Below, one piece after another: positions 1 to 64,000 of a stretch of DNA of 64,000 nucleotides (positions are counted from its first letter, which is position 1; each line of letters begins with the position of its first letter). The notes beneath the pieces were generated by a model. It saw only the letters and a list, made by a program, of their open reading frames with translations. It was not told the DNA's origin and did not search any database. This stretch comes from Alphaproteobacteria bacterium (lineage in GTDB: Bacteria; Pseudomonadota; Alphaproteobacteria; Rs-D84). The position numbers and the translations under genes were made by a program. The stretch is taken from contig JBMNPL010000002.1 in NCBI GenBank assembly GCA_050943575.1, forward strand, positions 8,073 through 72,072, in the 5' to 3' direction.

Positions 1-112
1 GATGCAAAACATCACTATAATCATAGCTATACCAATTTTGAAAAGTTTTTCGTCATCTCTCATATTAAATATAATTATATCACAAAATTTTTGTTGTTTC
101 TATCTAGGATAC

Positions 113-457
113 TTAATAATTATTAATCGCTTTTATAATACTTTCTATACCATTTAATCTTGATGCGCCAAACTTCAAATTCAAGGAATCAAATTCTGCT
201 TTAATATTTTTAATTTTATCATTAGCTATTGAAAGAATAATAAATAAAATACCACGCACCAACGCAGAATCAGCCATACCAAAAAAATTATCATTAACTT
301 TGCAAATTTGAACACGTGAAACACAACCTAAAACCTCTGTATATGCACATCCGTCAGGTATTGGGGATAATAATTTACCAAAATCCATAACCAATTCTAA
401 TTTTTGAACAGGGTCATCAATTTGTAATAATAAAGATTTTATTTCTTGATAATTCAA
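113..457 (-). CDS. sufE: SufE-like sulfur acceptor protein (Fe-S cluster assembly)
   Basis: 114 aa. Conserved Cys-containing motif (LGCVSRVQ) typical of the SufE family. Lies directly downstream of sufS and sufT on the same strand. Confidence 0.55.
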   Translation of the reverse strand: MNYQEIKSLLLQIDDPVQKLELVMDFGKLLSPIPDGCAYTEVLGCVSRVQICKVNDNFFGMADSALVRGILFIILSIANDKIKNIKAEFDSLNLKFGASRLNGIESIIKAINNY

Positions 458-464
458 CTTAATT

Positions 465-776
465 TTACCAACCCATTTCTGTTAAATCTAATTCTATACG
501 TGCAGATTCAGACATTCTTGATAAATCCCATGGTGGATTCCAAACTAATTCAACATCAACATCAGACACATTTTCAACCTTGCTTACAGCATCTTTTGCC
601 ATTTGTATTATTTGTTCCACCATCGGACAAGTTGGTGAAGTCATAGTCATTGTTAATTTAACTGTACTATTATCAATTTTAATATCATATATTAATCCCA
701 AATCCCATATATTTACCGGAATTTCTGGATCAAAAACTTGCTTTAATGCTGTAATAATATTTTCTTTATCAATCAA
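465..776 (-). CDS. sufT: SufT/DUF59 (MIP18 family) Fe-S assembly protein
   Basis: 103 aa with the DUF59-like pattern (VFDPEIPVNIWDLGLIY ... TSPTCP). Its end overlaps the sufS ORF boundary by 4 nt (773-776). Confidence 0.5.
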   Translation of the reverse strand: MIDKENIITALKQVFDPEIPVNIWDLGLIYDIKIDNSTVKLTMTMTSPTCPMVEQIIQMAKDAVSKVENVSDVDVELVWNPPWDLSRMSESARIELDLTEMGW

Positions 777-1804
777 TTTATTACTTTTTTTATTATATCT
801 ATAACTTGTTGAATTTCAGATATTGTATTCCAAGGGCCTACGGAAATTCTAATTGTTGATTCTAGACCTAAACGTTCATGCAACCAAGAGGCACACATAT
901 TTCCAACCCGTAAACATATACCATATGCACTCATAAAAGCACCAAAATCCAGCGCATGCATATCATCTATTATAAATGTCACAACTGCCGCATTTGGTGG
1001 GGATACAAATTTAATCCGTGAAATTTTTGATAATTCATTTCTTAAAAATTTTATTTTTTCTGATGTTTTTTCTCTGTTATCAATCGTTTCTTTTATAGCG
1101 GCTGGTAATCCCGCAATTTGAGTTAAAGGAAGTGTGCCGGCTTCAAATATTGCGGGGCCATTTGCCATAAATTGTCCACCGCCAAATTTATCTGTTTTCC
1201 ATTTATCTGGTTCTTTTAAATATAAAATTCCTAACCCTGTATCGGCACCAATTTTATGCCCCGAAAAAACTAAAGCATCACACCCCATTTCCATAACATT
1301 GATTTTTTTATGAACTACTAATTGAGATGCATCAACTATTACTATTTTTTTATTGTCTTTTATTATTTTTTGCGGAACACCCAAAACATTGGACATAGCA
1401 GTTAAAACAACAGCGTCACATTTTGGAATAGATTTATAATTAAGTTTATCGTCCAATGTACAAAGAGTTGTTTTATGTTTTTTTTCAAATGGTAATCTGG
1501 CTGAATGATGATCCAAATCAGAAACCGCAACTAATGAATTTACCGGCAGCATGTTTGCGATTCTATTCAAACCATCTGTTGCGCCAGATGTAAATATTAT
1601 TTGATTTGGATGTGCACCAATAAATTTTGCCACAGATTCGCGTGCTGAACTTACCATTTTATCAGTATAATTTGATCGTTCACACACACCACGGCTAGAA
1701 TTAGCATAATGATTTTGCAGAAAATCCAATTGTAAAGCTATTACTTCCTTGGATTTTAGAGCACTTGCAGCAGCATCTAAATATATAACACGTCTAGTTT
1801 TCAT
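773..1804 (-). CDS. sufS: cysteine desulfurase (class V aminotransferase, compact SufS-like)
   Basis: 343 aa. Has the PLP-lysine motif (FSGHK) and a C-terminal catalytic Cys (GNMCAS). Alignable by eye to SufS but shorter than usual. Confidence 0.7.
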   Translation of the reverse strand: MKTRRVIYLDAAASALKSKEVIALQLDFLQNHYANSSRGVCERSNYTDKMVSSARESVAKFIGAHPNQIIFTSGATDGLNRIANMLPVNSLVAVSDLDHHSARLPFEKKHKTTLCTLDDKLNYKSIPKCDAVVLTAMSNVLGVPQKIIKDNKKIVIVDASQLVVHKKINVMEMGCDALVFSGHKIGADTGLGILYLKEPDKWKTDKFGGGQFMANGPAIFEAGTLPLTQIAGLPAAIKETIDNREKTSEKIKFLRNELSKISRIKFVSPPNAAVVTFIIDDMHALDFGAFMSAYGICLRVGNMCASWLHERLGLESTIRISVGPWNTISEIQQVIDIIKKVIN

Positions 1805-1879
1805 TGATGTATTATTTTCCTTGCTTTTTTATGACATTATAATACACTTTTACGACAAATCAAATTAAGGGAGATATAA

Positions 1880-2203
1880 ATGGCAATACAACATGCGAAT
1901 GATGCAAATTTTTCAGAATTAACCGCCAAAGGATTAACTTTGGTAGATTTTTGGGCACCTTGGTGCGGACCTTGTCGTATGTTTGGACCTATTTTTGAGG
2001 CTGTTTCAGAAAAGTATACAAATATCAAATTTATAAAATTTGAAATTGATGAAACTAATCGCAGAACACCTGCTCAATACGGAATTCGCTCTATTCCGTC
2101 TGTTTTAGCATTCAAAGATGGTGAATTAATTGAAGTTCGTACAGGATCAATGGACGAGGACACAATTGAAGATTGGATAAAGCAATTATCCAGTGTTAGT
2201 TAA
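1880..2203 (+). CDS. trxA: thioredoxin
   Basis: 107 aa with the WAPWCGPC active site. RBS AAGGGAG lies 7 nt upstream of the ATG. Confidence 0.9.
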   Translation: MAIQHANDANFSELTAKGLTLVDFWAPWCGPCRMFGPIFEAVSEKYTNIKFIKFEIDETNRRTPAQYGIRSIPSVLAFKDGELIEVRTGSMDEDTIEDWIKQLSSVS

Positions 2204-2220
2204 CATAAACAGGATTAAAA

Positions 2221-2652
2221 ATGGCAAAAAACTATAAAGATATTAAACTTGAACCGAAATATGTTCCGAAAAAAAATGAAGAATATATGTCGGATAAACA
2301 AAAGGCTTATTTTTATAACCTTTTAATTTCTCAACGTGCGGAAGTTATCGCATCTATAGAAAACAGTATGTCTGAAATATCATCCAATATTAACATAGAA
2401 TCTATGGATGGTATAAATGACGAGGCAGATAGCTCATCTTCTTCACAACAAGCTGATAATCAAATGAAATTTTTAAACAGAAATAAAAATCTGTTAAAAA
2501 AAATAGATACTATGCTGGAAAAATTAGAAGACGGTACATATGGTTATAGTGTAATTTCTGGCGAGGAAATTGGTTTAAAACGTTTATTAGCCAGACCATT
2601 GGCAACAATGACATTAGAAGAAACTGAAGAGATTGAAAATAAAGAAAGATAA
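2221..2652 (+). CDS. dksA: RNA polymerase-binding transcription factor DksA, Cys-less (zinc-independent) variant
   Basis: 143 aa. C-terminal region aligns with the DksA zinc-finger region (YGY..GEEIG..RL.ARP), but all four Cys are replaced (S, S, T, E). An acidic coiled-coil tip (DxxDxA-like) is present. Confidence 0.7.
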   Translation: MAKNYKDIKLEPKYVPKKNEEYMSDKQKAYFYNLLISQRAEVIASIENSMSEISSNINIESMDGINDEADSSSSSQQADNQMKFLNRNKNLLKKIDTMLEKLEDGTYGYSVISGEEIGLKRLLARPLATMTLEETEEIENKER

Positions 2653-2656
2653 TTTT

Positions 2657-3253
2657 CTATATGCTATTTTTTATAAAAAATATTGTGCTCGGAATTAATT
2701 CTGGGCGCATTTTTTTTGTTATACGCCAAATATTTTCTATTATTTGCGGATTAAAATCTCTTGATACTATATGCAGGCTACCTTGAAAATCTGAGATATC
2801 AGAATCAATTATGCCGTAAAATTCGGCGCTTGTATCTTCGCTATTTTCTATAATTAAACCTAATCCTGTGGCACCAATTTTTTGTATATTTTGAAAAATT
2901 ATTGAATAATCACTGGGAAATACATCTTTTAAATATAATGATAAAATTAATTCCTTATTAAAAAACAAATCCGAAGATATTGGTGCTAATAATGTTACCA
3001 ACTTTTCATGTACTTCTGGTGTAGCAATTAAATGAACCCCATTTGCACCTTTTTTAAAAGCAGAATGTATCGCGGCTGTAATTTTTTGAATATCTGAATC
3101 AAATTCATCAGCTATAATACGTGCAAATATTTTTACATTGGATTTTTCCAACCATGTCCAAAGCATATTTACAGATTCCAAGTCACACAATACAGCCGAC
3201 ATATTATTGTGTACAGCAGCATCTGCTGTAAAAATAAGTGCACGAGCATCCAT
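2657..3253 (-). CDS. hypothetical protein (alpha/beta fold)
   Basis: The ORF extends to 3469, but that 5' portion overlaps the divergent gene at 3360. The first in-frame ATG with an AAGG RBS is at 3253. An in-frame GTG at 3319 is an alternative start. No family recognised. Confidence 0.35.
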   Translation of the reverse strand: MDARALIFTADAAVHNNMSAVLCDLESVNMLWTWLEKSNVKIFARIIADEFDSDIQKITAAIHSAFKKGANGVHLIATPEVHEKLVTLLAPISSDLFFNKELILSLYLKDVFPSDYSIIFQNIQKIGATGLGLIIENSEDTSAEFYGIIDSDISDFQGSLHIVSRDFNPQIIENIWRITKKMRPELIPSTIFFIKNSI

Positions 3254-3359
3254 ACCTTCAACACAATACAAAGCAATGTTGTCTTTTAATTCTTCAAAAG
3301 TTTCTTTAAAATCAATCACATTGATATGATACCATATTTTTTGATATAATATAAAGAGA

Positions 3360-4346
3360 ATGAAAAAAAGATATGAAATTATTTTACTTGATTTATTATG
3401 GCTTTCCGCGATAGTCCTGTTTGCTAGCTTTTGGTTTGATATCAAGTTTAATTTTAATATCTTTTTCAAAGACCATTGGCACTATTTAATGCTGCAACAA
3501 TTAAACCCCGGTAGTGTTTTACCATCATTTTATATATCGTTAATAATATTTATTATTGTTGGTGTATCAGGGCTTTATTTTATAAGTCGTCCGCGTACAA
3601 GAAAAATAAATTTTGCAAATTATAAAGAACAAACAAATACACAAACTTTATCCCAAGAAAATTCACAAGGTAAAATTAATCCTATTAAGCAAGATTCTGA
3701 TAACGTACCATCAATTCCAACACCACCTATTCCACAACGCCCGCCAAAAATAATTAGACCATTACAGCAAATGATAACACCAATAACACCTGTACCTTCG
3801 GCACAAACAACTAGTTTTAATATAGATACAAGTAATCAAAATGAAAAATTAAAATCCATTTTTGAATCTGCTGGATATGTTGTTAAACAACCTCCTATAA
3901 TTAATGGATTAAAAATAAATCTTTGGGCGATTGGTATGGATGAAACTTTATATATTGGCTTTGCGGATCCTCATGGTGGTGATATTGTTGCTTCTGAAGG
4001 TGGTGATTCAAAATGGCAATCTGATAAAGATTCATTTCTTAGCCCTGTTTGGAATCTAAACCAATCATTAATGAAAATACGTTCTTTGTTTAAAGAAACA
4101 CTTGATGATGAAATACAAATAAATATTGAAGCTTTTGTTGTTATGAATAATGCAAATATAACAAATCGTGATGATTGGGAAAAAGTATGGCAAGCTTTCA
4201 ATATATCTGTATTTGATTCAACAGATACACTGGCTGAATTTATGAATAATAATAAAAACCGTGAAATGGAATCTGAAGAACAAGAGGATTTTGACGCATA
4301 TTCAGATTACATTGACACAGTGTCAAGTTATTTTAATAAAACTTAA
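3360..4346 (+). CDS. membrane protein with Pro-rich linker and C-terminal NERD-like (nuclease-related) domain
   Basis: 328 aa. Two N-terminal hydrophobic helices, then a PxP-rich low-complexity linker. The C-terminal domain has a NERD-like pattern (IGxDxxxYIGFxD...W......SPxxQ). Confidence 0.4.
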   Translation: MKKRYEIILLDLLWLSAIVLFASFWFDIKFNFNIFFKDHWHYLMLQQLNPGSVLPSFYISLIIFIIVGVSGLYFISRPRTRKINFANYKEQTNTQTLSQENSQGKINPIKQDSDNVPSIPTPPIPQRPPKIIRPLQQMITPITPVPSAQTTSFNIDTSNQNEKLKSIFESAGYVVKQPPIINGLKINLWAIGMDETLYIGFADPHGGDIVASEGGDSKWQSDKDSFLSPVWNLNQSLMKIRSLFKETLDDEIQINIEAFVVMNNANITNRDDWEKVWQAFNISVFDSTDTLAEFMNNNKNREMESEEQEDFDAYSDYIDTVSSYFNKT

Positions 4347-4348
4347 AA

Positions 4349-4855
4349 ATGCAATATAATCAAACGACTGCTCTTCGACGACTTACAGATCTTTTTATGG
4401 ATGATTTACCTGTAATATCTGTTCAGGTAAAACCGCACTCAATGTCACCAGATTGGTTTATAAAATATAAAAGTTTACGTCGTGATTTTATTCGTAGTTT
4501 ATCTGACTCAATAGAAGAAATTTCTTTTTTAAATTTATCACGTGAAGAATTTATGGCATTAATTATGGGGTATGCTTTGCCAGAAAACCTATCATTACGT
4601 TTTCGTATTCCTTTACAATTTGGTGGTAAATTAGAAATAAATAATATGTTTATGTGCAAAACATTCCCACATTCACAAAATATGGATAGATTTATTATTG
4701 AACAAGCCGGTAATAAAATAATCTGGTTGCCAAATCCAGCAAAAAAAATTTATATACCAGCACATACTACTGGTGGTGGACCTGGGGGCAATGCAACTAG
4801 TGGCAGATTAGAACAAATAGCGGCACAAATAGCCGCTGATAGAGGATTAGAATGA
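4349..4855 (+). CDS. hypothetical protein, first gene of a 3-gene overlapping operon
   Basis: 168 aa with a Gly-rich C-terminus (TTGGGPGGNATSG). Its stop overlaps the next start (ATGA at 4852). Confidence 0.45.
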   Translation: MQYNQTTALRRLTDLFMDDLPVISVQVKPHSMSPDWFIKYKSLRRDFIRSLSDSIEEISFLNLSREEFMALIMGYALPENLSLRFRIPLQFGGKLEINNMFMCKTFPHSQNMDRFIIEQAGNKIIWLPNPAKKIYIPAHTTGGGPGGNATSGRLEQIAAQIAADRGLE

Positions 4856-5295
4856 CCAAAGAAGAATTTTTATCTTGGGCGAAATCTTCGGGTGCAATTA
4901 TGTTACAAACAGCGAATGATAATGAAATCGCACAAACACAAAATGCACTGCAACAAATGCAGGCTGCAATAATTCCAATAACTTTGATAGAATTTTATAA
5001 AAATACAACAGGTGGAATTTTATTAGGCGATGCACAAATTTTTGGGCTTTCTGAAATAAAACGAGATAAAACCGGAATTTATTATATCCCATCTGTTTTA
5101 CAAATAAATCGTGATTTTGCCGGGTTACCTAATATTTATGGGAAAACTATATTTGGTAGAAATGGTTTATTTTGGCTGGCATTTGATGCATTTGGAAAAT
5201 GTTTTTTATTGAATAATATAACACTCGGATCAATGCGTAAATATGACAATATTTTTAAAGCAATGATTGATTGTTTGGCTGTTGGTAAAATATGA
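4852..5295 (+). CDS. hypothetical protein
   Basis: 147 aa. Translationally coupled to the flanking genes by 4-nt overlaps on both sides. Confidence 0.45.
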   Translation: MTKEEFLSWAKSSGAIMLQTANDNEIAQTQNALQQMQAAIIPITLIEFYKNTTGGILLGDAQIFGLSEIKRDKTGIYYIPSVLQINRDFAGLPNIYGKTIFGRNGLFWLAFDAFGKCFLLNNITLGSMRKYDNIFKAMIDCLAVGKI

Positions 5296-5513
5296 AAAAA
5301 ATTTCTGTAAATATATCTGGGCATCTAACTTCACTTTCTCTGGAAGACGAGTTTTTTGACATATTAAAAAAATTATCTGCCAAGAAAAATAAATCGGTCG
5401 CACAAATAATACGTGAAATTGATGAAACACGAGAAAATAAAAATAATCTTTCTAGTGCTGTACGTATTTGGATATTAAAAGAAATTAAAAAATATTGCCC
5501 ATTTATAAATTAA
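5292..5513 (+). CDS. ribbon-helix-helix domain protein
   Basis: 73 aa. The SLSLEDEFFDILKKLSAKKNKSVAQIIREID stretch resembles the conserved alphaproteobacterial RHH small-protein family. Confidence 0.5.
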   Translation: MKKISVNISGHLTSLSLEDEFFDILKKLSAKKNKSVAQIIREIDETRENKNNLSSAVRIWILKEIKKYCPFIN

Positions 5514-5518
5514 TCAAT

Positions 5519-7492
5519 TTAATTTTTATGTTTTCTAAATATAAAAATAGAAACCGCCGAAAATATCATAATAATAAACATCATGAAATTTAAACCAATG
5601 CGGCGAAATGGTGTTTGATGGGCGCCCCAAACTTGACCATCTAGAACATCAGAAACACCAATCGGAATATTTGAAATAATACGTCCATCTGCCCCGATAA
5701 ATGCGGATATACCAGAATAATTTGCACGAACCACCGGTAGTCCTGTTTCAATGGCTTGACGACGAGTCATATCTAAATGCTGATAAGTACCCGGTGTATT
5801 ACCAAACCAAGTATCGTTCGTAAGGTTTATTATCAAATGTGGATTTTTATTATATGGTATTAATGAATCTGAAAAAATAACCTCGTAACAAATTGCTGGA
5901 ACAAAATTTAATTCTGCAAAAATAATTTCTTCTGGACCATCGCCTTTTTTCAATTGACCTGGTGTTGGGATTATATCCCCGAATGGCCGATATTCACCAA
6001 ACGGAACTAAATGAGTTTTAGAATAAATTTTTTTAATTACACCATCTTTATCTGCGACAATCATTGAATTATAAAAATTTCCTGATTGCCAACTGGTTGC
6101 ACCAATAATAACTGGTTGGTTTAAATTTTTAACAAAATCTAATTTATCTTTATCTTGTAATATTATAAACGGATACGATGTTTCTGGGAAAATAATTATA
6201 TCTGGAGCACCTTTTTTAGATGCTAAATTTACCAATTTTTTTATATTTTCTTTTGCATTTGCTATTGCTTGTTCACGTGAATGACTTGCTTTTTGTTCAC
6301 CAGTTTGTGCAGGCTGAACAATTCTAATTATTTTTGATTTATAAGTATCGTTTTCTGACTTTTTTATATTATAATTTCCATAAAACATTCCAATAATAAT
6401 TAATATAGAAAAAATAATTATTGGAATCTTTTTTTTATTTTTAATCAGTTCAACTATACTGGCAATCAAACCAATAATTATAAAAGTCAAACCAATTGCG
6501 CCCCATAAAGACATAGAATTTGAAAGTATTGGTAGCCCTAGTGAAATATTTGAAATCGGATTCCATGGAAAACCCGTAAACAACCATTCTCGTAACCATA
6601 AAACAAATGTCCAAGATACAGAAAATATAAAAGGATAAATCTCTGTGGATGCATTTAACCGCCGCATACAATGATTTGTGATAATAAATGGTAATGAAAA
6701 AATTAATGCGCCGACGATACCTATTCCTATTATTCCTGGAATTACCCAAACCTTAAATTGATTGGCTAATTCTGGTACAACAAAGATAGAATTTAATACC
6801 CACCAAAATGATGTAATTGCATAAGCCATTCCGAACAACATTGAATCTTTAATAACTTTTTTTCGTTCTGAAATTAAATAATACATCCCCCCTATTCCAA
6901 TAATTGTTAACCACCATAAATTAAATGGTGCAAATCCCAACGATGTAATTGCGCCCAATAATAATGAATAAATTGAAAATAAAATATTTTTATTTTTTGA
7001 TTTTTGTTGTTTGTATGGATTACTAATTCCTATTTTTGATAAAACTTTTATTTCTACAGATTCCATTTTTTCAGCATCTTTTTTATTTAAATGATCATAT
7101 CCCAATAAATGTAAAACACCATGAACTATTAAATGAGAAACATGTTCTATGAAATCTTTTTTTTGATATTTAGATTCATGCATTGTTGTATCAAAAGAAA
7201 TATAAATATCACCCATTAATTCAATATCACCAGTTTCAAAAGATAAAACATTTGTTGGTTTATTTATATTTCTATATTTTTTATTTAATTTTTGAATTTC
7301 AAAATCGTTAGTTAAAATAATAGATACTTCACGCTTTATTTTATCTATATTGAGATTATTTGTAGATTTTTTTATTTTATTCTTAGTAGTTTTTTGTAAG
7401 GCAGTAATTATTGCTATATTAACTATATTAGCATAATCAATTTTATATTTTTTCCATCTGGAATCATGAATATCTATAAAAGTTTTTATCAT
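5519..7492 (-). CDS. lnt: in-frame fusion of endoribonuclease YbeY (N-terminal ~165 aa) and apolipoprotein N-acyltransferase Lnt (C-terminal ~490 aa)
   Basis: 657 aa single ORF. YbeY motif HGVLHLLGYDH, complete to its normal C-terminus (...GISNPYKQQ). It is followed without a stop or in-frame ATG by the Lnt TM1 (ILFSIYSLLLGAITSLGFAPFNLWW) and the CN-hydrolase domain. Confidence 0.7.
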   Translation of the reverse strand: MIKTFIDIHDSRWKKYKIDYANIVNIAIITALQKTTKNKIKKSTNNLNIDKIKREVSIILTNDFEIQKLNKKYRNINKPTNVLSFETGDIELMGDIYISFDTTMHESKYQKKDFIEHVSHLIVHGVLHLLGYDHLNKKDAEKMESVEIKVLSKIGISNPYKQQKSKNKNILFSIYSLLLGAITSLGFAPFNLWWLTIIGIGGMYYLISERKKVIKDSMLFGMAYAITSFWWVLNSIFVVPELANQFKVWVIPGIIGIGIVGALIFSLPFIITNHCMRRLNASTEIYPFIFSVSWTFVLWLREWLFTGFPWNPISNISLGLPILSNSMSLWGAIGLTFIIIGLIASIVELIKNKKKIPIIIFSILIIIGMFYGNYNIKKSENDTYKSKIIRIVQPAQTGEQKASHSREQAIANAKENIKKLVNLASKKGAPDIIIFPETSYPFIILQDKDKLDFVKNLNQPVIIGATSWQSGNFYNSMIVADKDGVIKKIYSKTHLVPFGEYRPFGDIIPTPGQLKKGDGPEEIIFAELNFVPAICYEVIFSDSLIPYNKNPHLIINLTNDTWFGNTPGTYQHLDMTRRQAIETGLPVVRANYSGISAFIGADGRIISNIPIGVSDVLDGQVWGAHQTPFRRIGLNFMMFIIMIFSAVSIFIFRKHKN

Positions 7493-9717
7493 AACAAATG
7501 TCTTTTGTTATTTGCGTCTGGACCAGATACAATACCTTCACGTTCCATACGTTCAATAAAGCCCGCTGCCTTGTTATATCCCACCCCTAGTCTGCGTTGA
7601 ACATAAGATATTGTTGGTCTGTTATCACGAACAACACATTCAACTGCTTGACGATATTGATCTGCGTCTTTTGCTTCCTTGCTTGTCATCATACCTGGAA
7701 TATCTGATACATCAACATTGCCATCAATTCCACTATTGTATTCATCATTCGATTCGCCAATACCATCTATATAATCTGGGCTGCCTTGGGTACGTAAAAA
7801 ATCAGCAACCTTTTTTATTTCTTTATTTTCTATAAATGCACCATGGATTCTAATTGGAGTCCTTCCACTTTCACTAAATAACATATCACCAGCTTGTAAT
7901 AATTGTTCTGCACCCTTTTCTCCCAAGGTGGTTATAGAGTCAATATTGGAGCGCGCCTGAAAAGAAATTCGTGTTGGTAAGTTTGCCTTGATTACACCGG
8001 TGATAACAGTGGTATCGGGTCTTTGTGTTGCAATAACTATATGTATACCAGCGGCACGTGCCTTTTGTGCTAAACGTTGAATACAGGCTTCAACTTCTTT
8101 ACGTGCAACAGTCATTAAATCCCCAAACTCTTCAACAATTATCACTAAATGAGGTATATCAGATAAATCTAATTCTTGATCTTCATATTCTAATGCACCT
8201 GTTTCTGAATCTGTTCCAACTGGGACTTGCTTGATGACTTTTTCACCACGTGTACGTAATTCAGCAACTGTTTTATTATAATTTTCTAAATTTTGAACTT
8301 TTAAATCTTTTAATTTTTTATATCTATCTTCCATTTCACGGACAGCCCATTTGAGAGTATTTACCCCCATATTTGGATCTGATACAATTGGTGTAATCAG
8401 ATGTGGAATATCTTGCCACAAGGCAAAGTCTACCCCTTTGGGATCAATAATAATTAATTTACATTTATCTGGGGTAAAATGATAAACAATGGACATAATA
8501 ATAGATTGAATAAAAACCGATTTACCACTACCTGTACGTCCAGCAATTAAAAGATGCGGCATTTTTGATAAATCATAATAAACTGGAATTCCAGCGATAT
8601 TAACACCCAATGCAAGAGGAATATGATATTTAGAGTTTATAAATGCATCATCTGTTACTAATGATCGGAAACGAATTAATTGACGATTTACATTTACTAA
8701 TTCTACACCTACATAATTACTGCGTGGAATATGTGCGATACGAATACTTTCAGTCGCCATGGCGCGTGTCATATCTTTGACTGTATCGGTAATTTTAGCC
8801 ATACGTTGACCTGCATCCGGTTCAAATTCATAAAGTGTAACAATTGGTCCTGGTTTAATCCCCACAACTTTTCCATAAACATTATAATCAGCAAAATTTG
8901 TTTCCAAATTAATCGCATGACGTTTTAAATCATTTGTAATTGTTAACTTGGCAAATTCCGATAATTCTAAAAATTCTGGTGGTGGTAATTTATAAATACT
9001 GGTAGATTGTTTATTTGTTTTATCTATTTGTTTTCGTCTTGGTTTTGATGTTTTTTCTTTTTCAACCACTTCTTCTATTTCTTCAACTTCTTCTGCCTCT
9101 TCTTCTATGTCTTTAATTTTTTTATATTTAATTGGTTGTAATTTTAAAATATTTAATAATACACCCATCCATTTTTTTATTATTTGCATAAAAGCTTTTA
9201 CATCTTGCCATTTAATGTTTAAAAGAGTCCCAGCCATAAATAAAAATAAAGTAATAAAAATTATACCAAAAATAAAAGTCCACCCTTTTGCAAATATGCC
9301 AATATCGTGTGCAACTATTGCTCCAATCAAACCACCCCATGATTTAGATGGCAAAATTGTACCGAAACCAAATGAACCGATTATAGTTGTAATAAATGCG
9401 CGGATAATATTATATTCTGGGGCAAATTCTTCCCATTTTAACATCATTGAGACACCATTGCGTATTATAAAAAGAAAAACAAATAGCGCGGGTATAAAAC
9501 CAATTCCATATAAAACAAAGCCGATAAAATTACCAATTAAACTTTGACGACCAAAAGTAGATGATGTTGCAAATCCATCCAGATACGGATTATGAAAAAA
9601 CAAAGCTAAACAAAACCAAATACCAATAAACAGCAAAAGTACACCAATGCCGCGAAAAAATATGTCACGAACAATACCCCGAATTGATTCAGGTAAAAAT
9701 TTTTGCTTTTTAGCCAT
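7489..9717 (-). CDS. ftsK: DNA translocase FtsK
   Basis: 742 aa. N-terminal TM helices, Walker A GRTGSGKSV, and a C-terminal gamma winged-helix domain. Overlaps the ybeY start by 4 nt. Confidence 0.85.
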   Translation of the reverse strand: MAKKQKFLPESIRGIVRDIFFRGIGVLLLFIGIWFCLALFFHNPYLDGFATSSTFGRQSLIGNFIGFVLYGIGFIPALFVFLFIIRNGVSMMLKWEEFAPEYNIIRAFITTIIGSFGFGTILPSKSWGGLIGAIVAHDIGIFAKGWTFIFGIIFITLFLFMAGTLLNIKWQDVKAFMQIIKKWMGVLLNILKLQPIKYKKIKDIEEEAEEVEEIEEVVEKEKTSKPRRKQIDKTNKQSTSIYKLPPPEFLELSEFAKLTITNDLKRHAINLETNFADYNVYGKVVGIKPGPIVTLYEFEPDAGQRMAKITDTVKDMTRAMATESIRIAHIPRSNYVGVELVNVNRQLIRFRSLVTDDAFINSKYHIPLALGVNIAGIPVYYDLSKMPHLLIAGRTGSGKSVFIQSIIMSIVYHFTPDKCKLIIIDPKGVDFALWQDIPHLITPIVSDPNMGVNTLKWAVREMEDRYKKLKDLKVQNLENYNKTVAELRTRGEKVIKQVPVGTDSETGALEYEDQELDLSDIPHLVIIVEEFGDLMTVARKEVEACIQRLAQKARAAGIHIVIATQRPDTTVITGVIKANLPTRISFQARSNIDSITTLGEKGAEQLLQAGDMLFSESGRTPIRIHGAFIENKEIKKVADFLRTQGSPDYIDGIGESNDEYNSGIDGNVDVSDIPGMMTSKEAKDADQYRQAVECVVRDNRPTISYVQRRLGVGYNKAAGFIERMEREGIVSGPDANNKRHLL

Positions 9718-9780
9718 GTTTATATTTTATCATAAAAAGAGTAAATTTGGTTAAATAATTTAAATAAAATTTAAAAATAA

Positions 9781-9820
9781 AAAAAAATAAAAAAAATCCG
9801 CGAATTGCGGAGTTTTTATT
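9781..9820. terminator. rho-independent terminator (hairpin tccgc-gaatt-gcgga flanked by A/T runs), downstream of tatA
   Basis: Perfect 5-bp stem at 9797-9811, with an A16 run on the plus strand (a T-run for the minus-strand tatA) and a T-run on the other side. Confidence 0.5.
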
Positions 9821-10049
9821 TCTTTCTTGTTACTGCCTTTTTCTTGGGCTTGGCTGTTTGCTTAACAGCCGATTTTTTTGAATTTTTGACTGATTTTACT
9901 TCAGTTTGTTCATCATCTTTTTTTATTTCTTTTTTAAATACTTTAATTCCAGCAGCTAAATTTTTCATAACTTCTGGAATTTTAGAATGTCCAAATAAAA
10001 TTAATATTAATATTACTACTAAAAGTATTTCCCAAAAACCTGCTTTCAT
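9816..10049 (-). CDS. tatA: twin-arginine translocase subunit TatA/E
   Basis: 77 aa. N-terminal TM followed by the FGxxKIPE hinge, an amphipathic helix and a Lys-rich tail. Confidence 0.75.
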   Translation of the reverse strand: MKAGFWEILLVVILILILFGHSKIPEVMKNLAAGIKVFKKEIKKDDEQTEVKSVKNSKKSAVKQTAKPKKKAVTRKK

Positions 10050-10081
10050 TTTTTATACCTTTTTTTGTTTTTATCTATTTA

Positions 10082-10855
10082 TTATTTTGTAACATAACAA
10101 TCTAGACCATCAGATTTTGCATTTCTACAAAAACCGTTAGCATCTTGGGAATTTTGGAAACCGATTCTTAACCGATATGCCACCTTTCCATTTGATAATA
10201 CAGCCCTTTGAATTACAAAATCATGACCCGAGAATAAACTTGAATGGGTTGCAAGTAATCTTTTTTTTGATACTTCTGCACCTGAACGTGTTGCATAAGA
10301 ACCAAATTGAACATAGAAATTACTAGTTACAGATGCCTGTGGTTTAACCGATGGTTTTGATACAGGTTTTTCTGCAACAATTTTATCACCGGACGTTGAA
10401 GTTTTAGTAATTGGTCTTGGTTTCGGCGGTTCTATTTTTTGTGTATCTTTAGCCGGTGCTGACGTTGCATCTGGTTTGAACATTACATCTTTTCTTTCTT
10501 CAACCACACGAACTGGGACACCTGCTTCTGATTGGGGTTGTTCCGCAACTGTTTTATTATCAGTATCTGTTTTGATTTCTGATGTTGGTTGATCTGTTAC
10601 AACTTGTTCAGTTGTTGGTTGTTTTGACGGGGTATTTAAATCAATTTCAATAGAACTATTTTTGGCATCATGCATAACGATTCGCACAATAATATATGTA
10701 GCAAGTATAATGACTATTATTGCGGCACCGAATAATAGCCAAGGGCGACGCGGACGACTATAAGTCAGCACACCATCTTCTGGTAAATCTGGCAATTCAA
10801 GTTCATCATCTAAATCTAGTAAATCTTTATTTTCATCAGCTACTAATTCAGCCAT
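10082..10855 (-). CDS. SPOR domain-containing membrane protein (cell-division associated)
   Basis: 257 aa. Acidic N-terminus, one TM, a low-complexity linker, and a C-terminal SPOR-like domain (YVQFGSY...RLRIG...C..L...G..C). Confidence 0.6.
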   Translation of the reverse strand: MAELVADENKDLLDLDDELELPDLPEDGVLTYSRPRRPWLLFGAAIIVIILATYIIVRIVMHDAKNSSIEIDLNTPSKQPTTEQVVTDQPTSEIKTDTDNKTVAEQPQSEAGVPVRVVEERKDVMFKPDATSAPAKDTQKIEPPKPRPITKTSTSGDKIVAEKPVSKPSVKPQASVTSNFYVQFGSYATRSGAEVSKKRLLATHSSLFSGHDFVIQRAVLSNGKVAYRLRIGFQNSQDANGFCRNAKSDGLDCYVTK

Positions 10856-10940
10856 TATATGCTCCCTTAATTTTATAAATGTATTATAGCATAAAAAACG
10901 CCATTTAGCAAAATTAAAAAACTTATATTTTTAAATTTAA

Positions 10941-10964
10941 TTAAAAAATCCGGCGAATGCCGGA
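10941..10964 (-). terminator. rho-independent terminator downstream of the VirB2-like gene
   Basis: Hairpin tccggc-gaat-gccgga (10949-10964), followed on the minus strand by a T6 run. Confidence 0.5.
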
Positions 10965-10980
10965 TGTTATTTATTATTAA

Positions 10981-11319
10981 TTACCACGTACCACCTACAC
11001 AAGAGAGAAGTTTACCATTAGTTAAAAATGTAAGTATAATACCAACACTAAATAATAATGTAAATCCGACTATCATGGCGATTAAATGTTTTTTTCCATC
11101 TTCAGTCCACTTATATTCTTTTTTTATTATCGCATCCCAACCAATAGAAGCAATAACAAACGCTGCACCAACAAATGCTAGTGTTCGTAAAATATTAAAC
11201 ACACCCTTTAATTCATTTACTAATGTACATAAGCTATTTGTATCCATATCCGCATATGCGGTACTAGCGATTAAAATGGCAAACGCACCAAAACCAATTA
11301 TTCTGATTAATTTTTTCAT
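10981..11319 (-). CDS. TrbC/VirB2-like T4SS pilin family protein (putative)
   Basis: Start chosen at the second Met (MKKLIRIIGFGAFAILIASTAYA signal peptide) with RBS AAGGGAAAG. The mature part has two long hydrophobic helices separated by a short charged loop (KKEYKWTEDGKK), the VirB2/TrbC topology. Confidence 0.4.
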   Translation of the reverse strand: MKKLIRIIGFGAFAILIASTAYADMDTNSLCTLVNELKGVFNILRTLAFVGAAFVIASIGWDAIIKKEYKWTEDGKKHLIAMIVGFTLLFSVGIILTFLTNGKLLSCVGGTW

Positions 11320-11380
11320 ATCTTTCCCTTTGTTTATAAGTATATTATACCACAAAAAAACTATTCCTCCAATAATAATT

Positions 11381-11518
11381 TATTTAGGCTTATTACCAAA
11401 ATTTGGTGGGATAATCAGAGCCTGATTTTCTTTTACAATTGGTTCATATTCGCAATTGCAACATCCAGCAATCGCTATTAATCCAACTAATGTAAACAAT
11501 AAAAACATTTTTCTCATT
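11381..11518 (-). CDS. small putative lipoprotein (45 aa), not in the ORF track
   Basis: MRKMFLLFTLVGLIAIAGCCNCEYEPIVKENQALIIPPNFGNKPK: signal peptide plus lipobox IAGC. AAAAGGA RBS upstream. Confidence 0.3.
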
Positions 11519-11540
11519 TTAATCCTTTTTAAATTAAATT

Positions 11541-13274
11541 TTATTTTGGCATTTTTATAGCTTGTTCCATATCCAAAACAAAATCTGTTAATTTTTTAGT
11601 TTCTTGTTTTTCTATACCCAAACGACGCAGAGTAACTGTTTTATCTTGAACTTCTTTTTCCCCAACAATTGCTATTATCGGAGTTTTTGCCAAGGATAAT
11701 TCGCGAATTTTATAATTTACTTTCTCTGAACGAATATCTGCACGAGCGTTTACACCAACATTGCGCAATTGTTCAACTATTAATTTTGCATAATCATTAT
11801 ATTTTTCAGAAATTGGTGCAACAACAACAGGCTCTGGCGATAACCATAAAGGTAAATTACCACCTGTACTTTCAATTAATATTCCTAAAAATCTTTCTAT
11901 GGAACCCAACATCGCACGATGTAGCATAATTGGACGATGTTTCGCACCATCTTCACCTATATAAGATAAATCAAATCTTTCAGGTAAATTCATATCCAAT
12001 TGAATTGTGCCACATTGCCAAATGCGTCCAATTGAATCGCGCAAATAAATATCAATTTTTGGGCCATAAAAAGTTGCATCACCAGCCGCAATTTCATATT
12101 TGATTTTATTGCTATCCATCGCGTGCTTTAATGCACCCTCGGTTAAATCCCAAATTTTATCATCGCCAATTCTAAATTCAGATTCTTTTCTGGTTGCTAA
12201 TTTCATGCTAATATTATTAAAACCAAATTTAGAATAAATGTCTTTGATAAATTCAATAACTTTTACAACTTCATCTTCAAATTGTTCTTTGGTGCAAAAA
12301 ATATGTGCATCATCTTGAGTAAATTCACGAACGCGCATAGTACCATGCAAACCACCCGCAGCCTCGTAACGATAAACTTTACCAAATTCACTAATATACA
12401 TTGGTAAATCTTTATAAGATTTTATCCCTTGAGCAAATACTAGCATTCCACCTGGGCAACTCATGGGTTTTATACAAAATTGACGTCCATCTTCGGTTTT
12501 ACCAGAATAATTATGTTCAGCATATTTCGCCCAATGTCCCGAAGTTTCCCATAAACATCTATCCATGATTGCTGGTGTAGATATTTCTAAATATCCCACA
12601 CGTTCTTGACGCATACGAACATATTCAATTAATTTACGATAAAGTCGATAACCTTTATCATGCCAAAATACTGCACCTGGGGCATATTCTGGTTCAAAAT
12701 GGAAAAGATTCATATCACGACCAATTTTACGATGATCGCGCTTGGCGGCTTCTTCCATCATCTTTAAATATTCATCCAATTCTTCTTTACTAGCAAATGC
12801 ATCAACATATATACGTTGCAACATTTTGTTTTTAGAATCGCCTTTCCAATAAGCACCAGCAACGGAACGAATTTTAAATCCGTCACGTGGTAATTCTTTG
12901 GAATTTTCAACATGGGGACCACGACACAAATCTATAAAATCACGAAAAGTATAAATTGATAATTTTTCACCCGCTGAATCATATTCATTTAACCATTCTA
13001 TTTTATATGGTTGATTTGAAAAAATTTCTTTCGCTTGGTCCAAAGAAATTTCACGTTTTTCAAAACGTCCTGCATTTTTAATTAATTCTCGCATTTCTTT
13101 TTCAATTTTTGGAAAGTCTTCTTCTGTAATTCTGTGTTCTAAATCAAAATCATAATAAAAACCATTTTCAATTGCGGGTCCACCGCCAAATTTTACATCT
13201 GGCCAAATTTTTTGAACCGCGGCTGCCATAACATGTGCAAGCGAATGCCGAATAATTTCTATATCATAAGACAT
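11541..13274 (-). CDS. thrS: threonine--tRNA ligase (lacks N-terminal TGS domain)
   Basis: 577 aa. Begins at the editing-domain motif (RHSLAHVMAAAV), followed by the class II catalytic core and C-terminal anticodon-binding domain. Confidence 0.9.
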   Translation of the reverse strand: MSYDIEIIRHSLAHVMAAAVQKIWPDVKFGGGPAIENGFYYDFDLEHRITEEDFPKIEKEMRELIKNAGRFEKREISLDQAKEIFSNQPYKIEWLNEYDSAGEKLSIYTFRDFIDLCRGPHVENSKELPRDGFKIRSVAGAYWKGDSKNKMLQRIYVDAFASKEELDEYLKMMEEAAKRDHRKIGRDMNLFHFEPEYAPGAVFWHDKGYRLYRKLIEYVRMRQERVGYLEISTPAIMDRCLWETSGHWAKYAEHNYSGKTEDGRQFCIKPMSCPGGMLVFAQGIKSYKDLPMYISEFGKVYRYEAAGGLHGTMRVREFTQDDAHIFCTKEQFEDEVVKVIEFIKDIYSKFGFNNISMKLATRKESEFRIGDDKIWDLTEGALKHAMDSNKIKYEIAAGDATFYGPKIDIYLRDSIGRIWQCGTIQLDMNLPERFDLSYIGEDGAKHRPIMLHRAMLGSIERFLGILIESTGGNLPLWLSPEPVVVAPISEKYNDYAKLIVEQLRNVGVNARADIRSEKVNYKIRELSLAKTPIIAIVGEKEVQDKTVTLRRLGIEKQETKKLTDFVLDMEQAIKMPK

Positions 13275-13440
13275 AATAAAAACCTTTATTATTTAATTGT
13301 TAATTATTGTATATTGAAAGTGTGCAAAGTGCAATAAGATTTAGACCCCTGACGGGGTTGTGATTGTTGTAAAAAGAATAAATTTATTTTTCATAACAAT
13401 TTAACTTTAAGTTATTTATTTATATATTGCAAATATTTTT

Positions 13441-13474
13441 AATAAAAATGGGCGCTTGATTTATATTTGCGCCC
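13441..13474 (-). terminator. rho-independent terminator after the hemolysin-III gene
   Basis: Stem gggcgc/gcgccc (13450-55 and 13469-74), followed on the minus strand by a T-run. Confidence 0.45.
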
Positions 13475-13483
13475 TATTCTTAA

Positions 13484-14245
13484 TTAAAAATCTATTATTG
13501 AACCAAATAGTACTGAAAAGAAAAAACAAACACTGCCACCAATAACAAATAAATGCCAAATAGCATGAGAAAATTTTAATTTCCGCCATAAATAGAAAAT
13601 CACACCTATTGAATAAGATAGCCCGCCTGCCAACATAAACCACAAACCACGTGGCGGTACTGTTTCAATAACTTTTGGTAAAATAAATATAATAGTCCAA
13701 CCCATAATTAAATATAATGCAACAATCCATTTTGGCTGTTCTTTTGGGCGACGAAATTTCATTACAGCACCAAAAATAGTAACACCCCACAACAAACCAA
13801 AAATACTCCACCCCAAAGGTCCACGCATATTAACCAATAAAAATGGGGTATATGTTCCCGCAATTAACGCATAAATTGCAACACTATCCCAAATTTCAAA
13901 AAAACTTTCACTTTTTTGCCCAATCATTGCATGACAGAAAGTACTGCCAAAATAAAGCAAAAACATTGTTAGTCCAAAAATAGCACATGAAACAACAGCC
14001 CATGGATCACCTTTTAATACAGCGAATACACATAAAATTACTAATCCTGCAATTGCTAATCCAATACCAATACCATGTGTTAATACATCCGCAACCCATT
14101 CTGAATGAGTCGGTTCACGTTCCCAACGAAATAATCCAGTAGCACGTAAAGCACGTAATAATGCATTTGCACGTGGATGAGCTTTGATAGTTTTACTTTG
14201 TTTTTTTATTATTTTTCTCGGTTTTTTATTTTTTGTTTTTAACAT
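13484..14245 (-). CDS. hemolysin III / PAQR family membrane protein
   Basis: 253 aa with 7 predicted TM helices and conserved His motifs (HGIG, FCHA, HxxxH-like). A basic N-terminal tail overlaps the gltX end by 20 nt. Confidence 0.7.
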   Translation of the reverse strand: MLKTKNKKPRKIIKKQSKTIKAHPRANALLRALRATGLFRWEREPTHSEWVADVLTHGIGIGLAIAGLVILCVFAVLKGDPWAVVSCAIFGLTMFLLYFGSTFCHAMIGQKSESFFEIWDSVAIYALIAGTYTPFLLVNMRGPLGWSIFGLLWGVTIFGAVMKFRRPKEQPKWIVALYLIMGWTIIFILPKVIETVPPRGLWFMLAGGLSYSIGVIFYLWRKLKFSHAIWHLFVIGGSVCFFFSVLFGSIIDF

Positions 14246-15818
14246 TTTCTATCCTTTTTATTACTCGTTCTTTTCCCATAACCTGCATAATTGAATAAAG
14301 ATCTGGAGTGTTTGTGCGTCCGGTTAATGCAACACGTAAAACCATTGCAGCATCACCATTTTTAATACCCAAATTACCGGCTATATCTTTGATTTTATTC
14401 CACCAAGAATCTTTATCATCAGATATATCAAAAGTCTTTATAAATTCTGTTAAAACTTGTTCGTTTAATTCTGGAATTTTTATCTTTAAGAATTCATCAT
14501 CAAAAAAATAAGAAATTTCCCGCATTGTTTGTTCCCAAGTTATAAAATCTTTGCGAATACGTTTTGGGTCGTCTCGTTCTATAGAAAGAATTTCTTTTAA
14601 ATATTTTTGATCTTTAATTTGTTCTTTTTGATTTTCCGTGCCATATTCATTTACCCAATTAACAACACGTTGTGTTAATTCATCAATACTAATTGTCGCA
14701 ATAAATTCTTTGGACCACCATTCTAATTTTTTTATATCAAATAATGCACCACTGGTGGGCATTTTTTTAATCTTTATCGGATAATTCCAAATATTAGTTT
14801 CCGGCTTTTTTAATTTTTCTTCTTCATAACCACTGGCAATTAAATTAAATAAATATTCCAAAATCGCTTCGGCTGGCCAACCAGATGACCACCAATTAGC
14901 AACTGAAAATTCTGGGTCTTTACGTTTTGATAATTTGCGTCTATTACCGGTGTTTTCATCTATTTTATCCAATGTTGGAGTATGATAATATAATGGCACA
15001 TTCCACCCCATCATTGTGAAAAGCATAACGTGTAAAGCAGCCGTCCCAAGCCATTCTTCACCACGAACTACGTGAGTTGTTCGCATAAAATGATCATCAA
15101 CCAAATGTGCAAAATGATAAGTCGGTAAACTATCACCTGATTTAATTAAAACTTCATCTTTATTCCATTCTGGTATTGCTATGGATCCTCTTGCAACATC
15201 TTTTACAAAAACCTTTCTTGATTCATCGCCATTACAATACCATCTGATAGATGGAATTTTTCCAGCATCTAATAAAGTAATTATTTCTTGTTCACTTAAA
15301 TCCCTATCACGTGCATATTCACCATAAATACCAGTTGGTAAATTTGCTTTTTCTTGCAGTTCGCGAATATCATCCATTTCTTGCTGAGTCATAAAACATG
15401 GATATGCTAAACCTTTCTCTAATAATTCTGCAATAACAGAATGATATATTTCACGACGTTGTGATTGATAATAAGGCCCATAATTTCCACCAATGATTGG
15501 ACCTTCGTCAATATCGAGTCCTAATCTTTTTGCAACTGAATTTATAATTTCAACACCACCTTTGATAGTTCTGGCTGTATCGGTATCTTCTATACGTAAA
15601 TAAAATATACCATTTGATTGATGTGCTAATTTTTTATCAATAAGCATCCCATAAACATTTCCAATATGCATAAAACCAGTTGGGCTGGGGGCAAACCTTG
15701 TTACCATTGCACCTTCGGGTAAATTACGTGGGGGATATTTTTTTTCTAGCTCGGCAATAGTCCATTTTGCATCTGGTACTAATCGTTGTATTAAAGATTT
15801 TGATAAACCTGTTCTCAT
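14226..15818 (-). CDS. gltX: glutamate--tRNA ligase
   Basis: 530 aa with the HIGN (HIGH) and KLSKRK (KMSKS) motifs. Has an N-terminal ~37-aa extension; an alternative start is the Met at 15707. Confidence 0.85.
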   Translation of the reverse strand: MRTGLSKSLIQRLVPDAKWTIAELEKKYPPRNLPEGAMVTRFAPSPTGFMHIGNVYGMLIDKKLAHQSNGIFYLRIEDTDTARTIKGGVEIINSVAKRLGLDIDEGPIIGGNYGPYYQSQRREIYHSVIAELLEKGLAYPCFMTQQEMDDIRELQEKANLPTGIYGEYARDRDLSEQEIITLLDAGKIPSIRWYCNGDESRKVFVKDVARGSIAIPEWNKDEVLIKSGDSLPTYHFAHLVDDHFMRTTHVVRGEEWLGTAALHVMLFTMMGWNVPLYYHTPTLDKIDENTGNRRKLSKRKDPEFSVANWWSSGWPAEAILEYLFNLIASGYEEEKLKKPETNIWNYPIKIKKMPTSGALFDIKKLEWWSKEFIATISIDELTQRVVNWVNEYGTENQKEQIKDQKYLKEILSIERDDPKRIRKDFITWEQTMREISYFFDDEFLKIKIPELNEQVLTEFIKTFDISDDKDSWWNKIKDIAGNLGIKNGDAAMVLRVALTGRTNTPDLYSIMQVMGKERVIKRIENVKNKK

Positions 15819-15860
15819 TACTTATTGCCTTTTTAACCTTGGCATTTTATACTTAAATTT

Positions 15861-16490
15861 ATGGAAAAGCAAGATATCAGAACATTTGGTAGAATTCATG
15901 GAAAGCGGCTATCTGCTCGTCAACAATATTTAATTGATAATTTACTACCAACCCTGATACCTTTATTTAAAGATAATTCAGAAAAAATTCTAGAAATTGG
16001 CTTTGGTGCAGGAGAACATTTATTAAAATTAGCATCAGAAAACCCCGATAAAATTATTATTGGTGCAGAACCTTTTATAAACGGTGTTGCCAGTTTATTA
16101 TCAAAGATTACTGATAACAATAATAATATAAACTCAGAATTTAATAATATAAGAATTTGGCCAGATGATGTTAGAAAATTAATAAATAATAATGATTTTA
16201 AATTTCAACAAATATGGATTTTACATCCTGATCCGTGGCCCAAGGCACGACATGAAAAACGTAGATTATTATCCAGCGCATTTTTAAATCTTTTGTCCGC
16301 ACGCCTTGAATCAAACGGAAAAATTATAATCGGAACAGATCATTATGAATATTATGATTGGATTATAGAACAGTTACAACAAACAAAATTATCTATTATT
16401 GATGATTGTTTGCCGATTATTAAAACTAGATATCAACAAAAAAATAAAGCCGGAACAATTGTTCCAAAGTATTTAATTTTATCGCTTTAA
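15861..16490 (+). CDS. trmB: tRNA (guanine46-N7)-methyltransferase
   Basis: 209 aa. SAM-binding EIGFGAGEH and the HPDPWPKARHEKRRL motif. Confidence 0.8.
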   Translation: MEKQDIRTFGRIHGKRLSARQQYLIDNLLPTLIPLFKDNSEKILEIGFGAGEHLLKLASENPDKIIIGAEPFINGVASLLSKITDNNNNINSEFNNIRIWPDDVRKLINNNDFKFQQIWILHPDPWPKARHEKRRLLSSAFLNLLSARLESNGKIIIGTDHYEYYDWIIEQLQQTKLSIIDDCLPIIKTRYQQKNKAGTIVPKYLILSL

Positions 16491-17689
16491 CGTTTTTTAT
16501 GACTTTTTATTTTATTATAGTTTTCATTAGATTGTTTTATGGTTGTCTTTACTGCAGCAACATCAAATTTTGATTTTTTTTGAATTGTATTTTGACTTTT
16601 ATTAAAATTTTTCGAATTTTCTATTTGTTCCGATTGAATTTTATTAAAAACATCTTTGATATTATAATACACAGATTTATGTTCCGGCATTATTGATTTA
16701 GTTAATTCTAAATTAGTTGGTTTATAAAATTTTTTATTTTGTGGATCCCAATAAATTGGTGATTTTAACCATAATTTAAATGCAGCGGCAACTTTATAAT
16801 TGATAACTTTATCTTCGTTTATCATATATACATTTTGTGCTTCTAAATACCTGCGAAATTCAAATACCCCACCGACTGGTACATTCATAATATCATCAGG
16901 ATCTAAAATACCTGCGGTTAAACAAGCCTCGAACCATCTACGCCAAACCAATCCTTCGGCGCGCTTGCCACCAACACTCAGATAATTCGCCATATTCTGC
17001 CCTATTTCTGCACCTGACTTTCCATCTGACCAAGCTTTGAAAACACTACCTTGATTACCAACTGGATATTTTGTAAAAATTTCTTTTATATCATCACGAG
17101 ATGTTTTGCCTTTATCGCGACGATAAATTTCTCGCAATTTTGCCCATCTTGTATCTCTGGTTTTATCAACCTCTCCCCCAACATCAGGTTCAAACATTTT
17201 TGGACCACCATTATAAACAAACGATGCTAACCCTAAAAATTCACCTGGATCCATTTCCAAATCAAATGCGCAACAATAACAATAAAGAATATAATATGTT
17301 TCAAGTTCTTCAATATGCCAACATGCATTTTTATATGCTTCGTCTATGGACATTTTTGGTGTGTTTTTATCAACTTTTTTGCCACTTTGTAGTATAGTAC
17401 TCCCATACCCGATTGTCCAAATTCCACGCATATCTGGATACGGATTATCTTTAAAACCTTCGGGATTTGCTAGAAAACCGACAAGATATCGTGTCCAAGG
17501 ACGACATTTAATTAAAAATTCTTCATATGTATTTGCAGGTTTAATTTTCAATTTATTTTTTCTGGCTTCTTTTCGTTGTTTTTCTGTTATTTTCTGAACA
17601 GATTTAAAACCGCCATAAAGAGCAATGGATGCGCATAAAACAATAATCCATTTTTTATTTTGAATTAAAATATTTTTCAATTTATCCAT
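16487..17689 (-). CDS. membrane-anchored GH24 (T4/lambda-type) lysozyme family protein with long C-terminal extension
   Basis: 400 aa. N-terminal TM, then the catalytic motif PEGFKDNPYPDMRGIWTIGYGST (EG...Y.D..G.WTIGYG). The ~200-aa Lys/Asn-rich C-terminal tail is of unknown function. Confidence 0.6.
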   Translation of the reverse strand: MDKLKNILIQNKKWIIVLCASIALYGGFKSVQKITEKQRKEARKNKLKIKPANTYEEFLIKCRPWTRYLVGFLANPEGFKDNPYPDMRGIWTIGYGSTILQSGKKVDKNTPKMSIDEAYKNACWHIEELETYYILYCYCCAFDLEMDPGEFLGLASFVYNGGPKMFEPDVGGEVDKTRDTRWAKLREIYRRDKGKTSRDDIKEIFTKYPVGNQGSVFKAWSDGKSGAEIGQNMANYLSVGGKRAEGLVWRRWFEACLTAGILDPDDIMNVPVGGVFEFRRYLEAQNVYMINEDKVINYKVAAAFKLWLKSPIYWDPQNKKFYKPTNLELTKSIMPEHKSVYYNIKDVFNKIQSEQIENSKNFNKSQNTIQKKSKFDVAAVKTTIKQSNENYNKIKSHKKR

Positions 17690-17731
17690 TTCTTGATTTA
17701 CCTTTATTATTTGCTATTATTTTACCATAAA

Positions 17732-19036
17732 ATGTCAATAAAAGAAAATTTTATCAAATTTGATTCTGCACCAATGCCACCACTGGCTGATCGTATGCGT
17801 CCACAAACAATTGATGAAATTGTTGGGCAAAAACAATTGCTGGGTGAAAATGGGTTAATACGACAAATGGTTAATTCAGGTAGATTATCAAATTTAATTT
17901 TATGGGGTCCCCCCGGATGTGGTAAAACAACAATTGCGCGCGCTTTGGCAAAATCAACAAATTATGAATTTATGCCTATGTCCGCTGTTTTTAGCGGAAC
18001 TGCTGATATTAAAAAAGCAATGGAAACTGCAAAAATGAATCGCGCTATTGGACGCGGGACTTTATTATTTATTGATGAAATTCATCGCTTTAATAAAACA
18101 CAACAAGATACTTTATTACCATATTTAGAGGATGGAACTTGTGTTTTTATTGGCGCAACAACTGAAAATCCCAGTTTTGAACTAAATAATGCCTTGCTTT
18201 CTCGCTGTCATATTGGTGTTTTATCTCCTCTTTCAACAGAAGATTTGATGGAATTATTAGAACGGGGTGAAAAAGAAGTTGGAAAATTACCACTAACAAA
18301 TGAAGCTAAAATTCACTTATGTCAAATGGCGGATGGGGATGCGCGATTTTTATTAAATACTATTGAATATTTATCAAATACAAAATTTACAAAATCATTA
18401 TCTGTTGATGAATTAAATACAGCGATACAAAAACGCGCACCTTTATCAGATAAATCTGGGGATGAACATTATAATTTAATTAGCGCCATTCATAAATCTT
18501 TACGCGCATCTGATACTGATGCCGCATTATATTGGACCGCAAGAATGATGCTGGGCGGACAAGATCCTAAATATTTATTCAGACGACTGACAAGATTTGC
18601 TGTTGAAGATATCGGGCTGGCGGATCCAAATGCTATGCAAGTTGCATTGACTGCATGGCAAATATACGAACGAATGGGCAGCCCCGAAGGAGATTTAGCA
18701 TTAACTCAACTTGTTATTTATCTGGGAACTGCACCAAAAAGTACTGCAAATTATAAAGCCCAAATCGCCGCATGGAAATGCGCGCAACAAAATGGTAGCT
18801 TAATGCCGCCAAAAAACATTTTAAATGCACCAACAAAAATGATGAAGAATTTAGGATATGGGGCAGATTATATTTACGAACCTGATACAGAAAATGGTTT
18901 TAGCGGACAAAATTGTTTTCCTGAATCATTAAAACGTCAATCTTTTTATAAACCAATAGAACGCGGATTTGAACGCGAAATAAAAAAACGTCTGGACTAT
19001 TGGGAATCATTAAGAAAAAAGATTAATAAAAATTAA
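17732..19036 (+). CDS. rarA: replication-associated recombination protein A (AAA+ ATPase)
   Basis: Walker [10 protein letters not shown]. Start chosen at the Met of MSIKENF; the track ORF starts 13 codons upstream. Confidence 0.85.
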
Positions 19037-19056
19037 TTTATTATAAAAAACTATTT

Positions 19057-19860
19057 TTATAATCTTTTCTGATTTTTTAGGTATAATTGCATATTAATAT
19101 TAATTGTGTTTAATTTATCTTTTAAAGATTTAATAGCATCTTCTTCCGAAGATCCTTCCCCCACAACTATTGGGATATCTAATGTATAATCTTCATCTTT
19201 TTCCCAAAATCTTTTTTCTCTATAAAGCTTAGCTGTAGACTCATACGCAATATATGTTGGTCTAACACTAACAGGTGCTGAAAATTCTTCCTCGTATTCA
19301 TTAGAGCTGCTGTAATAATTAGAACTTTTTTTTGGAAAAACTGAGTCATATCCTCTTGATAAATAAAAATTTCCAAAAAAATCATATAAATTTATCGATT
19401 TACCAACAATTAATCTGCCATTAATATCTTTGTCAAATATTATTTTGTGTGCTGTTTGCACCAATGTAGTTGGTGAACCAATATGATTTTTGATATTAAA
19501 TACAGATAATTTTTCCCCAGAAGGTAGAACTATTAAGGATAAATTAAAACACTTTGTTATAATAGCACCATTATCTTTTGCATTCCAAAGAGGAGATGTG
19601 GATTTAAAAACAATTTGTTTTAAATTCTTACAATTATGTATCCCACGAACTTCGATTTTATTAACATTTTTGGGGATTTCAAGAGTTTTAATTTCATCAA
19701 TATTATAAAAAGCTTCGGTATTTATAACTTGCACTGAAGTCGGTATTTTAAAAGTTCCATCTTCTATGTTATTTTTTCTAACTTTTTTTAAAACTTTATT
19801 ATCTTTAGATAGTATCGGTTTAGTATCTACTATTTTTAAGATCGCATCTTTGAATGACAT
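19057..19860 (-). CDS. BspA-type leucine-rich-repeat protein (putative)
   Basis: Repeated IPxxVxxIxxxAFxxCxxLxxIxxP-like units (IPTSVQVINTEAFYNIDEIKTLEIPKNVNKIEVRGIHNCKNLKQIVF). No signal peptide. Start chosen at MSFKD with RBS AAGGGTGG; the track start at 19890 overlaps the upstream OMP. Confidence 0.4.
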   Translation of the reverse strand: MSFKDAILKIVDTKPILSKDNKVLKKVRKNNIEDGTFKIPTSVQVINTEAFYNIDEIKTLEIPKNVNKIEVRGIHNCKNLKQIVFKSTSPLWNAKDNGAIITKCFNLSLIVLPSGEKLSVFNIKNHIGSPTTLVQTAHKIIFDKDINGRLIVGKSINLYDFFGNFYLSRGYDSVFPKKSSNYYSSSNEYEEEFSAPVSVRPTYIAYESTAKLYREKRFWEKDEDYTLDIPIVVGEGSSEEDAIKSLKDKLNTININMQLYLKNQKRL

Positions 19861-19870
19861 AACCACCCTT

Positions 19871-20581
19871 TTAAAATGATATATTGACACGTGTGCCGAA
19901 TTTCATATTATTTTGTTCAAAATCATATTCACCAAAGCCAACATATTGTGTGCGACCATATTGACGAACTAATTTCGCATTTACAATCGTTGTATCAAAA
20001 ATTGGATTTGTTGATTTTCTAAAATCTGCACCCATACCAATACGCCAATTTGAACTTAATCTGAAATAAATATCTGGCATTATATCAATCCAAGCCATCC
20101 CATTTAATTCATCAAAAATCCAACTTGATTTTAAAGCGCCGGATAATGTAACCCAATCCCAACTGCGACCAATACGAACACCACCAAAATAAATATTTTT
20201 ATCAAATCTGGGATCTGCATCACCAGAAACTTTTATTCCACCAAAAAGATCTGATTTAACTGCACCGTTTGACATACGATACATAGCATCAAAACCAAAA
20301 TATGAAAACCCATCATAATCACGTTCATCATTAAAATCTTGTTGATATTTAACGGTTGTACCTAAAACAAATATATCATTTATTCCATAAGCAGCCTTGA
20401 GCCCGACATCCAAAATATCATCACCAAAAGATAATCCGCCACGCATTGTAAAATCACGCGCTTGTTCAAAATACATCGGATCTTCGGTATCAAATATTGC
20501 GGCACTGGCACTGGAAAACAAAGCTATAAGCCCACAAAAAGCAACCCCTGTTAAAACAATTTTGTTTTTAATACAACTCAT
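19871..20581 (-). CDS. outer-membrane beta-barrel protein (putative)
   Basis: 236 aa. Signal peptide (SASA|AIF), alternating hydrophobic beta-strand pattern, C-terminal Phe. Confidence 0.5.
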   Translation of the reverse strand: MSCIKNKIVLTGVAFCGLIALFSSASAAIFDTEDPMYFEQARDFTMRGGLSFGDDILDVGLKAAYGINDIFVLGTTVKYQQDFNDERDYDGFSYFGFDAMYRMSNGAVKSDLFGGIKVSGDADPRFDKNIYFGGVRIGRSWDWVTLSGALKSSWIFDELNGMAWIDIMPDIYFRLSSNWRIGMGADFRKSTNPIFDTTIVNAKLVRQYGRTQYVGFGEYDFEQNNMKFGTRVNISF

Positions 20582-20601
20582 TATAACAACTCTTTATTAG
20601 C

Positions 20602-21696
20602 TTAAAAATATAGCATTCCTTGGATACCAATTTGCATATCTTGATATTTGCTTAATTCAGCAACTCCTATAGGCTGTGGTATCAAGTCAGAATCATTAGT
20701 ATAACATGGGGCATCAGGGCTACTACACCACACATATACACCAATATCTTTTACTGAATTAGCAGAATCCCATAAAGATGCTCTGCTGTATAATCCTAGA
20801 GCAAACATATCGTTTGGTTGCCAATAGATGCCTGCTTTGGCATAAAGTTGATTGTGCCAAGAATAACTACCAAAAATAGCCTCTAGATTAAATGACCATT
20901 GATCTGATAATTTTGTAAATACGCCCGCGCCGGCTTCCAGATAAAAACTTTTAGAAACATCATTTTCAAATGCCATATACAAAGTTTCACCACCATCAGT
21001 GATAACACCATTACCGTATGATGTGCCATCCCACATAATATAAGATAAGTTTGCCAGACCATATATTGTGGTGTCAGGCGTCATTTTAAATCCAAATTTA
21101 CCAACAGCCATTATTAAATTTGCAATATCCGAAGATTGAAAATATATTCCCAAATTATCAATATTTGTATCATCTTCAAAAAACTTCCATTGACCACCAA
21201 TACCCCATACTGCAATACCACTATCATCCATAGAAACCGATATTGGCGGCGTATCATAAACATTAACTTCATAGTCAGATTTTGAATATTTTAACATACC
21301 CATTAAAGCAAAATTATCTGTAATACCGAAACTTAAATCTTCTTTAAAGAAAACTTCACTTGCTTTCCAATCACTAGTAGCTGCTACAGATGGGATTTCA
21401 AAATCATAAGTATTTTTTGAATAACCTAAATCAGATAAACTTCCAAAACGACCCTTGGCTGGTTGAAAAAACGGATCTGCTAAAACTGTTTGATTAGATT
21501 TACGAGAAGTTTGTTTGCGAATCGGTTCATATTTAGGTGTTTCATTTTTTTCACACCCTGCATAATTACAACCTGTATAATTATAATACAATTCATGTCT
21601 TTTTGAATTGTTTGAATATCTTGTTGTAGCATCAGCACCAACAGATATAAAAGCAGCCCCCAGTGCTGCCGCAAAAACAAAATTAAGCTGTTTCAT
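20602..21696 (-). CDS. outer-membrane beta-barrel protein (putative, larger paralog)
   Basis: 364 aa. Signal peptide (VGADA|TT), aromatic-rich beta-strand periodicity, terminal ...GMLYF. Confidence 0.5.
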   Translation of the reverse strand: MKQLNFVFAAALGAAFISVGADATTRYSNNSKRHELYYNYTGCNYAGCEKNETPKYEPIRKQTSRKSNQTVLADPFFQPAKGRFGSLSDLGYSKNTYDFEIPSVAATSDWKASEVFFKEDLSFGITDNFALMGMLKYSKSDYEVNVYDTPPISVSMDDSGIAVWGIGGQWKFFEDDTNIDNLGIYFQSSDIANLIMAVGKFGFKMTPDTTIYGLANLSYIMWDGTSYGNGVITDGGETLYMAFENDVSKSFYLEAGAGVFTKLSDQWSFNLEAIFGSYSWHNQLYAKAGIYWQPNDMFALGLYSRASLWDSANSVKDIGVYVWCSSPDAPCYTNDSDLIPQPIGVAELSKYQDMQIGIQGMLYF

Positions 21697-21758
21697 AGTT
21701 TAACCTTTATGCTTTAATTACAACTAATATTTTATCATAAAATGGAATAAGTATCAAA

Positions 21759-22436
21759 TTATATTTTAGACTTTACAAAATCGGCTGTAATCATACCTAT
21801 AAATGCGCCAAGTAAAACATCCGTTGGAAAATGAGCCCCAAAAGCAATACGCATTAACCCAATTAAAATTGCCAAAGTCCAAGTTAGCCATTTACATTTA
21901 GGATATATTAAACCAATCATTACCAATCCAGCAAAAGATGCAACTGTATGCCCAGATGGCATAGAATTAAATGCCCACTCTGTTGTAAATGGATAAAATC
22001 CCGTCAATCCCAACGCTTCTAAAAATATTGGACGCATGCGCCCTATGACAATTTTAAGAATCCAACCTATAAATCCTGCCAATAACACAGAACAAAAAAT
22101 AGAAAATAAAGTAAATAATAATTCGTTATGAAAAATCTTTTTTCTATTTTTCCATAAATCATAAGGAAAATATTTTTTCAAACCAGATATTTGTTTAATA
22201 CCATTTTTAATATTCAATATATAAACTATTGCCAATGCGATACCTAAAACTATTAACCATATTTTAAGCGAAAATACATTATCAACAAAACTTGCAATAA
22301 CACCATTAAACCTGCGCATAAAAATAAATAATGGAACATCAAACCAAAATACACCAAGAAAACAAAGGGCAATTACAATACATGTTGCCCAAATAACAGA
22401 TTTCCATTTAATTTGATTGTTTTTATTCAGAAACAT
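21759..22436 (-). CDS. PAP2-family lipid phosphatase
   Basis: 225 aa with 6 TM. Motifs KxxxxxxRP (GRMRP), PSGH and RxxxxxHxxxD (RIAFGAHFPTD). Confidence 0.7.
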   Translation of the reverse strand: MFLNKNNQIKWKSVIWATCIVIALCFLGVFWFDVPLFIFMRRFNGVIASFVDNVFSLKIWLIVLGIALAIVYILNIKNGIKQISGLKKYFPYDLWKNRKKIFHNELLFTLFSIFCSVLLAGFIGWILKIVIGRMRPIFLEALGLTGFYPFTTEWAFNSMPSGHTVASFAGLVMIGLIYPKCKWLTWTLAILIGLMRIAFGAHFPTDVLLGAFIGMITADFVKSKI

Positions 22437-23934
22437 TTTCTAGTAATTTTTTGTATACATTATTATCTGTTAGAATTTTTGTGGATACTGCTAACGCGGC
22501 GGCATCTTCGTCCTCACCAGATTTTATATTCGGACAACCTTTTCTGATTTTATCTGAATCTATGGATAAATCTGAATTAAAATTTTGAGCATTAAAATCA
22601 CCATTAATAACATTTACAAAAAAAGCATCTTCTTGACTTTTATTTCTAATATTAGATAAACAAACTAATGGAAAAACACCACGTTTATCAATTAATACAC
22701 CCTGCCCGCTTTTAATATGTCTGTTTCCCAGTTCAATAGTTGCACCATTTGATAATTCAATTTTTGTAATTAATTTTGCTTTACCAGCAGTTGGTGTTCC
22801 AACCAATACACCGCGTGAATTGTCATTAAATGCCAAGGCTATCGCTTCGGCTGACCCTTGGGTTTGATTTGATACAAGCACCACAACTGGTGCATTTGTT
22901 ATAGCATCACCACCTGGAATTACTTCTAGTTTTTCCCCTGCTGTTTCTTCAATATGCATTATTGGTACCGCACCTAGAAATAATCCTGCCAATTTTGCTG
23001 CTGCGCGTTCATCACCGCCGCGTGCTGCACGCATATCCAGAACTATTCCTGTTGCGTCTGAATATTTATTCAATGCTTCATTTACTATGGCAACCGCATT
23101 TTCAGATACATTATAAATTATAATTTCAAGAATTTTAAATTCTTGTTGTTTATCCGAAGTACTTTGCCTCCATACAATATCGGCATCTGTCATAACAATA
23201 CTTGCACGACGCAAAACTATTTTTTTTGTTCCTGTTGGTGTTGCCACACTTAATTTTAATGTCCCTGAATTTAATCCCCCAAACGCAGCGGCTAATTCCG
23301 CATCAGATAATGTTTTTACATCTTTACCATTAATGCCAACTATTAAATCGCCTTCGTTTATTCCAGCATCATCTGCTTGGGAGCCTTTGACCACGCCTTC
23401 TATGCGCCAATTGCCAATCTTGTCGCGTTTACCCTGAATGCCAGCACTGGTTAAAACCTTACCATCTTCTTCGTATATTGATGCAATATAACGTCCATAC
23501 TGATCCAAAGAATGTATAATTGAATTAACCGCCATCAATCCCAAAATATCCCCCGATTGCGATGCAATCACTGGATCTGATGCACGAATTTTTAATAATA
23601 AAGCCGTCGTTATGTCCCCCAATCCTTTCCAGTCATTATCCAAAGGACGTGGCCAATTGCCAATAATATCACTATCATGAACAATTATTATACGATGATC
23701 AGTGGCCGCAATTTTAATTTTTGGAGATAATCTTTCCAAAGACTCTATTGCTACCCTAACATCTTTACCAGCAAAATTTATATCTGATAATTTTTGAAAA
23801 ACTTCCGCAAAAAAGGCAGATGTTTCATGTACTTTAACACCTTCTATAACCGGTGTTTCTGCATCAAATAAATCAGCAGCCAATGTAATAAATGGTAAGA
23901 AAGAAAAAACAAATATTAAAAATAATTTTCTCAT
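22423..23934 (-). CDS. ctpA: S41 family C-terminal processing peptidase
   Basis: 503 aa. Signal peptide, PDZ-like region (GDLIVGINGKDV), S41 motifs (VVVLVSNQTQGSAEA ... GTPTAGKAKL). Confidence 0.7.
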   Translation of the reverse strand: MRKLFLIFVFSFLPFITLAADLFDAETPVIEGVKVHETSAFFAEVFQKLSDINFAGKDVRVAIESLERLSPKIKIAATDHRIIIVHDSDIIGNWPRPLDNDWKGLGDITTALLLKIRASDPVIASQSGDILGLMAVNSIIHSLDQYGRYIASIYEEDGKVLTSAGIQGKRDKIGNWRIEGVVKGSQADDAGINEGDLIVGINGKDVKTLSDAELAAAFGGLNSGTLKLSVATPTGTKKIVLRRASIVMTDADIVWRQSTSDKQQEFKILEIIIYNVSENAVAIVNEALNKYSDATGIVLDMRAARGGDERAAAKLAGLFLGAVPIMHIEETAGEKLEVIPGGDAITNAPVVVLVSNQTQGSAEAIALAFNDNSRGVLVGTPTAGKAKLITKIELSNGATIELGNRHIKSGQGVLIDKRGVFPLVCLSNIRNKSQEDAFFVNVINGDFNAQNFNSDLSIDSDKIRKGCPNIKSGEDEDAAALAVSTKILTDNNVYKKLLENVSE

Positions 23935-23957
23935 ATTTTTCCCCTACCTTTTTATTA

Positions 23958-24818
23958 TTAATTATCCTTTCTTAAATCAAAATGATAAAGAACAACATTA
24001 GAAATATAAATTGAAGTTATGGTTCCCATAATTACACAGAAAATCATCGCCAAAGCAAATTCCCGTAAAACTTCACCTGCAAAGAAATATAATGCAATCA
24101 TTGATAATAATGTTGTTATACATGTTAAAATTGTCCTTAACATCATTTCATTAATAGAAAGATCTATCAATTCATCTTGTGGCATTTTATGATAACGTTT
24201 CGCATTTTCTTCTATTCTGTCGTAATTAACAACCTTATCATTTATTGAATAACCTATACCTATTAAAATAACAGCAATCGCAGTTTGATTAAATTCAAGC
24301 CCCATAATACTGAAAAATCCGAATATTAAAATAAAGTCCAAAACTAATGAAACCAAAGATCCAATTGCATACCCGCCCTTGTACCTAATCCATATATAAA
24401 TACTCATCAAAATAAATGAAAATAATATAGCTAGTACGCCACCTTGAATTAATTCGCCACCTATTTTTGGACCAACAATTTGAACTTGATTATAAGTAAC
24501 ACGATCACCAAAAATATTCTTTATATCTGCAACCGCTTTGTTTTGTTGATCTTCTGTTGCGTCTTTTTCAAGACCTATGCGTACTAAAACATTACCTTTG
24601 GTATCTTCTTGTAATTCTGGCTTAAAATCAGCCAAATCACTACGCATTTTATCCAAAGTATAATCTGCAGAAATTGGTTTAACTTCCATCGCAATTCCGC
24701 CAGCAAAATCAATACCATAATTAAGCCCTTTAACAGCAAGCGAAATTATTGATAAAACAACCAATGCGGCTGAAATCCAATACGACAATTTTCTATATTT
24801 CATAAAATGCAGGGTCAT
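23958..24818 (-). CDS. secF: protein translocase subunit SecF
   Basis: 286 aa with 6 TM and SecF-family topology. Directly downstream of secD. Confidence 0.85.
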   Translation of the reverse strand: MTLHFMKYRKLSYWISAALVVLSIISLAVKGLNYGIDFAGGIAMEVKPISADYTLDKMRSDLADFKPELQEDTKGNVLVRIGLEKDATEDQQNKAVADIKNIFGDRVTYNQVQIVGPKIGGELIQGGVLAILFSFILMSIYIWIRYKGGYAIGSLVSLVLDFILIFGFFSIMGLEFNQTAIAVILIGIGYSINDKVVNYDRIEENAKRYHKMPQDELIDLSINEMMLRTILTCITTLLSMIALYFFAGEVLREFALAMIFCVIMGTITSIYISNVVLYHFDLRKDN

Positions 24819-24819
24819 T

Positions 24820-26388
24820 TTAATTTCCTTTCTTTTGACTAATAAAACTTATACGTTTGTTTTTTCCACCCATATAGATTTCTATCATCATGCGTGATAA
24901 AGAAACACAGGTAAATAATGTTGTAAGAACACCTATTGATAAAGTTACTGCAAAACCACGTATTGGTCCCGCGCCAAATTGAAATAACACCAGCGCACAA
25001 ATCAATGTGGTTATATTTGCATCCAAAACAGTTTTCATTGCACGATCAAATCCAGCACTTACAGCATGCAATGAACTACTGCCGGCACGCACTTCATCAC
25101 GCATTCGCTCAAACGGAAGCACATTCGCATCAACCGCCATACCAAGCGTTAATGCAATACCAGCAATTCCTGGTAAAGTTAATGTTGCGCCCAGCAATGC
25201 TGAAATACCAATAATCATACACAAGTTTACTAATAAAGCTATATCTGCAATTAATCCAAATTCACGATAAACTAATAACATAAATATCATAACAAATATA
25301 ACACCTATTAAAGCACCCCTTTTACCATGTTCAATTGTATCTGCACCCAAACTTGCACCAACTGAACGTTCCTCGATAACTCGAAGTGGTGCGGGTAATG
25401 CACCGCTACGTAATAATACTGCTAAATCTTTTGCTTCTTGTAATGTAAATCCACCAGAAATTTGACCACGACCACCTGGGATAGGCTCGCGTATGCTTGG
25501 GGCAGATAAAACCTTGCCATCCAAAACAATTGCAAATCTTCTGCCAACATTTTCTGTTGTTAAACGTGCAAATTTACGTGCACCAGTTGAGTCAAAAACA
25601 GTTGTAACAACTGGCATATTATTTTGATCTAAATCTGCCTGAGAATCAGTTAATGATTCGCCCGAGATTTCTATACGAGAATAAACCGGAATAATTTGAT
25701 TTGGCATGTCCATCAATGGTAAAAATTCTGTTCCACTGGGGGCATGTCCACGTGCAATTTGTTCCGCAGTAATATCTTCATTTACTAAATGAAATGTCAT
25801 CTTGGCGGTTTGACCAATTAATTCTTTTATACGTTCAGGATTATCAACACCTGGTAATTGAACTAAAATATATTTTCCACCCTGTGATTGAATTGATGGT
25901 TCCTTTGTTCCTAATGCATCAATACGACGACGAACAATTTCAATACTGCGTGATAATGCATCTTCTATAATTTTTGCAATTTGTTTTTCTGAATAAGATA
26001 AAGTTATTACTTTACCATTTACACTTATATCAACATTATCCCCTAGCTCACTGCGTAAACGACCACGTGCTTTGGAAACATCATTTGAATCACGAACAAC
26101 AAAAGATACCTTGTCATTTATATTTCGTAAATTTGAAAAACGAATAACACCTTTATCACGATTAATAAGTGCAGCACGTGCGCCATCATATAATTGAACT
26201 GATTTTTCACGCATCATAGTATCAGTATCAACTTCTAATAATAATTGCGCCCCGCCCTTTAAATCCAATCCCAAAGATATTGGTTGAATCCATGATGGAA
26301 AATATTTCGCCGAACTTGGAAAAATTGTTGGCACAGCCAACAATACGCCAAATACAGCAACTAGTGTTATTACAATTCTTTTCAACAT
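24820..26388 (-). CDS. secD: protein translocase subunit SecD
   Basis: 522 aa. N-terminal TM, a large periplasmic domain, then a 5-TM bundle. Confidence 0.85.
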   Translation of the reverse strand: MLKRIVITLVAVFGVLLAVPTIFPSSAKYFPSWIQPISLGLDLKGGAQLLLEVDTDTMMREKSVQLYDGARAALINRDKGVIRFSNLRNINDKVSFVVRDSNDVSKARGRLRSELGDNVDISVNGKVITLSYSEKQIAKIIEDALSRSIEIVRRRIDALGTKEPSIQSQGGKYILVQLPGVDNPERIKELIGQTAKMTFHLVNEDITAEQIARGHAPSGTEFLPLMDMPNQIIPVYSRIEISGESLTDSQADLDQNNMPVVTTVFDSTGARKFARLTTENVGRRFAIVLDGKVLSAPSIREPIPGGRGQISGGFTLQEAKDLAVLLRSGALPAPLRVIEERSVGASLGADTIEHGKRGALIGVIFVMIFMLLVYREFGLIADIALLVNLCMIIGISALLGATLTLPGIAGIALTLGMAVDANVLPFERMRDEVRAGSSSLHAVSAGFDRAMKTVLDANITTLICALVLFQFGAGPIRGFAVTLSIGVLTTLFTCVSLSRMMIEIYMGGKNKRISFISQKKGN

Positions 26389-26411
26389 AATATAAAACCT
26401 TGGTTTAAAAT

Positions 26412-26699
26412 TTATTGTTCTATATTTGCAACCGCATTTTTAGATACTTCTATAACCACACCTTTGGCGACTTCTAAATCTATGGTCTTTTCATTGATTT
26501 TTTTAATTGTTCCATAAATTCCTGCCGCTAAAACACGATTACCAACTTTTAAACTATCTAACATTTTTTGATATTCTTTCATACGACGTTTGTTTGGTAA
26601 AATCATCAAGAAATAAATTATAGCGAAAATAATCGCACAATAAATAACTAAACCCCAAACATCATTTTTTGGCGCTGTATTTACAACATCTGTATTCAT
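26412..26699 (-). CDS. yajC: preprotein translocase subunit YajC
   Basis: 95 aa with a single TM. Lies upstream of secD as in the conserved yajC-secD-secF operon. Confidence 0.75.
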   Translation of the reverse strand: MNTDVVNTAPKNDVWGLVIYCAIIFAIIYFLMILPNKRRMKEYQKMLDSLKVGNRVLAAGIYGTIKKINEKTIDLEVAKGVVIEVSKNAVANIEQ

Positions 26700-26773
26700 A
26701 ATATTTTCTCCTTGGTTTATGAGTTATTTATAGTAAAAAATTAAACTTTTGTAAATAGAAAATCTGACTATTA

Positions 26774-28444
26774 TTAAATTCTTTCAAACCAAGCGTCTAA
26801 TTCAGTAAAAGGAATAATTTTATAAACTGGGCGACCATGATTGCATTCGCCACCTCTTTCGGTTTTTTCAACATCACGCAATAATGCGTTCATTGATTCC
26901 AAGGTTAACTTTTGCCCCGCCCTGACAGAATGATGACATGCATAATTTGCTAATTTTAAATGTAATTTTTCATGTAATTGTGATGAATGCCCATTTGATA
27001 AAACTTCAAACGCTATATCTTTTAACAAACCTGCCCAATCCAAATCCCAATCTGCTGGTTTTTCATTAATTGATATAGAATCCTCGCCAAACTCAGCAAT
27101 ATCTAGTCCAGATTCTTTTAATTCACTTGCGACTTCCAAGACTGCTAAAACTTCTTCGGGTTTTAATTTAATAACTATCGGAACTAATAAATTTTGAACT
27201 TTGATTTTATGAGTTCGTAATTGTTCATAAATAATTCTTTCGTGTGCGGCATGTTGATCGGTTATTACCAATCCGTTTTCATTTTGCGATAAAATATATT
27301 TATTACTAATTTGACCAATTACTTGCCCCAAAGGCAAAAATACAGATTGATTGTTAATAACCTCATTTTCTTTGGTATTTGTATTTGGTTGTATAATTTC
27401 TTGCTCGTGGATAAGAAAAAAATTGTTATTATTAAACACATTTTGTGGTTGATAATCTGGCATTGAAGTCGGGATATTTTTCTTGGCCGCAAATCCAGTC
27501 ATTGGGATAGCCAATGCATCACGAATAGTTTTTATTATAAAACCACGAATGCGTGCTGGCTCTAGAAAATGAACTTCGGTTTTAGACGGAGAAACATTTA
27601 CATCTACTTCGGATACAGGCATATCCAAATATAAAGCACATAATGGAAATTCGCGTGCATTCATAACATCCATATATGCAGCGCGTAATGCGCCGATTAA
27701 AACACGATCTTTAACAGGTCTGCCATTTACAAATAAATATTGATCAACTGATGAAGCCCTGCGTAATGTGGGTTCAGATATCCATCCAGAAAGTTTCAAG
27801 CCATTATTTTCACGTTCAATTTTTAACATACGATTTTTAACTTCGTCGCCCATAACAGCCACGATTCGTTCAATCAATGATTGTCCTTTTGGAAAACGCC
27901 ATTTATTATTTAATGTAAAACCAATATCTGTACGCGCCATTGCTAAACGTTTTACAACTTCTACTATCGCCATCATTTCTCCACGATCACTGCGTAAGAA
28001 TTTTAATCTTGCTGGAATTCTTGCAAATAAATTTTCTATACGAATACGTGTACCAGATTCCCAAGAACTTGGTTTAATTTCGCCCGTTGTGGCATTTAAT
28101 TGCAAACCATTTGTATCAATTGTCATATCGCTGACACTGGCAATAGATGGTAAAGCTTCGCCCCGAAAACCCATAAAATTAATATTTAATAAATTATCTG
28201 ATGGAAGTTTACTAGTTGCATGACGTTTTATACTATTTGCTAAATCATCACGATGCATACCACGTCCATTATCTATAACTGAAATCAGAGTTCTGCCGCC
28301 ATCAATAACATCAATAACTATCTGGTCTGAACCTGCATCAATCGCATTTTCAATTAATTCTTTTACCACACTGGCGGGACGTTCTACTACTTCACCAGCG
28401 GCAATTTGATTAATTAAAAAATCGGGCAATATTCTAATCGGCAT
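26774..28444 (-). CDS. mutL: DNA mismatch repair protein MutL
   Basis: 556 aa with GHKL ATPase motifs (IAAGEVVERPASVVKELIENAIDAG) and a C-terminal dimerisation domain. Confidence 0.85.
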   Translation of the reverse strand: MPIRILPDFLINQIAAGEVVERPASVVKELIENAIDAGSDQIVIDVIDGGRTLISVIDNGRGMHRDDLANSIKRHATSKLPSDNLLNINFMGFRGEALPSIASVSDMTIDTNGLQLNATTGEIKPSSWESGTRIRIENLFARIPARLKFLRSDRGEMMAIVEVVKRLAMARTDIGFTLNNKWRFPKGQSLIERIVAVMGDEVKNRMLKIERENNGLKLSGWISEPTLRRASSVDQYLFVNGRPVKDRVLIGALRAAYMDVMNAREFPLCALYLDMPVSEVDVNVSPSKTEVHFLEPARIRGFIIKTIRDALAIPMTGFAAKKNIPTSMPDYQPQNVFNNNNFFLIHEQEIIQPNTNTKENEVINNQSVFLPLGQVIGQISNKYILSQNENGLVITDQHAAHERIIYEQLRTHKIKVQNLLVPIVIKLKPEEVLAVLEVASELKESGLDIAEFGEDSISINEKPADWDLDWAGLLKDIAFEVLSNGHSSQLHEKLHLKLANYACHHSVRAGQKLTLESMNALLRDVEKTERGGECNHGRPVYKIIPFTELDAWFERI

Positions 28445-28445
28445 T

Positions 28446-28913
28446 TTATTTAAATTTTACCTCTATTATTTCGTATTCTTTTTCACCGCTGGGGGTTTGA
28501 ACTGTGCAGATATCCCCAACACATTTTCCTATGAACGAGCGCCCGACAGGACTGGTGCAGGCTATAATTGTTTTTCCATCTGCTTCTACATCAGATAAAA
28601 TTTTACATTGCATTAAATTACCATCGGAATCTTCGGCGACAACTGATGCACCAAATGTGATACGATTTCCAGATAAAGAATCTATATCTATAACATTTGC
28701 ATCTTTGATATAATTTTCTAAGAATTTAATTCTTGAATCTATAATTCTTTGTTTTTCCTTGGCTCCGGTATAATCAGCGTTCTCGGATAAATCACCTAGT
28801 GATCTGGCCCATTGAATAACTTTTATAATTTCTGGGCGCTCAACTTCGCGTAAATGTTTTAATTCAGCATTAAGTGCTTCGAATCCTTGTTTTGATATTG
28901 GCTTTTTTTCCAT
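28446..28913 (-). CDS. greA: transcription elongation factor GreA
   Basis: 155 aa. N-terminal coiled-coil with acidic tip, C-terminal FKBP-like domain. Confidence 0.85.
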   Translation of the reverse strand: MEKKPISKQGFEALNAELKHLREVERPEIIKVIQWARSLGDLSENADYTGAKEKQRIIDSRIKFLENYIKDANVIDIDSLSGNRITFGASVVAEDSDGNLMQCKILSDVEADGKTIIACTSPVGRSFIGKCVGDICTVQTPSGEKEYEIIEVKFK

Positions 28914-28950
28914 AGATTTTCCTTTTGATGCAGATTATAATTAAAAAATC

Positions 28951-30018
28951 ATGAGAATAAAGCCAAAAATTTTAACAACATTTCTGGCCAAGCGATTTTT
29001 AGCCAGTTTGGGATTAGTTTTATTAATTATTTCCGGCATTATATTTGCTATAACCTTTGTAGAAAAACTACCCCGCGAGGCAAGTTCGCTGATGGCGGCA
29101 AATGTTGCTTTTTTTAACTTATTGGAATATATCCCATTATTTTTACCCATAGCTGTATTTATGGGAACATTACTTACATCTTATAATTTAACAAAATCTT
29201 CCGAATCGGTAATTATTTCTGGGGCTGGGATATCACCATGGCAAAAGATGAAACCTTTTTTAATTACTGCTTTTATTATTGGAATTTTTACAACATGTAT
29301 TGTAAATCCATATACTGTTAAAAAAAATGCAATTAATATAAATATTAAAAATTTTAACCTTTCTGATAATGCAATATGGATTCGGGAATCTAATGATGAT
29401 GGATCTTTTATTATGCGTGCCAAAGGTGTTAAACAGGCAAAAGATGGTAATGTTATTTTTTCAGATGTATTTGTTTTATTACAAGATGCAAATGCAAGGT
29501 TTTTGCAAAGAGTTGAAACAAAAAAACTTGTATTATCTGATGGTAAGATTTCCACAAAATCAGCAACTGTATTTGGGTCAGATGGCATACCAACAGAAAC
29601 TATAGATTGGTCGCATGCATCCAAAGCAACGCCTAAAAACTTTCTGGAAAAACATTTAAAACCTGATCAAATATCATTTTGGCAATTACCAAGAATGATA
29701 AGAAATATGCAACAAATGGGATTACCCGTTCGGGCACATTTAATTCAATTTTGGACATTGTTATTTTTACCATTAACTTTAATTGCGATGACGACTCTTG
29801 GGACTGCTTTTTCACAAACACGTGAACGTAGGAATTTTTCTTTTGGTATGAAATTTAGCATGGGAATTATGGTATGTTTTATATTATACTTTGTTATGAA
29901 TGTATTTAGTGCATTGGGTGCCAGTGGGGCATTACCAACAATTCTGGCGGCGGGATTACCGCCACTGATTATAACTACATTTGCAGCAATGTGGATAGTA
30001 TCGTTTGAGGCAATATAA
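28951..30018 (+). CDS. LptF/LptG-family LPS export permease
   Basis: 355 aa with the YjgP/YjgQ topology: 3 TM, a periplasmic beta-jellyroll, then 3 TM. Confidence 0.65.
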   Translation: MRIKPKILTTFLAKRFLASLGLVLLIISGIIFAITFVEKLPREASSLMAANVAFFNLLEYIPLFLPIAVFMGTLLTSYNLTKSSESVIISGAGISPWQKMKPFLITAFIIGIFTTCIVNPYTVKKNAININIKNFNLSDNAIWIRESNDDGSFIMRAKGVKQAKDGNVIFSDVFVLLQDANARFLQRVETKKLVLSDGKISTKSATVFGSDGIPTETIDWSHASKATPKNFLEKHLKPDQISFWQLPRMIRNMQQMGLPVRAHLIQFWTLLFLPLTLIAMTTLGTAFSQTRERRNFSFGMKFSMGIMVCFILYFVMNVFSALGASGALPTILAAGLPPLIITTFAAMWIVSFEAI

Positions 30019-30019
30019 A

Positions 30020-30145
30020 ATGAAAAAAAATAAAAAAACTAATTTAAAAAAATGGATATGGATATCTTTGATTTTGATATTACTGGTTTTGATGATAATT
30101 TCATTTCCACCTGTTAGTAATGTATCAGAAGTTGTTTTACAATGA
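30020..30145 (+). CDS. possible 41-aa small membrane protein (not in ORF track)
   Basis: MKKNKKTNLKKWIWISLILILLVLMIISFPPVSNVSEVVLQ. Starts 1 nt after the lptF-family stop and ends in an ATGA overlap with xerD. Confidence 0.2.
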   Translation: MKKNKKTNLKKWIWISLILILLVLMIISFPPVSNVSEVVLQ

Positions 30146-30999
30146 ATCATATTGAAATTTTTTTAGAAATGATGACGGCTGAAAAAGGACGCAGTATTAA
30201 AACATTAGAAGCATACGGACGTGATTTACGTATGGCGGCAGAAGATATTGGGAATTTAACAACTGCAAATAAAAATCAATTACAAAAGTATTTATCCAGA
30301 TTATCGGGAACAGCAACATCTATTGCCAGAAAAGCCAGCGCATTACGTGGATTTTATAAGTTTTTAATATCGGAAAAAATAATAACTGAAAATCCAACAG
30401 AAGGTTTAGAATTACCAAAAAGACAAAAAAAACTACCAAAATTTTTAACTGAACAAGAAGTAGAATTATTAATTTCAAATGCTGGTGATACCAGGAATTC
30501 TGTGCGATTACGGGCAATGTTAGAATTATTATACGCATCAGGTTTGCGTGTATCTGAATTATGCGGATTACCAATGACGGCAATTTTAGGTGATAGATTA
30601 TTAATACATGGTAAAGGCGCCAAAGAACGAATTGTTCCGATACACGATGGTGCCCAAGAAGCGTTGGCAAAATGGTTAAAAGTGCGCGGGGATGTAAATT
30701 CCAAGTATGTTTTTCCATCTGCGTCAAAAACTGGATATATAACACGTGATGGTTTTTATAAAATCTTGAAAAAATGTGCTGTATTATCAGGTATTTCTCC
30801 GGATCGTGTGAGTCCGCATATTTTACGACATTCTTTTGCATCACATTTATTAGCAAATGGTGCAAATTTACGTGCGATTCAAACAATGTTGGGGCATGAA
30901 GATATTGCAACAACACAAATTTATACCCATATAATGCCAGATAAATTAAAAGAAGCTGTTTTTACACATCATCCTATGGCCAAGAAAAATACAAAATGA
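30142..30999 (+). CDS. xerD: tyrosine recombinase XerD/XerC family
   Basis: 285 aa with catalytic R..HxxR..Y residues (ILRHSFASHLL ... IYTHI). Confidence 0.8.
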   Translation: MNHIEIFLEMMTAEKGRSIKTLEAYGRDLRMAAEDIGNLTTANKNQLQKYLSRLSGTATSIARKASALRGFYKFLISEKIITENPTEGLELPKRQKKLPKFLTEQEVELLISNAGDTRNSVRLRAMLELLYASGLRVSELCGLPMTAILGDRLLIHGKGAKERIVPIHDGAQEALAKWLKVRGDVNSKYVFPSASKTGYITRDGFYKILKKCAVLSGISPDRVSPHILRHSFASHLLANGANLRAIQTMLGHEDIATTQIYTHIMPDKLKEAVFTHHPMAKKNTK

Positions 31000-31499
31000 T
31001 AAAAAAATGTGATTTCAAAGGTTGTACCAAAGCAGGTATTTGCCGCGCGCCAAAATCGCGTGAATTAAAAGAATATTATTGGTTTTGTAAAGAACATGCG
31101 GCTGAATATAATAAAAATTGGAATTATTACGAAGGCATGACTTATGATGAAGTTAATCAAGATTGGGAACGAGAAACATTTGGAATTTCAGATAAAGATC
31201 GTGAAATTCAAGCCGCAAAAAATACAGAGTATATAAATTTTCTACGTAATTTTTTAAATGATCGCAGTATGTTTGATTCGGCAATGCATCGCCCTGTTCG
31301 CATACCTGCGGTGATATCAAATGCGTTAAAAGTTTTTGGATTGCCCCCAACAACTAATTGGTGTGAAATTACTGCAAAATATAGAGTTTTAGCAAAAAAA
31401 TATCATCCAGATACAGCGAAAAATAAAAATATAGCGACTTCTGAATTTACTAAAATTACACTTGCATACGATGATTTAAAAAAATGGTTTAATAAGTAA
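30996..31499 (+). CDS. J-domain protein with N-terminal Cys/His-rich region
   Basis: 167 aa. C-terminal J domain with the HPD motif (KYHPDTAKN). N-terminal CxxC....C....H cluster. Confidence 0.65.
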   Translation: MIKKCDFKGCTKAGICRAPKSRELKEYYWFCKEHAAEYNKNWNYYEGMTYDEVNQDWERETFGISDKDREIQAAKNTEYINFLRNFLNDRSMFDSAMHRPVRIPAVISNALKVFGLPPTTNWCEITAKYRVLAKKYHPDTAKNKNIATSEFTKITLAYDDLKKWFNK

Positions 31500-31526
31500 A
31501 AACCGGCAAATGCCGGTTTTTTTATT
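31499..31526. terminator. bidirectional rho-independent terminator between convergent genes
   Basis: Hairpin aaccggc-aaat-gccggtt (31501-31518) followed by T7. The reverse side is T/A-rich. Confidence 0.55.
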
Positions 31527-34341
31527 TAATTACCATTTCTTGACCATAGGATGCGACTTTTCTGCCACCGATATAACAATTTATATCTGTTTGTTTATTA
31601 AAGTCTTCTATGGCTTTTTGACGAGCTTCTTCTAGTGCTTGGGCTTCTTTTTGATTAATAGCATTTCCAGCAATCATTCCACCAGCAACAGCACTTACAA
31701 CACCAGTAGTAATAGCACCGATATGAGCACCTTTGGTATCAAAATTTAATAAATGATTTTTTGGATTTTTTGTTTTTGATGTATAATTAGTATTAATATC
31801 ATTATATGTACTTTGACAAAGTTTTAATGCTTTACTTCCGACTGGATCACAATTAGGTGTTTTGGTATTATCAATATAATCACATTCCTGACAAGGATTT
31901 TGTGTACTATAATTCTTACCTTTTTGTTCTATACATTGATGACACTTGTTATATAAAGTTATTTTATCTGCATTAATATTAGTTGAATATCCTCTAGTTG
32001 CGTTTTGTATCGCATTTCCTGCCATTACACCACCCAGACCACCGATAACCAAACTACCCAATGTTGCACCACCAATTCGTAATGTTTTTTGAAGTCCGGT
32101 TAATTTTTCTGAACAATTATGAGTTGATGGAGTTTTACCATCCTTACAAAATTCTATTTCTTCTGCTATCTTACGTTCTATTTTTTCTAGTTGTTCCGTT
32201 GTTAAACCTAAACATTGCATAGTTGTGCCTTTGGGATAATACCGCACAGAATTTTCATTTTCTTTCAATACTTCTTGTACTTTAGCATTATTAGAACGCA
32301 TTGTTACTTTAACAGCACAAAAGCCATCAAATGGGTTATTAGTTGCTGTAACCTTATTCAATCCTTCATATTCATTATCTAACGATTCTATATCGGAAAG
32401 AGATGCCCAAATATAATCTTTGCTGGTGGAACCCTTGATATTGCTATTTTCACAAGCATTTTTGATATCATTGGCTTCGCGTTCTAATACGGAATTTGCA
32501 CGTTTACCAATATCTGCTAATAATCCATCAAAGATACTTTGTTCTTGTGTCGCACAAATTTTTATCTTTGTTGATATCTTTACTGTCGGATCAATCACAT
32601 TACCCGCATTATCTACTTTATCAAAATAAGTTTCAGACACACGACAAATATTGTCCGAAGTTTCGTTATTTGACGTAGCATCTAACCATGCATTACGAAC
32701 ATTGTTAGATGTTCCCCAAGAGTCAGCACTTGTACCTTTACTATTTCTTGCATATTGAACATCAAAATAATCTATACAATCTGTGAATTTTTTAACCTTT
32801 AACATACATAAATCACGTGCCATTTCTGTATCAAAACCACCAACAAATGAACCTGTCGAAGGTAAACCTTTTGATTTATTAATAAAACCTTTTTCAATAG
32901 TCAAATTATTAGTAGTATTATTGTTGGCGATTCTGCCTATCGCCGCAGAACTAGTAATAAAGCAACGTGAAAAATCATTTCCGCATTCGTCTTCTACACA
33001 CTTTTCAACTTGTGCTTGACAACTGGTGCGCATACCAGCAACTGCTTGTTCATTAAATGCTTTTTGTAAATCTGTATCCAAACCAACAATAGCGCCAATT
33101 GAATCATTTGTCCAAACCGCATCCCAAACATCACCATCTGAACCTGAATCTTTATTACGAAATACATCTTTACAATATTGATTATTTTCAATTAAATTCT
33201 TACATTGCCCTGTAATATCATGCGCGGCTTTATTTTTTATACTTACCGTATTTCCAACTTTAGCCAACCCATAACAACGGGCACGCGACCCTTCACCACA
33301 TGCATTAACTGCACAATCTGTTATAGCATTTTTACATTGCTCTACAGAATTTTTTGCTGCTAATGCCGCCCATTCTTTTATTTTAGATTGTGCCATTTTC
33401 CAACGCGCACCAACACCATTATACATAATATCTTGGTATACTTCCTGAATATTAAAACTATCTGTTAAATCAACTTCTTTGGCAGGTTTACCATTTGTAA
33501 CCATAAAACACCATTCATTAGTACCAATAGTATCACGACATTGTTCTTTGATATAATTTTTAACATTGCTATCATCCCAACCCATATTATAAATCCAAGT
33601 TTCCAACATATCTGGATTTAAACGAAGCGTAGTTTCGCCAGATGTTGCAATATTAACCATTTCAGATGCATCTATATCTGAAAATCCAGTTAAAGATATA
33701 CATTTATGCGGTGCACCTTTACAAGCATTTTGAATACAAGCATCTGCAGCCTTATTACAGGTTTTAACACTATTTGCAGCCGCCCAATTTTTACCATCTT
33801 TTATTGCTAAATCAATTCTACTCTCTGTAGCAACAGCAATATCACCTAATGCCGGTGTAAATGTTCTTTTGGTTAAAACAGATTCACCATCACACATTGT
33901 GCGATTTGCAGCCGCCATATCATCTGATGTTGTTACAGAATTTCCAAACAAAGCCTTGATCGCTTCAGCAGGACATTGAGCCAAAAATTCTTGGCACATA
34001 ATACGAGATTTATTAAATTGTTTTAAGTTATAACAAAGTTCAAAATGTTCACCGCACACGTTATCTTGGCGCAAACATGATTCATATCTATCAATACAAC
34101 GACCTGATGCCAAACGTTCAGGTAATGGATTTGCACATGTTGCCACCAAACCAGCATCCGCAGAAGGCTTGGTATTAATTACAGGTGCTATTTGCATTGT
34201 GTTTGGACGTGCCGTTGGTAATCGGCTTGTCGCGCTGGGACGTGATAAAGTCGCCATACCAATAGCCCTCGCCGGTACAGTGTAAATTCCTGATACCAAA
34301 GGTATCATTAAACTGATAATTATTGCTTTGTTTATTCTCAT
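31522..34341 (-). CDS. large Cys-rich secreted/surface protein with two C-terminal glycine-zipper segments
   Basis: 939 aa from the Met of the signal peptide MRINKAIIISLMIPLVSGIYTVPARA; the track ORF starts 15 codons upstream. Very many paired Cys. Two GxxxG-rich hydrophobic segments (GGATLGSLVIGGLGGVMAGNAI; GAHIGAITTGVVSAVAGGMIAGNAI). No recognisable enzymatic motif. Confidence 0.5.
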   Translation of the reverse strand: MRINKAIIISLMIPLVSGIYTVPARAIGMATLSRPSATSRLPTARPNTMQIAPVINTKPSADAGLVATCANPLPERLASGRCIDRYESCLRQDNVCGEHFELCYNLKQFNKSRIMCQEFLAQCPAEAIKALFGNSVTTSDDMAAANRTMCDGESVLTKRTFTPALGDIAVATESRIDLAIKDGKNWAAANSVKTCNKAADACIQNACKGAPHKCISLTGFSDIDASEMVNIATSGETTLRLNPDMLETWIYNMGWDDSNVKNYIKEQCRDTIGTNEWCFMVTNGKPAKEVDLTDSFNIQEVYQDIMYNGVGARWKMAQSKIKEWAALAAKNSVEQCKNAITDCAVNACGEGSRARCYGLAKVGNTVSIKNKAAHDITGQCKNLIENNQYCKDVFRNKDSGSDGDVWDAVWTNDSIGAIVGLDTDLQKAFNEQAVAGMRTSCQAQVEKCVEDECGNDFSRCFITSSAAIGRIANNNTTNNLTIEKGFINKSKGLPSTGSFVGGFDTEMARDLCMLKVKKFTDCIDYFDVQYARNSKGTSADSWGTSNNVRNAWLDATSNNETSDNICRVSETYFDKVDNAGNVIDPTVKISTKIKICATQEQSIFDGLLADIGKRANSVLEREANDIKNACENSNIKGSTSKDYIWASLSDIESLDNEYEGLNKVTATNNPFDGFCAVKVTMRSNNAKVQEVLKENENSVRYYPKGTTMQCLGLTTEQLEKIERKIAEEIEFCKDGKTPSTHNCSEKLTGLQKTLRIGGATLGSLVIGGLGGVMAGNAIQNATRGYSTNINADKITLYNKCHQCIEQKGKNYSTQNPCQECDYIDNTKTPNCDPVGSKALKLCQSTYNDINTNYTSKTKNPKNHLLNFDTKGAHIGAITTGVVSAVAGGMIAGNAINQKEAQALEEARQKAIEDFNKQTDINCYIGGRKVASYGQEMVIK

Positions 34342-34416
34342 AACTCCCACCATTCTTGTCAATATTCTATCATAAAAATATAACAATATAAAGAGAAAAA
34401 AGTAAAAAATAGATTT

Positions 34417-36189
34417 TCACTTTTTCTCTAAAAGTTCTTGAACAGCGGCTGCAAAATCTGGGGCTTTTTTTAGAAAACTGCCAGCAACCAGAAAATCTGC
34501 ACCTGCGACCCAACATTTTTTCGCGGTTTCCGGATTTATTCCGCCGTCAACACTTATTTTAAACTTTAATCCATGCTTGCGTCTAGTATTATTTAAAGAA
34601 GCAATTTTTGATATTGATTCTTCTATAAAAACTTGCCCCGATTTTCCTGGAATAACAGACATTATCATAACCTCATCAATATTTCGTAATATCGGAGCAA
34701 TAACTTCTAAATCAGTATTTGGATGTAAAGCAACACCCCCACGTTTACCCGCTGCACGTATTTTATTTAATGCACGTCTTACACCATTTGTACCAGATGA
34801 AACAATAATAGTATCTGCCCCACCCGCAATAGCCTCGGTCGCCCAATTAACTGGATTTTCCGTCATTAAATGAACATGTAAATGTGATTTAGTCCGAGAA
34901 CGAATAAAACGAAGTTCATCAATACCACTGGCAATATTATCAACATAAAAGCCATCCATTATATCAACATGAATCATATCTATGCCCGCAGATTCAAACA
35001 TAGTATAAGTATCTAAATTTCGCATATCCCAAACCAAAGTGCTGGGCATAATTGGAATAAATTTTTTCCGGCGCGAAAAAATCCTCCATCTTAAAGGCGC
35101 GGTTAAAAATCCAAAAAATTTATCCCATTTTTTTCTACGTTCCAAGTATGCTTTAACCCGTGATGATTCAGAATTCCAAATAAATTCTGCAAATGAATTA
35201 ACAATTCCAAATGCGCCCAAATTTTCAACCGGTATATTAAATTCTTTTTCTAAAACATCATCCAGTCCCATAATTCCAGACCCGCCGCCGCTTATATAAA
35301 TTTTAATCGGATTATACTTTTCAATTACTGGAATAAGTATTTCTTGAACTTGACTTAAAATCTCAGAAAAAATACTTTCTGTAATTTCATTCAAATCAAA
35401 TCTGGTTATATCATATTTTGCATCCGCCGGAGTAAACCTGTCCATATCTGTTTGTATTAAACTCATGCTGGAAACTTTTAACCTTTCTGCTTCGGATATC
35501 GGTAAATTAAAAGCCTGTGCAACTGATTTGGTTATATCAGCCCCGCCAATTGGTATTTTATTAATTAATATCGGACCACGTGCTGTCCATAAAGATACAC
35601 TTGTAAATTCTGCACCAAAATCTATGAATATTGAATTTTCTGATGCCAATCGTGCAGTTGACCCCAATAAAAACATAGGATCAAAAAAACCACCAGATCT
35701 AAGATGTGCCGAATGTAATACAGATTTTATATAAGATAAATCTTGAGAATTATATGCTATCACATTAAATACAGAATGTAATGCCCTATCAGTATGTCCA
35801 AGTGGATTTGAAATGTTATGAAAACCACCTAAATCATAACGTAAAGGAATTATATGAAGAACTGAGTTTTCACCTTGGAAAAAATCAAAAATTTGCTCTA
35901 AAATATCGTTTTGTGTAATTTTATGTTCTGCAGACCATATACTTTTTTTTGAAACAATTTTTGATTCAATCTGACCAAAATTCCCCGTAACAAATGCTTT
36001 ATCAAATCTTGTGCCAATTTGTTCTTCAAGACTATCAACCGCTGTTTTTATAGCATATGCTAAATCACTAGATTCTGTATATGCACTTGCAGATGTTTTA
36101 ATCCGTCCAAAACAAACCCTTGTGGCGACAGCATGAACTCCGCTGGAGCCTATATCTAAACATAAAAAAGAACCCTCGGTTAAGTTCAT
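34417..36189 (-). CDS. ftsA: in-frame fusion of cell-division protein FtsA (aa 1-380) and ribulose-phosphate 3-epimerase Rpe (aa 381-590)
   Basis: N-terminus aligns to FtsA (actin fold, CLDIGSSGVHAV...; IYISGGGSGIMGLDD) and ends in a basic amphipathic tail (WDKFFGFLTAPLRWRIFSRRKKF). It continues without a stop into a complete Rpe (MPSTL...HVDIMDGFYVDN...SVDGGIN...VAGSF). Confidence 0.65.
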   Translation of the reverse strand: MNLTEGSFLCLDIGSSGVHAVATRVCFGRIKTSASAYTESSDLAYAIKTAVDSLEEQIGTRFDKAFVTGNFGQIESKIVSKKSIWSAEHKITQNDILEQIFDFFQGENSVLHIIPLRYDLGGFHNISNPLGHTDRALHSVFNVIAYNSQDLSYIKSVLHSAHLRSGGFFDPMFLLGSTARLASENSIFIDFGAEFTSVSLWTARGPILINKIPIGGADITKSVAQAFNLPISEAERLKVSSMSLIQTDMDRFTPADAKYDITRFDLNEITESIFSEILSQVQEILIPVIEKYNPIKIYISGGGSGIMGLDDVLEKEFNIPVENLGAFGIVNSFAEFIWNSESSRVKAYLERRKKWDKFFGFLTAPLRWRIFSRRKKFIPIMPSTLVWDMRNLDTYTMFESAGIDMIHVDIMDGFYVDNIASGIDELRFIRSRTKSHLHVHLMTENPVNWATEAIAGGADTIIVSSGTNGVRRALNKIRAAGKRGGVALHPNTDLEVIAPILRNIDEVMIMSVIPGKSGQVFIEESISKIASLNNTRRKHGLKFKISVDGGINPETAKKCWVAGADFLVAGSFLKKAPDFAAAVQELLEKK

Positions 36190-36200
36190 GTTTATTAAAT

Positions 36201-36884
36201 TTATAATTTTACCAATGGACGTGATAAATCACGCATATCTAATAATTTTATTTGCCTATCTAAAATCATATTTTGCTTATTCATATTATCTATTTTTGTT
36301 ATCGCTTGTTCAAAATTTTCTTCGGGCAGCATAATCTTCATACCGTTTAATAAAAAAATATCCCAACGTCTGTCTTCTATAAACTCCATTCTATCAATAG
36401 AATAAAAAAGATTAGGAGTGTGTTTTACTATTTTTATCGTTTTTGATAAATCTTGTGGAACTTGCCCAGAAAAAACTAGTGTATTTTCCGGTCTTGTGGA
36501 TGATGGTTTATTAATTGGTGCACCTGTATCATCCAAAGGATAATAATTTTCACCATCAGTCCAACTAGCAACAATAACACGCATATCTGCACGAATTTTA
36601 ATTTCGCCATTTGGTAAACGACGAACAGCAACATTTGCAATATCTGGATCTGATGCAACACGAGCTAAAACATCATTTAAATCAATATGTTTATCTGTAT
36701 GATCTATTCCCAATCTTGTAATTAAATCTGATGCTTTACCATTATCAGAATAAACCGAAACTTTTTTTACATCTGATAATATACCACCAATCCCCATTGA
36801 TACCATGCTAATACGCACTGCTATATAAATCGCAAGCAAAATCGCAATGCAAAACATTAACCAAAATAAAAACTTATTCTTCAT
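36201..36884 (-). CDS. ftsQ: cell division protein FtsQ
   Basis: 227 aa with an N-terminal TM and POTRA-like domain. Sits immediately upstream of ftsA. Confidence 0.65.
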   Translation of the reverse strand: MKNKFLFWLMFCIAILLAIYIAVRISMVSMGIGGILSDVKKVSVYSDNGKASDLITRLGIDHTDKHIDLNDVLARVASDPDIANVAVRRLPNGEIKIRADMRVIVASWTDGENYYPLDDTGAPINKPSSTRPENTLVFSGQVPQDLSKTIKIVKHTPNLFYSIDRMEFIEDRRWDIFLLNGMKIMLPEENFEQAITKIDNMNKQNMILDRQIKLLDMRDLSRPLVKL

Positions 36885-36944
36885 AATATTTAGATTATAT
36901 CATAAAAGTAAAAAAGAGAAAGAATGAAAAAAATTAAATGTTTT

Positions 36945-37334
36945 TTAACTTGCTCGTAATAAATAACCACGACGCATCATACATTTACGATATGCGCCAA
37001 TTGAACGAGCGCTGGAATTTGGGGGAACAGACATTAAAGCACGTTGTCCAATATCCGAATTTTCATTTGATTGAAAAGTTACCCACAAACCATCCCAATC
37101 GGGCATCAAACTAGATTGATTTGGGCTGATTAATTTTGCCAATCTGGAACGTGGCATATGTGAAGGCTTTTTTATACCAAGACAACTTTTATGATCACGA
37201 ACAAATTGTTCTGTTGTAACCATATCGTTTTCCCAATTTAAAATTGTCGCATCATCAATAGAACCACGATTAGCAGATGAACACCCTGTTAAAAACACAA
37301 TTGATAAAATAATAAGAATAAAACTTTTCTTCAT
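36945..37334 (-). CDS. hypothetical lipoprotein
   Basis: Start chosen at MKKSFILIILSIVFLTGC (lipobox LTGC). 129 aa. Confidence 0.45.
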   Translation of the reverse strand: MKKSFILIILSIVFLTGCSSANRGSIDDATILNWENDMVTTEQFVRDHKSCLGIKKPSHMPRSRLAKLISPNQSSLMPDWDGLWVTFQSNENSDIGQRALMSVPPNSSARSIGAYRKCMMRRGYLLRAS

Positions 37335-37420
37335 ATTTTTAATTATAACTGAAAAATTAATTTTTTTACAATATAAATTTCCTAAATACATTTAATTAAT
37401 AATAAATCATCCTTTTACAC

Positions 37421-37450
37421 TTGCGAAAACTGGCTTTTTAATTCTATAAT
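37421..37450 (+). promoter_or_regulatory. sigma70-like promoter (TTGCGA, 18 nt spacer, TATAAT) for the 37474 operon
   Basis: Near-consensus -35 and a perfect -10 hexamer. Strong RBS AGGAAGGAG follows at 37458-37466. Confidence 0.4.
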
Positions 37451-37473
37451 GTAAGTACAGGAAGGAGCAAAAA

Positions 37474-37782
37474 ATGACCGCTGAAGAAAGATATATTCGT
37501 ATAGCCGGTTTTTACGAGGCTTTAAAAACATTGTCCGCTGCAATACGTACTCAAAAAGGTGGTATAGCAGCCGAAAATTATACAGGACGATTTTTTGAGG
37601 CAGATGTTCTGGAAATGCTAAATGCATATGGTGAAAAATTAAAGCCTAGTGATGCTAAACTAAAAGCCCTGATAAAAAAATATCAATCCGAATTTCAAGG
37701 TGTTAAAGATTTAGTCACACCCAGTAATAAACCTGTGCATGAAATGACTCTTGAAGAATTTCAACGTGTTATGAATATATAA
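37474..37782 (+). CDS. hypothetical small cytoplasmic helical protein, first gene of the secretin-like operon
   Basis: 102 aa with a strong RBS. No TM or signal peptide. Confidence 0.45.
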   Translation: MTAEERYIRIAGFYEALKTLSAAIRTQKGGIAAENYTGRFFEADVLEMLNAYGEKLKPSDAKLKALIKKYQSEFQGVKDLVTPSNKPVHEMTLEEFQRVMNI

Positions 37783-37792
37783 AGGACATAAA

Positions 37793-39109
37793 ATGAAAAA
37801 AATATATATACTCTTTGTGTTTTGTTCATTGTTTTTTATTAGCGCATGCCAATTTAGACAAGACACAGAGCAATTTGATGAAATACAAGTTATTGAAAAT
37901 ATAGTAATAGATGAATATTCTGTCCCTATTTTCCCACGCAAAGCCGCATTAACAACTGATACTGCACGTAGATTTGCTATAGATTTACCAAAACGTTGTA
38001 AAGTTGATTGGGATAATCATAATTTACTATCTGTTTTACCATCAAATCCTGTAGAAATTGTGCGATTAAATAAAGGTGATGATTTACCTAATTTTGTAGT
38101 AGAAGATTTTTCTTTTAAGAAAAAAAGCGTCCCTGAGGTTTTAGAAAAATTACTAATTGGTACTAAAATCAAAATCGTTGCTAGCGAAAAATTACCCGAT
38201 TTAATTAGCGGGGAAATAAAATCTGGAACACTAGAAGATGCTGTTGAGCTTATTTGTAAACTAGGTAAAACCTATTATACGTATGACGATGATACAAAAG
38301 AAATTCGTATTTCTAGTCGTGGAAAATGGCTGATGAAAATGCCAAAGGATGAATATGTAATTATGGCTTTAATTGACGCAATGCATGGTTATAACTTGCG
38401 TAATTTAATGACCAACTGGAAAGATAAAACTTTGGTGTTTGAAGGTAATTATCAAACAGAAAAAAAAGTTCGAGATATAATTGCTGATATTGGAAATAAA
38501 AAATTCTTGATTGCTTGGGATATGGATATTTATCGTGTATATCCACGTACTGACAATCCAATTGTTTGGATGAATATGCTACCTGCGTTTGGTGAAAAAA
38601 ATATCAGAATGTCAATCCCTGGGGTAGTCGGAAGATTGTTGGTTGTATCACCTGAAATAAATACAAAAACATTGCAATCGTTTTTAGCACAACAATCAAA
38701 TGTAGTGTTAATTTCCCAAGGAACATTTGTAATACCAAATGGCTGGCAAAGTAGATTTGATATTGGACAATGTTCTCGTGAAGAAAGATTAGAAACAGAT
38801 TTAATAATTGGTGCAACTGGTAAATATGGTAAATATGCAGATATGACTAAACTAGATGCAAAAATTGCATTACGTACAACAAATGGAGAATTGGCTAGTT
38901 TTAACGCACCAACAACTCTTGGGGATAACTATGTTATTATTGGAATACCCACACATAGTTTTGTAACTGGACCTGAAACATTAATAAACCCATTTGCAGA
39001 ATTGGTGATATTTATGAGCCCACGTATTATTTCAATCGTAGAACCAGATAATGCAGATGACGCCACAGAACTTTCCGGTGATAAACTGCGTGAGTATTTA
39101 GATGAATAA
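37793..39109 (+). CDS. lipoprotein with secretin-like N-domain and secretin-like C-terminus (putative liposecretin)
   Basis: 438 aa. Lipobox FISAC. A segment (VPEVLEKLLIGTKIKIVASEKLPDLISGEIKSGTLEDAVELICKLGKTYYTYDDDTKEIRI) matches the Secretin_N/STN pattern. The C-terminus (NYVIIGIPTHSFVTGPETLINPFAELVIFMSPRII) resembles the secretin ...ELLIFITPRII ending. RBS AAGGA. Confidence 0.35.
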   Translation: MKKIYILFVFCSLFFISACQFRQDTEQFDEIQVIENIVIDEYSVPIFPRKAALTTDTARRFAIDLPKRCKVDWDNHNLLSVLPSNPVEIVRLNKGDDLPNFVVEDFSFKKKSVPEVLEKLLIGTKIKIVASEKLPDLISGEIKSGTLEDAVELICKLGKTYYTYDDDTKEIRISSRGKWLMKMPKDEYVIMALIDAMHGYNLRNLMTNWKDKTLVFEGNYQTEKKVRDIIADIGNKKFLIAWDMDIYRVYPRTDNPIVWMNMLPAFGEKNIRMSIPGVVGRLLVVSPEINTKTLQSFLAQQSNVVLISQGTFVIPNGWQSRFDIGQCSREERLETDLIIGATGKYGKYADMTKLDAKIALRTTNGELASFNAPTTLGDNYVIIGIPTHSFVTGPETLINPFAELVIFMSPRIISIVEPDNADDATELSGDKLREYLDE

Positions 39110-39120
39110 AAGGACAAATA

Positions 39121-39339
39121 ATGAAAGTGCTAAAATGGATAAAAATATGTATAAAAACTATAATTTCTCTTTTTATAGCAATCATTATTAGTAATCTTAT
39201 AAGTGATGTGGTTTATAATTTGATACGAATATCATCACTTGAACGATTAACTTTTATTATCGTATTTTTATTTACCGGGTACAAAACTCTCCCAGAAACT
39301 GTTAAAAATGCTGTAAAAAATGGTATAAAAAATTGGTAG
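39121..39339 (+). CDS. small two-TM membrane protein
   Basis: 72 aa with RBS AAGGA. Lies between the secretin-like gene and lolC. Confidence 0.35.
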   Translation: MKVLKWIKICIKTIISLFIAIIISNLISDVVYNLIRISSLERLTFIIVFLFTGYKTLPETVKNAVKNGIKNW

Positions 39340-39345
39340 GTTAAA

Positions 39346-40599
39346 ATGTTTAGTCGTTTGGAAAAGAAAATTGCATTTAGATATTTACGCGCACGCGGAC
39401 GTGGATTCGGTAGTGTTATTTCATGGGTATCATTACTGGGTATTGCACTGGGGGTTGCAACACTTATTGTTGTTATGTCTGTTATGGGTGGTTTTCATGA
39501 TACCCTGCTTTCACGTATTGTTGGTATGAATGGACATGTTGTTGTTTATCACCAAGATGGTGCAATTAAAGATTTTGATTACTTAATTGAAAAAATAAAA
39601 TCAAATAAAATTGTTATAGAAAATACTAACAATATTATCCCTGTTCTAGAAGGACAAGCAATGGTATCTGCAAATGGTAAAAATTCTGGAACAATGGTTC
39701 GTGGTATTAGAATGAACGATTTAGAACGCAAATTTCAAAAAGGTACAAAAATTTATGGAACACCCCTTTCAAAAATTCAAAGTGGACAATTAATAATGGG
39801 TGCCCCATTGGCAAGAATGTTGCGCCTTACTATAAATAATAATGCAACACTTATAAGTGCAAATGGTGGAACAGCAACAGCATTTGGAACTATGCCACGA
39901 ATACAATCATATCCTGTCGCAACAACATTTTTCGTAGGTATGTATGAATATGATTCTGGTTATATCTTTATGCCCTTGGAAACCGCGCAAAAGTTTTTAA
40001 ATTCCCCTGATGGTGTTTCGCATATAGATTTATTCTTAAAAAATTCAGAAAAAACAGATGTTGTTCGCAATGCTTTATCAGATAGTCTGCCAAATGGATT
40101 TGTAGTTCGTGATTGGCGTGATTTAAATCGTAGTTTTGTCGGTGCATTACAAGTTGAATCAAATGTAATGTTTTTAATTTTATTATTAATAGTAATCGTT
40201 GCAGCATTTAATATTGTATCTAGCTTGGTTATGCTGGTTAAAGATAAATCACGAGATATTGCAGTATTGCGAACATTTGGTGTTTCACGAAATAGTATGA
40301 TGAAAATATTTATTTTATGCGGTACAAGTATTGGAATTATTGGTGCTGTAATTGGAACAATTGTGGGTGTCTTGGTTGCAAAATATATTGAACCAATACG
40401 ACAGTTTTTTCAATGGATAACTGGTCGTGATTTGTTCCCATCAGAACTATACTTTCTTTCTGAATTACCATCTAGAATAGAATTTTGGAATGTTTTTGGA
40501 ATTGCTTTTATCGCAATCGCATTAGCATTTTTGGCAACTCTTTACCCAGCATGGAAAGCAGCTAAAACAGATCCAGTAGAAGTTTTAAGGAATGAATAA
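39346..40599 (+). CDS. lolC: lipoprotein-releasing system permease LolC/LolE (FtsX/MacB-type)
   Basis: 417 aa. N-terminal region similar to LolC (FRYLRARGRGFGSVISWVSLLGIALGV). A periplasmic domain is followed by the FtsX 3-TM bundle. Confidence 0.75.
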   Translation: MFSRLEKKIAFRYLRARGRGFGSVISWVSLLGIALGVATLIVVMSVMGGFHDTLLSRIVGMNGHVVVYHQDGAIKDFDYLIEKIKSNKIVIENTNNIIPVLEGQAMVSANGKNSGTMVRGIRMNDLERKFQKGTKIYGTPLSKIQSGQLIMGAPLARMLRLTINNNATLISANGGTATAFGTMPRIQSYPVATTFFVGMYEYDSGYIFMPLETAQKFLNSPDGVSHIDLFLKNSEKTDVVRNALSDSLPNGFVVRDWRDLNRSFVGALQVESNVMFLILLLIVIVAAFNIVSSLVMLVKDKSRDIAVLRTFGVSRNSMMKIFILCGTSIGIIGAVIGTIVGVLVAKYIEPIRQFFQWITGRDLFPSELYFLSELPSRIEFWNVFGIAFIAIALAFLATLYPAWKAAKTDPVEVLRNE

Positions 40600-41314
40600 A
40601 ATGGCAGCACCAATATTAAAATCTTTATCTTCTGTAAAAAAACGAGCAACTGTTATGTCAGTTGTTGGTATTAAAAAATCTTTTATGGAAGGTGGACAAC
40701 CATTAAATATTTTACGTGGCGGAGGATTTGAATTAATGCGTGGTGAAATTGTCGCTCTGGTCGGTCCATCAGGATGTGGTAAATCTACCCTGATACAATG
40801 TGTTGGATTGCTGGATCAACCAAGTGGGGGGCAAATTACTATTACCGGTATTCCAGTTCATAAAATGAACGAAGATCAACGCACATTAATCCGCAGAACT
40901 AAACTCGGTTTCGTTTATCAACGTCATAATTTATTGGAAGATTTTACAGCTCTTGAAAATGTGATGATGCCTATGCTGGCAAATAATATGAATGAAGATG
41001 ATGCGCGTATTCGTGCAAAAAAATTACTAAAAGCTACAAATATTTTACACCGCGCAAATCATAGACCTGCAGAAATGTCCGGTGGCGAACAACAACGTAC
41101 TGCTGTGGCACGTGCGCTTGCTAATAAACCTGAGATTGTTCTGGCAGACGAACCAACAGGATCACTTGATCCAACACACGCATCAAATGTTTTTGACTTG
41201 CTATTATCTTTAGCAAAAAAAACACGTATGTCTATGTTATTCGTAACACATGATATGAATCTAGCAAAACGTGCCGATAGAATAATTACTATAAAAAATG
41301 GAATTGTTGGATGA
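40592..41314 (+). CDS. lolD: lipoprotein-releasing system ATP-binding protein LolD
   Basis: 240 aa with Walker A GPSGCGKST, ABC signature SGGEQQR and Walker B LADEPTGSLD. Confidence 0.8.
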   Translation: MNKMAAPILKSLSSVKKRATVMSVVGIKKSFMEGGQPLNILRGGGFELMRGEIVALVGPSGCGKSTLIQCVGLLDQPSGGQITITGIPVHKMNEDQRTLIRRTKLGFVYQRHNLLEDFTALENVMMPMLANNMNEDDARIRAKKLLKATNILHRANHRPAEMSGGEQQRTAVARALANKPEIVLADEPTGSLDPTHASNVFDLLLSLAKKTRMSMLFVTHDMNLAKRADRIITIKNGIVG

Positions 41315-42431
41315 AAATAAATTTAAAATACCTATCTGAAACTTGGCGGAAATTTTCGCAATTCTCTAAACATCAAATTTCAACATCCATATTAAAAATT
41401 CAAGAGATTGAACAAGCGACTATTATGCCGCATCAACCAAATATTAAAATAGGAATCCCTCAAAAAGTTCGTGGTGTTCGTATTCGTAAATATGGGCAAC
41501 AATCAGCAAATTATATTGATAAAGAAGTAATTCTTTTAGGGGCTGCAGATCCATTTTTTGGACACTTTTTAGCAGATGGGCTTTCTCGCGCTTGGCCTAT
41601 TTTAGATAAAAAATTTATTAATTATACTTTCGTAGTAGTTCAAGGACGCGGGGGGGTGAATTAAAAAATTTTGCTAAACAACTTTATAAACTTGTAGGTA
41701 TAAAGAAATTACTTTTTATAACAAAACCAACAAGGTTTAAAAAAATACTCATTCCTGATTTATCTTTTAATTATACGCGCGGTATAGCACATAAAAAATA
41801 CACCGATACTTTTGCAAAAATCGCATCAACAGTTCCAACAGATAAATCTTTACCGAATAAAATTTATCTATCGCGAACAAAACTTGGGTATAATGAAACA
41901 TTTGGTGAAAAAACAATTGAAAATATTTTTGCAAAAAATGGATTTACTATTATTTATCCAGAACAATTATCCCTAGAAAAACAAATACAATTAATGAAAG
42001 CTGCACAAACAATTGCTGGAGTTAGCGGAACAGCACTACATTTATCTCTATTCGCACAAAATGGAATAAAATTAATTTGTATTCATAAAAGAAATTATAT
42101 TTTAAAAATGCAGATTCTAATTGATAAATTAAAAAATATAAATGGAACATATATTGATGCATTTTTAACTATTGGAAATTTGAAAAAATGTGATGGAAAA
42201 TCTTCAGCCGCTTTAATCGGAATAAATAAAAATTTGCAGAATTTTTTTAATGATAATAATTTTATATATTCACTTGATAAAAATAATAATACAAAAGAAT
42301 ATAAACAATTTATACAATCATTTAATAAACAACGAAGAATAATCCCAAAATGGTTAGGTGGAATTATACTTTCATTTGTTCCATCCCATAATTTACGACA
42401 TTCTTTAAGAAAAAAATGGAGATTAAAATAA
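41311..42431 (+). CDS. GT61/DUF563-like glycosyltransferase interrupted by a frameshift in a G7 tract (two ORFs 41311-41664 and ~41655-42431)
   Basis: The C-part has the DUF563 pattern (NETFGEKTIENIFAKNGFTIIYPEQLSLEKQIQLMKAAQTIAGVSGTALHLSLF). The N-ORF ends 8 nt after a G7 run; adding one G joins both parts into a ~373-aa protein. Confidence 0.5.
41650..41656 (+). repeat. homopolymeric G7 tract inside the glycosyltransferase coding sequence
   Basis: cgcGGGGGGGtgaa. The longest G/C homopolymer noticed in this otherwise AT-rich window. Confidence 0.9.
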
Positions 42432-44846
42432 TTAATCTTTAACACGCGCTAGATCATCATACGATTTATATCTTTGATTGCTTGTTTCATAATACTCATA
42501 AGCTTCAAAATCTTTCCCATATCTGCCAAATAATTCTGATATTTTTTGAACAGATGCATCTATCATTGTTTGTAATTGTTCATCTGAATACTCTATCAAT
42601 TTTATATCATTATTTTTCAATTGTAAAAATTGAATTGTTTTTGCACCACACATATATGCTTCTAGTGGTAATTGAGGCATATTGCCCTGCTCTAATTGTG
42701 TTTTATTGGGGACTGTGTTTGTTTTTATATCCATAACTATATCACCCCAAACACGATCTGCTCGTGCACGAACAATGCGACCTGCAATTTTTGTTTCCAA
42801 TTCTATTTCTGATTGACCACCTGCTGAATCTTTCAACATTTGTTGTATTATCGGTTCCATTTCAACAAATCTTTTGTGCCAAAAATGAAACAACACACTG
42901 CCACCTGATAAATCCTTTAATATATTCAATGCTTTTTCATCCATTAATTTAACTAAATTTTTCGCTTCAGCCGGATTTTTAGAAACATATTCTATAACAT
43001 CATGAACTAATATTCCAAAATCTCTGATACTGGCAGTTTCCCACCAATCATCTTTTGGTTTTAATCCCAAAATATGATCTGCATAAAAAGCATATGGATT
43101 ATGTATTAATAAATCTAATTTAGTTACATAAACAGGACTTCTATCTGCTGGTGGTTTAGGAGGCAAGTTATCCAATTCGTTTAACTTAATTACATCAAAC
43201 CCACGCACTGTACTTAAAATATCATCAGCTTTTTTATTTTCTAAATCTGTATGTTTTAGTGCAACTGCTATTCTTGATAAAAATCTAGATTCAGTTGTTT
43301 GTAATCCACCAGCTATTTCAGAACGCAACCAATAAACTTCTGGACCACAAGACAAAGTTATAAAATCTAAAGCCATCAAAGATATTTTGCGTTGCGGTGA
43401 TGGTAAACCAATTTGTTCTGCAATACGACGTGGCAACCAAGAATTTTCATATCCCATTGTGGGAAACATGCCTTCATTTAAACCAGTCAATATTACAACA
43501 TCTGCTGTTTGCATACGTGACTCTATAGTCCCCAAAACATTTATTTTTACATCGTTATTTAATACATTACGAATTTTAACACCAGATAAAGCATCTGTAA
43601 TAACAACTTGAATATCTGATTTATCTAAAACAATTCCATGTCGTAATAAAATATCTGAAACTTCCTTGATTTTTTCAATAATTGGTAAATCAGATTCTGT
43701 AAATTCCAAATCAAAACTATTAATAAATTCAAACAAATTTTCAATTTTATCAAAATCCAAATCTTCAATTTTATTTAATATTGCACGACCAAGTAAAGTC
43801 ATGCTACCTGATATTCCACCTGAAAAATCAGCAGATAAATTATATTTTGTAAATTCTTCTTTTAATCTTTGATTACCAGCCGAATCAGGTGTAATAACTA
43901 AAACAGATTTGCCATCTTGTATTGAACGATTTGCAATTTCTGCCACGGCTAATGCTTCTTCTGATTCACGTGCACAATCTATACGTGTAAATCTTATATC
44001 TTGAATTTCAAACTTATTATTTACAGAATTATTAAATGCGTTATTAAAAAAATCTATATTTGATTTACCAACATTAATTTCTATTACTTCATTTGGTTCT
44101 ATACCAACTTTTTGTAAAAATTTATATTCTGAATAATATGGATTACAAATATTTATCTTTGCAGGATTTATATCAGAAACTTTACCTGGTAAAATAATCT
44201 TTCCATTTGGTAAAGATGCAATATAAGTCATTAAATCTGATGTTGCTGGAACAGATGCTGTACTGCCACAAACAATAACTTGACCGGAAAACTCATATCC
44301 AATCCAATTACGAATATCTATATTTCTTTTAGCAGATTCTGTAATTTTATTATTAAATATTGATGGTAAAACATTATCAATCAATGATAAAAATTTAGCC
44401 TTTTTTTGAAAATGAACCGCATATTTTTCATCTATTAATGCATCCCAATTTACCGGTTGTTTATTATTACCTTGCTCATTTTCTATATAATCTTGCATTC
44501 GGATTAAATCATGTGCAACTGGCAAAACTGATGCAAAAGACCGGTTTTCAGCAACAGATATTAACTTTGCTAAAACTAAAACACGTTCTGTGTTTGATAC
44601 AACATCATCACTGTTAATCATATCTTCTTCATCATCTGGACTTTCGCCTAGGGCAACTAATTTTGGTAATAAAACCGCCGATCCAGATTTTAAAGTTATA
44701 AATTTTTCAACAGTACGAATTGCGCGCCTGCTTGGTAAAAATACTACATCATTTGAAAAATCATGATCTGATAAAAAAGACCACAATGCTTCTGTTAATT
44801 TTGTGGGATCTGATGCATAAAAAATATTTTTTTTATTTAATACCAA
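42432..44846 (-). CDS. addB: AddB-like PD-(D/E)XK nuclease family protein (double-strand break repair)
   Basis: 804 aa. C-terminal RecB-type nuclease motif (GRIVRARADRVWGDIVMDIKTN). Overall architecture resembles alphaproteobacterial AddB. No addA is adjacent. Confidence 0.45.
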   Translation of the reverse strand: MVLNKKNIFYASDPTKLTEALWSFLSDHDFSNDVVFLPSRRAIRTVEKFITLKSGSAVLLPKLVALGESPDDEEDMINSDDVVSNTERVLVLAKLISVAENRSFASVLPVAHDLIRMQDYIENEQGNNKQPVNWDALIDEKYAVHFQKKAKFLSLIDNVLPSIFNNKITESAKRNIDIRNWIGYEFSGQVIVCGSTASVPATSDLMTYIASLPNGKIILPGKVSDINPAKINICNPYYSEYKFLQKVGIEPNEVIEINVGKSNIDFFNNAFNNSVNNKFEIQDIRFTRIDCARESEEALAVAEIANRSIQDGKSVLVITPDSAGNQRLKEEFTKYNLSADFSGGISGSMTLLGRAILNKIEDLDFDKIENLFEFINSFDLEFTESDLPIIEKIKEVSDILLRHGIVLDKSDIQVVITDALSGVKIRNVLNNDVKINVLGTIESRMQTADVVILTGLNEGMFPTMGYENSWLPRRIAEQIGLPSPQRKISLMALDFITLSCGPEVYWLRSEIAGGLQTTESRFLSRIAVALKHTDLENKKADDILSTVRGFDVIKLNELDNLPPKPPADRSPVYVTKLDLLIHNPYAFYADHILGLKPKDDWWETASIRDFGILVHDVIEYVSKNPAEAKNLVKLMDEKALNILKDLSGGSVLFHFWHKRFVEMEPIIQQMLKDSAGGQSEIELETKIAGRIVRARADRVWGDIVMDIKTNTVPNKTQLEQGNMPQLPLEAYMCGAKTIQFLQLKNNDIKLIEYSDEQLQTMIDASVQKISELFGRYGKDFEAYEYYETSNQRYKSYDDLARVKD

Positions 44847-45396
44847 TTATTTTCCTAATGTCTTCTATACCTGTTTGTTTATTTGCAGATGTTTCTAATA
44901 TCTCTGTAGATGCAGCTGGATGAGGAACACAAAATATCTCTGATTTTAATTCTGTAATTTTGGATTTATTTGATTTATCAATTTTTGTTAAAACAATTTG
45001 ATAACGAATAGCATTAAAATCACAAAAATTCATAATTTCCAAATCTGATTGTTTTAATTCATGTCGAGAATCTATTAAAATAAATAACAACTTTAACTGA
45101 TCGCGATTCAATAAATACTCTTCTAGCCTTAACATCCATCTTTCAATCTCGGTTTTTGATACTTTTGCATAACCATATCCTGGTAAATCCATTATTGTTA
45201 ATTTATCATAAAAATTAAAAAGATTTAATGATTGTGTGCGCCCCGGAGTTTTAGAAGTTCTGGCGATAACCCTGCCTGCAATCGCATTTATTAATGATGA
45301 TTTACCAACATTACTACGCCCAATAAACGCATATTCGGAAAAATGTGTTCGTGGTAAAGATTTAACAGTTTCAAAACTGCCAATAAATTTTATCAT
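44833..45396 (-). CDS. engB: ribosome biogenesis GTP-binding protein YihA/EngB
   Basis: 187 aa with G1 GRSNVGKSS and G3 DLPGYG. Confidence 0.8.
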   Translation of the reverse strand: MIKFIGSFETVKSLPRTHFSEYAFIGRSNVGKSSLINAIAGRVIARTSKTPGRTQSLNLFNFYDKLTIMDLPGYGYAKVSKTEIERWMLRLEEYLLNRDQLKLLFILIDSRHELKQSDLEIMNFCDFNAIRYQIVLTKIDKSNKSKITELKSEIFCVPHPAASTEILETSANKQTGIEDIRKIIGIK

Positions 45397-46229
45397 TTTT
45401 TATCCAATAATTTTTTATACGCTTCTTTTTTTGATATTCCACTGCGAGCTGCTATTTGCGCCGCAGCCGATTTTGTTGATTCAAATACAACATCACAAAC
45501 TATTTCAGAAATTTCATCATCACTCATTTTTATATCTGGAGCTGGTTCAACAACAATAACTATTTCCCCGCACCAATTATCACGATTTTTTAATTCTGAA
45601 GGATAACCAATAATTGTCTCTTCATGAACTTTTGTAATCTCACGAATAATTGCAACTCGACGCTCTGGCATTACTTTAGCAATAATACCCAATGTGTCTC
45701 GTAATCTATTAGGACTTTCATAATATATCAAAGTATGTCTGATTTTATTGTCGTTTCGTAAATATTTTTCATCCTTAAAAAAACCACAAAAAGTAAATTT
45801 ATCCGTCGGAAACCCGGAAAGTGCCAAAGCACTAACTGCCGCAATAGGACCCGGAACAACAAAAACATCCAATCCTTGGGCGCGACATTCACGAACTAAA
45901 CGAAATCCTGGATCACTAATTGTAGGCATACCCGAATCAGACACTAATGCAATCGCAGCACCTGAAATTGTGCCTTCTAAAACCGCAGTACCATCAATAC
46001 TACGACGACCAGCAATCATATCTGTAATCTTATCTGTCATTTTACGTTCATTATGATCATGAAATGCTATACGTTTAGTTTTAATATCAAAACGAGTTGC
46101 CAGTTTGCCAAACACCCTAGTGTCTTCAGCGGCAATTAAATCTACCCCTTGTAATACCTCAATTGCCCGATTTGACATATCACCTAAATTGCCAATTGGA
46201 GTTCCAACAATATAAAGACCTGATTGCAT
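45393..46229 (-). CDS. rsmI: 16S rRNA (cytidine1402-2'-O)-methyltransferase
   Basis: 278 aa with tetrapyrrole-methylase-fold motifs (LYIVGTPIGNLGDMS...AAEDTR). Confidence 0.85.
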   Translation of the reverse strand: MQSGLYIVGTPIGNLGDMSNRAIEVLQGVDLIAAEDTRVFGKLATRFDIKTKRIAFHDHNERKMTDKITDMIAGRRSIDGTAVLEGTISGAAIALVSDSGMPTISDPGFRLVRECRAQGLDVFVVPGPIAAVSALALSGFPTDKFTFCGFFKDEKYLRNDNKIRHTLIYYESPNRLRDTLGIIAKVMPERRVAIIREITKVHEETIIGYPSELKNRDNWCGEIVIVVEPAPDIKMSDDEISEIVCDVVFESTKSAAAQIAARSGISKKEAYKKLLDKK

Positions 46230-46275
46230 TTTAACCCCTTTTATTTTATTATTACATTGAAACTAGGATTTTTCA

Positions 46276-47826
46276 ATGTTTATAAATAAATTAAAAAACT
46301 TTTTTTATATATTATTTACACTTGGTGTTTTATATTCTTGCACCTCTGTAAAACCCGTTCAAATAAGGGATGCGACTGATTTAGATGCACCTATTTTTGA
46401 AATCGGAACAACAAAAAATATTGCTGTTTTGTTGCCCGAATCAAATTGGGGAGAATCAATTAAAACAAGTATTCAAATGGCATTTATACAAAGTAAATCT
46501 AATGATATAAATGTTAGATTTACAGATTTATCCGGTTCATCAGAAGAAAAATCTCAACAAATAAAATCAGCATTACTAAATAAACCAGATTTAATTATAG
46601 GACCAATTTTTTCAGAAGAAGTTGAAATACTGCGCCAACAAATAAATTCAAATATACCTGTTTTATCTTTTAGTTCTGATACCAATGTTTTAGGAAATGG
46701 AATTTTAACAATGTCTTTGATACCAACCCAAAGCGTTGAAACAATTGTGCGCCATATAATTACTGATGGTAAAAAAGAAATAATGATTATAACCCCAGAT
46801 AATAAAACTGGATATATAATGGGTAATGCTGCACTAGATGCTGCAAATATTTATGGACTAGATGTTGCCGGATTTTATTATTATAAACCCGGAAATATGG
46901 AAAATATGAAAAATGTATCTGAAAATATGGCAATGTTTAACGCACGAAATAATGCAAATACACGTGCAAAAGAAATCTTGTCCGATATACTTAACAAACA
47001 AATAATTTCAGAATCAGATAAAATATACGTAAATGAACTTTTAGAAAATAGAAAAAAATCTGACACTATTGGTGATGTACCATATGACGCTATATTATTT
47101 TTAGGCAATGCATCCGATTCTAAAGCACTTGGATCATTTATGCGATATTTTGATGTGCCCGCTAAAAAAGTTAAATTCTATGGAACAGCAATGTGGGATA
47201 ATTCAGAAATGTTTCGTGATATAACAATGTCCGGTGCTAGTTTTGCAGCAATGCCCGCAATTTCACCAGAATTCACAAATGCATATCGCACAATTACAGA
47301 TAAAGAACCTGAAAGAATTAGCACAATGGGATATGATGCGGCAATGCTCGCAAAAAAAGCATTGTTATCCGGACGTAATGTATCCGAATTTTTATCGGAC
47401 CCATCAGGGTTTAGAGGATTAGATGGACTGATGAGATTGCAAGCGAATGGTATATCAGAACGTGCTTTACAAATAATGGTATTAGATGGTAGCGGGACAC
47501 CCAAAATAATAAAAACATCAGCAACTAACTTTATAAAACCATTATATCAAATTACAAAACAAAATAATAATAAACCAAACGAAATAAAAATATCTGCCGG
47601 TATAAATCCAATGTATTATTTACAATTACCAGAAAGTGTTCGTGGAAAATATAGCGCAAAAACTTACAGAGAAAATGAATATATTAAATCAAAAATAGAA
47701 ATAAAATCTGAAGAAATTACAATATTACCTGAAGATAGTTCTGAACCTATTATAGATCCAGATTTTCAACCAATAGAATTAAATCAAGTAAATAGAACAA
47801 TGGTTGATGAAATAGAAATACACTAA
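46276..47826 (+). CDS. LpoA/YraM-like periplasmic lipoprotein (type-1 periplasmic-binding fold)
   Basis: 516 aa with a signal peptide and Cys (LYSC). Divergent from rsmI, as in the rsmI/lpoA arrangement of other proteobacteria. Confidence 0.4.
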   Translation: MFINKLKNFFYILFTLGVLYSCTSVKPVQIRDATDLDAPIFEIGTTKNIAVLLPESNWGESIKTSIQMAFIQSKSNDINVRFTDLSGSSEEKSQQIKSALLNKPDLIIGPIFSEEVEILRQQINSNIPVLSFSSDTNVLGNGILTMSLIPTQSVETIVRHIITDGKKEIMIITPDNKTGYIMGNAALDAANIYGLDVAGFYYYKPGNMENMKNVSENMAMFNARNNANTRAKEILSDILNKQIISESDKIYVNELLENRKKSDTIGDVPYDAILFLGNASDSKALGSFMRYFDVPAKKVKFYGTAMWDNSEMFRDITMSGASFAAMPAISPEFTNAYRTITDKEPERISTMGYDAAMLAKKALLSGRNVSEFLSDPSGFRGLDGLMRLQANGISERALQIMVLDGSGTPKIIKTSATNFIKPLYQITKQNNNKPNEIKISAGINPMYYLQLPESVRGKYSAKTYRENEYIKSKIEIKSEEITILPEDSSEPIIDPDFQPIELNQVNRTMVDEIEIH

Positions 47827-48809
47827 CTTAAAATCTCTTGTAATTCTTTCATATCATCCGGTAATTTAGATTTAAACTTTATAAATTCGTCAGTTATCGG
47901 ATGTTTTAATTCCAAAACTTCAGCATGTAACATTTGTCCATGATGTGTTTTTATAAATTCTAATAATTCCGGATCTTTTACACTACCCAACCGAGAACTA
48001 CCACGACCATAAACAGGATCACATACAACAGGAAAACCATGAGCAGATAAATGAACGCGTATTTGATGTGTTCGTCCCGTTAGTAAAGTACAACGAAGTT
48101 TAGCAATACCAACATCAGACCAAACATTAATCGCTTCAACTTTGGTTTCAGCCGGCTTTCCACCAACTTTTAAAATAGTCATTTTTTGGCGATTTCTGGA
48201 ACTGCGACCAATATTACCAACTATATCTGCCTCTAACCAATTCGGAATTCCCCAAACAAAAGCAATATATTTTCTTGTTAAATTATGGCTGGCAAATGTT
48301 TTTGTTAATGCTTTATACGCCATATCTGATTTAGCAAAAATTACTATCCCACTTGTATCTTTATCCAAACGATGAACAACCCCCGGACGCATTAAACCAC
48401 CATGTATAGATAAATTGGTGTGTGATAAAACACGATGAACTAATGTATCCGTTTCACGTCCTGCACCCGGATACATCGCAATACCACGCGGTTTATTTAC
48501 AACAATAATATCCTTATCTTCAAATAAAATATCTAGATCAAATTTAATTCTATTATTTATAAATAATGATTGTTGTTGTTCTTTTTTTGGAATAATAACA
48601 CTTATTTGATCATCAAATTTTATTTTATCAGAAAATTTTATTTCGCCTGTGTTTGGCATTTTTTTTACAACAAATTTTTGTATCTCACTACGTGAAAATT
48701 CCGGCATTTTATCTACTAAAAACTTATCCAGACGCAGACCAATATCTGACTCTTTAGCAACAAAAGTTCTTGTATCATTCATTCCAATTTTTTCCCTTGA
48801 TACAATCAT
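47823..48809 (-). CDS. rluD: RluA-family 23S rRNA pseudouridine synthase (RluD-like)
   Basis: 328 aa. N-terminal S4 domain. Catalytic motif HRLDKDTSGIVIFAK. Confidence 0.8.
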   Translation of the reverse strand: MIVSREKIGMNDTRTFVAKESDIGLRLDKFLVDKMPEFSRSEIQKFVVKKMPNTGEIKFSDKIKFDDQISVIIPKKEQQQSLFINNRIKFDLDILFEDKDIIVVNKPRGIAMYPGAGRETDTLVHRVLSHTNLSIHGGLMRPGVVHRLDKDTSGIVIFAKSDMAYKALTKTFASHNLTRKYIAFVWGIPNWLEADIVGNIGRSSRNRQKMTILKVGGKPAETKVEAINVWSDVGIAKLRCTLLTGRTHQIRVHLSAHGFPVVCDPVYGRGSSRLGSVKDPELLEFIKTHHGQMLHAEVLELKHPITDEFIKFKSKLPDDMKELQEILS

Positions 48810-49230
48810 TTAATATGATTTTTATTTCACGTCCGTTCCCAGTTATTTGACAATTTATTATACCTGTTGTTTTTTTCTGAGAATCATTTCTGGACGCTTC
48901 GCGCCATGCAAACCGAATCTGATCAGGACGTTTTACACAAGTAATATTCATAACAGCTTTTTTATCTTCGGCTGAAAACTTACTTGGAGAAATCCATACT
49001 CGTGCGGTTTCTGCCTGCCCTATACATGGAAAACTATCCAAAAAATAAAGTTCCATACCATTATTCCCAATAGATTTATCGCGAATAAAAGAAATGTCAT
49101 ATTGACTATAACGAAGACCAGTAACACTTTCCCAGTCTGTACTGGTAGAAAATAAATTTACTGAATTTGCATCATATACAGAAACACAAATCAAAAAAAA
49201 TAAAGAAAATAAAAATAATAATCTTTTCAT
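48775..49230 (-). CDS. hypothetical secreted protein
   Basis: 151 aa with a signal peptide (FFLICVSVYDANS). Last gene of the pilin-like operon, immediately before rluD. Confidence 0.4.
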   Translation of the reverse strand: MKRLLFLFSLFFLICVSVYDANSVNLFSTSTDWESVTGLRYSQYDISFIRDKSIGNNGMELYFLDSFPCIGQAETARVWISPSKFSAEDKKAVMNITCVKRPDQIRFAWREASRNDSQKKTTGIINCQITGNGREIKIILNDCIKGKNWNE

Positions 49231-49244
49231 ATTTAACTTCCTTA

Positions 49245-49724
49245 TTAATCACTTAATTCTACTGAAACTTTTACAAAACCCGTCGGCACATTATGAACTT
49301 GAACTGAAAAGTTTGCTTTTTCACCAGAACCTAATAATGGTACTGGAGGTGTAAATTTTTGCGATGATACTTCTATGTTTTTATCGTTTTTAATAATAAC
49401 TATTAAATCTGGCACACCATGTAATTTTTCCGATTTATTTTCAATAATACCAGAAACAACTAAAACATCATCAACTGGATGTGCTGATTTCATATGAATA
49501 AATAATGGACCTTGTTTATCTAATGGTGCCCATAAAACCAGCGCAATTAAAGAAAAAGCAGCCAATAATAAAACCAAAACAGATAATAAAAAAACTAAAA
49601 AATTTCTATTTTTTCGTATAATTGGTTTACGCCAAACATGACCACATACAGCACATTTGAATATGTTATTACTTATACTATTAATAGAATAACTTACTTT
49701 GCAAAAAGGGCATGTTATTTTCAT
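49245..49724 (-). CDS. zitP: ZitP-like protein: N-terminal MJ0042-type zinc ribbon, TM helix, C-terminal DUF3426 domain
   Basis: 159 aa. CPFC...(17)...CAVCGH zinc ribbon, then a basic stretch and TM (FLVFLLSVLVLLLAAFSLIALVLW), then a beta-rich periplasmic domain. Confidence 0.5.
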   Translation of the reverse strand: MKITCPFCKVSYSINSISNNIFKCAVCGHVWRKPIIRKNRNFLVFLLSVLVLLLAAFSLIALVLWAPLDKQGPLFIHMKSAHPVDDVLVVSGIIENKSEKLHGVPDLIVIIKNDKNIEVSSQKFTPPVPLLGSGEKANFSVQVHNVPTGFVKVSVELSD

Positions 49725-49771
49725 TTTTTATTCATTTATCGTTGTTAATAATATCTATATTATATTTTGTA

Positions 49772-51076
49772 TTACTCTAAATTCAAGTTATTATATTTTT
49801 GAGTCACACGATTTTTAATTTCATTTATTGCCTTGGTATAATCTGAAATTGTAGCATTATTGTTTGCCGCAACACTTCTTATTATTGTTTCCGTTTCAGT
49901 TTTTATAGTTTTTGATTCTTTGTTAATCGCTGATTTTAATAATGGATTCAACACGCCACATAAAATGTCTGATAGGTGTGCCACATCTGTTTGTAAATCC
50001 CAATAATATGAAGAATCTGCAGGATCTTCTATACGTTCAGTTATATTTATTTTTGGTGCAACAGAACCAGTATATCCAACAGTTACCGTTCTGGCAGTAA
50101 CTCTACCTCTTGTTACATCCATAATATTACTAATTTTTAAAGTTGCAGATTTATCGCTACCATTAACTGATAACCAATTTAAATTTAAATCTCTAACCCA
50201 TAATTCATTAGCTTCAAGTCTGGAAAATCTACCTGTGTCACCTAATAATAATTCTCCAGAAATTTCCGCGTTTCTTGAATCTGATGTAAGTGTACCCATC
50301 ACCAATGTTTCCCCTGTAATTTTTAATTGTGTATCTAATTCTGTCCGTGGTGAAATTTGAACTTTTTGAGCAACAATCGAATCAGATTTAAGAATTTCTG
50401 TAAAATCTGAATTACGTGCATCTATTGATAAAATATTGTTTATATTATTTCCACCCATTAGTAAATTTGAAGACATGGAAGAATCAAAGGAATTTTTAGA
50501 AGGTGTGCGCCATAAAAAATCACCACCAGATAAAAGTGTTTTCGTCCCACCAACAATAGAATTTTTACCCAATTGAGCATCAAAAATATTTGTCCTAGAA
50601 CGCCATGTACCAAATGCACCATGTGCATGATTTTTATCTATAAATCCTGATGATACACCACCAAGCTCTGCTATTTCACGAGTGCGTAATGGGGATATAT
50701 CTGCAGAATTATATATAACCATACCAGATAATACAGAATGCCCCGCCATATCCCGAGATTTTATTATGCGCGCCTGAAATTTATCATGATCTTTTGGAAT
50801 ATTCCCATATTTAGCTAAATCACGAATTTTAACCTTGGTAATCACACGCCCCGTTGGTTCAAATAATTTGATTTTATGTGCAATCATATATCTTTCTAAT
50901 GCATCTTTAGTTATATCAATATCTCTTGCTATACGAACATTTTCAGCACGTTTAGCACGATCATTTAACTCGCGCATAACAAACGGTAAAATAGAAGCAG
51001 CAATTGCTAAAGATAAAAGAATTTCTAGCAACATCCCGCCAAATTCATTCTTAAAAAATTTATTTTTATTCATCAT
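49772..51076 (-). CDS. large type IV prepilin-like protein (third of three)
   Basis: 434 aa. Basic leader MMNKNKFFKNEFG, then GMLLEILLSLAIAASILPF (G|xxxxE with E at +5) and a hydrophobic alpha1-like segment. The remainder is beta-rich with Ser/Thr/Asn repeats. Confidence 0.45.
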   Translation of the reverse strand: MMNKNKFFKNEFGGMLLEILLSLAIAASILPFVMRELNDRAKRAENVRIARDIDITKDALERYMIAHKIKLFEPTGRVITKVKIRDLAKYGNIPKDHDKFQARIIKSRDMAGHSVLSGMVIYNSADISPLRTREIAELGGVSSGFIDKNHAHGAFGTWRSRTNIFDAQLGKNSIVGGTKTLLSGGDFLWRTPSKNSFDSSMSSNLLMGGNNINNILSIDARNSDFTEILKSDSIVAQKVQISPRTELDTQLKITGETLVMGTLTSDSRNAEISGELLLGDTGRFSRLEANELWVRDLNLNWLSVNGSDKSATLKISNIMDVTRGRVTARTVTVGYTGSVAPKINITERIEDPADSSYYWDLQTDVAHLSDILCGVLNPLLKSAINKESKTIKTETETIIRSVAANNNATISDYTKAINEIKNRVTQKYNNLNLE

Positions 51077-51093
51077 GTTTTATTACTTGTAAA

Positions 51094-52341
51094 TTACATA
51101 TCTTGCCATCCACTGGTAATTATTGGCAAAAAATCGTTATTATTTGGTACAATAAGCGTTTCACCAATTTCATTATTATTTACCTTTTTTAAAAACAAAT
51201 TAGAAAATCTGGGACCATTAATCGATGGGAAATACCATCTCCCTAACCTAATTGGAGCACCGCCTGTACTAGAATATAATAATTCACCCGAGATTGTTAT
51301 TCCGAAATCTTTTTGAAAAATTAAATTATCAGTGGATAAAAAAGGTGTCGCAATAGATTGAGCGCGAATACCCGCAAAGCTTGTAATTATCCTTGAACTT
51401 TCGGACCGAACAATCATATCATTTTGAACATGTATTGGGCCATTTATATTTACCATATCTACAATTATATCTCCGCGAGAAGACCATGATGATCCGGATG
51501 ATGTACCAATACCTTTTAATTTATCCGCTGTAATATTTCTGAAACCAGAAATATCATCGCTTACATTTATCGATTCAAACTCTGCATTAGATGCATCTAT
51601 TGACATACCTTCGGGAAAAAAGATCTCTTTTGTTTTAATAATTCCCGATTCAACAAACCATGTTTTTACATTTGTTGAATTTAAAGTTTTGGCATTTATT
51701 TTTCCAATATCAAAAATATTATTCTTTACCATATCTATATCTCGATACATAGTATTCAATTCTATATTATCTAAATATATTCTATGTAAATATTTATACG
51801 AATCATCTTTTCCTAAAATGTCAGATATTCTAAAAATTAAATCGCCTTCGCTAAATAATTCTGATGAAATACCCCATCCCGCAGAACTAATAGCTTCACC
51901 ACCAGATTCTACAATTGCAGCATCTGTACCTAAATTCCTTACAATATTTGCTACTCTAATTTTTTTTATTTTAATCGGTCTAAATGCAATATATGCATTT
52001 ATAGAAGTTCCACTAGAATCTTCGCGTTTCTCAATAAATCCGGCATAAGGGTCTAATAAACGATTATCACCTTTATTAAGAATTTTTAGTTGATTTTGAT
52101 TAAATTCTACTTGTGCATTTGATGGCCAATCAGATTGATTTTTACGAACATAAGCCATAATAGGATCGCCCCAAGCTATAATATGCTTTGATTCGCTAAT
52201 ATCCGCAATCTGATTACTCATATTTATCGCACCATTATATGCAAATGGTATTATTGCACCAACAATTGCTATAGCCAGCAGAGTTTCTATCAACCCTGCA
52301 CCTTTTTGTTCTTTATAAAAATCTCTGTTTTTGTTTTTCAA
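51094..52341 (-). CDS. large type IV prepilin-like protein (second of three)
   Basis: 415 aa. Leader MKNKNRDFYKEQKG, then mature AGLIETLLAIAIVGAIIPFAY, a textbook class III signal with E5. Confidence 0.5.
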   Translation of the reverse strand: MKNKNRDFYKEQKGAGLIETLLAIAIVGAIIPFAYNGAINMSNQIADISESKHIIAWGDPIMAYVRKNQSDWPSNAQVEFNQNQLKILNKGDNRLLDPYAGFIEKREDSSGTSINAYIAFRPIKIKKIRVANIVRNLGTDAAIVESGGEAISSAGWGISSELFSEGDLIFRISDILGKDDSYKYLHRIYLDNIELNTMYRDIDMVKNNIFDIGKINAKTLNSTNVKTWFVESGIIKTKEIFFPEGMSIDASNAEFESINVSDDISGFRNITADKLKGIGTSSGSSWSSRGDIIVDMVNINGPIHVQNDMIVRSESSRIITSFAGIRAQSIATPFLSTDNLIFQKDFGITISGELLYSSTGGAPIRLGRWYFPSINGPRFSNLFLKKVNNNEIGETLIVPNNNDFLPIITSGWQDM

Positions 52342-52345
52342 TTAA

Positions 52346-53782
52346 TCACTCACAATTAGTTTGTCCATTTATTTTACATTGCTTTATGTTTATACGACGC
52401 TCTAATCTTTGCCAAAAAACGAACTGACAAACAATGTTTTGAGATATGGAATTTGAATTATATGCCGGGGCTGAAGGTAAAGAAGAAATTATTGTTTTAC
52501 AACTAACTACTTCACCATCATCTAGATCTGGATTTTTAAGTATTTGAAATTCATCATTATTTATTGTATCAGATAAAACATCCGGCAAAACAGAAACACC
52601 AGCCGGTCTAATATCCATAACTATTGCGCCATCAATACCAGATAATAAAGCACTTGAAACCTGATCTCGTAAAGTTATAAATGCTGTGCTTATTTTTTGT
52701 GCCTCTATCCCACTTTTTGTCGCATATGTTAATTCATATTCATCAATAAATACATCTTGACCACGTGATGCGTTTATAAATCCATTTATTTCTATATGTT
52801 CTGTATCTATAGAAATATTATTTAAAATAACATCACTATGAACATTCCAATCATACATCCCATAAAATCCAGTTCTTCCGACAGACATTGATAAAGAATT
52901 TATTAAAGCTGTATTAACATAAACATAACCTGGTAATCCATATTTAAACAAATATCGCCCTGATAACGAATTAGTTTTTAAATTACCACGATAAATATTT
53001 AATGGATTATCGCCATTGTTTGATTGAAATACTGCACGATCAGAAGTTAAATAATTTATTTTATTTTTAAATCTTCTGTTATCACTAGAACCAACAATAG
53101 AAAGAGTATTAAAATTTCCATTATTTAAGTCTGCGTTTTTAGATACTAATGATGTGATATTTTTTATAGAAAAATTTCCCATATTTAAATCTGTATAAAA
53201 TTTTGACCTATCAGGATCATTCGTTTTTCGACGAACCAATTCTGAAAAATCATCATTAGTTGATACCAAAACATAAATAGCAGAAATATCCGGTTTTATC
53301 CCATAATCTTTTAAATTCTTATTCCATCCGCCTACCCCTTGTAAAACACCATTCTTATCCGATGTTGCAGCATTAGGCCCAATACGCGATATTAACTCTC
53401 TACGTTTTACTTCTGAAAGATCTCCATTATGCAAAATTATTAAACTTAATATTTCAGATTCATTTTTCACTGTTAAAAGTGATATTTTTTGTCCTATAAT
53501 TGTTTGAGGAATAAACCCTAATGGTAATCCAAATGGTTCTAATAAATCTGAAAAGTCTTCACCAGCAATATTTTGTTGACCATAAGCAAGATTATCTTTA
53601 CTTACTCTAATAAATTCTCGAGCAGCACGTACCGCACTATTAGTTTGCTGTGCAATCGCATTTAACGAATAGTCATTTTTTCTTGATGATAGTTTTTGTG
53701 CCAAAAAAGGCATAAAAATCATAACTAAAGCAACTGCTAACAAAGCTTGCAGTAAAAAATTTCCACGGGATTCGCTTTGCAA
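52346..53782 (-). CDS. large type IV prepilin-like protein (first of three; Q at +5)
   Basis: 478 aa. Short leader MQSESRG, then NFLLQALLAVALVMIFMPFL. As in minor pseudopilins of the GspK/PilX type, Q replaces the usual E5. Confidence 0.4.
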   Translation of the reverse strand: MQSESRGNFLLQALLAVALVMIFMPFLAQKLSSRKNDYSLNAIAQQTNSAVRAAREFIRVSKDNLAYGQQNIAGEDFSDLLEPFGLPLGFIPQTIIGQKISLLTVKNESEILSLIILHNGDLSEVKRRELISRIGPNAATSDKNGVLQGVGGWNKNLKDYGIKPDISAIYVLVSTNDDFSELVRRKTNDPDRSKFYTDLNMGNFSIKNITSLVSKNADLNNGNFNTLSIVGSSDNRRFKNKINYLTSDRAVFQSNNGDNPLNIYRGNLKTNSLSGRYLFKYGLPGYVYVNTALINSLSMSVGRTGFYGMYDWNVHSDVILNNISIDTEHIEINGFINASRGQDVFIDEYELTYATKSGIEAQKISTAFITLRDQVSSALLSGIDGAIVMDIRPAGVSVLPDVLSDTINNDEFQILKNPDLDDGEVVSCKTIISSLPSAPAYNSNSISQNIVCQFVFWQRLERRINIKQCKINGQTNCE

Positions 53783-53828
53783 AATATGTCCCCCCTACGT
53801 ATTTGATAATAACTATAAAAAAATTTTA

Positions 53829-53857
53829 TTGCAATTGGTTTTAACACGTTGTAATAT
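53829..53857 (+). promoter_or_regulatory. sigma70-like promoter (TTGCAA, 17 nt spacer, TAATAT) upstream of the DUF4167 gene
   Basis: Hexamers with ideal spacing, 68 nt upstream of the ATG at 53925, in the divergent intergenic region. Confidence 0.3.
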
Positions 53858-53924
53858 CAAAATATCGTGAAGTGATTTAATGATTTACTTACGACTTATT
53901 TCCATTATATAAAAAAGAAACAAT

Positions 53925-54221
53925 ATGCAAAACAATAATAATAAAAAACAAATGTCAGTTGGGCTTATGATTCAACGTTGTCATAGATTGCGTCAAAAAC
54001 GGAAACAATATATGGACCAAGCCCGCCAAACAAGCGATTCTATTGAACGTGAAAGAATATTACAAATGGCGGAACATTATGGACGTGTTGTAAACGAAGA
54101 ACAATCTAAAATAGATACCTCGCGTGATCCACGTGATAAATGTAATACAACTTCTGAATCTGTAGAAGAAAAATTAGACGAAGAAGAAAACGGATTTCCC
54201 GACTTTATTTCTCAACTATAA
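53925..54221 (+). CDS. DUF4167-like small basic protein
   Basis: 98 aa. Motif YMDQARQTSDSIERERILQMAEHYGRV, similar to the alphaproteobacterial DUF4167 consensus (...ArdA...GDrv.AE...QHAEHY). Confidence 0.45.
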   Translation: MQNNNNKKQMSVGLMIQRCHRLRQKRKQYMDQARQTSDSIERERILQMAEHYGRVVNEEQSKIDTSRDPRDKCNTTSESVEEKLDEEENGFPDFISQL

Positions 54222-54230
54222 GGTTATAAT

Positions 54231-55514
54231 ATGCTAGATATAAAATTTATTCGCGAAAATCCAAATAAAGTTAAATGGGCTTGTAAGGTTAAAGGGTTTG
54301 ACGATAATATTGATAAAATTTTAGAATTAGATAAACGTGTTCGTGCATTAAAAACCAGTACGCAAACAAAAGTTGCTGAAAAAAATAAAATCACTGCACA
54401 AATTGCAAATGCGACACAAGACACACGAACAACTCTGATTACACAATCAAAACAAATTAATGAACAAATATCTAATGAATTGCAAGAGCTTACAAATGCT
54501 GAAACTATACTAAATGAATTACTTTTATCTATACCCCAAATTCCTAGTGATAATGCCCCAATTGGTAAAGATGATAATGACAATATAGAAGTTAAACGTA
54601 TCGGGACACCACGTGAATTTTCTGGATTTACACTACGTCCACAGTGGGAATTATTAGATATGAACAATTGGTGGATCCCAGAAAAAATCTCCGAAATATG
54701 TGGAACCAGAACTTATGCATTAATGGGTGAAGCAGCAGAACTAGATCTTGCTATACAAACATTTGTTATACAAAAATTAATAACCAAAGGTTTTAAATTT
54801 ATTCAAGTTCCTGCAATTGTAAAAACTAAACCGATTTTTGATGCTGGGCATTTTAAAGGTTCCGACCCCAAAATTATGGAAAATGATGTATTTCAATTAA
54901 CTAGTTTTGATAGATGTTTAGGCGGAACTGCAGAAATTGTTTTAAACTCATTACATAATAATGAAATTTTAAACGAAAAACAATTGCCTATTAAATATGT
55001 GGGTTTTAGCGAATGTTTCCGTAAAGAAGCCGGTGCTGCCGGTCGCGATACTCGCGGAATTATGCGTATTCATGAATTTCATAAAGTTGAACAATATGTT
55101 TTTTGCACACCTGAACAATCTGACGAAATGCACGAACATTTACTAAATAATCTATGTGAAGTTATGGAAGATTTTGAGTTACCTTATCGTGTTTTGGAAT
55201 GTTGTACTGGTGATATGGGATTTAATAAAATTAAAATGAATGATGTTGAGGCTTGGGTTCCAAGTGAAGGTCGATATCGAGAATTAGGTAGTTGTTCGTC
55301 AATTGGAGAATTTCAAGCACGCAGAACCAATACTCGTTATCGTGAAAATAGTACAAACGAAATTAAATTCTGCGCAACATTAAACAATACAGGAATTGCA
55401 CTGCCACGCGCAATTGTGCCAATTATTGAAAATCATCAAAACGCGGATGGATCTGTTAATATTCCAAAAGCTTTACAACCTTTAATGAGTGGAAGAACTA
55501 AAATAGGTGGATAA
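54231..55514 (+). CDS. serS: serine--tRNA ligase
   Basis: 427 aa. N-terminal coiled-coil arm and class II core motifs (FRKEAGAAGRDTRGIMRIHEF). Confidence 0.9.
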   Translation: MLDIKFIRENPNKVKWACKVKGFDDNIDKILELDKRVRALKTSTQTKVAEKNKITAQIANATQDTRTTLITQSKQINEQISNELQELTNAETILNELLLSIPQIPSDNAPIGKDDNDNIEVKRIGTPREFSGFTLRPQWELLDMNNWWIPEKISEICGTRTYALMGEAAELDLAIQTFVIQKLITKGFKFIQVPAIVKTKPIFDAGHFKGSDPKIMENDVFQLTSFDRCLGGTAEIVLNSLHNNEILNEKQLPIKYVGFSECFRKEAGAAGRDTRGIMRIHEFHKVEQYVFCTPEQSDEMHEHLLNNLCEVMEDFELPYRVLECCTGDMGFNKIKMNDVEAWVPSEGRYRELGSCSSIGEFQARRTNTRYRENSTNEIKFCATLNNTGIALPRAIVPIIENHQNADGSVNIPKALQPLMSGRTKIGG

Positions 55515-55656
55515 AAATGGAAAAAGATAATTTTCAAAGATTATCTTTTTTCAGAATTATTAATAAATATATAAAACCCTTACACCTATTGAATTAAAAA
55601 GATTAGAACAAATAATAAAAACTAAAGTTTTAAGTAAATAACCGTAGTAATAAAAA

Positions 55657-57489
55657 ATGAAAATTAGAAACATAGCAATTATTGCACACGTTGATCATGG
55701 AAAAACAACCCTTGTTGATAATATGTTAAAACAAGCCGGAACTTTTCGCGATAATGAACGTGTAAATGAACGAGTAATGGATAGCGGTGATATAGAACGC
55801 GAACGTGGGATTACTATTTCCGCAAAACCAACTAGTATTCTATGGAAAGATTACAAAATCAATATTGTTGATACACCTGGGCATGCTGATTTTGGCGGTG
55901 AAGTTGAACGTATTTTAAATATGGTTGATGGTGTAGTATTGTTAGTAGATGCATCAGAAGGCCCCATGCCACAAACTAAATTTGTATTATCTAAAGCATT
56001 GAAACTAGGACTCCGCCCCATCGTTTGTATAAACAAAATTGATAAACAAGATGCACGCCCAGACGAAGTTCTTAGTGAAACTTTTGATCTGTTTGATAAA
56101 CTAGGTGCAACTGATGCTCAGCTTGATTTTCCATATGTTTATGCCGCCGGTCGTGATGGTTGGGCTGTTCGTGATTTAAAAAATGATAAAGGTAAAAATT
56201 TAATACCTTTATTTCAATTGATTATTGATCATGTCCCAGCACCCGATTGTGGTGAATCAGGTAAATGTGATATAAATGCCCCATTTCGTATGCTGGTAAC
56301 AACATTAGAAGCAGACCCATATGTAGGTAGAATTTTAACTGGAAAAATTGAATCTGGAACAATACGTGTTGGTCAATCAGTTAAAGCAATTAATATGCAA
56401 GGTGAATTTATCGAGAATGCTAAAATAACAAAAATTATAGAACATTGTGGTATTGAAAAATCATCTCTGGAATCTGCTAATGCCGGAGATATTGTTGTTA
56501 TTGCTGGTTTTAATAAAGCAACAGTTGCTGATACTTTATGCGATCCATCAATAAACGAACCCATTGATGCATTACCAATAGATCCACCAACATTAACTAT
56601 GACATTTTTTGTTAATACTAGCCCATTAGCCGGTAAAAGTGGTGGTAAAAAACTAACCAGCCGAATGATTGGTGAAAGATTGTTTAAAGAAGCTGAAACA
56701 AATATCGCATTGCGTGTAACACAAAGTACAAACAACGAAGCTTTTGAAGTATCTGGTCGAGGTGAATTACAGCTTGGTATTTTGATTGAAACAATGCGTC
56801 GTGAAGGGTTTGAACTTTCTGTATCCAGACCACATGTTGTGTTTCAAAAAGATAAAGATGGAAATGACCTGGAACCAATTGAAGATGTTGTAATTGATGT
56901 TGATGATGAATTTTCAGGTATCGTTATTGAAAAAATGACTAAACGTAAAGCTGTAATTACAGAAATGAAACCATCTGGTATCGGTAAAACACGTATTGTT
57001 TTTTCAGCCCCTTCACGCGGATTGATAGGTTATTTATCAGAATTTAGAACTGATACTCGTGGCACTGGGATTATGAATCGCATATTTAATAAATACGATT
57101 TTTATCGCGGAGATATAGAAACATATAGACCTGGTGTTTTAGTATCTATGGAAAATGGTACAGCAACAACTTATGCTTTATTTAATTTGCAACCACGCGG
57201 AACATTATTTATTAAACCACAAACTTTAGTATACAATGGAATGATTATCGGTGAACATACCAAAGAAAATGATCTGGAAGTAAATCCAGTTAAAGGTAAA
57301 GAATTAACAAATGTGCGCAGTGTTATAGCAGATGAAAAATTATTCTTATCACCACCCAGACAAATATCATTAGAAGAAGCCTTATCTTATATTCAAGATG
57401 ATGAACTAGTGGAAGTAACACCACAAATTATCAGACTTAGAAAAAAAGAATTAAACGCAACATTAAGAAAAAAAGATAGAAAAAATTAA
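55657..57489 (+). CDS. typA: translational GTPase TypA/BipA
   Basis: 610 aa. G1 AHVDHGKTTL, G3 DTPGHADF. EF-G-like domains and the BipA C-terminal domain. Confidence 0.9.
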   Translation: MKIRNIAIIAHVDHGKTTLVDNMLKQAGTFRDNERVNERVMDSGDIERERGITISAKPTSILWKDYKINIVDTPGHADFGGEVERILNMVDGVVLLVDASEGPMPQTKFVLSKALKLGLRPIVCINKIDKQDARPDEVLSETFDLFDKLGATDAQLDFPYVYAAGRDGWAVRDLKNDKGKNLIPLFQLIIDHVPAPDCGESGKCDINAPFRMLVTTLEADPYVGRILTGKIESGTIRVGQSVKAINMQGEFIENAKITKIIEHCGIEKSSLESANAGDIVVIAGFNKATVADTLCDPSINEPIDALPIDPPTLTMTFFVNTSPLAGKSGGKKLTSRMIGERLFKEAETNIALRVTQSTNNEAFEVSGRGELQLGILIETMRREGFELSVSRPHVVFQKDKDGNDLEPIEDVVIDVDDEFSGIVIEKMTKRKAVITEMKPSGIGKTRIVFSAPSRGLIGYLSEFRTDTRGTGIMNRIFNKYDFYRGDIETYRPGVLVSMENGTATTYALFNLQPRGTLFIKPQTLVYNGMIIGEHTKENDLEVNPVKGKELTNVRSVIADEKLFLSPPRQISLEEALSYIQDDELVEVTPQIIRLRKKELNATLRKKDRKN

Positions 57490-57517
57490 AAAAGCCGGTT
57501 AAGACCAGCTTTTTTAA
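57490..57517. terminator. rho-independent terminator between convergent typA and kdsA
   Basis: 7-bp stem with one mismatch (agccggt/accagct) plus T6. Confidence 0.4.
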
Positions 57518-58350
57518 ATAATTATTAAATTAGATTTAGCAATTTCATCTATTTGTTTCCAGATTTTCAATTCTTTTTCCATATCTGAAAGTTTAATCAT
57601 ATTTGGTCCATCACATGGTGCAGAATCTGGATTATCATGAACCTCTGTAAATACTGCCGCTACACCAATTGCTAATGCGGCACGTGCAATAACAGGGGCA
57701 AGACGTCTATCACCACCACTGGTACAACCACTACTTGCTGGCTGTTGAATTCCGTGTGTTGCATCAATCACGACAGGTACACCCAACGATGACATCCATG
57801 GAATACTGCGCATATCAACAACATAATTATTATAACCAAAACTAGTACCACGTTCACATAATAAAATATTTTCATTCCCAGAATCATACATTTTACCTAA
57901 TGTAGATTTCATATCATGTGGTGCAGACCATTGTGGTTTTTTTATATTTATCGGTTTTCCTGTTTTAGCCGCTGACACTAATAAATCTGTCTGTCGTGCT
58001 AAAAAAGCCGGTATTTGTAAAATATCAACATGTGGTGCAACAATCTCAGCTTGATCAGGTAAATGAATATCTGTAATACACGCACATCCAATTTTTTCAC
58101 GAATTTCATCAAATACTTTCATTGAATAATCTAAACCTGCCCCGCGCTTTGATGAAATTGATGTTCTGTTTGCTTTATCAAAACTAGTTTTAAATACAAA
58201 TGGTATTCCTAATTTATTAGTTATTTTTGTTAAATTTTCAGCCATAAACATTGCATGATCTCGTGATTCCAGTGCACATGGTCCAGCAATTAAAACAAAT
58301 GGTAAATCATTTCCAAAAACAACTTTATCTGAAATTTTTATGTGTTTCAT
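57514..58350 (-). CDS. kdsA: 3-deoxy-8-phosphooctulonate synthase
   Basis: Start at MKHIKISDKVVFGNDLPFVLIAGPC with an ATGA overlap to the kdsB stop. KDO8P synthase motifs (GPCALES, KTSFDKANRTS). Confidence 0.8.
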   Translation of the reverse strand: MKHIKISDKVVFGNDLPFVLIAGPCALESRDHAMFMAENLTKITNKLGIPFVFKTSFDKANRTSISSKRGAGLDYSMKVFDEIREKIGCACITDIHLPDQAEIVAPHVDILQIPAFLARQTDLLVSAAKTGKPINIKKPQWSAPHDMKSTLGKMYDSGNENILLCERGTSFGYNNYVVDMRSIPWMSSLGVPVVIDATHGIQQPASSGCTSGGDRRLAPVIARAALAIGVAAVFTEVHDNPDSAPCDGPNMIKLSDMEKELKIWKQIDEIAKSNLIII

Positions 58351-59102
58351 TTTATATATTTCCTTATTTCTTCCAAATCCTCTGCAGTATTTACATCTGC
58401 TGGTGCACATTTATCTATTCGAGTATCATCCAAAATAACTGCGAAAACACTCATACCATTTTCCAAAAATCGTAATTGTTCTAAACTTTCTGTTTTTTCC
58501 AATTCGCCAACTGGTAATTCAATAAATTTGCGTAAAGATTTTAAATTATACGCATACATTCCAATATGCCAAAAAGCTTTGTCAGTACACCCTTCTTTAC
58601 GATTGAACGGAATCGGACTGCGTGAAAAATACAAACAACGTCCGCTTGATTGAACTATTGCCACCTTTACAACAGAGGAATTCATAATTAATTTTTCATC
58701 ATCTATTGGTTGAACTACCGTTACTAAGTCTGCATTATTTTTTTCTAATATTTCTGCCAAATGTTGACTTATTTTTGGATTTACATTTACATCATCACCT
58801 TGAAAATTTATAACAAAGTCGTATTTATCACCATTTGGATCAATTATATCTAATGCTTGAGCAATACGATCTGTACCAGATGGACAATTTGGATCTGTCA
58901 TAATTGCTTGTGCACCAAAACTAATTGCATGTTGAAAATATTCATCATTATCAATAGCAATATAAACATCATTTGGATTAAATTCTGTAATAACTGATTC
59001 ATAAACCCGCTGCATTAATGATTTTCCATTAATATCAACCAAATGCTTTTTTGCCAATCTTTCAGATCCTGCACGACAAGGAATTATTACACATGTTTTC
59101 AT
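58347..59102 (-). CDS. kdsB: 3-deoxy-manno-octulosonate cytidylyltransferase
   Basis: 251 aa. N-terminal IIPCRAGSERLAKK motif. Confidence 0.8.
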   Translation of the reverse strand: MKTCVIIPCRAGSERLAKKHLVDINGKSLMQRVYESVITEFNPNDVYIAIDNDEYFQHAISFGAQAIMTDPNCPSGTDRIAQALDIIDPNGDKYDFVINFQGDDVNVNPKISQHLAEILEKNNADLVTVVQPIDDEKLIMNSSVVKVAIVQSSGRCLYFSRSPIPFNRKEGCTDKAFWHIGMYAYNLKSLRKFIELPVGELEKTESLEQLRFLENGMSVFAVILDDTRIDKCAPADVNTAEDLEEIRKYIK

Positions 59103-59734
59103 AATCCATTTTCCTTTTTTATATATTTTATCAAATCAGTATAATTATAAAATTCAGGAACTTTTAAATCTTTAGGTGTATCAGTAGTAAATTCACTACG
59201 AAATCGTATTGGTTTGACCTCAGCGCGAATCGCCGCGCGCAAATTATAAGGCCGATCATCAACTAGTATAGTTTCTGAAGGATTCCAATTATTTTCCACC
59301 ATATATTTTAACATATTTTCTTCTTTGGTATCACCATGCGGAGTAATTTTTATATCAATTGGTAAATCCCCAATAAGTTTTTTAAGCAAATTAATCTTAC
59401 GCGTACCTGCTCCTGTTGCTGACATTGTAGTTTGATTAATTTTCATATTGTGTAATTGCAAAATCGTATCGCGTGCACCATAATATAAAGGACGATCGTC
59501 AAAAAATTCGGAAGTTATAAAATCATTATTCATAGCATCGCCATAAAGCGGATGGATAGATAATTCTAAACCAGCATATTCAGAATTAGTCGGGAGAGCT
59601 TTTGCAAGATCTTTATATTTAAGATCTACAAACATTTCACGCCAATTTTTATGTTGTGTCAAAAATTTATAATACGCATGATTTAAATTTGCAAGAACAC
59701 CATCTACATCCCAAAATATGTTTTTTATTTTCAT
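59099..59734 (-). CDS. HAD-superfamily hydrolase, 5'(3')-deoxyribonucleotidase-like
   Basis: 211 aa. HAD motif I FWDVDGVLANL. Co-operonic with kdsB and kdsA (4-nt overlap). Confidence 0.5.
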   Translation of the reverse strand: MKIKNIFWDVDGVLANLNHAYYKFLTQHKNWREMFVDLKYKDLAKALPTNSEYAGLELSIHPLYGDAMNNDFITSEFFDDRPLYYGARDTILQLHNMKINQTTMSATGAGTRKINLLKKLIGDLPIDIKITPHGDTKEENMLKYMVENNWNPSETILVDDRPYNLRAAIRAEVKPIRFRSEFTTDTPKDLKVPEFYNYTDLIKYIKKENGL

Positions 59735-59736
59735 AA

Positions 59737-60825
59737 TTATTCTGCAATTTCATCTTCTGAATCTGGCCCAACTGTCATTTCTTGGGCTAATCCAGCAGAT
59801 TTTTCCATAATCTTTTCCAATAATTCTTTTTGAACATCTTGATTATCTTTCAGCCATTGACGAGCATTTGCTTCACCTTGACCAATACGTTCCGAATTAT
59901 AAGAATAATAAGAACCGGCTTTTTCAATCAAATTCATTTTTACACCTAGATCTAAAATTTCAGATTCACGAGAAATTCCTTCACCATACATAATTTTAAA
60001 ATCAACTGTACGAAAAGGTGGCGCAACTTTATTTTTTACAACTTTAACACGTGTTTCATTTCCAACAACCTCATCTTTATCTTTAATTGCACCTGTACGA
60101 CGAATATCTAAACGAACTGATGCGTAAAATTTAAGTGCATTACCACCAGAAGTTGTTTCTGGATTTCCAAACATAACACCTATTTTCATACGAATTTGAT
60201 TAATGAAAATTAATAAAGTATTACTACGCGAAACACTACCAGCTAATTTTTTCAACGATTGAGACATTAAACGTGCTGTAGTTCCAACAAAACTATCACC
60301 CATATTTCCTTCAAGCTCTGCTTTAGTTACAAGTGCAGCAACAGAATCAACCACAACTACATCAACTGCGCCAGATTTAATAAGCGTATCTGCAATTTCT
60401 AATGCTTGCTCTCCTGAATCTGGTTGTGAAATAATTAAATTTGCAACATCTACCCCTAATTTTCTAGCATAACTAGGATCTAAAGCATTCTCAGCATCAA
60501 TATAAGCACAAGTGCCACCTTTTTTTTGTGCCTCGGCAACAGCATGAAGTGCCAATGTTGTTTTACCAGAACTTTCAGGACCATAAATTTCAACTATGCG
60601 ACCTTTGGGATAACCACCAATTCCTAAAGCAATATCTAGTCCCAAACTACCTGAAGATATAGCCTCTATATTTTGTTGAGAGCCATCACCCATTTTCATA
60701 ATCGCTTCTTTACCAAATTGTTTTTGAATTTGGGCAAGAGCTGCTTCTAATGCTGGATTTTTCTTTTGAGATAATGTTTCTTTTTGAACTTCTTTTTTCG
60801 CCATAAAATTCTCCTTAATTATCAA
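59737..60825 (-). CDS. recA: recombinase RecA
   Basis: 362 aa. Walker [10 protein letters not shown]. Fully alignable by eye to RecA. Confidence 0.95.
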
Positions 60826-60861
60826 AATGATATTAATAATTTAAGCAAAAATTAGCAATGA

Positions 60862-62058
60862 TTATTTTTTACTAGAATATGACATTGCGACAATAGCTGA
60901 TATAACCGCAACTATTGCGGATACAATCCATACTAAACTGGTTACACCAGTAATAGCAATTACCCCTGCACACACCATAGGAAATATAAATCTGGGGACA
61001 TTATTACCTGTTTTATAAACACCAATTAAACGTGATGTATTAAATTTATTAACCGATTCGAAAAATAATAAATCACGTAGAGGTTCTATCATTGCTCTAG
61101 CAAAATCCCAAGCAACAAAAATACCTAGTAATGCATAACCCTTTACAAATGAAGCAAATACAGCCAAAACAGCAGAAATTAAAAAACCGGCCGCGATACA
61201 AATTTTTTTATCTATTTTTTTTGTAATTATTGGCATTATTGTTGCCATAAAAATATATGGCAAAGTACATGCAGCTAAAAGGTATCCTAAAACCTCTTTT
61301 GAAAACCCATTTTCTCCAACAATAATTATTGGAATATAAATACTAGATATAATCGTTGAAGCAAAATACCCACAATTAATCAAATATGCTTTACGTAAAT
61401 TAGAATTTTTAAAAAACAAACGAACATTATTCAAAATACTTCGCACAGTTCTTTTCGGGATAAGTTTTTTTACCGGCTTTTCCTGTGAAACTAAATGATA
61501 ACTACCATAATAAAGAAAACCTATAAACATAACTGCACTAGTAACAAAATAAGCTGATCGATTACCAAAATTTTCCGCAAAAAACATTGCAATAATTGGT
61601 GCCAAGGCCGCACCAATATTTAACCAAGTATAATATCTTCCACTTAAACGATTCATACCAACATCTTTAGAAAAATCAGCTAAAAATAATGGTATCGAAT
61701 ATCCAATTAATAACCAAGGTAGCCTTGATAACTGATCTAAAACAATAAAAGTTACAGGCTTTATTGAAAAAGCCATCATAAATGCAAAAATTCCTGCAGT
61801 TAAAATAGATACATAAAAAATTCTAGTTTTGGTAAATCTTCTAAAAAACTCCCCTGTAGATAAAGCTAATAATGTAACTAACCCATATGATAATGAAGTA
61901 TAAACACCAACAATAGAGCTATTTTGAAAAATATCAAACAAAACAAGTGAATAAACTGCATTAATAATAGCATTCCCAAAACCATAAAAAAAACCTAAAT
62001 TTGCAAATGAAAAACCATTTACTGATTTTTTCATTGAAACATATTTTTCTGATGACAT
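60862..62058 (-). CDS. MFS-family transporter
   Basis: 398 aa with ~12 predicted TM helices, an MFS-like loop motif and general MFS topology. Confidence 0.6.
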   Translation of the reverse strand: MSSEKYVSMKKSVNGFSFANLGFFYGFGNAIINAVYSLVLFDIFQNSSIVGVYTSLSYGLVTLLALSTGEFFRRFTKTRIFYVSILTAGIFAFMMAFSIKPVTFIVLDQLSRLPWLLIGYSIPLFLADFSKDVGMNRLSGRYYTWLNIGAALAPIIAMFFAENFGNRSAYFVTSAVMFIGFLYYGSYHLVSQEKPVKKLIPKRTVRSILNNVRLFFKNSNLRKAYLINCGYFASTIISSIYIPIIIVGENGFSKEVLGYLLAACTLPYIFMATIMPIITKKIDKKICIAAGFLISAVLAVFASFVKGYALLGIFVAWDFARAMIEPLRDLLFFESVNKFNTSRLIGVYKTGNNVPRFIFPMVCAGVIAITGVTSLVWIVSAIVAVISAIVAMSYSSKK

Positions 62059-62154
62059 TTTTCCTATTCCTTACAATCTTTATATTTTACCACAAAAAAT
62101 AGAAAAGAATAATGAAATACTTAATATTTAAATATTATATATTTTAAATAAGTG

Positions 62155-63447
62155 TTATTTACCCAAGCATAGTTTATCAAATAATTTATTAGCAACTTCA
62201 CTTGTATCAATAACACCTAACACTTGCCCAATTTCATCAGCAGCAATTCGCACATGTTCAGAAAATAGATCCATATTATTAATTTGTTTTTCTGCATTTA
62301 TCAATTCTTGTTTTACCACAATTAAATGAGATTTAATGCGTTCATTAACAGCTATATCAGATTCTGTCCCGTCCAACATTTTATGTAATTTTTCTTTTAT
62401 TAAATTTAATAAACTATCTATACCATCACCAGTCAAAGCAGAAACATATAAACCATTTTTATTAATATTTTTATTTAAATCTGATTTATTAATCACAATT
62501 ATTTCATTATATTTATTTGTTGTCTGAACTTCATCATCTATGCTTTGAACTCTTAATACTAAATCTGCATTTTGAATTTCTTTATTAGTCAATTGAATTC
62601 CTATTTTTTCAATTTCATCATCTGTTTCTCTGAGTCCTGCCGTATCAGAAATTCTAACTAGATATCCATCTATATCAATATCTGCAGAAACAACATCACG
62701 TGTAGTACCAGGAATATCACTAACTATTGCGCGTGTTGCACCAATTAAACGATTAAACAATGATGATTTTCCTGAATTAACAGGCCCAACGATTGTAATA
62801 TTAAATCCACTTTGAATTGCGCGAACTGCACTACTTTTATAGATAGAATTTGAAATTTTTGTACGTAAATTTTGGGTTTGTTTTAATAATTTTTCAACAA
62901 TATTTTCTGGTAATTCATCTGATGAATAATCCAAAACAGCAGCAGCATAAGCAGAAATTTCAATCATTTGTGCGCGCCAATTTTCTAACTTTATACTATC
63001 ATCACCAGACATGGATTTTAATGCTAATTTACGTTGATGTTCAGTTTGTGCATCTAATAAAGCGCTTAACCCATCTACTTCAATTAAATCCATTTTATTA
63101 TTGTCAAATGCACGACGTGAAAATTCCCCAGGACGAGCCATGCGAGCACCATATATAGTAAGTGTTGAAAACAATTTTTGTAAAACAGCTTCACTGCCAT
63201 GAACATGTAATTCTATAACATCCTCACCAGTAAAAGAATGAGGGGCAGAAAAATAAATAGCTATTGCTTTATCTATTAATTCATCATTTTCATCTATTAA
63301 ATCTGTTAAATAAGCATAACGATTTTTAATTTGTGATTTTTTATTTGTAATTTTATTAAATAATTTTTGTAAAGAATTTCCAGATATACGCACAACTGCA
63401 ACGCCTGCTTTACCGCGTCCCGAAGATAATGCGAAAATTGTATCCAT
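62155..63447 (-). CDS. mnmE: tRNA modification GTPase MnmE
   Basis: 430 aa. G domain GPVNSGKSS. C-terminal CLGK tetrapeptide. Confidence 0.85.
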   Translation of the reverse strand: MDTIFALSSGRGKAGVAVVRISGNSLQKLFNKITNKKSQIKNRYAYLTDLIDENDELIDKAIAIYFSAPHSFTGEDVIELHVHGSEAVLQKLFSTLTIYGARMARPGEFSRRAFDNNKMDLIEVDGLSALLDAQTEHQRKLALKSMSGDDSIKLENWRAQMIEISAYAAAVLDYSSDELPENIVEKLLKQTQNLRTKISNSIYKSSAVRAIQSGFNITIVGPVNSGKSSLFNRLIGATRAIVSDIPGTTRDVVSADIDIDGYLVRISDTAGLRETDDEIEKIGIQLTNKEIQNADLVLRVQSIDDEVQTTNKYNEIIVINKSDLNKNINKNGLYVSALTGDGIDSLLNLIKEKLHKMLDGTESDIAVNERIKSHLIVVKQELINAEKQINNMDLFSEHVRIAADEIGQVLGVIDTSEVANKLFDKLCLGK

Positions 63448-63496
63448 ATTTATTAACCTTATATTAAGTTATCTTAAAATTAAAAAAAATAGTATT

Positions 63497-64000
63497 TTAT
63501 TTAATCTTTTTTAATGCTAATTTGACTAATGTACCAATATCTGCATCTGGATTTTCACGAATTAATTTTTGTGCTAGCTCCGCAACATCTACACGTTTAT
63601 ACCCTAACGATTCCAGCGCAGCTAATAAATCTCCTATCGTATTATTTATAAACTCACCACTACTTGAACTTTGTGTTTTAAATTCAGCGCACTTGCCTTT
63701 TAATTCTAAAATTATTTTTTCCGCAACTTTTTTACCAACTCCTGGTGCCGCAGTTATAGTTTTTGCATCTCCGCAAGTTATTGCTGTTATTAAAACATCA
63801 GTTTTGAATGTGCCTAATATACTCATCGCAAGCTTTGGTCCAACCCCGCTAACTGTTGTTAATTTATTAAACAAATCTTGTGCAACAATATTTTCAAAAC
63901 CAAATAAACGAAAAGAATCTTCACGAACAATTGTTTCTATCCATAAAGTAACCATGTCCCCCACACGCAGATTTGCGGTGGTAAAAACTTTATATCCCAC
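63497..64000 (-). CDS. ruvA: Holliday junction DNA helicase RuvA (5' end beyond window)
   Basis: HhH motifs (GVGPKLA, GVGKKVAEKI) and C-terminal domain III. The N-terminus is cut by the window edge. Confidence 0.8.
   Translation of the reverse strand: MGYKVFTTANLRVGDMVTLWIETIVREDSFRLFGFENIVAQDLFNKLTTVSGVGPKLAMSILGTFKTDVLITAITCGDAKTITAAPGVGKKVAEKIILELKGKCAEFKTQSSSSGEFINNTIGDLLAALESLGYKRVDVAELAQKLIRENPDADIGTLVKLALKKIK

What the first reader, a model, noticed from the sequence alone, without database searches (positions are those of the whole stretch)
5519..7492. In-frame YbeY-Lnt fusion where ybeY-tlyC-lnt is normally found
The YbeY endoribonuclease (HGVLHLLGYDH) is complete to its usual C-terminus (…GISNPYKQQ). 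It continues after only six residues (KSKNKN) into the first TM helix and full CN-hydrolase body of apolipoprotein N-acyltransferase. No in-frame ATG exists for an independent Lnt start. The hemolysin-C/CorC gene (tlyC) that usually separates these genes in alphaproteobacteria is absent. This suggests a deletion removed tlyC along with the ybeY stop and lnt start, leaving a topologically plausible chimeric protein with a cytoplasmic YbeY domain on the cytoplasmic N-terminus of Lnt. The junction lies in an A-rich, error-prone stretch (6985-7010).
Basis: partly seen in the sequence, partly recalled or inferred. Interest (0 to 1): 0.55.

Follow-up and report, generated by a model that had tools for sequence, protein, structure and literature searches.

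The report
Conserved YbeY–Lnt fusion protein
One 657-residue protein joins a ribosome-maturation RNase (YbeY) to the membrane enzyme that finishes lipoproteins (Lnt); the fusion is genuine, old and conserved across a clade of uncultured alphaproteobacteria, not a sequencing error or a recent deletion in this genome.

Summary
Window 5519..7492 (-) is one 657-aa ORF with a complete YbeY domain (residues ~1-160), a short basic linker, and a complete Lnt with eight predicted membrane helices and a nitrilase domain.

The "deletion or possible error in this genome" reading is only partly right. All 120 listed homologue clusters (48-100% identity) carry YbeY, LNT_N and CN_hydrolase in one protein. 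The fused proteins form a clade with 100% bootstrap. The YbeY zinc histidines, R59- and D85-equivalents, and Lnt residues E437/K492/C535 are invariant, while the linker varies freely (14% identity, about 4-41 residues).

The ancestral order phoH-ybeY-corC-lnt is confirmed in E. coli, in the locus of an unfused YbeY 51% identical to this one, and in most of 80 metagenomic lnt loci. Two loci lack corC but remain unfused: one has TAA then GTG in frame, the other an 8-nt overlap.

No conserved internal start or SD motif supports a separate Lnt. The most likely product is a bifunctional protein whose cytoplasmic YbeY is tethered to Lnt's first membrane helix. I found no paper describing it, and NCBI- and JGI-derived names call it only Lnt. 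Whether it is the genome's only YbeY is untested. Interest is moderate.

The parts
5519..7492 (-). Whole ybeY-lnt fusion ORF, 657 codons plus a TAA stop at 5519-5521
   Evidence: ORF; domains; conserved fused homologues
7013..7492 (-). YbeY endoribonuclease domain, residues 1-160 ending in NPY, with a variable low-confidence insert at residues 33-54
   Evidence: Pfam PF02130 and TIGR00043; 39% identity to E. coli YbeY; model matches PDB 1xm5 with TM-score 0.78; core mean pairwise identity 66% in the clade
7091..7123 (-). Zinc-binding motif H124-x3-H128-x5-H134, equivalent to E. coli H114/H118/H124
   Evidence: Invariant in 83 of 83 fused proteins; mapped to E. coli; reported as required for RNase activity in PMC5101352
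7064..7066 (-). M143, the only in-frame ATG near the junction; a conserved YbeY residue, not a credible Lnt start
   Evidence: no SD-like motif upstream
6998..7012 (-). Linker, residues 161-165 (KQQKS), continued by the basic KNKN at the start of TM1; A-rich DNA
   Evidence: pLDDT dips to 66 for residues 161-170; linker column identity 14%; approximate length 4-41 residues and mean net charge +1.6 across the clade
6338..6997 (-). Lnt membrane domain, residues 166-385, with seven long predicted helices starting at TM1 (166-186)
   Evidence: LNT_N Pfam hit; aligned to solved E. coli and P. aeruginosa Lnt from TM1; helices in the model; Foldseek TM-score 0.72-0.78 to Lnt structures
5618..6337 (-). 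Lnt nitrilase-like domain (periplasmic in published Lnt structures), residues 386-625, with E437 (6182-6184), K492 (6017-6019) and C535 (5888-5890)
   Evidence: CN_hydrolase and TIGR00546 hits; these three residues plus the E343/Y388/E389 equivalents are invariant; triad residue identities from PMC8689077 and PMC3850990
5522..5617 (-). C-terminal segment, residues 626-657, containing the last Lnt membrane helix (634-656)
   Evidence: Helix 634-656 in the model; hydrophobic segment 631-655
7489..9717 (-). Upstream ftsK; its TGA stop overlaps the fusion ATG (ATGA), suggesting co-transcription or translational coupling. phoH/ybeZ is not upstream.
   Evidence: same arrangement in relative L004

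Best explanation
This is a genuine, ancient, selectively maintained gene fusion that encodes one bifunctional inner-membrane protein. The N-terminal YbeY domain, a zinc-dependent endoribonuclease for 16S rRNA 3'-end maturation and ribosome quality control, sits in the cytoplasm. A short, variable, mostly basic linker ties it to the first of eight Lnt membrane helices. Lnt's nitrilase domain faces the periplasm and N-acylates apolipoproteins.

The fusion arose in an ancestor of a clade of uncultured Alphaproteobacteria from the widespread operon phoH(ybeZ)-ybeY-corC(ybeX)-lnt. corC was lost from between the two genes, and then the ybeY stop and lnt start were lost.

Shown here: the ORF, the domain content, clade-wide conservation, invariant catalytic residues, the ancestral gene order, and the absence of a conserved internal start.

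Inferred: both enzymatic activities persist; translation gives a single polypeptide; YbeY therefore works while tethered to the membrane; and this is the cell's housekeeping YbeY.
For: 1. All 120 listed homologue clusters (48-100% identity, 637-850 aa) carry PF02130, PF20154 and PF00795 together. The exhaustive search finds about a dozen fused representatives at 50% clustering, down to 36% identity. Further fused loci occur in metagenomes: L010-L012.
2. In NJ trees with 200 bootstraps, the fused proteins including P0136 are monophyletic at 100% (Lnt alone and concatenated). The most divergent member, L009, joins at 50% but shares the downstream synteny DksA-thioredoxin-SufS-FeS_assembly_P.
3. 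Purifying selection acts on both halves. Mean pairwise identity is 66% for the YbeY core, 63% for the nitrilase domain, 55% for the membrane domain and 14% for the linker.
4. These YbeY residues are invariant in 83 of 83 sequences: H124/H128/H134, R74 (E. coli R59) and D95 (E. coli D85, the S11 interface). The same holds for Lnt E437/K492/C535 and E500/Y536/E537 (residue roles).
5. The AlphaFold model has mean pLDDT 87.5 and pTM 0.76. It shows a folded YbeY, a 12-residue coil, then TM1, with seven long helices before the nitrilase domain and one after. It matches full-length Lnt structures and YbeY 1xm5.
6. The linker is net positive in 72% of members, consistent with a cytoplasmic location.
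7. Ancestral order: E. coli has miaB-ybeZ-ybeY-ybeX-lnt. L008 has phoH-ybeY-brnTA-corC-lnt. In 56 of 80 metagenomic lnt loci corC lies directly upstream of lnt, and 44 of those also show ybeY upstream of corC.
8. Candidate intermediates: L014 has ybeY, TAA, then a GTG-started lnt in the same frame, with an AAGGAAG SD-like motif. L024 has an 8-nt overlap, ATGAATAA.
9. No conserved SD plus start exists at the junction of six fused genes, although 40% of long ORFs in the window have an SD-like core against 5% at random positions.
Against: - No direct evidence exists for the protein product or for either activity.
- Whether these genomes carry a second standalone ybeY or lnt could not be tested. 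Only 64 kb of this genome and 18 kb or less of relatives were readable.
- The aromatic residue equivalent to E. coli Lnt W237, reported as essential in E. coli, is non-aromatic in all 15 fused sequences examined. This is also true of the unfused low-GC relatives L074 and L084. The functional M. tuberculosis Lnt conserves only 5 of 7 such residues.
- The E. coli YbeY K61 and R44 equivalents are not conserved. A hydrophobic residue at the K61 position is, however, common in ordinary unfused YbeYs.
- A very short tether (about 10-12 residues in this window) may restrict YbeY's access to 30S subunits.
- The sister relationship of L014 and L024 to the fused clade has only 38% bootstrap support, and L009's inclusion only 50%.
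Confidence: 0.8

Rival explanations
1. Artefact: a sequencing or assembly error in the A-rich junction hides the ybeY stop codon, and the genes are really separate.
For: The junction DNA (about 6985-7012) consists of A runs, and a one-base shift gives a TAA immediately. In the distant locus L014 the two genes are separated by only one stop codon, in the same frame.
Against: An identical protein is on record from a Logan assembly (P0001). Eight relatives at 72-78% identity and more than 100 at 48-63% keep one ORF through linkers of different length and sequence, many of them not A-rich. Fused genes also occur in GC 0.36-0.60 contexts.
Confidence: 0.01
2. One ORF but two proteins: Lnt is produced separately, either by internal initiation near the junction (M143, a non-ATG codon, or a Met in the linker) or by proteolytic cleavage of the variable linker. 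YbeY would then be soluble as usual.
For: M143 is an in-frame ATG present in 83 of 83 members. In addition, 38 of 83 have some Met between NPY and the end of TM1. The linker is unconserved and modelled with lower confidence, as expected for a cleavable tether.
Against: M143 is conserved because it is a YbeY family residue, present also in E. coli. No SD-like motif precedes it, or any in-frame start at a position that would give an intact Lnt, in the six fused genes examined; the two SD-like hits found in L009 and L010 precede in-frame TTG codons inside the YbeY C-terminal helix. The genome uses SD-like motifs at 40% of long-ORF starts. The SD plus GTG seen in unfused L014 has been erased here. 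Linker Mets are not positionally conserved. Cleavage cannot be assessed from sequence.
Confidence: 0.1
3. The YbeY domain is retained but repurposed. It would serve as a cytoplasmic structural or regulatory appendage of Lnt, or as a membrane-localised RNase with a new substrate range, while a separate standalone YbeY elsewhere in the genome does the ribosomal job.
For: The rest of the genome was not available. The R44 and K61 equivalents differ from E. coli. The very short tether seems awkward for acting on 30S subunits.
Against: YbeY is normally single-copy in bacteria (general knowledge, not tested here). The fused domain is the most conserved part of the protein at 66% identity. It keeps the zinc triad, R59 and the S11-contact D85 in every member. 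The K61-position variant is common in ordinary YbeYs. No second ybeY occurs in the window or in the neighbouring DNA of four relatives.
Confidence: 0.07

Closest known systems
The ybeZ(phoH)-ybeY-ybeX(corC)-lnt operon of E. coli, Salmonella and other Proteobacteria
   Same: It has the same two enzymes, in the same order and on the same strand. The order is confirmed in E. coli K-12, described in the literature, and found in most metagenomic lnt loci examined.
   Different: In that operon there are four separate genes. Here corC is gone from between ybeY and lnt, phoH is not upstream (ftsK is), and ybeY and lnt form one reading frame.
Adjacent but unfused ybeY|lnt loci L014 and L024 (uncultured, from metagenomes)
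   Same: corC is already missing and ybeY abuts lnt directly. L014 is in the same frame with only a TAA between the genes, and L024 overlaps by 8 nt.
   Different: They still have a stop codon and their own lnt start, with an SD-like motif in L014. Identity to the window protein is only 29-31%, and the sister relationship is weakly supported at 38% bootstrap.
Mycobacterium tuberculosis Ppm1 (Rv2051c / BCG_2070c), a two-domain protein with an Lnt domain and a polyprenol-monophosphomannose synthase domain
   Same: It is a natural fusion of a complete, functional Lnt to the product of a neighbouring gene. The two are separate adjacent genes in relatives such as M. smegmatis MSMEG_3860/3859 (PMC3850990).
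   Different: The partner is a glycosyltransferase of envelope biogenesis fused at Lnt's C-terminus. It is not an RNase fused at the N-terminus, and the lineage is Actinobacteria.
Membrane-associated RNases: E. coli RNase E (membrane-targeting sequence) and B. subtilis RNase Y
   Same: These are RNA-processing endonucleases held at the cytoplasmic face of the inner membrane. About 93% of E. coli RNase E is at the membrane (abstract of PMC12594526). This shows that RNA processing from a membrane tether is workable.
   Different: They are unrelated folds, and they are anchored by their own amphipathic helix or membrane segment rather than by fusion to another enzyme. The comparison is about how it may work, not about family membership.

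Membership tests
YbeY (PF02130 / TIGR00043, rRNA maturation RNase) | Profile match above the curated cut-off | tested here: met
   PF02130 scores 108.3 bits against a cut-off of 25; TIGR00043 scores 119.3 bits against a cut-off of 45
YbeY (PF02130 / TIGR00043, rRNA maturation RNase) | Zinc-binding H-x3-H-x5-H motif (E. coli H114/H118/H124) | tested here: met
   H124/H128/H134 are invariant in 83 of 83 fused proteins
YbeY (PF02130 / TIGR00043, rRNA maturation RNase) | Active-site basic residues R59 and K61 (reported as required in E. coli, PMC5101352) | tested here: inconclusive
   R59 corresponds to R74, which is invariant. K61 corresponds to I76 and is hydrophobic in 78 of 83, with K or R two positions later in 76 of 83. 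The same variant occurs in many ordinary unfused YbeYs.
YbeY (PF02130 / TIGR00043, rRNA maturation RNase) | S11-binding beta-sheet residues T42, R44 and D85 | tested here: inconclusive
   D85 corresponds to D95, invariant. T42 corresponds to S57, invariant and conservative. R44 corresponds to I, V or T, so it is not conserved.
YbeY (PF02130 / TIGR00043, rRNA maturation RNase) | YbeY fold | tested here: met
   Domain pLDDT is about 90 or higher outside the insert. Foldseek matches E. coli YbeY 1xm5 with TM-score 0.78 normalised to the target. Sequence hits to 1xax, 1xm5 and 1oz9.
YbeY (PF02130 / TIGR00043, rRNA maturation RNase) | Endoribonuclease activity and 16S rRNA 3'-end maturation | not testable with these tools
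   Needs biochemistry or complementation
Lnt, apolipoprotein N-acyltransferase (TIGR00546; PF20154 + PF00795) | Profile match above the curated cut-off for the equivalog | tested here: met
   TIGR00546 scores 238.8 bits against a cut-off of 132.9, covering the whole 395-position profile. LNT_N scores 76.1 bits and CN_hydrolase 86.7 bits.
Lnt, apolipoprotein N-acyltransferase (TIGR00546; PF20154 + PF00795) | Catalytic triad Glu267-Lys335-Cys387 | tested here: met
   E437, K492 and C535 are invariant; triad identity from PMC8689077
Lnt, apolipoprotein N-acyltransferase (TIGR00546; PF20154 + PF00795) | Other residues reported as essential in E. coli: W237, E343, Y388, E389 | tested here: inconclusive
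   E343, Y388 and E389 are conserved in all sequences. The W237 position is non-aromatic in 15 of 15 fused sequences, against aromatic in 39 of 43 unfused. The functional mycobacterial Lnt keeps only 5 of 7.
Lnt, apolipoprotein N-acyltransferase (TIGR00546; PF20154 + PF00795) | Eight membrane helices plus a periplasmic nitrilase-like domain | tested here: met
   The model has seven long helices before the nitrilase domain and one after. Foldseek TM-score is 0.72-0.78 over about 490-510 residues of solved Lnt. Architecture as described in PMC8689077.
Lnt, apolipoprotein N-acyltransferase (TIGR00546; PF20154 + PF00795) | N-acylation of apolipoproteins | not testable with these tools
   Needs biochemistry or complementation of an Lnt depletion strain

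The most novel reading that the evidence does not exclude
The fusion is a 'Rosetta stone' for a real functional coupling between YbeY and Lnt. In this reading, YbeY-dependent ribosome or RNA quality control takes place at the membrane next to the lipoprotein-maturation machinery, for example on ribosomes or mRNAs engaged in envelope protein synthesis. That would explain why ybeY and lnt have stayed in one operon across Proteobacteria. It would also make this clade a natural case in which the cell's only YbeY is obligatorily membrane-bound at one-to-one stoichiometry with Lnt.
Probability: 0.12. Interest if true: 0.7.

Novelty: new variant of a known kind. Interest (0 to 1): 0.4.

Why it matters
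- **YbeY biology.** If this is the only YbeY in these bacteria, an otherwise soluble, near-universal ribosome-maturation RNase works while welded to an integral membrane enzyme by a tether as short as about ten residues. That constrains models of how YbeY reaches the 30S subunit, and it offers a natural construct for testing them.
- **The operon question.** The fusion adds fusion-type evidence to the unexplained but widespread linkage of ybeY and lnt in the ybeZYX-lnt operon.
- **Gene-fusion evolution.** The data show a plausible path with living intermediates: four separate genes, then corC lost with the genes abutting or overlapping, then loss of the stop codon.
- **Annotation.** NCBI- and JGI-derived names call these proteins only 'apolipoprotein N-acyltransferase'. 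YbeY can therefore look absent from these MAGs in gene-name-based inventories.

Tried and rejected
- **GTDB genome scan.** The scan with the single protein used patterns too specific to the query. The window's own genome was not found among the species representatives.
- **Rfam.** Nothing was found in the window.
- **AlphaFold-database fold search.** The library was unavailable, so I could not list named UniProt organisms with the fusion.
- **First YbeY tree.** My coverage filter dropped most sequences. The analysis was redone.
- **K61 as a sign of lost RNase activity.** The hydrophobic residue at the E. coli K61 position looked suspicious, but it is common in unfused YbeYs, so I rejected this idea.
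- **Internal Lnt start at M143, M203 or TTG179/185.** Rejected. M143 is a family-conserved YbeY residue without an SD motif. M203 and the TTGs lie inside TM1 or TM2 and are not conserved.
- **Downstream gene cluster.** PADLOC and NCBIfam searches gave no assignment.
- **Literature.** Five searches found the operon but no description of a YbeY-Lnt fusion or a membrane-anchored YbeY.
- **Taxonomy.** It could not be refined beyond the NCBI labels 'Alphaproteobacteria bacterium' and 'Rickettsiales bacterium'.
Full report
**1. The observation.** Window 5519..7492 on the minus strand is a single 657-codon ORF that starts with ATG (sequence). Pfam places YbeY at residues 33-153, LNT_N at 180-340 and CN_hydrolase at 415-610. 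The NCBIfam equivalog models for the YbeY RNase (TIGR00043, 119 bits, cut-off 45) and for Lnt (TIGR00546, 239 bits, cut-off 133, full profile length) both pass. E. coli YbeY aligns up to its residue 154 of 155, at window residue 164. Solved E. coli Lnt aligns from its residue 15, inside TM1, at window residue 174 and runs to the C-terminus. Two complete proteins are therefore joined end to end. M143 (7064-7066) is in frame, 17 codons before NPY160 at the end of the YbeY domain.

**2. It is not an artefact or a private accident of this genome.** A search of 5.8 billion proteins returned 3103 hits. All 120 listed hits (48-100% identity, 637-850 aa) carry PF02130, PF20154 and PF00795 together. 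Several are named 'MAG: apolipoprotein N-acyltransferase [Alphaproteobacteria bacterium]' or '[Rickettsiales bacterium]'. An exhaustive HMMER scan of 1.84 billion 50%-identity representatives, using the N-terminal 352 residues, found about a dozen fused representatives. These include divergent ones: P0136 at 44% identity and P0140 at 36%, the latter from a 60% G+C contig. Ordinary YbeYs of about 150 aa follow in the ranking. Close relatives at 72-78% identity have linkers of different length and sequence, yet all remain in frame. A hidden stop in the A-rich stretch is therefore excluded for practical purposes.

**3. Both halves are under selection and the linker is not.** Across 28 diverse members, mean pairwise identity is 66% for the YbeY core, 63% for the nitrilase domain, 55% for the Lnt membrane domain and 14% for the linker. 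In 83 members the following are invariant:
- YbeY H124/H128/H134, equivalent to E. coli H114/H118/H124;
- R74, equivalent to R59;
- D95, equivalent to D85, the S11-contact residue;
- Lnt E437, K492 and C535.

PMC5101352 describes the roles of the YbeY residues. PMC8689077 and PMC3850990 give the Lnt catalytic triad as Glu267, Lys335 and Cys387, and an alignment that includes E. coli Lnt places E, K and C at those three columns in every fused sequence. The equivalents of the further essential Lnt residues E343, Y388 and E389 are also conserved in all sequences examined.

There are two departures. The K61-equivalent in YbeY is hydrophobic in 78 of 83 members, but this variant is common in ordinary unfused YbeYs, so it says nothing about the fusion. 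The aromatic residue equivalent to Lnt W237 is non-aromatic in all 15 fused sequences examined, against aromatic in 39 of 43 unfused ones, and the core clade has a 7-residue insertion just after it. Two unfused low-GC relatives (L074, L084) also lack the aromatic residue, and the functional mycobacterial Lnt keeps only five of the seven 'essential' residues. I treat this as a caveat, not a refutation.

**4. Structure and topology.** AlphaFold2 with an 83-sequence alignment gives mean pLDDT 87.5 and pTM 0.76. The model has these elements:
- a well-folded YbeY domain whose last helix is 137-153;
- a coil at 154-165, with pLDDT of 66 for the block 161-170;
- TM1 at 166-186;
- six more long helices up to residue 379;
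- the alpha/beta nitrilase domain;
- a final helix at 634-656.

Foldseek matches the model to full-length E. coli and P. aeruginosa Lnt (TM-score 0.72-0.78 normalised to the target) and to E. coli YbeY 1xm5 (0.78). No solved structure spans both domains. Published Lnt has eight membrane helices and a periplasmic nitrilase domain. Seven helices before that domain place the N-terminus, and hence YbeY, in the cytoplasm. The linker supports this: it carries net positive charge in 72% of members, and it is +4 here in KQQKSKNKN. That Lnt's N-terminus is cytoplasmic in E. coli also matches my own recollection of the literature.

**5. Where it came from.** E. coli K-12 has miaB-ybeZ-ybeY-ybeX-lnt, and papers describe the ybeZYX-lnt operon. 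P0143, an unfused YbeY 51% identical to this one, lies in phoH-ybeY-brnT-brnA-corC-lnt (L008). I then scanned JGI metagenomes with the family alignment and classified the 80 best lnt loci with my own HMMs:
- 41 show phoH-ybeY-corC-lnt.
- 3 more, cut by contig ends, show ybeY-corC-lnt.
- 12 show corC-lnt.
- 19 show lnt only, and many of these are truncated.
- 3 are fused (L010-L012).
- 2 are a new class, with ybeY directly next to lnt, no corC, and no fusion.

In L014, ybeY ends '...NPYKED TAA' and lnt starts at the very next codon with GTG, in the same frame, with AAGGAAG seven bases upstream. A single substitution in TAA would create the fusion. In L024 the two genes overlap by 8 nt (ATGAATAA) in different frames. 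NJ trees with 200 bootstraps put all fused proteins, including P0136, in one clade at 100% for Lnt alone and for concatenated YbeY+Lnt. The most divergent member, L009/P0140, joins at only 50%. However, it shares the downstream genes DksA, thioredoxin, SufS and FeS_assembly_P with the window and L004. L014 and L024, with three low-GC canonical loci, form the nearest neighbourhood, but with only 38% support. The best reading is a single old fusion. It probably arose stepwise, with corC lost first and the stop codon lost later, rather than by one deletion that removed corC, the stop and the start together. Within the fused clade, neither corC nor phoH is near the gene. Upstream is ftsK, with its stop overlapping the fusion start as ATGA in the window and in L004, or a TPR protein in L005.

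**6. One protein or two?** In the window, the only in-frame ATG, GTG or TTG codons between the end of YbeY and TM2 are TTG179 and TTG185, inside TM1, and M203, inside TM2. None is conserved and none gives an intact Lnt. M143 is invariant, but it is the family 'ME..E' motif also present in E. coli YbeY, and it has no SD-like sequence. Across six fused genes no SD-like motif precedes an in-frame start at a position that could give an intact Lnt; the only SD-like hits, in L009 and L010, precede in-frame TTG codons inside the YbeY C-terminal helix. In this window 21 of 52 long ORFs have an SD-like core at -18 to -4, against 5% of random positions. The SD plus GTG that serves lnt in unfused L014 has no counterpart here. 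I therefore favour translation as one polypeptide. Post-translational cleavage of the variable linker cannot be judged from sequence.

**7. How it most likely works.** The following is inference. Each domain does its usual job. Lnt transfers an acyl chain from a phospholipid to the N-terminal cysteine of apolipoproteins on the periplasmic side. YbeY, on the cytoplasmic side, cleaves the 17S rRNA precursor near the 16S 3' end with guidance from S11 and Era, whose contact residue D85 is kept. The fusion forces equal synthesis of the two and holds YbeY at the membrane. Membrane-held RNA-processing nucleases are workable, as RNase E and RNase Y show. A natural fusion of Lnt to the product of a neighbouring gene is known from M. 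tuberculosis Ppm1. The fusion may have been fixed neutrally in a streamlined lineage, or it may confer an advantage. The data do not distinguish these.

**8. Novelty and score.** Both enzymes are well known, and fusion of operon neighbours is a common evolutionary event. The fused proteins are already in public databases, where the NCBI- and JGI-derived names call them only Lnt. Five full-text searches found no description of a YbeY-Lnt fusion or of a membrane-anchored YbeY. I rate it a new variant of a known kind with moderate interest (0.4). It would rise if complete genomes show that this is the only YbeY. It would rise further if the fusion reflects real coupling between ribosome quality control and lipoprotein maturation (probability about 0.12).

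**9. Limits.**
- No whole genome of the clade could be read, so paralogues and the fate of corC and phoH remain unknown.
- The trees are distance-based.
- Inter-domain confidence of the structural model was not available.
- Taxonomy rests on NCBI MAG labels.

Noticed in passing
window 3360-5513 (+); also L004 10306-12434, L005 11091-13187, L006 5425-7065: A conserved four-gene cluster lies convergent to the fusion and directly downstream of it. It comprises an RHH_4 protein (73 aa), a 147-aa protein (weak, sub-threshold YrhA/YPO0640-like hit), a 168-aa protein with no family, and a ~325-aa protein with N-terminal membrane segments and a proline-rich stretch with no family. It is kept in relatives whose fusion protein is only about 48% identical to this one, but it is absent from L009. 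No PADLOC match.
   Followed up: partly
linker of fused homologues, e.g. P0071, P0093, P0102, P0108, P0118, L010-L012 (equivalent to window ~6998-7012): 31 of 83 fused proteins have a cysteine-rich insert in the linker (C..CCPG-like, three or more Cys), followed by a conserved amphipathic motif (F..R.K.RENG.WQY) just before TM1. This could be a metal-binding or membrane-surface element. The window's own linker lacks it.
   Followed up: partly
window ~7330-7396 (residues 33-54 of the fusion): A variable lysine/asparagine-rich insertion sits in the N-terminal half of the YbeY domain. It ranges from 0 to about 60 residues among relatives and is modelled with low confidence (pLDDT 53-70).
   Followed up: no
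window ~6280-6300 (residues ~399-410, QKASHSREQAIA): The fused clade lacks the aromatic residue equivalent to E. coli Lnt W237 and carries a 7-residue insertion right after it. Unfused relatives mostly keep F, W or Y at that position.
   Followed up: partly
window 7489-7492: The ftsK stop codon overlaps the fusion start codon (ATGA). The same 4-bp overlap occurs in relative L004, which suggests translational coupling of ftsK and ybeY-lnt. There is no SD-like motif upstream of the fusion ATG.
   Followed up: partly
window 1-64000: No Rfam family reached its gathering score anywhere in the 64 kb, so there is not even a tRNA.
   Followed up: no
L008 1185-1734: In the locus carrying P0143, an unfused YbeY 51% identical to this one, a BrnT/BrnA toxin-antitoxin pair is inserted between ybeY and corC. 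The ybeY-corC junction can evidently tolerate rearrangement.
   Followed up: no
L014 2040-2055 and L024 ~425-440: Two metagenomic lineages have ybeY and lnt adjacent without corC. One has TAA then GTG in the same frame, and the other an 8-nt overlap. They are candidate intermediates on the path to the fusion. Their taxonomy is unknown.
   Followed up: yes

Follow-up and report, generated by a model that had tools for sequence, protein, structure and literature searches.

The window, by which we mean the whole 64,000-nucleotide stretch of DNA analysed here, carries on its minus strand a 590-residue open reading frame (ORF) that begins with ATG, ends with TGA and has no in-frame stop in either the ORF list or the sequence. 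Along it a divergent version of the division protein FtsA (aa 1-340), a linker (aa 341-377) and the barrel of ribulose-phosphate 3-epimerase (Rpe; aa 378-590) follow one another. The features referred to below, with the evidence by which they were delineated, are the following:

34417..36189, minus strand: the ftsA-rpe fusion ORF, 590 aa plus a TGA stop (ORF list, sequence and full-length homologues)
35170..36189, minus strand: the FtsA module, aa 1-340 (Pfam, NCBIfam, Foldseek, profile search and conserved residues)
35059..35169, minus strand: the linker, aa 341-377 (homologue statistics, dN/dS and AF2 model)
35047..35049, minus strand: the codon of M381, a supposed internal start (codon survey, Shine-Dalgarno scan and structure model)
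34420..35058, minus strand: the Rpe module, aa 378-590 (PF00834, NF004076, alignment to 2FLI, Foldseek and conserved residues)
36201..36884, minus strand: ftsQ (FtsQ_DivIB_C, E 1.5e-10), 11 nt upstream of the fusion ORF and on the same strand
5519..7492: YbeY-Lnt as a single ORF, the second in-frame fusion of neighbouring genes in the window

The 3' neighbour of the fusion is a Cys-rich ORF of 954 aa, for which a Pfam search returned zero matches. An earlier reading of this DNA, made from the sequence alone, had described a 590-residue ORF passing from FtsA into Rpe without a stop, in the order ftsQ-ftsA-rpe and followed by a Cys-rich gene; the ORF list, the sequence and the Pfam searches bear out this description. 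Further division genes in the window code for FtsK and a SPOR-domain FtsN-like protein. The AF2 model of the fusion (pLDDT 91.4) consists of two confident domains joined by a helical linker, and its pTM of 0.61 lends no confidence to any packing or contact between FtsA and Rpe. An example of a peptide that spans the junction in the fusion of this strain is FIPIMPSTLVWDMR.

Sequence and structure comparisons identify the N-terminal 340 residues as a divergent but recognisable FtsA, with the actin-like fold and a 1C/SHS2 insert at about aa 74-160. The Pfam FtsA model (PF14450) matches aa 188-322 with 50.6 bits against a cut-off of 31.8; SHS2_FTSA stays just sub-threshold at aa 86-144 (24 versus 25.4 bits), and the NCBIfam ftsA equivalog TIGR01174 scores 85.5 bits, below its cut-off of 175.85. 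When the N-terminal part was compared with the PDB using Foldseek, the best 18 matches were all FtsA structures, with a TM-score of about 0.7 normalised to the target. Across 120 homologues D12, G14, G301 and G302 are invariant, and D190, G192 and G303 are conserved in at least 90%; the nucleotide-binding motifs, namely the DxG of phosphate-1, the DxG of phosphate-2 and the GGG of the adenosine motif, are present and are all lost only in a single lineage, P0134, discussed below. The sequence-only reading had assigned aa 1-380 to FtsA: the FtsA is indeed there, but its fold ends at about aa 340 and the rest is a separate linker. Like the canonical FtsAs of E. coli, T. maritima and S. aureus (7Q6D, 1E4G and 3WT0), the module combines the actin-like fold and 1C subdomain with these three motifs; its core is likewise succeeded by a basic amphipathic helix, and its gene comes directly after ftsQ. 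In contrast to them, it is only 16-20% identical to the solved FtsAs, has a core about 40 residues shorter, falls under the equivalog cut-off, carries its helix internally ahead of a 213-aa enzyme domain and lacks an ftsZ gene downstream. We infer that this FtsA still works in the divisome; FtsQ, FtsK and the FtsN-like protein are encoded in the same window.

The C-terminal module is a complete (beta/alpha)8 TIM barrel with intact catalytic and metal-binding His/Asp/His/Asp residues. The Pfam model Ribul_P_3_epim (PF00834) aligns at aa 380-572 over profile positions 2-196 of 198 (E 1.7e-46; 158.6 bits against a cut-off of 21.1), and residues 4-214 of the S. pyogenes enzyme (2FLI) align at E 8e-41 with 38% identity, so that the complete Rpe claimed from the sequence alone stands. 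The NCBIfam subfamily model NF004076 scores 192 bits, above its cut-off of 165, and the rpe equivalog TIGR01163 174.2 bits, below its cut-off of 212.6. Foldseek superimposes the module on 2FLI with a TM-score of 0.92 and an rmsd of 1.5 A. H407/D409, H440 and D548 are matched in 2FLI by its HxD, H and D; across the 120 homologues no variation occurs at H407, H440 or D548, and D409 is conserved in at least 90%. The complete barrel, the His/Asp/His/Asp set and the phosphate-binding loops are shared with the stand-alone enzymes of S. pyogenes (2FLI), potato (1RPX) and Synechocystis (1TQJ). Unlike them, the fused version has no N-terminus of its own, its strand beta-1 running on from the FtsA linker; it scores under the equivalog cut-off, and one sub-lineage lacks the catalytic residues.

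Residues 341-377 keep the character of the FtsA membrane-targeting tail, namely an amphipathic helix with aromatic and basic residues (DSSP helices 342-362 and 364-370) followed by a polybasic patch, in an internal position. The amphipathic membrane helix of canonical FtsA is located at the C-terminus (PMC4252000), whereas here the helix (aa 342-370) is succeeded by the Rpe barrel. For canonical FtsA that extreme position of the helix is a requirement. Thus, the basic amphipathic tail reported in the sequence-only reading exists, but as part of an internal linker and not as the end of FtsA. In the 120 homologues the segment aa 340-381 measures 39-45 aa, with a net charge of +7 to +15 and a hydrophobic moment of about 0.7, while sequence identity over aa 353-376 is just 27%. 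The dN/dS of the linker (0.09-0.29) resembles that of the two domains (0.05-0.18); judged by these sequence statistics, the linker is under purifying selection.

We then consider the distribution of this architecture. More than 120 protein clusters from independent NCBI, JGI, ENA and Logan assemblies share the length (579-602 aa) and domain order of the fusion at 46-100% identity, all of them with PF00834 and nearly all with PF14450. Relatives of fusion length (542-623 aa) reach down to about 28% identity, and canonical FtsA proteins of 400-420 aa turn up only at E ~1e-18. Comparison of the ftsA 3' end in sister genomes revealed an intact, colinear ORF without a stop at the junction in 80 of 80 species-level genomes, which belong to Candidatus Enterousia and other Alphaproteobacteria of the order Rs-D84 and are under 1 Mb in size. 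One lineage, P0134 (14 members on at least 10 contigs), keeps a colinear protein of 589 aa that has lost two features conserved in most other members, the catalytic residues of Rpe and the ATP motifs of FtsA. Two candidates for unfused relatives, P0121 (430 aa) and P0122 (487 aa), along with shorter ones, were rejected as evidence for a split gene because their ends appear truncated or frameshifted.

These observations favour the first of the possibilities raised in the sequence-only reading, a genuine FtsA-Rpe fusion. On the strength of the comparative data we consider it very probable that the ORF represents an ancient fusion, made as one polypeptide of about 65 kDa, and a hallmark of the gut Alphaproteobacteria with reduced genomes that belong to Rs-D84, such as Candidatus Enterousia. 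Searches of the literature for a protein joining FtsA to an epimerase gave nothing relevant, and we found no paper describing the architecture.

Why the two genes were joined is a distinct question. The foremost of the competing explanations is a neutral fusion by genome streamlining, in which the ftsA stop and the intergenic spacer were lost once rpe had come to follow ftsA and the modules keep their separate jobs, the linkage itself having no function. This agrees with our preferred explanation on the identity of the protein, and differs only on why the fusion exists. Rs-D84 genomes are under 1 Mb with a coding density of about 90% (PMC12306168), as would suit such a process; so would the lack of a confidently modelled contact between the domains. 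The YbeY-Lnt fusion, which the sequence-only reading had also pointed out, is consistent with a neutral origin too; it is likewise a real single ORF and is kept in one clear relative among the metagenome contigs examined. Like FtsA-Rpe it joins adjoining, functionally unrelated genes in frame in a reduced genome, although the families differ. Against neutrality, the fusion was never found split in the 80 genomes examined and persists down to about 28% identity, and its linker retains its length, charge and amphipathicity. Moreover, the P0134 proteins remain colinear without catalytic residues or ATP motifs, which is hard to square with two separate enzymatic jobs. On balance we rate neutral fusion as a serious contender with a little less than an even chance.

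A functional alternative can be framed as follows. The linker helix would be placed on the inner leaflet of the membrane; the Rpe barrel, a few residues farther along the chain, would therefore hang at the membrane and there convert ribulose-5-P into xylulose-5-P and back. Rpe enzymes of known structure form dimers or hexamers; for this reason we propose that the fused barrel could bundle several FtsA chains together with their weak membrane helices, giving a higher membrane avidity and presetting the oligomeric state of FtsA. Ribulose-5-P is also the precursor of Kdo for LPS, and KdsA and KdsB are both encoded in the window; that Rpe is placed on the machinery of division and of the envelope may be no mere coincidence. 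Both the oligomerisation and the Kdo-supply ideas are offered here as conjectures. A stronger version, in which the barrel is a built-in structural part of the divisome, oligomerising or metabolite-sensing, that sets the assembly state of FtsA at the membrane, would account for its being kept where catalysis has been lost, as in P0134; we hold this version to be possible though rather unlikely. Rs-D84 genomes retain the non-oxidative pentose-phosphate genes with the exception of transaldolase (PMC12306168).

The fusion reading has further to be weighed against the production of two proteins from the one ORF, either by internal initiation or by cleavage. In the former scenario, also raised in the sequence-only reading, the ftsA stop was lost and ribosomes re-initiate at M381, yielding free Rpe besides or instead of the fusion. 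An in-frame ATG does occur at the margin of the Rpe homology (35047-35049), and the corresponding codon is ATG or TTG in 58 of 81 sequences. However, the full survey (ATG 45, TTA 17, TTG 13, CTG 5 and GCG 1) shows that 18 of the 81 have TTA or GCG, which are never initiators, and 5 have CTG. The sequence-only reading correctly located the Met, but its proposal that Rpe begins there fails, because the homology starts three residues earlier, at I378, with 'IPIMPS' of the fusion pairing with 'LKIAPS' (residues 4-9) of 2FLI, and M381 falls within the predicted strand beta-1 of the barrel (aa 380-383). The 'P-I' ahead of it (P379 and I380) is nearly invariant and aligns to beta-1 of 2FLI, so a product made from M381 would miss these first strand residues. 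No Shine-Dalgarno-like motif was found upstream of M381, as against 20 of the 49 window genes that have one, though this is a weak test in that the fusion's own start is likewise without a motif. Similarly, no promoter- or terminator-like site was found to set off the Rpe part, the scan giving 14 sites against 14.4 expected from shuffling, a scan that is uninformative in this AT-rich DNA. As ATG is not conserved at codon 381, which lies inside beta-1, re-initiation is unlikely as a general mode, and we regard a two-protein output from this start as improbable.

Equally improbable, in our estimate, is a polyprotein cut after translation within the polybasic stretch at aa ~367-377 to release FtsA ending in its amphipathic helix, along with free Rpe. 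Such a cut would restore the C-terminal position that the membrane helix has in canonical FtsA (PMC4252000). It would also fall at the only low-confidence segment of the AF2 model, aa 367-374, which lies between helix and barrel. Yet no protease or cleavage motif was identified, and the polybasic segment is variable in sequence. To our knowledge there is no precedent for the processing of FtsA.

A more drastic challenge would be that the N-terminal module is not the divisome FtsA but a different actin-like protein, resembling PilM or EutJ, whose position behind ftsQ is fortuitous. In its favour are the score under the NCBI ftsA equivalog cut-off, the failure to find ftsZ nearby in the window and 80 loci, and a single-sequence search of the PDB in which FtsA (1e-9) and PilM (1.4e-8) came out roughly equal. 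A profile search separates the two: FtsA was recovered at E 3e-18 over the whole fold (profile positions 9-339) and PilM at E 1e-11 over the C-terminal half only. The FtsA value comes from the fusion-only alignment A3, the alignment A2, with three canonical FtsAs, inflating the FtsA score. With ftsQ immediately 5' of the fusion at all 80 loci, a basic amphipathic tail of the FtsA type and the 18 best structural matches all being FtsA, we judge this identity very improbable.

The absence of ftsZ from its usual place calls for separate comment. As the sequence-only reading stated, the gene is not downstream of ftsA, and none was detected within 10 kb of the fusion in the window or in any of the 80 relatives' loci. 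Neither the tubulin signature nor phmmer with the FtsZ sequences of E. coli and B. subtilis recovered FtsZ in the window. The signature regex and phmmer recovered none in 1.64 Mb comprising the window, the 80 loci and contigs L081-L087, and extension of the contig by about 15 kb via the window's end proteins left FtsZ still not found. The paper on Rs-D84 genomes makes no mention of FtsZ, FtsA or division (PMC12306168). We presume that ftsZ has moved away from ftsA in this lineage and is sited elsewhere in the genome; since it was not found in the 1.64 Mb of window and relatives' loci, tethering of FtsZ by the fusion protein is assumed. The more radical reading, a lineage that divides without FtsZ, we think highly improbable. 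Finally, a sequencing or assembly artefact, in which a stop or frameshift was missed at one of the A-rich and T-rich runs near 35040-35130, as the sequence-only reading had suggested for a homopolymer there, has a negligible chance and is refuted by an identical protein assembled independently in a Logan run, by more than 120 clusters and 80 species that retain frame and length, and by the purifying selection evident on the linker.

Metabolic enzymes that moonlight as division regulators are exemplified by UgtP of B. subtilis, OpgH of E. coli and GdhZ/KidO of Caulobacter. The FtsA-Rpe fusion has in common with these the physical tie between an enzyme of central carbon or envelope-precursor metabolism and the early divisome. 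However, each of those enzymes is a protein of its own whose binding to FtsZ is reversible and depends on a metabolite, whereas Rpe is covalently attached to FtsA, and any regulatory effect of it would be conjectural. Engineered FtsAs in which the tail is swapped for the MinD helix or the MalF transmembrane segment indicate that other C-terminal membrane attachments are tolerated; those are laboratory constructs, as opposed to a natural protein of at least 80 species-level Rs-D84 genomes with a globular oligomeric enzyme following the helix.

In the divisome, FtsA serves both as the principal membrane tether and as the switch for activation, and current models give a central place to its oligomeric state and its C-terminal membrane helix (PMC11323482, PMC5832921 and PMC4252000). 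A natural FtsA with an internal helix and an oligomeric enzyme amounts to a ready-made experiment on varying the geometry and valency of FtsA, and it bears on the question of whether a direct connection from metabolism to division can be built. Were the structural reading true, cell division would be tied to pentose-phosphate or LPS-precursor metabolism by a natural, hard-wired connection; were the fusion merely a neutral by-product of streamlining, it would still illustrate that process in a clean form of unusual stability. Public annotation names the fusion proteins only as "ribulose-phosphate 3-epimerase"; hence, automated surveys may score Rs-D84 genomes as lacking ftsA, and metabolic reconstructions may miss the putative tethering of Rpe to the membrane or divisome.

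The ORF listing and the sequence give 590 codons with zero internal stops at window positions 34417..36189 of the reverse strand, and Pfam and NCBIfam matches bear out the sequence-only reading of a single stop-free frame joining FtsA to ribulose-phosphate 3-epimerase (Rpe). The Pfam domains of this fusion are:

aa 86-144, SHS2_FTSA, sub-threshold
aa 188-322, FtsA (PF14450)
aa 380-572, Ribul_P_3_epim (PF00834), profile positions 2-196 of 198

Against the NCBIfam models the fusion scores 192 bits with the rpe subfamily NF004076 (cut-off 165) and 85.5 bits with the ftsA equivalog TIGR01174, below the cut-off of 175.85. That reading had FtsA spanning aa 1-380 with a basic amphipathic tail, followed by a complete Rpe starting at its own methionine, M381. 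The character of the tail and the completeness of Rpe stand; both boundaries move, as the FtsA fold ends at about aa 340, followed by a distinct 37-aa linker, and alignment of 'IPIMPS' (from I378) with 'LKIAPS' (S. pyogenes Rpe residues 4-9) places the beginning of Rpe homology at I378.

Searching 5.8 billion protein clusters recovered over 120 matching ones, 579-602 aa long (query coverage 98-100%, identity 46-100%), from NCBI, JGI, ENA and Logan assemblies, all with PF00834 and nearly all with PF14450 too; run SRR31066179 yields an identical protein from an independent assembly. Scanning one genome per species gave 368 related stretches, and our genome-locus counts rest on the best 80 of these, where a full-length colinear ORF is present in 80/80. 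Comparison of the ftsA 3' end in these relatives, which had been proposed as a check, thus reveals no junction stop, and colinearity in the clusters and species-level genomes alike supports a genuine fusion protein. Titles among the best 80 matches give the MAGs as Candidatus Enterousia, Alphaproteobacteria or Rickettsiales, and their sources as the guts of ruminants, horses, humans and termites. Candidatus Enterousia is a member of Rs-D84, an order with genomes smaller than 1 Mb (PMC12306168). Several public MAG records titled 'uncultured Muribaculaceae bacterium' also carry the fusion at 49-75% identity (loci L002, L003, L004, L008, L011 and L019), the chromosome-level OZ246409.1 (716,531 bp) among them; these titles look like mislabelled source taxonomy.

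With the FtsA part alone as query, an exhaustive HMMER search found nearest relatives of 542-623 aa, down to 26-30% identity in that part, with canonical FtsA proteins of 400-420 aa emerging only at E ~1e-18. Alignment showed that the distant relatives also have the linker and Rpe domain; two named ones are Alphaproteobacteria or Rickettsiales MAG proteins annotated just as 'ribulose-phosphate 3-epimerase'. Together these data show that the sequence encodes one polypeptide in which a basic amphipathic linker joins FtsA to an intact Rpe, and that this architecture is ancient and conserved. Databases contain such sequences, named only Rpe, and full-text literature searches returned no paper on an FtsA-epimerase fusion; the fusion is real and undescribed, and occurs widely within one order.

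We propose that the FtsA module would act in the divisome, with the linker lying on the membrane and Rpe working there. Since the solved Rpe structures 2FLI, 1RPX, 1TQJ and 3OVP are dimers or hexamers, Rpe oligomerisation could bundle FtsA chains. The main alternative is that the fusion arose neutrally during genome reduction; in its favour, the same window holds another pair of unrelated neighbouring genes whose fusion is conserved:

5519..7492, reverse strand, YbeY-Lnt, a single 657-aa ORF (YbeY aa 33-153, LNT_N aa 180-340, CN_hydrolase aa 415-610)

This ORF, which overlaps ftsK (7489..9717) by 4 nt, had also been called an in-frame neighbour-gene fusion, rightly so: a relative with 72% identity is an uninterrupted 644-aa frame (3877-5808 of the JGI metagenome contig L084).

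Less likely is that the ftsA stop was lost and a separate Rpe is started inside the ORF by re-initiation at M381, as had been suggested. Of 81 sequences, 45 have the codon ATG at this position (35047-35049 in the window), 17 have TTA, 13 TTG, 5 CTG and one GCG; judged by the 18 with TTA or GCG, initiation here is impossible in at least 18 species. Moreover, the nearly invariant P379 and I380 immediately precede M381, and strand beta-1 of the Rpe barrel spans residues 380-383 in the structure model. No Shine-Dalgarno-like motif lies before M381, such motifs preceding 20 of the 49 genes of the window (G+C 32%; background 5%), a weak test because the fusion's own start likewise has none. Promoter-like and terminator-like sites showed no excess over shuffled sequence. 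In close relatives dN/dS is 0.09-0.29 for the linker, comparable with 0.08-0.18 for the FtsA part and 0.05-0.15 for the Rpe part. Across 120 homologues linker identity (aa 353-376) is just 27%, and the aa 340-381 region keeps a length of 39-45 aa, a net charge of +7 to +15 and a helical hydrophobic moment of ~0.7. The dN/dS and these kept properties therefore indicate that the linker is translated and physically constrained, as one would expect of a membrane-binding amphipathic helix resembling the FtsA tail. Proteolytic processing of the fusion chain we consider less probable than re-initiation.

Less probable again is a non-FtsA identity of the N-terminal module. The AlphaFold2 model (120-sequence alignment; mean pLDDT 91.4, pTM 0.61) resolves two domains with confidence and, between them, a helical linker at aa 342-370 and one floppy stretch (aa 367-374). 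Its first 18 Foldseek PDB matches are FtsA chains from S. aureus, T. maritima, Vibrio and E. coli (target-normalised TM ~0.7, identity 16-20%), after which Rpe ranks (2FLI; TM 0.92, rmsd 1.5 A, 38% identity). With a profile of fusion proteins only, the match to FtsA spans the entire fold (E 3e-18), whereas PilM (E 1e-11) and MreB (E 3e-10) are matched in the C-terminal half only. Conservation is complete or at least 90% at the nucleotide-binding residues of FtsA (D12, G14, D190, G192 and G301-303) and at the His/Asp/His/Asp set of Rpe (H407, D409, H440 and D548), which makes both modules look functional in most members. The fusion shares the fold and motifs of FtsA but differs in the C-terminal helix, in having no ftsZ downstream and in staying under the NCBI equivalog threshold; with Rpe it shares fold and catalytic residues. 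It would work like FtsA plus Rpe. Least likely, a homopolymer sequencing error is excluded because frame and length are conserved across species, clusters and independent assemblies.

The reported order ftsQ, fusion, Cys-rich gene was recovered; ftsQ precedes the fusion in 80/80 loci (best 80 of 368), in the window on the same strand with an 11 nt gap. Further features are:

31522..34386, reverse strand, 954-aa Cys-rich protein directly downstream of the fusion, hydrophobic N-terminal segment, no Pfam match
36945..39109 and 39346..41314, partly divergent transcription, block by ftsQ on its upstream side, in ~62/80 loci
10082..10855, reverse strand, 257-aa protein with a C-terminal SPOR domain
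16487..17689, reverse strand, 400-aa phage-lysozyme-domain protein
19057..19890, reverse strand, 277-aa BspA-type leucine-rich-repeat protein

The gene downstream of the fusion varies among the 80 loci; a clear homologue of the Cys-rich protein (47-66% identity) is found there in none but the 8 closest relatives. The ftsQ-adjacent block comprises a 148-aa lipoprotein, 102-aa and 438-aa proteins without Pfam match, and LolCE/LolD; the 438-aa protein is uncharacterised and well conserved (61-85% identity). Searches with E. coli and B. subtilis FtsZ sequences found no FtsZ in the window, in keeping with the earlier remark that ftsZ is not downstream, and none within 10 kb in any of the 80 loci; full-text searches likewise returned no literature on FtsZ in Rs-D84. 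The window also codes for FtsK, the SPOR-domain protein, Lnt, LptF/G, KdsA and KdsB. By sequence, the SPOR-domain protein is a candidate FtsN-like divisome protein, with a weak match to Caulobacter-type FtsN (35.7 bits, cut-off 300). The lysozyme-domain and BspA-type proteins may be cell-wall or host-/partner-interaction factors; the genome bearing them is thought to be partner-dependent.

Genes for Kdo synthesis lie farther along:

57514..58410, reverse strand, kdsA
58347..59102, reverse strand, kdsB
59099..59734, reverse strand, HAD hydrolase, which may be a KdsC-like phosphatase

The two kds genes overlap and exceed their cut-offs, kdsA with 383 bits against an equivalog cut-off of 242 and kdsB with 230 against 193, and therefore ribulose-5-P-dependent Kdo/LPS synthesis is kept in a very reduced genome; arabinose-5-P, the KdsA substrate, derives from ribulose-5-P. 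What PMC12306168 describes of the pentose-phosphate pathway in Rs-D84 genomes is the non-oxidative branch only. If the oxidative branch is absent, ribulose-5-P must come via Rpe or Rpi, and this need would offer a possible though unproven reason for Rpe to sit at the envelope-building machinery.

Two divergent homologues of the fusion have lost catalytic residues. P0134 (14 proteins in its cluster, of which 10 are full-length at 589 aa and lie on contigs up to 198 kb) is colinear with the window fusion at 32% identity and lacks, in FtsA, D12, D190 and the GGG motif and, in Rpe, H407, D409, D548 and the P-S of beta-1; P0131 shows similar losses in the Rpe part only. A colinear protein of ~575-589 aa is still present in both across many independent assemblies, and these may represent a scaffold version that is catalytically dead. 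That the architecture outlived the loss of catalysis suggests that the Rpe domain might have a structural role beyond that of an enzyme.

Follow-up and report, generated by a model that had tools for sequence, protein, structure and literature searches.

What is the 438-aa protein encoded at 37793-39109 on the plus strand, and why does its gene lie ahead of lolC and lolD? This question is raised by positions 37421-41314 of a 64-kb stretch of DNA (the window) from the order Rs-D84. An earlier note had read the locus as an operon for a lipidated secretin placed upstream of lolCD. Rs-D84 corresponds to Candidatus Enterousia, a group of gut Alphaproteobacteria with genomes <1 Mb. All five open reading frames that the note had described were found at their proposed coordinates:

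36945-37391, minus strand: lipo148, a small, divergently transcribed lipoprotein and conserved neighbour
37421-37450, plus strand: promoter-like site ahead of the operon, TTGCGA-18 nt-TATAAT (consensus scan, 10/12 matches)
37474-37782, plus strand: small102, a 102-aa helical protein without signal peptide or TM segment
37793-39109, plus strand: the secretin-like gene, 438 aa
39121-39339, plus strand: a 72-aa two-TM ORF, a lineage-specific insert outside the conserved unit
39346-40599, plus strand: single-copy lolC/E-type lipoprotein-release ABC permease (TIGR02212, 418 bits; cutoff 362)
40592-41314, plus strand: lolD-type ABC ATPase, the first 8 bp of which are shared with lolC

The order small102, secretin-like gene, lolC was kept in 82/82 related loci, with lolD next in 80 of them; the arrangement is therefore not due to chance. 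The secretin-like gene holds a fixed chromosomal place among cell-division and Lol genes in all 82. Ribosome-binding sites, as claimed, were present ahead of the first two genes: GGAAGGAG lies 6 nt upstream of the small102 ATG, and AAGGA 6 nt upstream of the secretin-like ATG. The proposed promoter is present, but it is only plausible, because promoter-like matches in this AT-rich region were not enriched over shuffled sequences (31 observed vs 32.8 expected). Of the 82 loci, 81 carry lipo148 (61-81% identity), a protein with a lipobox and two conserved Cys residues; its true start is probably Met20 (position 37334), and searches of Pfam, NCBIfam and PDB sequences gave no relative.

The 438-aa protein gave no match to Secretin, Secretin_N or STN at E<=1 (Pfam, NCBIfam), an outcome of the hmmscan proposed for 37793-39109 that the earlier note had named as speaking against a secretin. 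This test is too blunt, because profile-profile, fold and family-wide evidence still reveals a divergent secretin homolog. The family comprises 1,211 homologs, all unannotated, and a relative is present in 314 species genomes. Pfam scans of 37 members gave STN as the commonest sub-threshold match (8/37; best E 3e-4), Secretin_N in one member and PF00263 in none. The distant matches of the family profile (E 1e-12 to 1e-5) were only proteins that Pfam calls Secretin; of ten scanned, six also matched STN and two matched TcpQ. These STN/Secretin (sometimes TcpQ) lipoprotein secretins are the sole detectable sequence relatives outside the family. When the family was aligned with such bridging secretins by hhalign, the probability was 100% and E was 4e-40 over 333 columns, spanning family residues 79-416 and secretin residues 59-471, nearly full length. 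Both groups have SDPLP, GxLxxV and FYxY motifs in N0, a lipobox and a terminal ELVxxxxPR strand; the bridging secretins, however, pass Pfam Secretin, are 460-845 aa long and have full gates, whereas the family does not pass. The bridging secretins are nearest to BfpB (E 1e-33) and to the NCBIfam models MshL (TIGR02519) and PilN (TIGR02520). No direct profile-to-sequence match was obtained between the family and any solved secretin.

Fold comparison gave the same answer. The AlphaFold monomer built with a diverse alignment (pLDDT 83, pTM 0.72) is unusually compact, and its top 35 PDB fold matches were all secretins, led by BfpB (1.5e-9) and V. cholerae PilQ (1.7e-9). Global TM-scores to secretin chains were low (0.15-0.28); thus the match holds domain by domain. 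Family profile, hhalign and secretin-only fold matches bear out the claim of secretin kinship: the protein is a genuine secretin homolog that has diverged strongly, and it belongs to a hitherto unannotated branch of the superfamily. Among characterised proteins, it stands closest to the lipidated type IVb-pilus secretins, BfpB and the MshL- and PilN-like proteins. Its plan is a lipobox, a conserved linker of ~65 aa, N0, N3 and a shortened secretin domain:

37793-37849, plus strand: signal peptide and lipobox FISA/C, read from the sequence; Cys19 is the predicted lipidation site
37850-38053, plus strand: N-terminal linker, aa 20-87, highly conserved and mostly unstructured in the model
38054-38317, plus strand: N0 (STN-type) domain, aa ~88-175, beta-alpha-beta-beta-alpha-beta-beta, pLDDT about 90
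38321-38545, plus strand: N3-type (Secretin_N-like) domain, aa 177-251, beta-alpha-beta-beta-alpha-beta in the AlphaFold model
38546-39040, plus strand: shortened secretin domain, aa 252-416, with a short lip hairpin and terminal strand AELVIFMSPRII
39041-39109, plus strand: C-terminal tail, aa 417-438, and stop codon, with conserved helix LSGDxLRxYLxE

The lipoprotein assignment held, as the lipobox FISAC is present and Cys19 is invariant in 49 close homologs. A lipobox-like site was found in 162/201 full-length family members, and about 25 members are not lipoproteins; lipidation is therefore not essential to the family's function. The linker (pLDDT <50 for aa 19-52) carries an invariant R68-C69 in the motif PxRC and may be the counterpart of the LG linker in BfpB (PMC12531336). 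N0 superposed on the PilQ N0 domain 4ar0 with an rmsd of 2.3 A (Foldseek probability 1.00). The N-terminal motif that had been taken for Secretin_N is present and aligns with the equivalent secretin segment, but the domain that contains it is of N0/STN type. N3 aligned with the N3 region of bridging secretins (hhalign), and its fold matches were periplasmic domains of GspD, XcpQ and EscC. The proposed secretin-like C-terminal motif was confirmed: in profile-profile alignment the terminal strand pairs with that of secretins, including the BfpB strand. The tail helix is limited to the Rs-D84 clade, and an S-domain-like role for the tail is speculation.

The secretin domain is ~60 residues shorter than in the nearest secretin relatives, with deletions of about 20, 22 and 16 residues (hhalign). 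The distance from hinge Gly to last strand is 71 aa (63-82, n=90) vs about 129 in bridging secretins. By the gate definitions of PMC8563730, only about 10 residues remain of Gate 1 (between G325 and D336, with invariant Cys327 inside), and a Gate-2-like hairpin is kept. Throughout the family, Gate 1 is missing together with part of the lip and some 40 additional barrel-region residues; homologous strands of the outer and inner sheets and the terminal strand are retained. Because of these losses, the canonical double-walled barrel may not form; ring formation and a pore are putative. An invariant Cys pair, C69 in the linker and C327 in the gate stump, is by alignment a family-specific feature that bridging secretins do not share.

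Such losses would also suit a secretin-derived scaffold or tether, periplasmic or outer-membrane, that keeps the N0, N3 and beta-sheet folds only and forms no channel. The compact, confident monomer, its poor global superposition on secretin protomers and the lack of adjoining secretion machinery in the Rs-D84 lineage are consistent with this. We consider it quite unlikely, given the retained sheet and terminal strands, the strong purifying selection over the full length of the protein, secretin domain included, and the polytopic VirB6-like neighbours described below, whose linkage in relatives suggests a transport apparatus.

Significant viral fold matches were to pIV-type secretins only. The protein resembles f1 pIV (PDB 7ofh) in its compact N0-N3-secretin plan of about 400 residues, short lip and lack of an S-domain. 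In pIV, Gate 1 (Gly267-Gly297, about 30 aa) and Gate 2 seal the pore (PMC8563730); in our protein, about 10 aa make up the Gate 1 interval, and another residue stands in place of the second hinge Gly. pIV is also unlipidated and phage-encoded, whereas the family is chromosomal. An origin as the pIV-type secretin of a filamentous prophage, or of another mobile element residing in the genome, would account for the size and plan, and a double-HTH neighbour in relatives weakly resembles phage repressor RstR. However, inovirus genes, whether Zot/pI-type or other, are absent, 2.9 M viral contigs yielded no family member, and the fixed locus and the 314 species genomes effectively refute this origin.

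BfpB, from the EPEC type IVb bundle-forming pilus (PDB 9u5s), is the best structural match, at about 10% sequence identity. Both proteins have a lipidated N-terminal Cys, linker, N0, N3 and secretin domain (PMC12531336) and lack N1, N2 and a classical S-domain, and in both cases a small gene lies immediately upstream of the secretin gene. In BfpB, by contrast, the secretin domain is complete, the central gate is closed and N3 forms an additional barrel. Its small partner BfpG is periplasmic and N0-like with a signal peptide, whereas small102 is a helical protein that lacks an export signal; BfpB is encoded in a 14-gene pilus operon, and our locus has no pilus genes.

This kinship with pilus secretins (BfpB, MshL- and PilN-like, PilQ) raises the possibility, suggested earlier, that the protein serves as outer-membrane secretin to a type IV pilus or T2SS-like system with scattered genes, the fibre of which would be built from the trio of large pseudopilin-like proteins at 49772-53782. 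The trio N-termini are prepilin-type (KG/AGLIE, GG/MLLE and RG/NFLLQ, each followed by a hydrophobic helix), a trio homolog is called PulG pseudopilin in one public record, and the cluster is conserved in the same clade as the secretin-like gene. However, neither an assembly ATPase, a platform protein, a prepilin peptidase nor a small major pilin was found in the window, and the first three were likewise absent next to the trio in two other loci (L086 and L087). No GspE/GspF signature was detected in 1.66 Mb of related loci, mostly covering the same region, and a genome survey of Rs-D84 reported type IV pili for another lineage only (PMC12306168). The trio lies >10 kb away, is visible within 10 kb of the gene in just 3/82 loci, all close relatives, and has about 35% identity where the secretin-like protein has about 65%. 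Relatives of the protein pair with VirB6-like arrays rather than pilus genes. An unlinked, faster-evolving trio without its machinery makes this an unlikely conduit, and the earlier statement that no T2SS, T4P or Tad machinery is adjacent held for the window and the neighbourhoods.

As for lolCD, the permease was confirmed by its TIGR02212 score and also matches Pfam MacB_PCD and FtsX. The ATPase assignment stands less firmly: its best match is TIGR02211, but at 255 bits it falls below the 308-bit cutoff. The two genes resemble LolCDE in type, and the secretin-like protein is predicted to be sorted by Lol; where LolCDE has separate lolC and lolE genes, the locus has just one lolC/E gene. The 72-aa ORF does not belong to the unit as had been supposed, as it has no homolog in any of the 82 loci. 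The interval from the secretin-like stop to the lolC start is <=63 bp in 73 loci, and the other nine contain unrelated inserts. Linkage to lolCD recurs in two further lineages, L169 (41% identity) and L170 (35%), and in L170 the stop and start codons at the lol junction overlap. At about 50 other family loci, lolCD is absent within 10 kb. The Lol linkage is thus real but not universal: in Rs-D84, a module of small102 and the secretin-like gene is fused with lolC-lolD into one putative transcription unit. No published description of such a fusion was found, and to our knowledge it is not a feature of described Lol loci. Every outer-membrane lipoprotein depends on Lol; the functional argument for the linkage is therefore not specific to this protein.

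The linkage could alternatively reflect a role in lipoprotein trafficking, either as an acceptor replacing LolB or as a gate-less ring passing LolCD-released lipoproteins to the cell surface. We know of no recognisable LolB in Alphaproteobacteria. The operon link persists in three lineages whose secretin-like proteins differ by 59-65%, with overlapping genes in one, and in all three the protein is a lipoprotein. It is also conserved about as well as LolC and LolD (median identity 65% vs 74% and 71%; FtsQ, 40%). However, some members at the loci without lolCD are not lipoproteins, the lolC junction accepts unrelated genes, the secretin fold is unlike the LolA/LolB half-barrel, and the universal partner is a small102-domain protein rather than lolCD. 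We regard such a role as improbable; the protein is probably not itself a Lol component.

That partner is the sole universal one. The small helical protein claimed earlier is of cytoplasmic type and carries a conserved domain, 'up' (KGGIAxENYxGRFFxADxLE); its gene immediately precedes the secretin-like gene in 82/82 loci. At distant loci, the small102 HMM matched the gene immediately 5' of the secretin-like gene (E 2.7e-9, 6e-7 and 5e-10), and the reverse profile matched 72 Enterousia orthologs (best E 1e-13). small102 has no Pfam, NCBIfam or PDB relative. Partners of this type have no export signal, a poor fit with an outer-membrane partner.

Relatives without lolCD adjoin tandem VirB6/TrbL-like genes in 3-5 copies. 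Besides these VirB6/TrbL-like inner-membrane proteins, their neighbourhoods encode a double-HTH regulator, a proline-rich membrane protein and a large protein; of the loci anchored on the double-HTH gene, all 42 whose sequence extended far enough downstream contained the secretin-like gene. TrbL matches were obtained for six of nine VirB6-like paralogs, one above the gathering score. This association is confined to relatives at 25-35% identity. Neither the window nor the flanking 10 kb in Enterousia genomes contains a VirB6-like gene, and no partner machinery was seen in the window or in the 10 kb on either side in 80 related genomes. We know of no T4SS that uses a secretin. Tandem VirB6 duplication and scattered components are hallmarks of the Rickettsiales rvh T4SS 'archipelago' (PMC2653234). 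The relatives' highly divergent tandem genes, in reduced-genome Alphaproteobacteria, are similar, but VirB4, VirB8-11 and VirD4 were not seen in the loci examined, and the likeness concerns neighbours of relatives rather than positions 37421-41314.

The best fit is the other possibility raised in the earlier note, an unrecognised export system. We put at about 0.6 the probability that this diverged secretin branch forms a ring that provides the outer-membrane conduit for an envelope apparatus specific to this family and distinct from classical T2SS, T3SS, T4P or Tad. The protein would cross the inner membrane by Sec and be lipidated at Cys19, and LolCD would hand it to the outer membrane. There it would oligomerise into a secretin-type ring whose lumen is wide or differently plugged, with the linker perhaps disulfide-tethered to the gate stump. 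In relatives, the apparatus would consist of the gene products adjoining the module, from the double-HTH regulator to the VirB6/TrbL-like proteins; in Enterousia, its genes would lie elsewhere or have been lost. Co-transcription with lolCD would most likely ensure that enough sorting machinery is made, and at the right time, for a lipoprotein that is both abundant and essential.

All five open reading frames (ORFs) listed in the earlier note were present in the region:

37474-37782 (+), small102, 102 aa
37793-39109 (+), secretin-like gene, 438 aa, protein start MKKIYILFVFCSLFFISAC
39121-39339, 72-aa ORF
39346-40599, lolC/E, 417 aa, TIGR02212
40592-41314, lolD, 240 aa, TIGR02211 best match, overlapping lolC

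The proposed promoter and ribosome-binding sites were partly upheld. A candidate promoter (TTGCGA-18-TATAAT) lies at 37421-37450, and Shine-Dalgarno-like sequences lie 6 nt before each of the first two genes, small102 and the secretin-like gene. Promoter-like matches in the region numbered 31 vs. 32.8 in shuffled sequence; because there was no excess over the shuffles, the promoter is only plausible. The assignment of lolC held, and that of lolD is probable. The LolC/E permease scored 418.3 bits with TIGR02212, above the trusted cutoff of 362.45. TIGR02211 was the best match of the 240-aa ATPase (255.1 bits), yet under its trusted cutoff of 307.75; position and overlap with lolC support its identification as a putative LolD.

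The rest of the window (GC content ~32%) carries housekeeping genes: secD, mutL, greA, lptF/G, xerD-like, ftsA-rpe fusion, ftsQ, addB, engB, rsmI, an LpoA-like gene, rluD, serS, typA, recA, and ybeY-lnt fusion. In the latter (5519-7492, minus strand), YbeY endoribonuclease is fused to apolipoprotein N-acyltransferase (Lnt). The fusion of FtsA to ribulose-phosphate 3-epimerase (34417-36189, minus strand) was found again in two loci of relatives in other genomes, L001 and L002, and has a homolog in 71/82 loci. A 954-aa ORF at 31522-34386 (minus strand) had no Pfam match; among the closest relatives it is conserved at 48-67% identity (7 loci). A faint AsmA match came from the gene at the matching edge of L001, and the 954-aa ORF may encode an AsmA-like envelope lipid-transport protein. 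Two short ORFs 3′ of lolD, at 41311-41664 (+, 117 aa) and 41994-42431 (+, 145 aa), had homologs solely in the two nearest relatives, L003 and L004, and may be halves of one disrupted gene.

The HMM search by which the earlier note would have had the secretin call judged came out negative for the protein itself: Pfam Secretin (PF00263), Secretin_N and STN gave no match even at E ≤ 1, and neither did the NCBIfam secretin models, including PilN-family TIGR02520. PF00263 matched 0/37 members of the family formed by its homologs; STN was the commonest sub-threshold Pfam match (8/37) and Secretin_N was found once (1/37). Solved secretins (PDB sequences) were unmatched by single-sequence or family-profile search. 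A negative hmmscan alone is insufficient to dismiss a secretin call. Three independent lines, drawn from sequence comparison and a predicted structure, show the putative lipoprotein to be homologous to secretins, as had been proposed. Among 1.84 billion representative proteins, a profile built from 49 homologs retrieved just 168 clusters. Its matches at E 1e-12 to 1e-5 were 460-845-aa proteins covering profile positions ~95-331. Ten of these were scanned, and all carried Pfam Secretin, six also STN, and two TcpQ; only secretins came up as distant matches. An hhalign comparison of a broad family alignment (37 sequences, identity as low as 21%) with 31 of these Pfam-positive distant relatives (bridging secretins) gave a probability of 100% with E 4e-40 over 333 columns (family 79-416 vs. 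secretin 59-471). The alignment spans the N0 domain to AELVIFMSPRII, which pairs with sELVIvLrPrvv of the bridging secretins; the noted likeness of the C-terminus to the secretin terminal strand was thus borne out. The bridging secretins were nearest to BfpB (E 1e-33) and to the NCBIfam MshL and PilN models.

The third line was structural. An earlier AlphaFold model built from close homologs alone was mediocre (pLDDT 65) and was replaced by a monomer model from a diverse 62-sequence alignment (pLDDT 83, pTM 0.72). The top 35 Foldseek matches in PDB were all secretins: BfpB (1.5e-9) and V. cholerae PilQ (1.7e-9), then InvG, GspD, and pIV. Among viral folds, pIV-type proteins alone were significant. 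The PilQ N0 domain superposed on the model at rmsd 2.3 Å, and N-domains of GspD, XcpQ, and EscC were also matched. Global TM-scores against secretins were low (0.15-0.28), so that the fold agreement is by domain. The protein was divided as follows:

aa 1-19, lipoprotein signal peptide, lipobox FISAC, Cys19 invariant in the close clade
aa 20-87, linker (~65 aa), strongly conserved, largely unstructured in the model
aa ~88-175, N0/STN-type domain, by model topology
aa 177-251, N3-type domain, by model topology
aa 252-416, secretin domain
aa 417-438, short tail with a conserved helix

The lipobox makes the product a predicted lipoprotein with Cys19 as the predicted lipidation site. The stretch previously described as Secretin_N-like is indeed a secretin-type N-domain; it is, however, of N0/STN type, and the N3 domain comes after it. 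BfpB has the same plan, with a lipidated LG linker, N0, N3, and secretin domain and neither N1/N2 nor S-domain (PMC12531336). The type IVb-pilus lipoprotein secretins (BfpB/PilN/TcpC) share the N-terminal lipobox and linker to N0; in contrast, the TIGR02520 or BfpB sequence similarity of that group was not found here in the NCBIfam and PDB searches. No pilus genes adjoin the secretin-like gene. The periplasmic partners BfpG/TcpQ, encoded in the pilus operon, are N0-like, whereas small102 has no signal peptide and is predicted to be helical and not N0-like; small102 was ruled out as such a partner.

Compared with the bridging secretins by hhalign, the secretin domain lacks ~20 residues right after FDIGQC, ~22 before GDNYVIIGIP, and ~16 before the last strand. 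The family has 71 residues (range 63-82, n=90) between the first hinge glycine and this strand, vs. ~129 in those bridging secretins with correctly matched motifs. In f1 pIV, Gate 1 is a ~30-residue loop from hinge Gly267 to Gly297 that seals the pore (PMC8563730). The secretin-like protein has only ~10 residues in the equivalent interval, G325-D336, and the second hinge glycine is not conserved; by the alignments, Gate 1 is therefore essentially deleted, and a Gate-2-like hairpin is kept. Two cysteines are invariant family-wide: C69, part of the linker motif PxRC, and C327, two residues past the hinge glycine; both motifs occur in 194/201 full-length members. A disulfide between the linker and the gate stump is an attractive inference, and the linker would then possibly act as a tethered plug. 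The hallmark of secretins is a 12-17-mer, heat- and SDS-resistant double-walled β-barrel ring in the outer membrane. We propose that this protein, too, would form a ring; that it serves as a scaffold forming no channel is a decidedly doubtful alternative.

The family comprises 1,211 homolog clusters, and wherever one is named, it is as a "hypothetical protein", the sources being MAGs of uncultured Alphaproteobacteria or "Rickettsiales". When genomes were scanned at one per species, at least 314 held a relative, among them Candidatus Enterousia spp. and closed chromosomes (716 kb and 959 kb). The family is common in human and livestock gut metagenomes. The hosts belong to GTDB order Rs-D84, gut bacteria with genomes <1 Mb and without amino-acid, nucleotide, or lipid biosynthesis, for which a life as obligate symbionts or parasites of other cells has been proposed (PMC12306168).

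Gene context in the Rs-D84 clade, counted over 82 loci from about 80 species (identities are medians to the window)
small102, directly upstream: 82/82 loci, 48%
secretin-like gene: 82/82 loci, 65%
lolC, directly downstream: 82/82 loci, 74%
lolD: 80/82 loci, 71%
lipo148, 148 aa, divergently transcribed, 36945-37391 (-): 81/82 loci, 70% (range 61-81%)
ftsQ: 73/82 loci, 40%
ftsA-rpe: 71/82 loci, 47%

Judged from these identities, the secretin-like protein is under unusually strong constraint for a secretin, and conservation of the family is about equal to that of essential envelope proteins. A prophage pIV has a vanishingly small probability: the family had 0 members among 2.9 million viral contigs, and this absence, the fixed 82/82 context, and the occurrence in 314 species genomes together rule out a prophage or pIV origin. 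The divergent lipoprotein lipo148 has two conserved cysteines, and searches of Pfam, NCBIfam, and PDB sequences gave no relative. A role as accessory to the secretin-like protein, e.g., a pilotin-like one, is conceivable.

The 72-aa ORF, which had been taken as part of the operon, had a counterpart in 0/82 loci. lolC starts ≤63 bp past the secretin-like stop codon in 73/82 loci, and the ORF was accordingly rejected as a component of the unit. The junction (39110-39345) is an insertion hot spot, with unrelated genes in 9/82 loci (L003, L004, L007, L012, L016, L024, L027, L037, L039). Their cargo includes a DNA methylase and restriction-like gene and nitroreductase-like, HD-domain-like, and dehydrogenase-like ORFs, and the 72-aa ORF of the window is likewise an insert of this kind.

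A profile of distant subfamilies brought up further gut alphaproteobacterial members, in two locus classes. Class I consists of L169 (41% identity) and L170 (35% identity), in the order double-HTH gene, 217-258-aa protein, 318-406-aa protein, secretin-like gene, lolC, lolD. Stop and start codons overlap in L170, and lspA is nearby in L169. Class II (L083-L085, L088, L171, and metagenome loci) begins with 3-5 tandem, mutually divergent polytopic membrane proteins, followed by the double-HTH gene, a 700-1,300-aa protein, a 243-415-aa acidic helical protein, the secretin-like gene, and a proline-rich single-pass membrane protein. lolCD was absent within 10 kb of class II secretin-like genes. All three lol-linked lineages are lipoproteins by predicted lipobox; ~25 class II members carry ordinary signal peptides, i.e., lipidation is not universal in the family. 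The double-HTH protein (~330 aa, two XRE-type HTH domains, 46-96% identity across L083-L168; e.g., L088:3771-4766) precedes the module in all class II and non-Enterousia class I loci and is common in human-gut metagenomes, with at least 273 confirmed matches. In a class II scan anchored on this gene, the secretin-like gene was present in 42/42 of the loci that reach 8 kb or further downstream.

The tandem class II proteins are VirB6/TrbL-like: L088 has a precomputed TrbL match, and PF04610 was matched by 6/9 scanned paralogs, one of them over the gathering score. The relatives with 3-5 adjacent TrbL-like paralogs are at 25-35% identity. One paralog, L146:6115-9834 (+), carries an N-terminal M23 peptidase together with a VgrG3-like peptidoglycan-hydrolase domain, a fusion whose predicted domains suggest a cell-wall-cutting function built into the VirB6-like array. 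In the rvh type IV system of Rickettsiales, to which the class II arrays are likened, divergent VirB6 paralogs arranged in tandem are a hallmark (PMC2653234). No VirB4, VirB11, or VirD4 was seen in class II loci. Profiles of the VirB6-like, large, proline-rich, and double-HTH proteins had no match in the window or the Enterousia (Rs-D84) loci; the VirB6/TrbL neighbours that serve as a criterion of a type IV secretion locus were thus missing from both.

An HMM of small102 matched the gene directly upstream in L084, L083, L169, L171, and L170 (E 3e-9 to 5e-5), and a reverse profile of these upstream proteins matched 72 Enterousia small102 orthologs (best E 1e-13). The upstream proteins have no signal peptide or TM segment, and small102 matches no known family in Pfam, NCBIfam, or PDB sequences. 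The reciprocal matches show that the immediately upstream gene is, by predicted homology, the sole partner common to all locus classes, and an obligatory one.

Cognate T2SS, T4P, or Tad genes had been reported as missing nearby, and we agree: no T2SS, T3SS, T4P, Tad, or filamentous-phage machinery was found in the 64-kb window or in 80 related loci (±10 kb), the absence of pilus or T4SS genes applying to the window and the ±10 kb neighbourhoods. No GspE/GspF signature was present in any examined locus; the motif scans of loci of relatives were negative over what is mostly one region. The window has one set of prepilin-type ORFs, since a strict pattern search found nothing and a relaxed search this trio alone:

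49772-53782 (-), pilin-like trio, 434, 415, and 478 aa, prepilin-type N-termini

The trio belongs to a five-gene cluster in front of rluD (48775-53782, minus strand), whose two small downstream genes encode a zinc-ribbon/TM protein (159 aa) and a secreted protein (151 aa). The cluster is conserved in Rs-D84 together with rluD, with the same order in L086 and L087, and its five genes carry no family annotation save one public record naming a homolog PulG pseudopilin. The prepilin-type N-termini agree with the suggestion that the secretin-like protein is the pilus secretin of the trio. However, the trio lies >10 kb away, comes within the ±10 kb view in three close relatives only, diverges much faster (~35% identity), and has no ATPase, platform protein, or peptidase beside it, and the Rs-D84 genome survey mentions type IV pili for another lineage only (PMC12306168). 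This link is therefore possible but unsupported, and we consider such a pilus role unlikely.

Every outer-membrane lipoprotein needs Lol. For this reason, because many family members are neither lol-linked nor lipidated, and because the lolC junction tolerates insertions, the most fitting interpretation of the lolCD link is that an abundant lipoprotein is co-expressed with the machinery that sorts it. The last two points weigh against the protein itself taking part in lipoprotein traffic or surface exposure, for which the operon link in three lineages speaks and which we regard as highly unlikely. The Lol link of the earlier note holds for Rs-D84, where lolC follows in 82/82 loci, and for the two class I lineages, but not for the family at large. 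Its core call, a secretin-like, Lol-linked lipoprotein of an unrecognised export system, survives in corrected form, without the 72-aa gene and the trio.

The comparisons have shown a predicted lipobox-bearing, strongly conserved, gate-trimmed secretin homolog, with an apparent operon link to lolCD in three lineages and adjacency to VirB6-like arrays in others. In the mechanism that we propose, Lol would deliver the protein to the outer membrane, where it would be a conduit for a family-specific apparatus. At a probability of about 0.15, it would be the outer-membrane ring of an undescribed envelope-spanning apparatus in genome-reduced, partner-dependent gut Alphaproteobacteria: a gate-less secretin whose own N-terminal linker, tethered by a disulfide, controls the lumen. 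In this reading it would cooperate in some lineages with VirB6-like inner-membrane proteins derived from a T4SS, in Rs-D84 it would be joined directly to the LolCD extractor, and its cargo, whether lipoproteins, lipids, or other macromolecules, would travel to or from a host cell or the cell surface. If true, such transport would matter for organisms that reportedly cannot synthesise lipids, nucleotides, and amino acids.

Few outer-membrane channels of bacteria have been studied as well as the secretins, all known classes of which, to our knowledge, combine a gated double barrel with a recognisable partner machine. The family found here is a structurally reduced variant, previously missed by curated models, and we found no literature describing it. 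A whole family, with >1,200 sequence clusters and a presence in 314 or more species genomes, has been overlooked; it is without the main gate, has its own cysteine pair, and sits in a lolCD operon or beside VirB6-like arrays. Since its Rs-D84 hosts, uncultured and with genomes <1 Mb, are thought to live off other cells, the secretin-like protein is a concrete candidate for part of their exchange interface with those cells.

Follow-up and report, generated by a model that had tools for sequence, protein, structure and literature searches.

A run of seven guanines divides what reads like a single glycosyltransferase gene into two pieces that are out of frame with each other. This raises the question of whether the run is a sequencing error, a lesion in a gene that is being lost, a site of recoding, or a switch by which the gene is turned on and off. 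The gene lies in a 64,000-nucleotide stretch of DNA (the window) from a MAG named 'Alphaproteobacteria bacterium', which has a GC content of 32% and represents an uncultured organism of a biogas reactor or anaerobic digester. The initial annotation joined the two pieces into one GT61/DUF563 glycosyltransferase and proposed a phase-variable contingency gene, with a consensus error and a plain pseudogene as alternatives.

The G tract and the gene around it

The limits of the tract and of the upstream open reading frame (ORF) given in the initial annotation are exact (Table 1). The tract has precisely seven G residues in the context GGACGC GGGGGGG TGAATTAA, and the ORF terminates 8 nt past it, its last two residues, VN, being out-of-frame read-through ahead of the stop codon. 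As had also been claimed, one added G produces a single open frame with no internal stop in the joined translation; removal of two G residues (G5) likewise restores the frame and gives 372 aa. Relative to the upstream ORF, the downstream frame is offset by 2; it stays open from about position 41645 to its stop at 42429–42431, and the G tract is the sole frame break in the gene. Separate expression of the C-terminal half was considered and rejected: that frame contains no ATG, GTG or TTG before position 41994, so that the half on its own would amount to 145 aa and lack most of the domain. Annotation pipelines currently present the locus as two unrelated pieces, one a 'hypothetical protein', the other a truncated GT61, and a product identical to the 117-aa N-terminal ORF is already annotated (MGI5845737.1).

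Table 1 Coordinates of the GT61 locus within the window
Feature	Position	Strand	Remarks
Whole GT61 glycosyltransferase gene	41311..42431	+	out of frame as sequenced; 373 aa with G8
N-terminal ORF as sequenced, 117 aa	41311..41664	+	TAA at 41662-41664
Poly-G tract (G7), site of the frame break	41650..41656	+	G9 in 3 other assemblies
C-terminal reading frame, 258 codons + stop	41658..42431	+	larger part of the GT61 domain, plus a conserved tail (basic/hydrophobic)
lolD (ABC ATPase), directly upstream of GT61	40592..41314	+	overlaps the GT61 start

That both pieces belong to a single GT61 gene was borne out by a Pfam match across the junction, by colinearity with intact orthologues and by a POMGNT2-like structural model. 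PF04577 (Glyco_transf_61) matches residues 83–255 of the joined protein (E 1.7e-16; score 61.2 bits, cutoff 27), covering profile positions 1–136 of 137 and crossing the junction at residue 115; the C-terminal GT61/DUF563 motif quoted in the initial annotation is present. The AF2 model of the joined protein has a pLDDT of 85.3 and a pTM of 0.84, and the top 16 Foldseek matches to it in the PDB are all POMGNT2 (E 3e-9 to 3e-7, probability 1.0, TMq ~0.44), the sole GT61 fold met among solved structures in this search. The window protein is similar to POMGNT2 in predicted fold, yet the two are just 10–13% identical. A PDB sequence profile search with the GT61 protein found nothing, an NCBIfam search gave no match, and neither did an exact-sequence look-up of protein P0001. 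Judged by its domain and predicted fold, the enzyme is a GT61 glycosyltransferase, and it is predicted to act, probably, on a cell-envelope glycan.

In the AlphaFold model, the tract codes for G114–G116 of a GRGGG loop, which connects a strand (residues 106–110) to a helix (residues 120–129). The alignment presents this loop as a three-residue insertion relative to the orthologues, among which its length varies. The tract thus appears to occupy a tolerant position, a surface loop in the model and a length-variable one in the alignment. It uses the codon GGG twice consecutively, and GGG accounts for just 12% of Gly codons here.

The ATG of the GT61 gene and the stop codon of lolD overlap by 4 nt (ATGA), an arrangement that the window shares with two orthologous loci, L001 and L003. 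Because of this overlap, lolC, lolD and the GT61 gene are probably co-transcribed as one transcript. The window and the same two loci also agree in gene order, lolC-lolD-GT61 with a convergent addB next. The neighbours of the gene are housekeeping genes, with no surface-polysaccharide island around them. Bacterial GT61 genes have been reported in capsule clusters of Vibrio sp. KMM 8419 and Neisseria weaveri (PMC11641403, PMC6202450), whereas the window gene sits in a lolCD-addB housekeeping setting. An intact mutL is encoded within the window; an Rfam search at the gathering threshold gave no matches, and a tRNA scan found none.

Comparison with orthologues, which the initial annotation had suggested as a check for an intact frame, showed that the syntenic orthologues (~52% identity) are in frame and carry no G tract. 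The tract is thus young and lineage-specific. The joined protein aligns end to end with intact orthologues of 370–382 aa, and an SRAW motif is invariant among the close ones. Of the more distant homologues, one (L007; ~50% identical, no synteny with the window) adjoins a gene for a WaaA/KdtA-type domain, and another (L004) shares a ~11-kb locus with lptD and lptF/G; these neighbourhoods give only hints of a role in the LPS core. A search for related loci in GTDB genomes found none, and scans for the tract pattern in JGI metagenome contigs and in genome contigs were likewise negative. A look-up of protein P0026 led to no contigs beyond those compared here.

The initial annotation had also drawn on the rarity of such tracts in AT-rich DNA. 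No other G/C run of seven or more exists in the 64 kb, but dinucleotide-preserving shuffles contain 1.43 such runs per 64 kb on average and at least one in 67 of 100 cases. Chance alone can therefore account for the presence of the tract, and we dropped rarity as an argument. What is beyond chance is that the tract coincides with the only frame break and with the only site that is length-polymorphic among strains. In terms of length, the G7 tract of Neisseria siaD switches at <1e-5, and the PhasomeIt cutoff for Neisseria is G ≥9 (PMC5953494). G7 is below this cutoff and G9 is at it, such thresholds being species-specific; in general, G7 is no longer than the lengths commonly taken to allow efficient phase variation, and may fall short of them. 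Phase-variable loci are characterized by switching at 100–10,000 times the basal rate and by length heterogeneity within a population (PMC11868660).

Tract length and selection among near-identical strains

We compared the window with 11 other public assemblies of the same species, which are 98.5–100% identical and stem from different runs, projects and assemblers (MEGAHIT, SPAdes, Logan). The tract is G7 in 9 of the 12 assemblies (the window, L008, L009 and L011–L016) and G9 in the other three (L010, L017, L018), so its length indeed varies between near-identical strains. The in-frame lengths G8, G5 and G11 occur in none of the 12 consensus assemblies, a consensus being unable to reveal a minority of ON cells, and a collection of 15 billion proteins contains no full-length near-identical protein. 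Over ~5.3 kb, the credible assemblies differ in length nowhere but at the tract; eight A/T runs of seven or more lie in the same ~5.3 kb, and none of them varies in length.

Both lengths occur within single local haplotypes. These haplotypes were defined at positions 41589, 41590 and 41631, which are 19–61 nt from the tract. Haplotype TGT is associated with both G7 (L009) and G9 (L010), and so is haplotype CAC (G7 in L011–L016, G9 in L018). The presence of both lengths on each of two haplotypes implies at least two to three independent changes of tract length on shared local haplotypes, compared with a SNP density of 0.018 per site. Part of the haplotype incongruence could stem from recombination or from chimeric contigs of low coverage, such as L018 (1.6x); the SNPs themselves fail the four-gamete test. 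At the same time, G7 stays the consensus in 9 of the 12 assemblies in spite of SNP divergence, from which it follows that the tract is not extremely unstable. G7 and G9 flank the ON length G8, and one-base slips from G8 would give exactly such a pattern.

The rest of the gene is under purifying selection similar to that on the flanking housekeeping genes. The 20 SNPs in the GT61 gene comprise 12 synonymous and 8 non-synonymous changes (pN/pS 0.18, compared with 0.19 for lolC and 0.23 for addB), while 14.6–15.6 non-synonymous changes of 20 would be expected under neutrality (P = 1.3e-4 to 1.7e-3). Two of the eight non-synonymous SNPs fall in the SRAW motif: A94T, which is found in most strains, and W95C, in L010. 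None of the 11 related contigs contains a further stop or indel in the gene, and with the tract set to G8 every full-length strain has an intact 373-aa ORF. The plain pseudogene that the initial annotation had considered, with additional disabling mutations in relatives, is thus not what the relatives display. An old, decayed pseudogene was likewise rejected because pN/pS is far from 1 and further lesions are absent.

Explanations for a conserved gene that is out of frame

The simplest explanation, a sequencing or assembly artefact that hides a true G8 and an intact gene, is extremely improbable. It is true that homopolymers attract errors, that coverage is very low in some of the supporting contigs, and that lolC probably contains indel errors in L011. 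However, the 12 assemblies come from different projects and assemblers and have G7 or G9 but never G8, and errors scattered about a real G8 would leave G8 itself among the observed lengths; nor do short-read assemblers (contig names k127, k141, NODE_) often miscall an 8-mer at the consensus level. A consensus error, with G8 everywhere, is therefore excluded.

Among the remaining explanations, the best is a candidate slippage-prone switch of the contingency type that is OFF in every sampled population, a reading in which we place somewhat more belief than doubt. Strand slippage during replication would add G residues to the tract or remove them from it. G8 would represent the ON state with the full-length enzyme, and G7 or G9 the OFF state, in which a stub of 116–117 aa would be made. 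ON cells would be needed at some place or time, and the ORF would be kept intact for that reason, while in the anaerobic digesters sampled the OFF state would be of advantage, for example through escape from a phage or predator by which the glycan is recognised. Of the original proposal of a phase-variable contingency gene, the following stands: the pieces form one gene, the tract is polymorphic and the ORF is kept. The proposal is weakened by the lack of an in-frame allele among the sequences found, the shortness of G7, the encoded MutL and the orthologues without a tract. Considering these four points together with the weakness of the rarity argument, a recent and recurrent loss stays a live alternative.

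Under such a loss, the main rival, which we regard as possible though rather unlikely, the GT61 gene would be dispensable or disadvantageous and would have been knocked out at its most mutable site by −1 and +1 slips from an ancestral G8; without any adaptive return to the ON state, it would be a pseudogene in the making. This would account for an OFF allele in every sampled assembly (nine G7 and three G9) and for the lack of an ON allele on record in either the assemblies or the protein collection. It is also in line with the short tract, with the presence of MutL, with orthologues devoid of any tract, and with A94T and W95C striking the SRAW motif. It is at odds with a pN/pS value that matches those of flanking essential genes and is far from neutral, with the absence of a second disabling mutation from every strain, and with the recurrence of both OFF lengths on the same local haplotypes. 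Inactivation would need to have been very recent and repeated in each sampled lineage, with the ON ancestors unsampled, and a scenario of this kind is hard to tell from a switch whose OFF state is selected.

Another way to reconcile an always-OFF gene with purifying selection on both of its halves is recoding, in which stuttering of RNA polymerase or ribosomal frameshifting on the G run would yield a small, tunable amount of full-length GT61 from G7 and G9, the out-of-frame alleles being the working state. This would explain selection at the level of housekeeping genes, and the geometry of the G9 allele is suggestive: the run is directly followed by an in-frame UGA (GGG GGG GGG UGA A), and a +1 shift at GGG-UGA would give exactly the G8 product. 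This arrangement recalls the +1 site of prfB, with a Shine-Dalgarno-like G run ahead of it. Stuttering, which adds or drops one base, could rescue G7 and G9 alike. For frameshifting, however, the two alleles require opposite directions, G7 needing −1. A −1 programmed frameshift was rejected, as stimulatory RNA structure is absent downstream (MFE z-score 0.16) and the sequence at G7, C GGG GGG, does not conform to the canonical heptamer X XXY YYZ. Furthermore, the site is not conserved, the orthologues being simply in frame without a G run, and the transcriptional slippage known in bacteria involves mainly runs of about nine or more A or T. We therefore consider recoding improbable.

Significance and comparison with known systems

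On/off switching of surface-glycan enzymes by homopolymers is textbook knowledge in a few host-adapted pathogens; to our knowledge, there is hardly any record of it for uncultured bacteria of the environment or for Alphaproteobacteria. Here, public metagenome assemblies alone sufficed to establish that the tract is real, that its length has changed recurrently, and that the gene is kept intact by selection despite a consensus that is out of frame in every case. If reads were to confirm the candidate switch, contingency loci would operate in engineered anaerobic ecosystems, probably under pressure from phages or grazers, and there would be a simple recipe for finding such loci in MAGs, namely OFF lengths that flank the ON length combined with a low pN/pS. 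If instead recoding were true, the G homopolymer would be a recoding device in an uncultured alphaproteobacterium.

Glycosyltransferase genes with phase-variable poly-G/C tracts are known from Campylobacter jejuni, Neisseria (lgtA/C/D/G, pgl) and Helicobacter pylori (fut). The window gene has in common with them an intragenic G run that sets the frame of a glycan-building enzyme, variation of its length between close strains with preservation of the rest of the ORF, and a tolerant Gly-rich loop. The tracts of these pathogens are usually G8–G14, change at rates of 1e-2 to 1e-4 and are readily seen in both ON and OFF forms, whereas for the window gene only the OFF lengths G7 and G9 were found and the 64 kb contain one tract. 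The hosts differ as well, ours being an uncultured, AT-rich alphaproteobacterium of anaerobic digesters that encodes MutL.

Two known systems rely on runs of seven. In Mycobacterium tuberculosis, a homopolymer of seven C residues in glpK causes drug tolerance by reversible frameshifting, the reversibility of which has been shown experimentally. This, too, is a 7-base coding G/C homopolymer, at which ±1 slippage switches function on and off in natural populations; glpK, however, is a metabolic gene, and mycobacteria are without canonical MMR. In Neisseria meningitidis, the polysialyltransferase gene siaD is inactivated by reversible frameshifting at a (dC)7 tract and is regarded as a chance-derived switch of low rate (PMC5953494). 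The siaD reference is ON and its OFF variants are rare, whereas the consensus of the window gene is OFF everywhere and its family is GT61. What the two share is a 7-base G/C run within a gene for a surface-polysaccharide glycosyltransferase, a role that for the window gene is a predicted one.

The split GT61 gene and its orthologues

The sequence at 41640–41670 reads TCAAGGACGC GGGGGGG TGAATTAAAAAATT. Adding one G to this tract yields an uninterrupted 373-aa protein (the joined protein), and removing two yields one of 372 aa. The window (32% GC) is part of an 80.9-kb contig from a MAG labelled 'Alphaproteobacteria bacterium', whose annotation gives each fragment its own entry: MGI5845737.1, a hypothetical protein, and MGI5845738.1, a GT61 family protein. 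Pfam PF04577 (Glyco_transf_61) gives one match to residues 83–255 of the joined protein (E 1.7e-16, 61.2 bits vs a cutoff of 27) that spans the junction at residue 115; coordinates, frames and domain thus all confirm the initial annotation's reading of one GT61 gene split by a G7 frame break.

The joined protein aligns over 99% of its length, colinearly through the break, with full-length homologues (370–382 aa, 49–52% identity). The gene order lolC, lolD, GT61, convergent addB and then engB is common to the window and the loci of two of these homologues, L001 and L003, in which the GT61 start codon overlaps the lolD stop by 4 nt, as it does in the window. The GT61 genes of these loci are true orthologues, and the intact frame that the initial annotation proposed seeking in relatives is found in both. 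An AlphaFold model built from the homologue alignment (pLDDT 85.3, pTM 0.84) has POMGNT2, a member of CAZy family GT61, as all of its best 16 solved-structure matches (E 3e-9 to 3e-7, probability 1.0). Domain and predicted fold both support GT61 membership. Bacterial GT61 genes are reported from capsule clusters (PMC11641403, PMC6202450). One more distant homologue (L007, non-syntenic) adjoins a gene with a WaaA/KdtA-type glycosyltransferase domain and another (L004) shares a ~11-kb locus with lptD and lptF/G; an envelope-glycan or LPS-core role is weakly hinted at.

The tract encodes G114–G116 of a GRGGG loop between strand 106–110 and helix 120–129 of the model. This loop is a 3-residue insertion where orthologue lengths differ, and none of the orthologues has a G run at the site. 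GGG accounts for 12% of the Gly codons in the window, yet is used twice consecutively here. The rarity claimed for the tract is weakly borne out: it is the sole G/C run of at least 7 in the window, but dinucleotide-preserving shuffles average 1.43 such runs, with at least one in 67 of 100.

Tract length and selection among strains

Tracing the protein-collection clusters of both fragments to their contigs gave 11 more same-species assemblies, 98.5–100% identical over the gene, whose contig names (k127, k141, NODE_) indicate short-read assemblers. The tract is G7 in the window, L008, L009 and L011–L016, and G9 in L010 (GCA_012799735.1), L017 (SRR11702766) and L018 (ERZ2647956); an in-frame length occurs in 0 of the 12. 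L008 (SRR31066179) is 100% identical to the window, possibly from the same sample, and L009 and L016 are biogas-fermenter metagenomes. The G9 allele encodes a 116-aa stub that ends in GRGGG and is followed by UGA. Queried with the full joined protein and with a 170-aa junction-spanning segment, the protein collection returned no near-identical junction-crossing protein. We rejected a sequencing or assembly artefact over a true G8 tract, an alternative raised by the initial annotation, as exceedingly improbable, because errors scattered about G8 would not skip G8 in all 12 assemblies while giving both G7 and G9.

Linked SNPs at 41589, 41590 and 41631, 19–61 nt from the tract and within reach of a single read, distinguish haplotypes CGC, with G7 (window, L008); CAC, with G7 (L011–L016) and G9 (L018); TGT, with G7 (L009) and G9 (L010); and TGC, with G9 (L017). 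Barring very local recombination, the tract would have to have changed by a net 2 nt on three or more separate occasions, or on two if L018 is discounted, this being one of three contigs of very low coverage (with L011 and L015) that are less reliable than the others. The SNPs themselves violate the four-gamete test, so recombination occurs and the haplotype argument is supportive, short of conclusive. The eight A/T runs of at least 7 in the compared 5.3 kb show no length difference among credible assemblies. With 0.018 SNPs per site in the gene and 0.051 per synonymous site, we roughly estimate tract change to be ~40–170 times more frequent than change at an average site, at the lower end of the 100–10,000-fold elevation given for phase variation by SSRs (PMC11868660).

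Among the strains, 20 SNP sites fall in the gene, 12 synonymous and 8 non-synonymous, evenly divided between its halves (6 and 4 in each); two of the non-synonymous changes affect SRAW, a motif without variation among close orthologues. The pN/pS ratio is 0.18 for the gene, 0.19 for lolC, 0.23 for addB and 0 for lolD, and the pooled flanks (30 synonymous, 19 non-synonymous) are indistinguishable from the gene (Fisher's test, P = 1.0). Under neutrality, with the mutation classes as observed, 14.6–15.6 of 20 changes should be non-synonymous; the probability of 8 or fewer is 1.3e-4 (polarised) or 1.7e-3 (unpolarised), from small SNP numbers. No strain carries a second indel or a premature stop in the gene, and setting the tract to G8 restores an unbroken 373-aa ORF in every full-length strain. 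The low pN/pS and the lack of further lesions therefore show ordinary purifying selection during strain divergence. Such selection contradicts a frameshift fixed and silent since the strains' common ancestor, and the same two observations count against the plain pseudogene offered by the initial annotation.

Other features of the window

The densely coding 64-kb window has no tRNA gene (ARAGORN) and no Rfam family at the gathering threshold. Large ORFs in three places lack a Pfam match (E up to 1e-5); L001 and L003 also carry Pfam-less genes upstream of lolC, non-adjacent to it, whose 438 and 436 aa nearly equal the length of the window's 438-aa gene.

Coordinates of the split gene and of other features (window positions)
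Feature	Position	Strand	Observation
N-terminal ORF	41311–41664		117 aa; TAA at 41662–41664
G7 run	41650–41656		
Frame offset by 2	~41645–42431		Stop at 42429–42431
lolD G6	40826–40831	+	GGG GGG codons; second-longest G run in window; interrupted by synonymous G>T in L010; length constant across strains
lolC in L011 (ERZ2647912, 1.5x)	39993–40404 (equivalent)		Split by three single-base deletions, probably assembly errors
216-bp segment	39112–39327		Between 438-aa gene and lolC; in window and L008, cleanly missing from L010, L011, L013; ATAAAA repeat at junction flanks
Small ORF in segment	39121–39339	+	72 aa, hydrophobic
Pfam-less ORF	37793–39109	+	438 aa
Pfam-less ORF	31522–34386	-	954 aa
Row of three Pfam-less ORFs	49772–53782	-	434, 415, 478 aa
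ftsQ	36201–36884		
590-aa ORF	34417–36189	-	Directly downstream of ftsQ; FtsA domain 188–322, complete ribulose-phosphate 3-epimerase domain 380–572; looks like ftsA-rpe fusion
657-aa ORF	5519–7492	-	YbeY endoribonuclease 33–153, LNT_N 180–340, CN_hydrolase 415–610 (apolipoprotein N-acyltransferase); apparent ybeY-lnt fusion or lost stop codon
mutL	26774–28444	-	Intact: ATPase, DNA_mis_repair, MutL_C domains
BspA-type leucine-rich-repeat protein	19057–19890	-	Amid housekeeping genes
Phage-lysozyme-domain protein	16487–17689	-	400 aa; amid housekeeping genes

A candidate slippage switch and its rivals

Homopolymers slip mostly in single-base steps. As the out-of-frame lengths (G7 and G9, OFF) flank the in-frame one (G8, ON), the simplest history has G8 on several haplotypes. 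ON genomes would exist, or have existed, on these haplotypes, and slips of −1 or +1 from G8 would have given rise to the populations with G7 and G9 that prevail in the sampled digesters. We lean towards a contingency locus at which OFF is favoured in the sampled habitat, since the length pattern together with purifying selection is the population signature expected of one; slippage would then be reversible, ON cells would exist, and a selective agent would act on the two states.

That the gene has recently been lost, more than once, at a hot spot of slippage and with no adaptive reversibility seems to us possible, if doubtful: all samples are OFF, the tract is short, mutL is intact, the orthologues lack the tract, and G7 is marginal in the literature, siaD G7 switching at <1e-5 and PhasomeIt requiring G ≥9 in Neisseria (PMC5953494), but the gene is constrained and free of secondary lesions. 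The presence of MutL makes mismatch repair probable in this organism, and such repair is relevant to how unstable a G7–G9 tract could be. The constraint on permanently OFF alleles could also be accounted for by transcriptional or ribosomal slippage, and a +1 shift at GGG-UGA in the G9 allele would give precisely the G8 product; such rescue is nonetheless improbable, as no structure follows the tract (z 0.16), the canonical heptamer is absent and the site is not conserved.

Either a slippage switch or a slippage-inactivated gene would be of a kind already known. Two points are unusual: the host is an alphaproteobacterium from anaerobic digesters, uncultured and AT-rich, and a clean OFF-flanking-ON pattern with low pN/pS can be recovered from public assemblies alone. 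As to the phase variation initially proposed, the observed anatomy, the polymorphic and recurrently changed tract, and the constraint speak for it, but the ON/OFF alternation that defines this class, sought at consensus level, was not found, and membership is therefore not established. As a contingency locus, the GT61 gene would work like the glycosyltransferase genes that vary in phase through poly-G/C tracts in Campylobacter, Neisseria and Helicobacter, and its most precise likeness is to meningococcal siaD, whose (dC)7 tract switches at a low rate.
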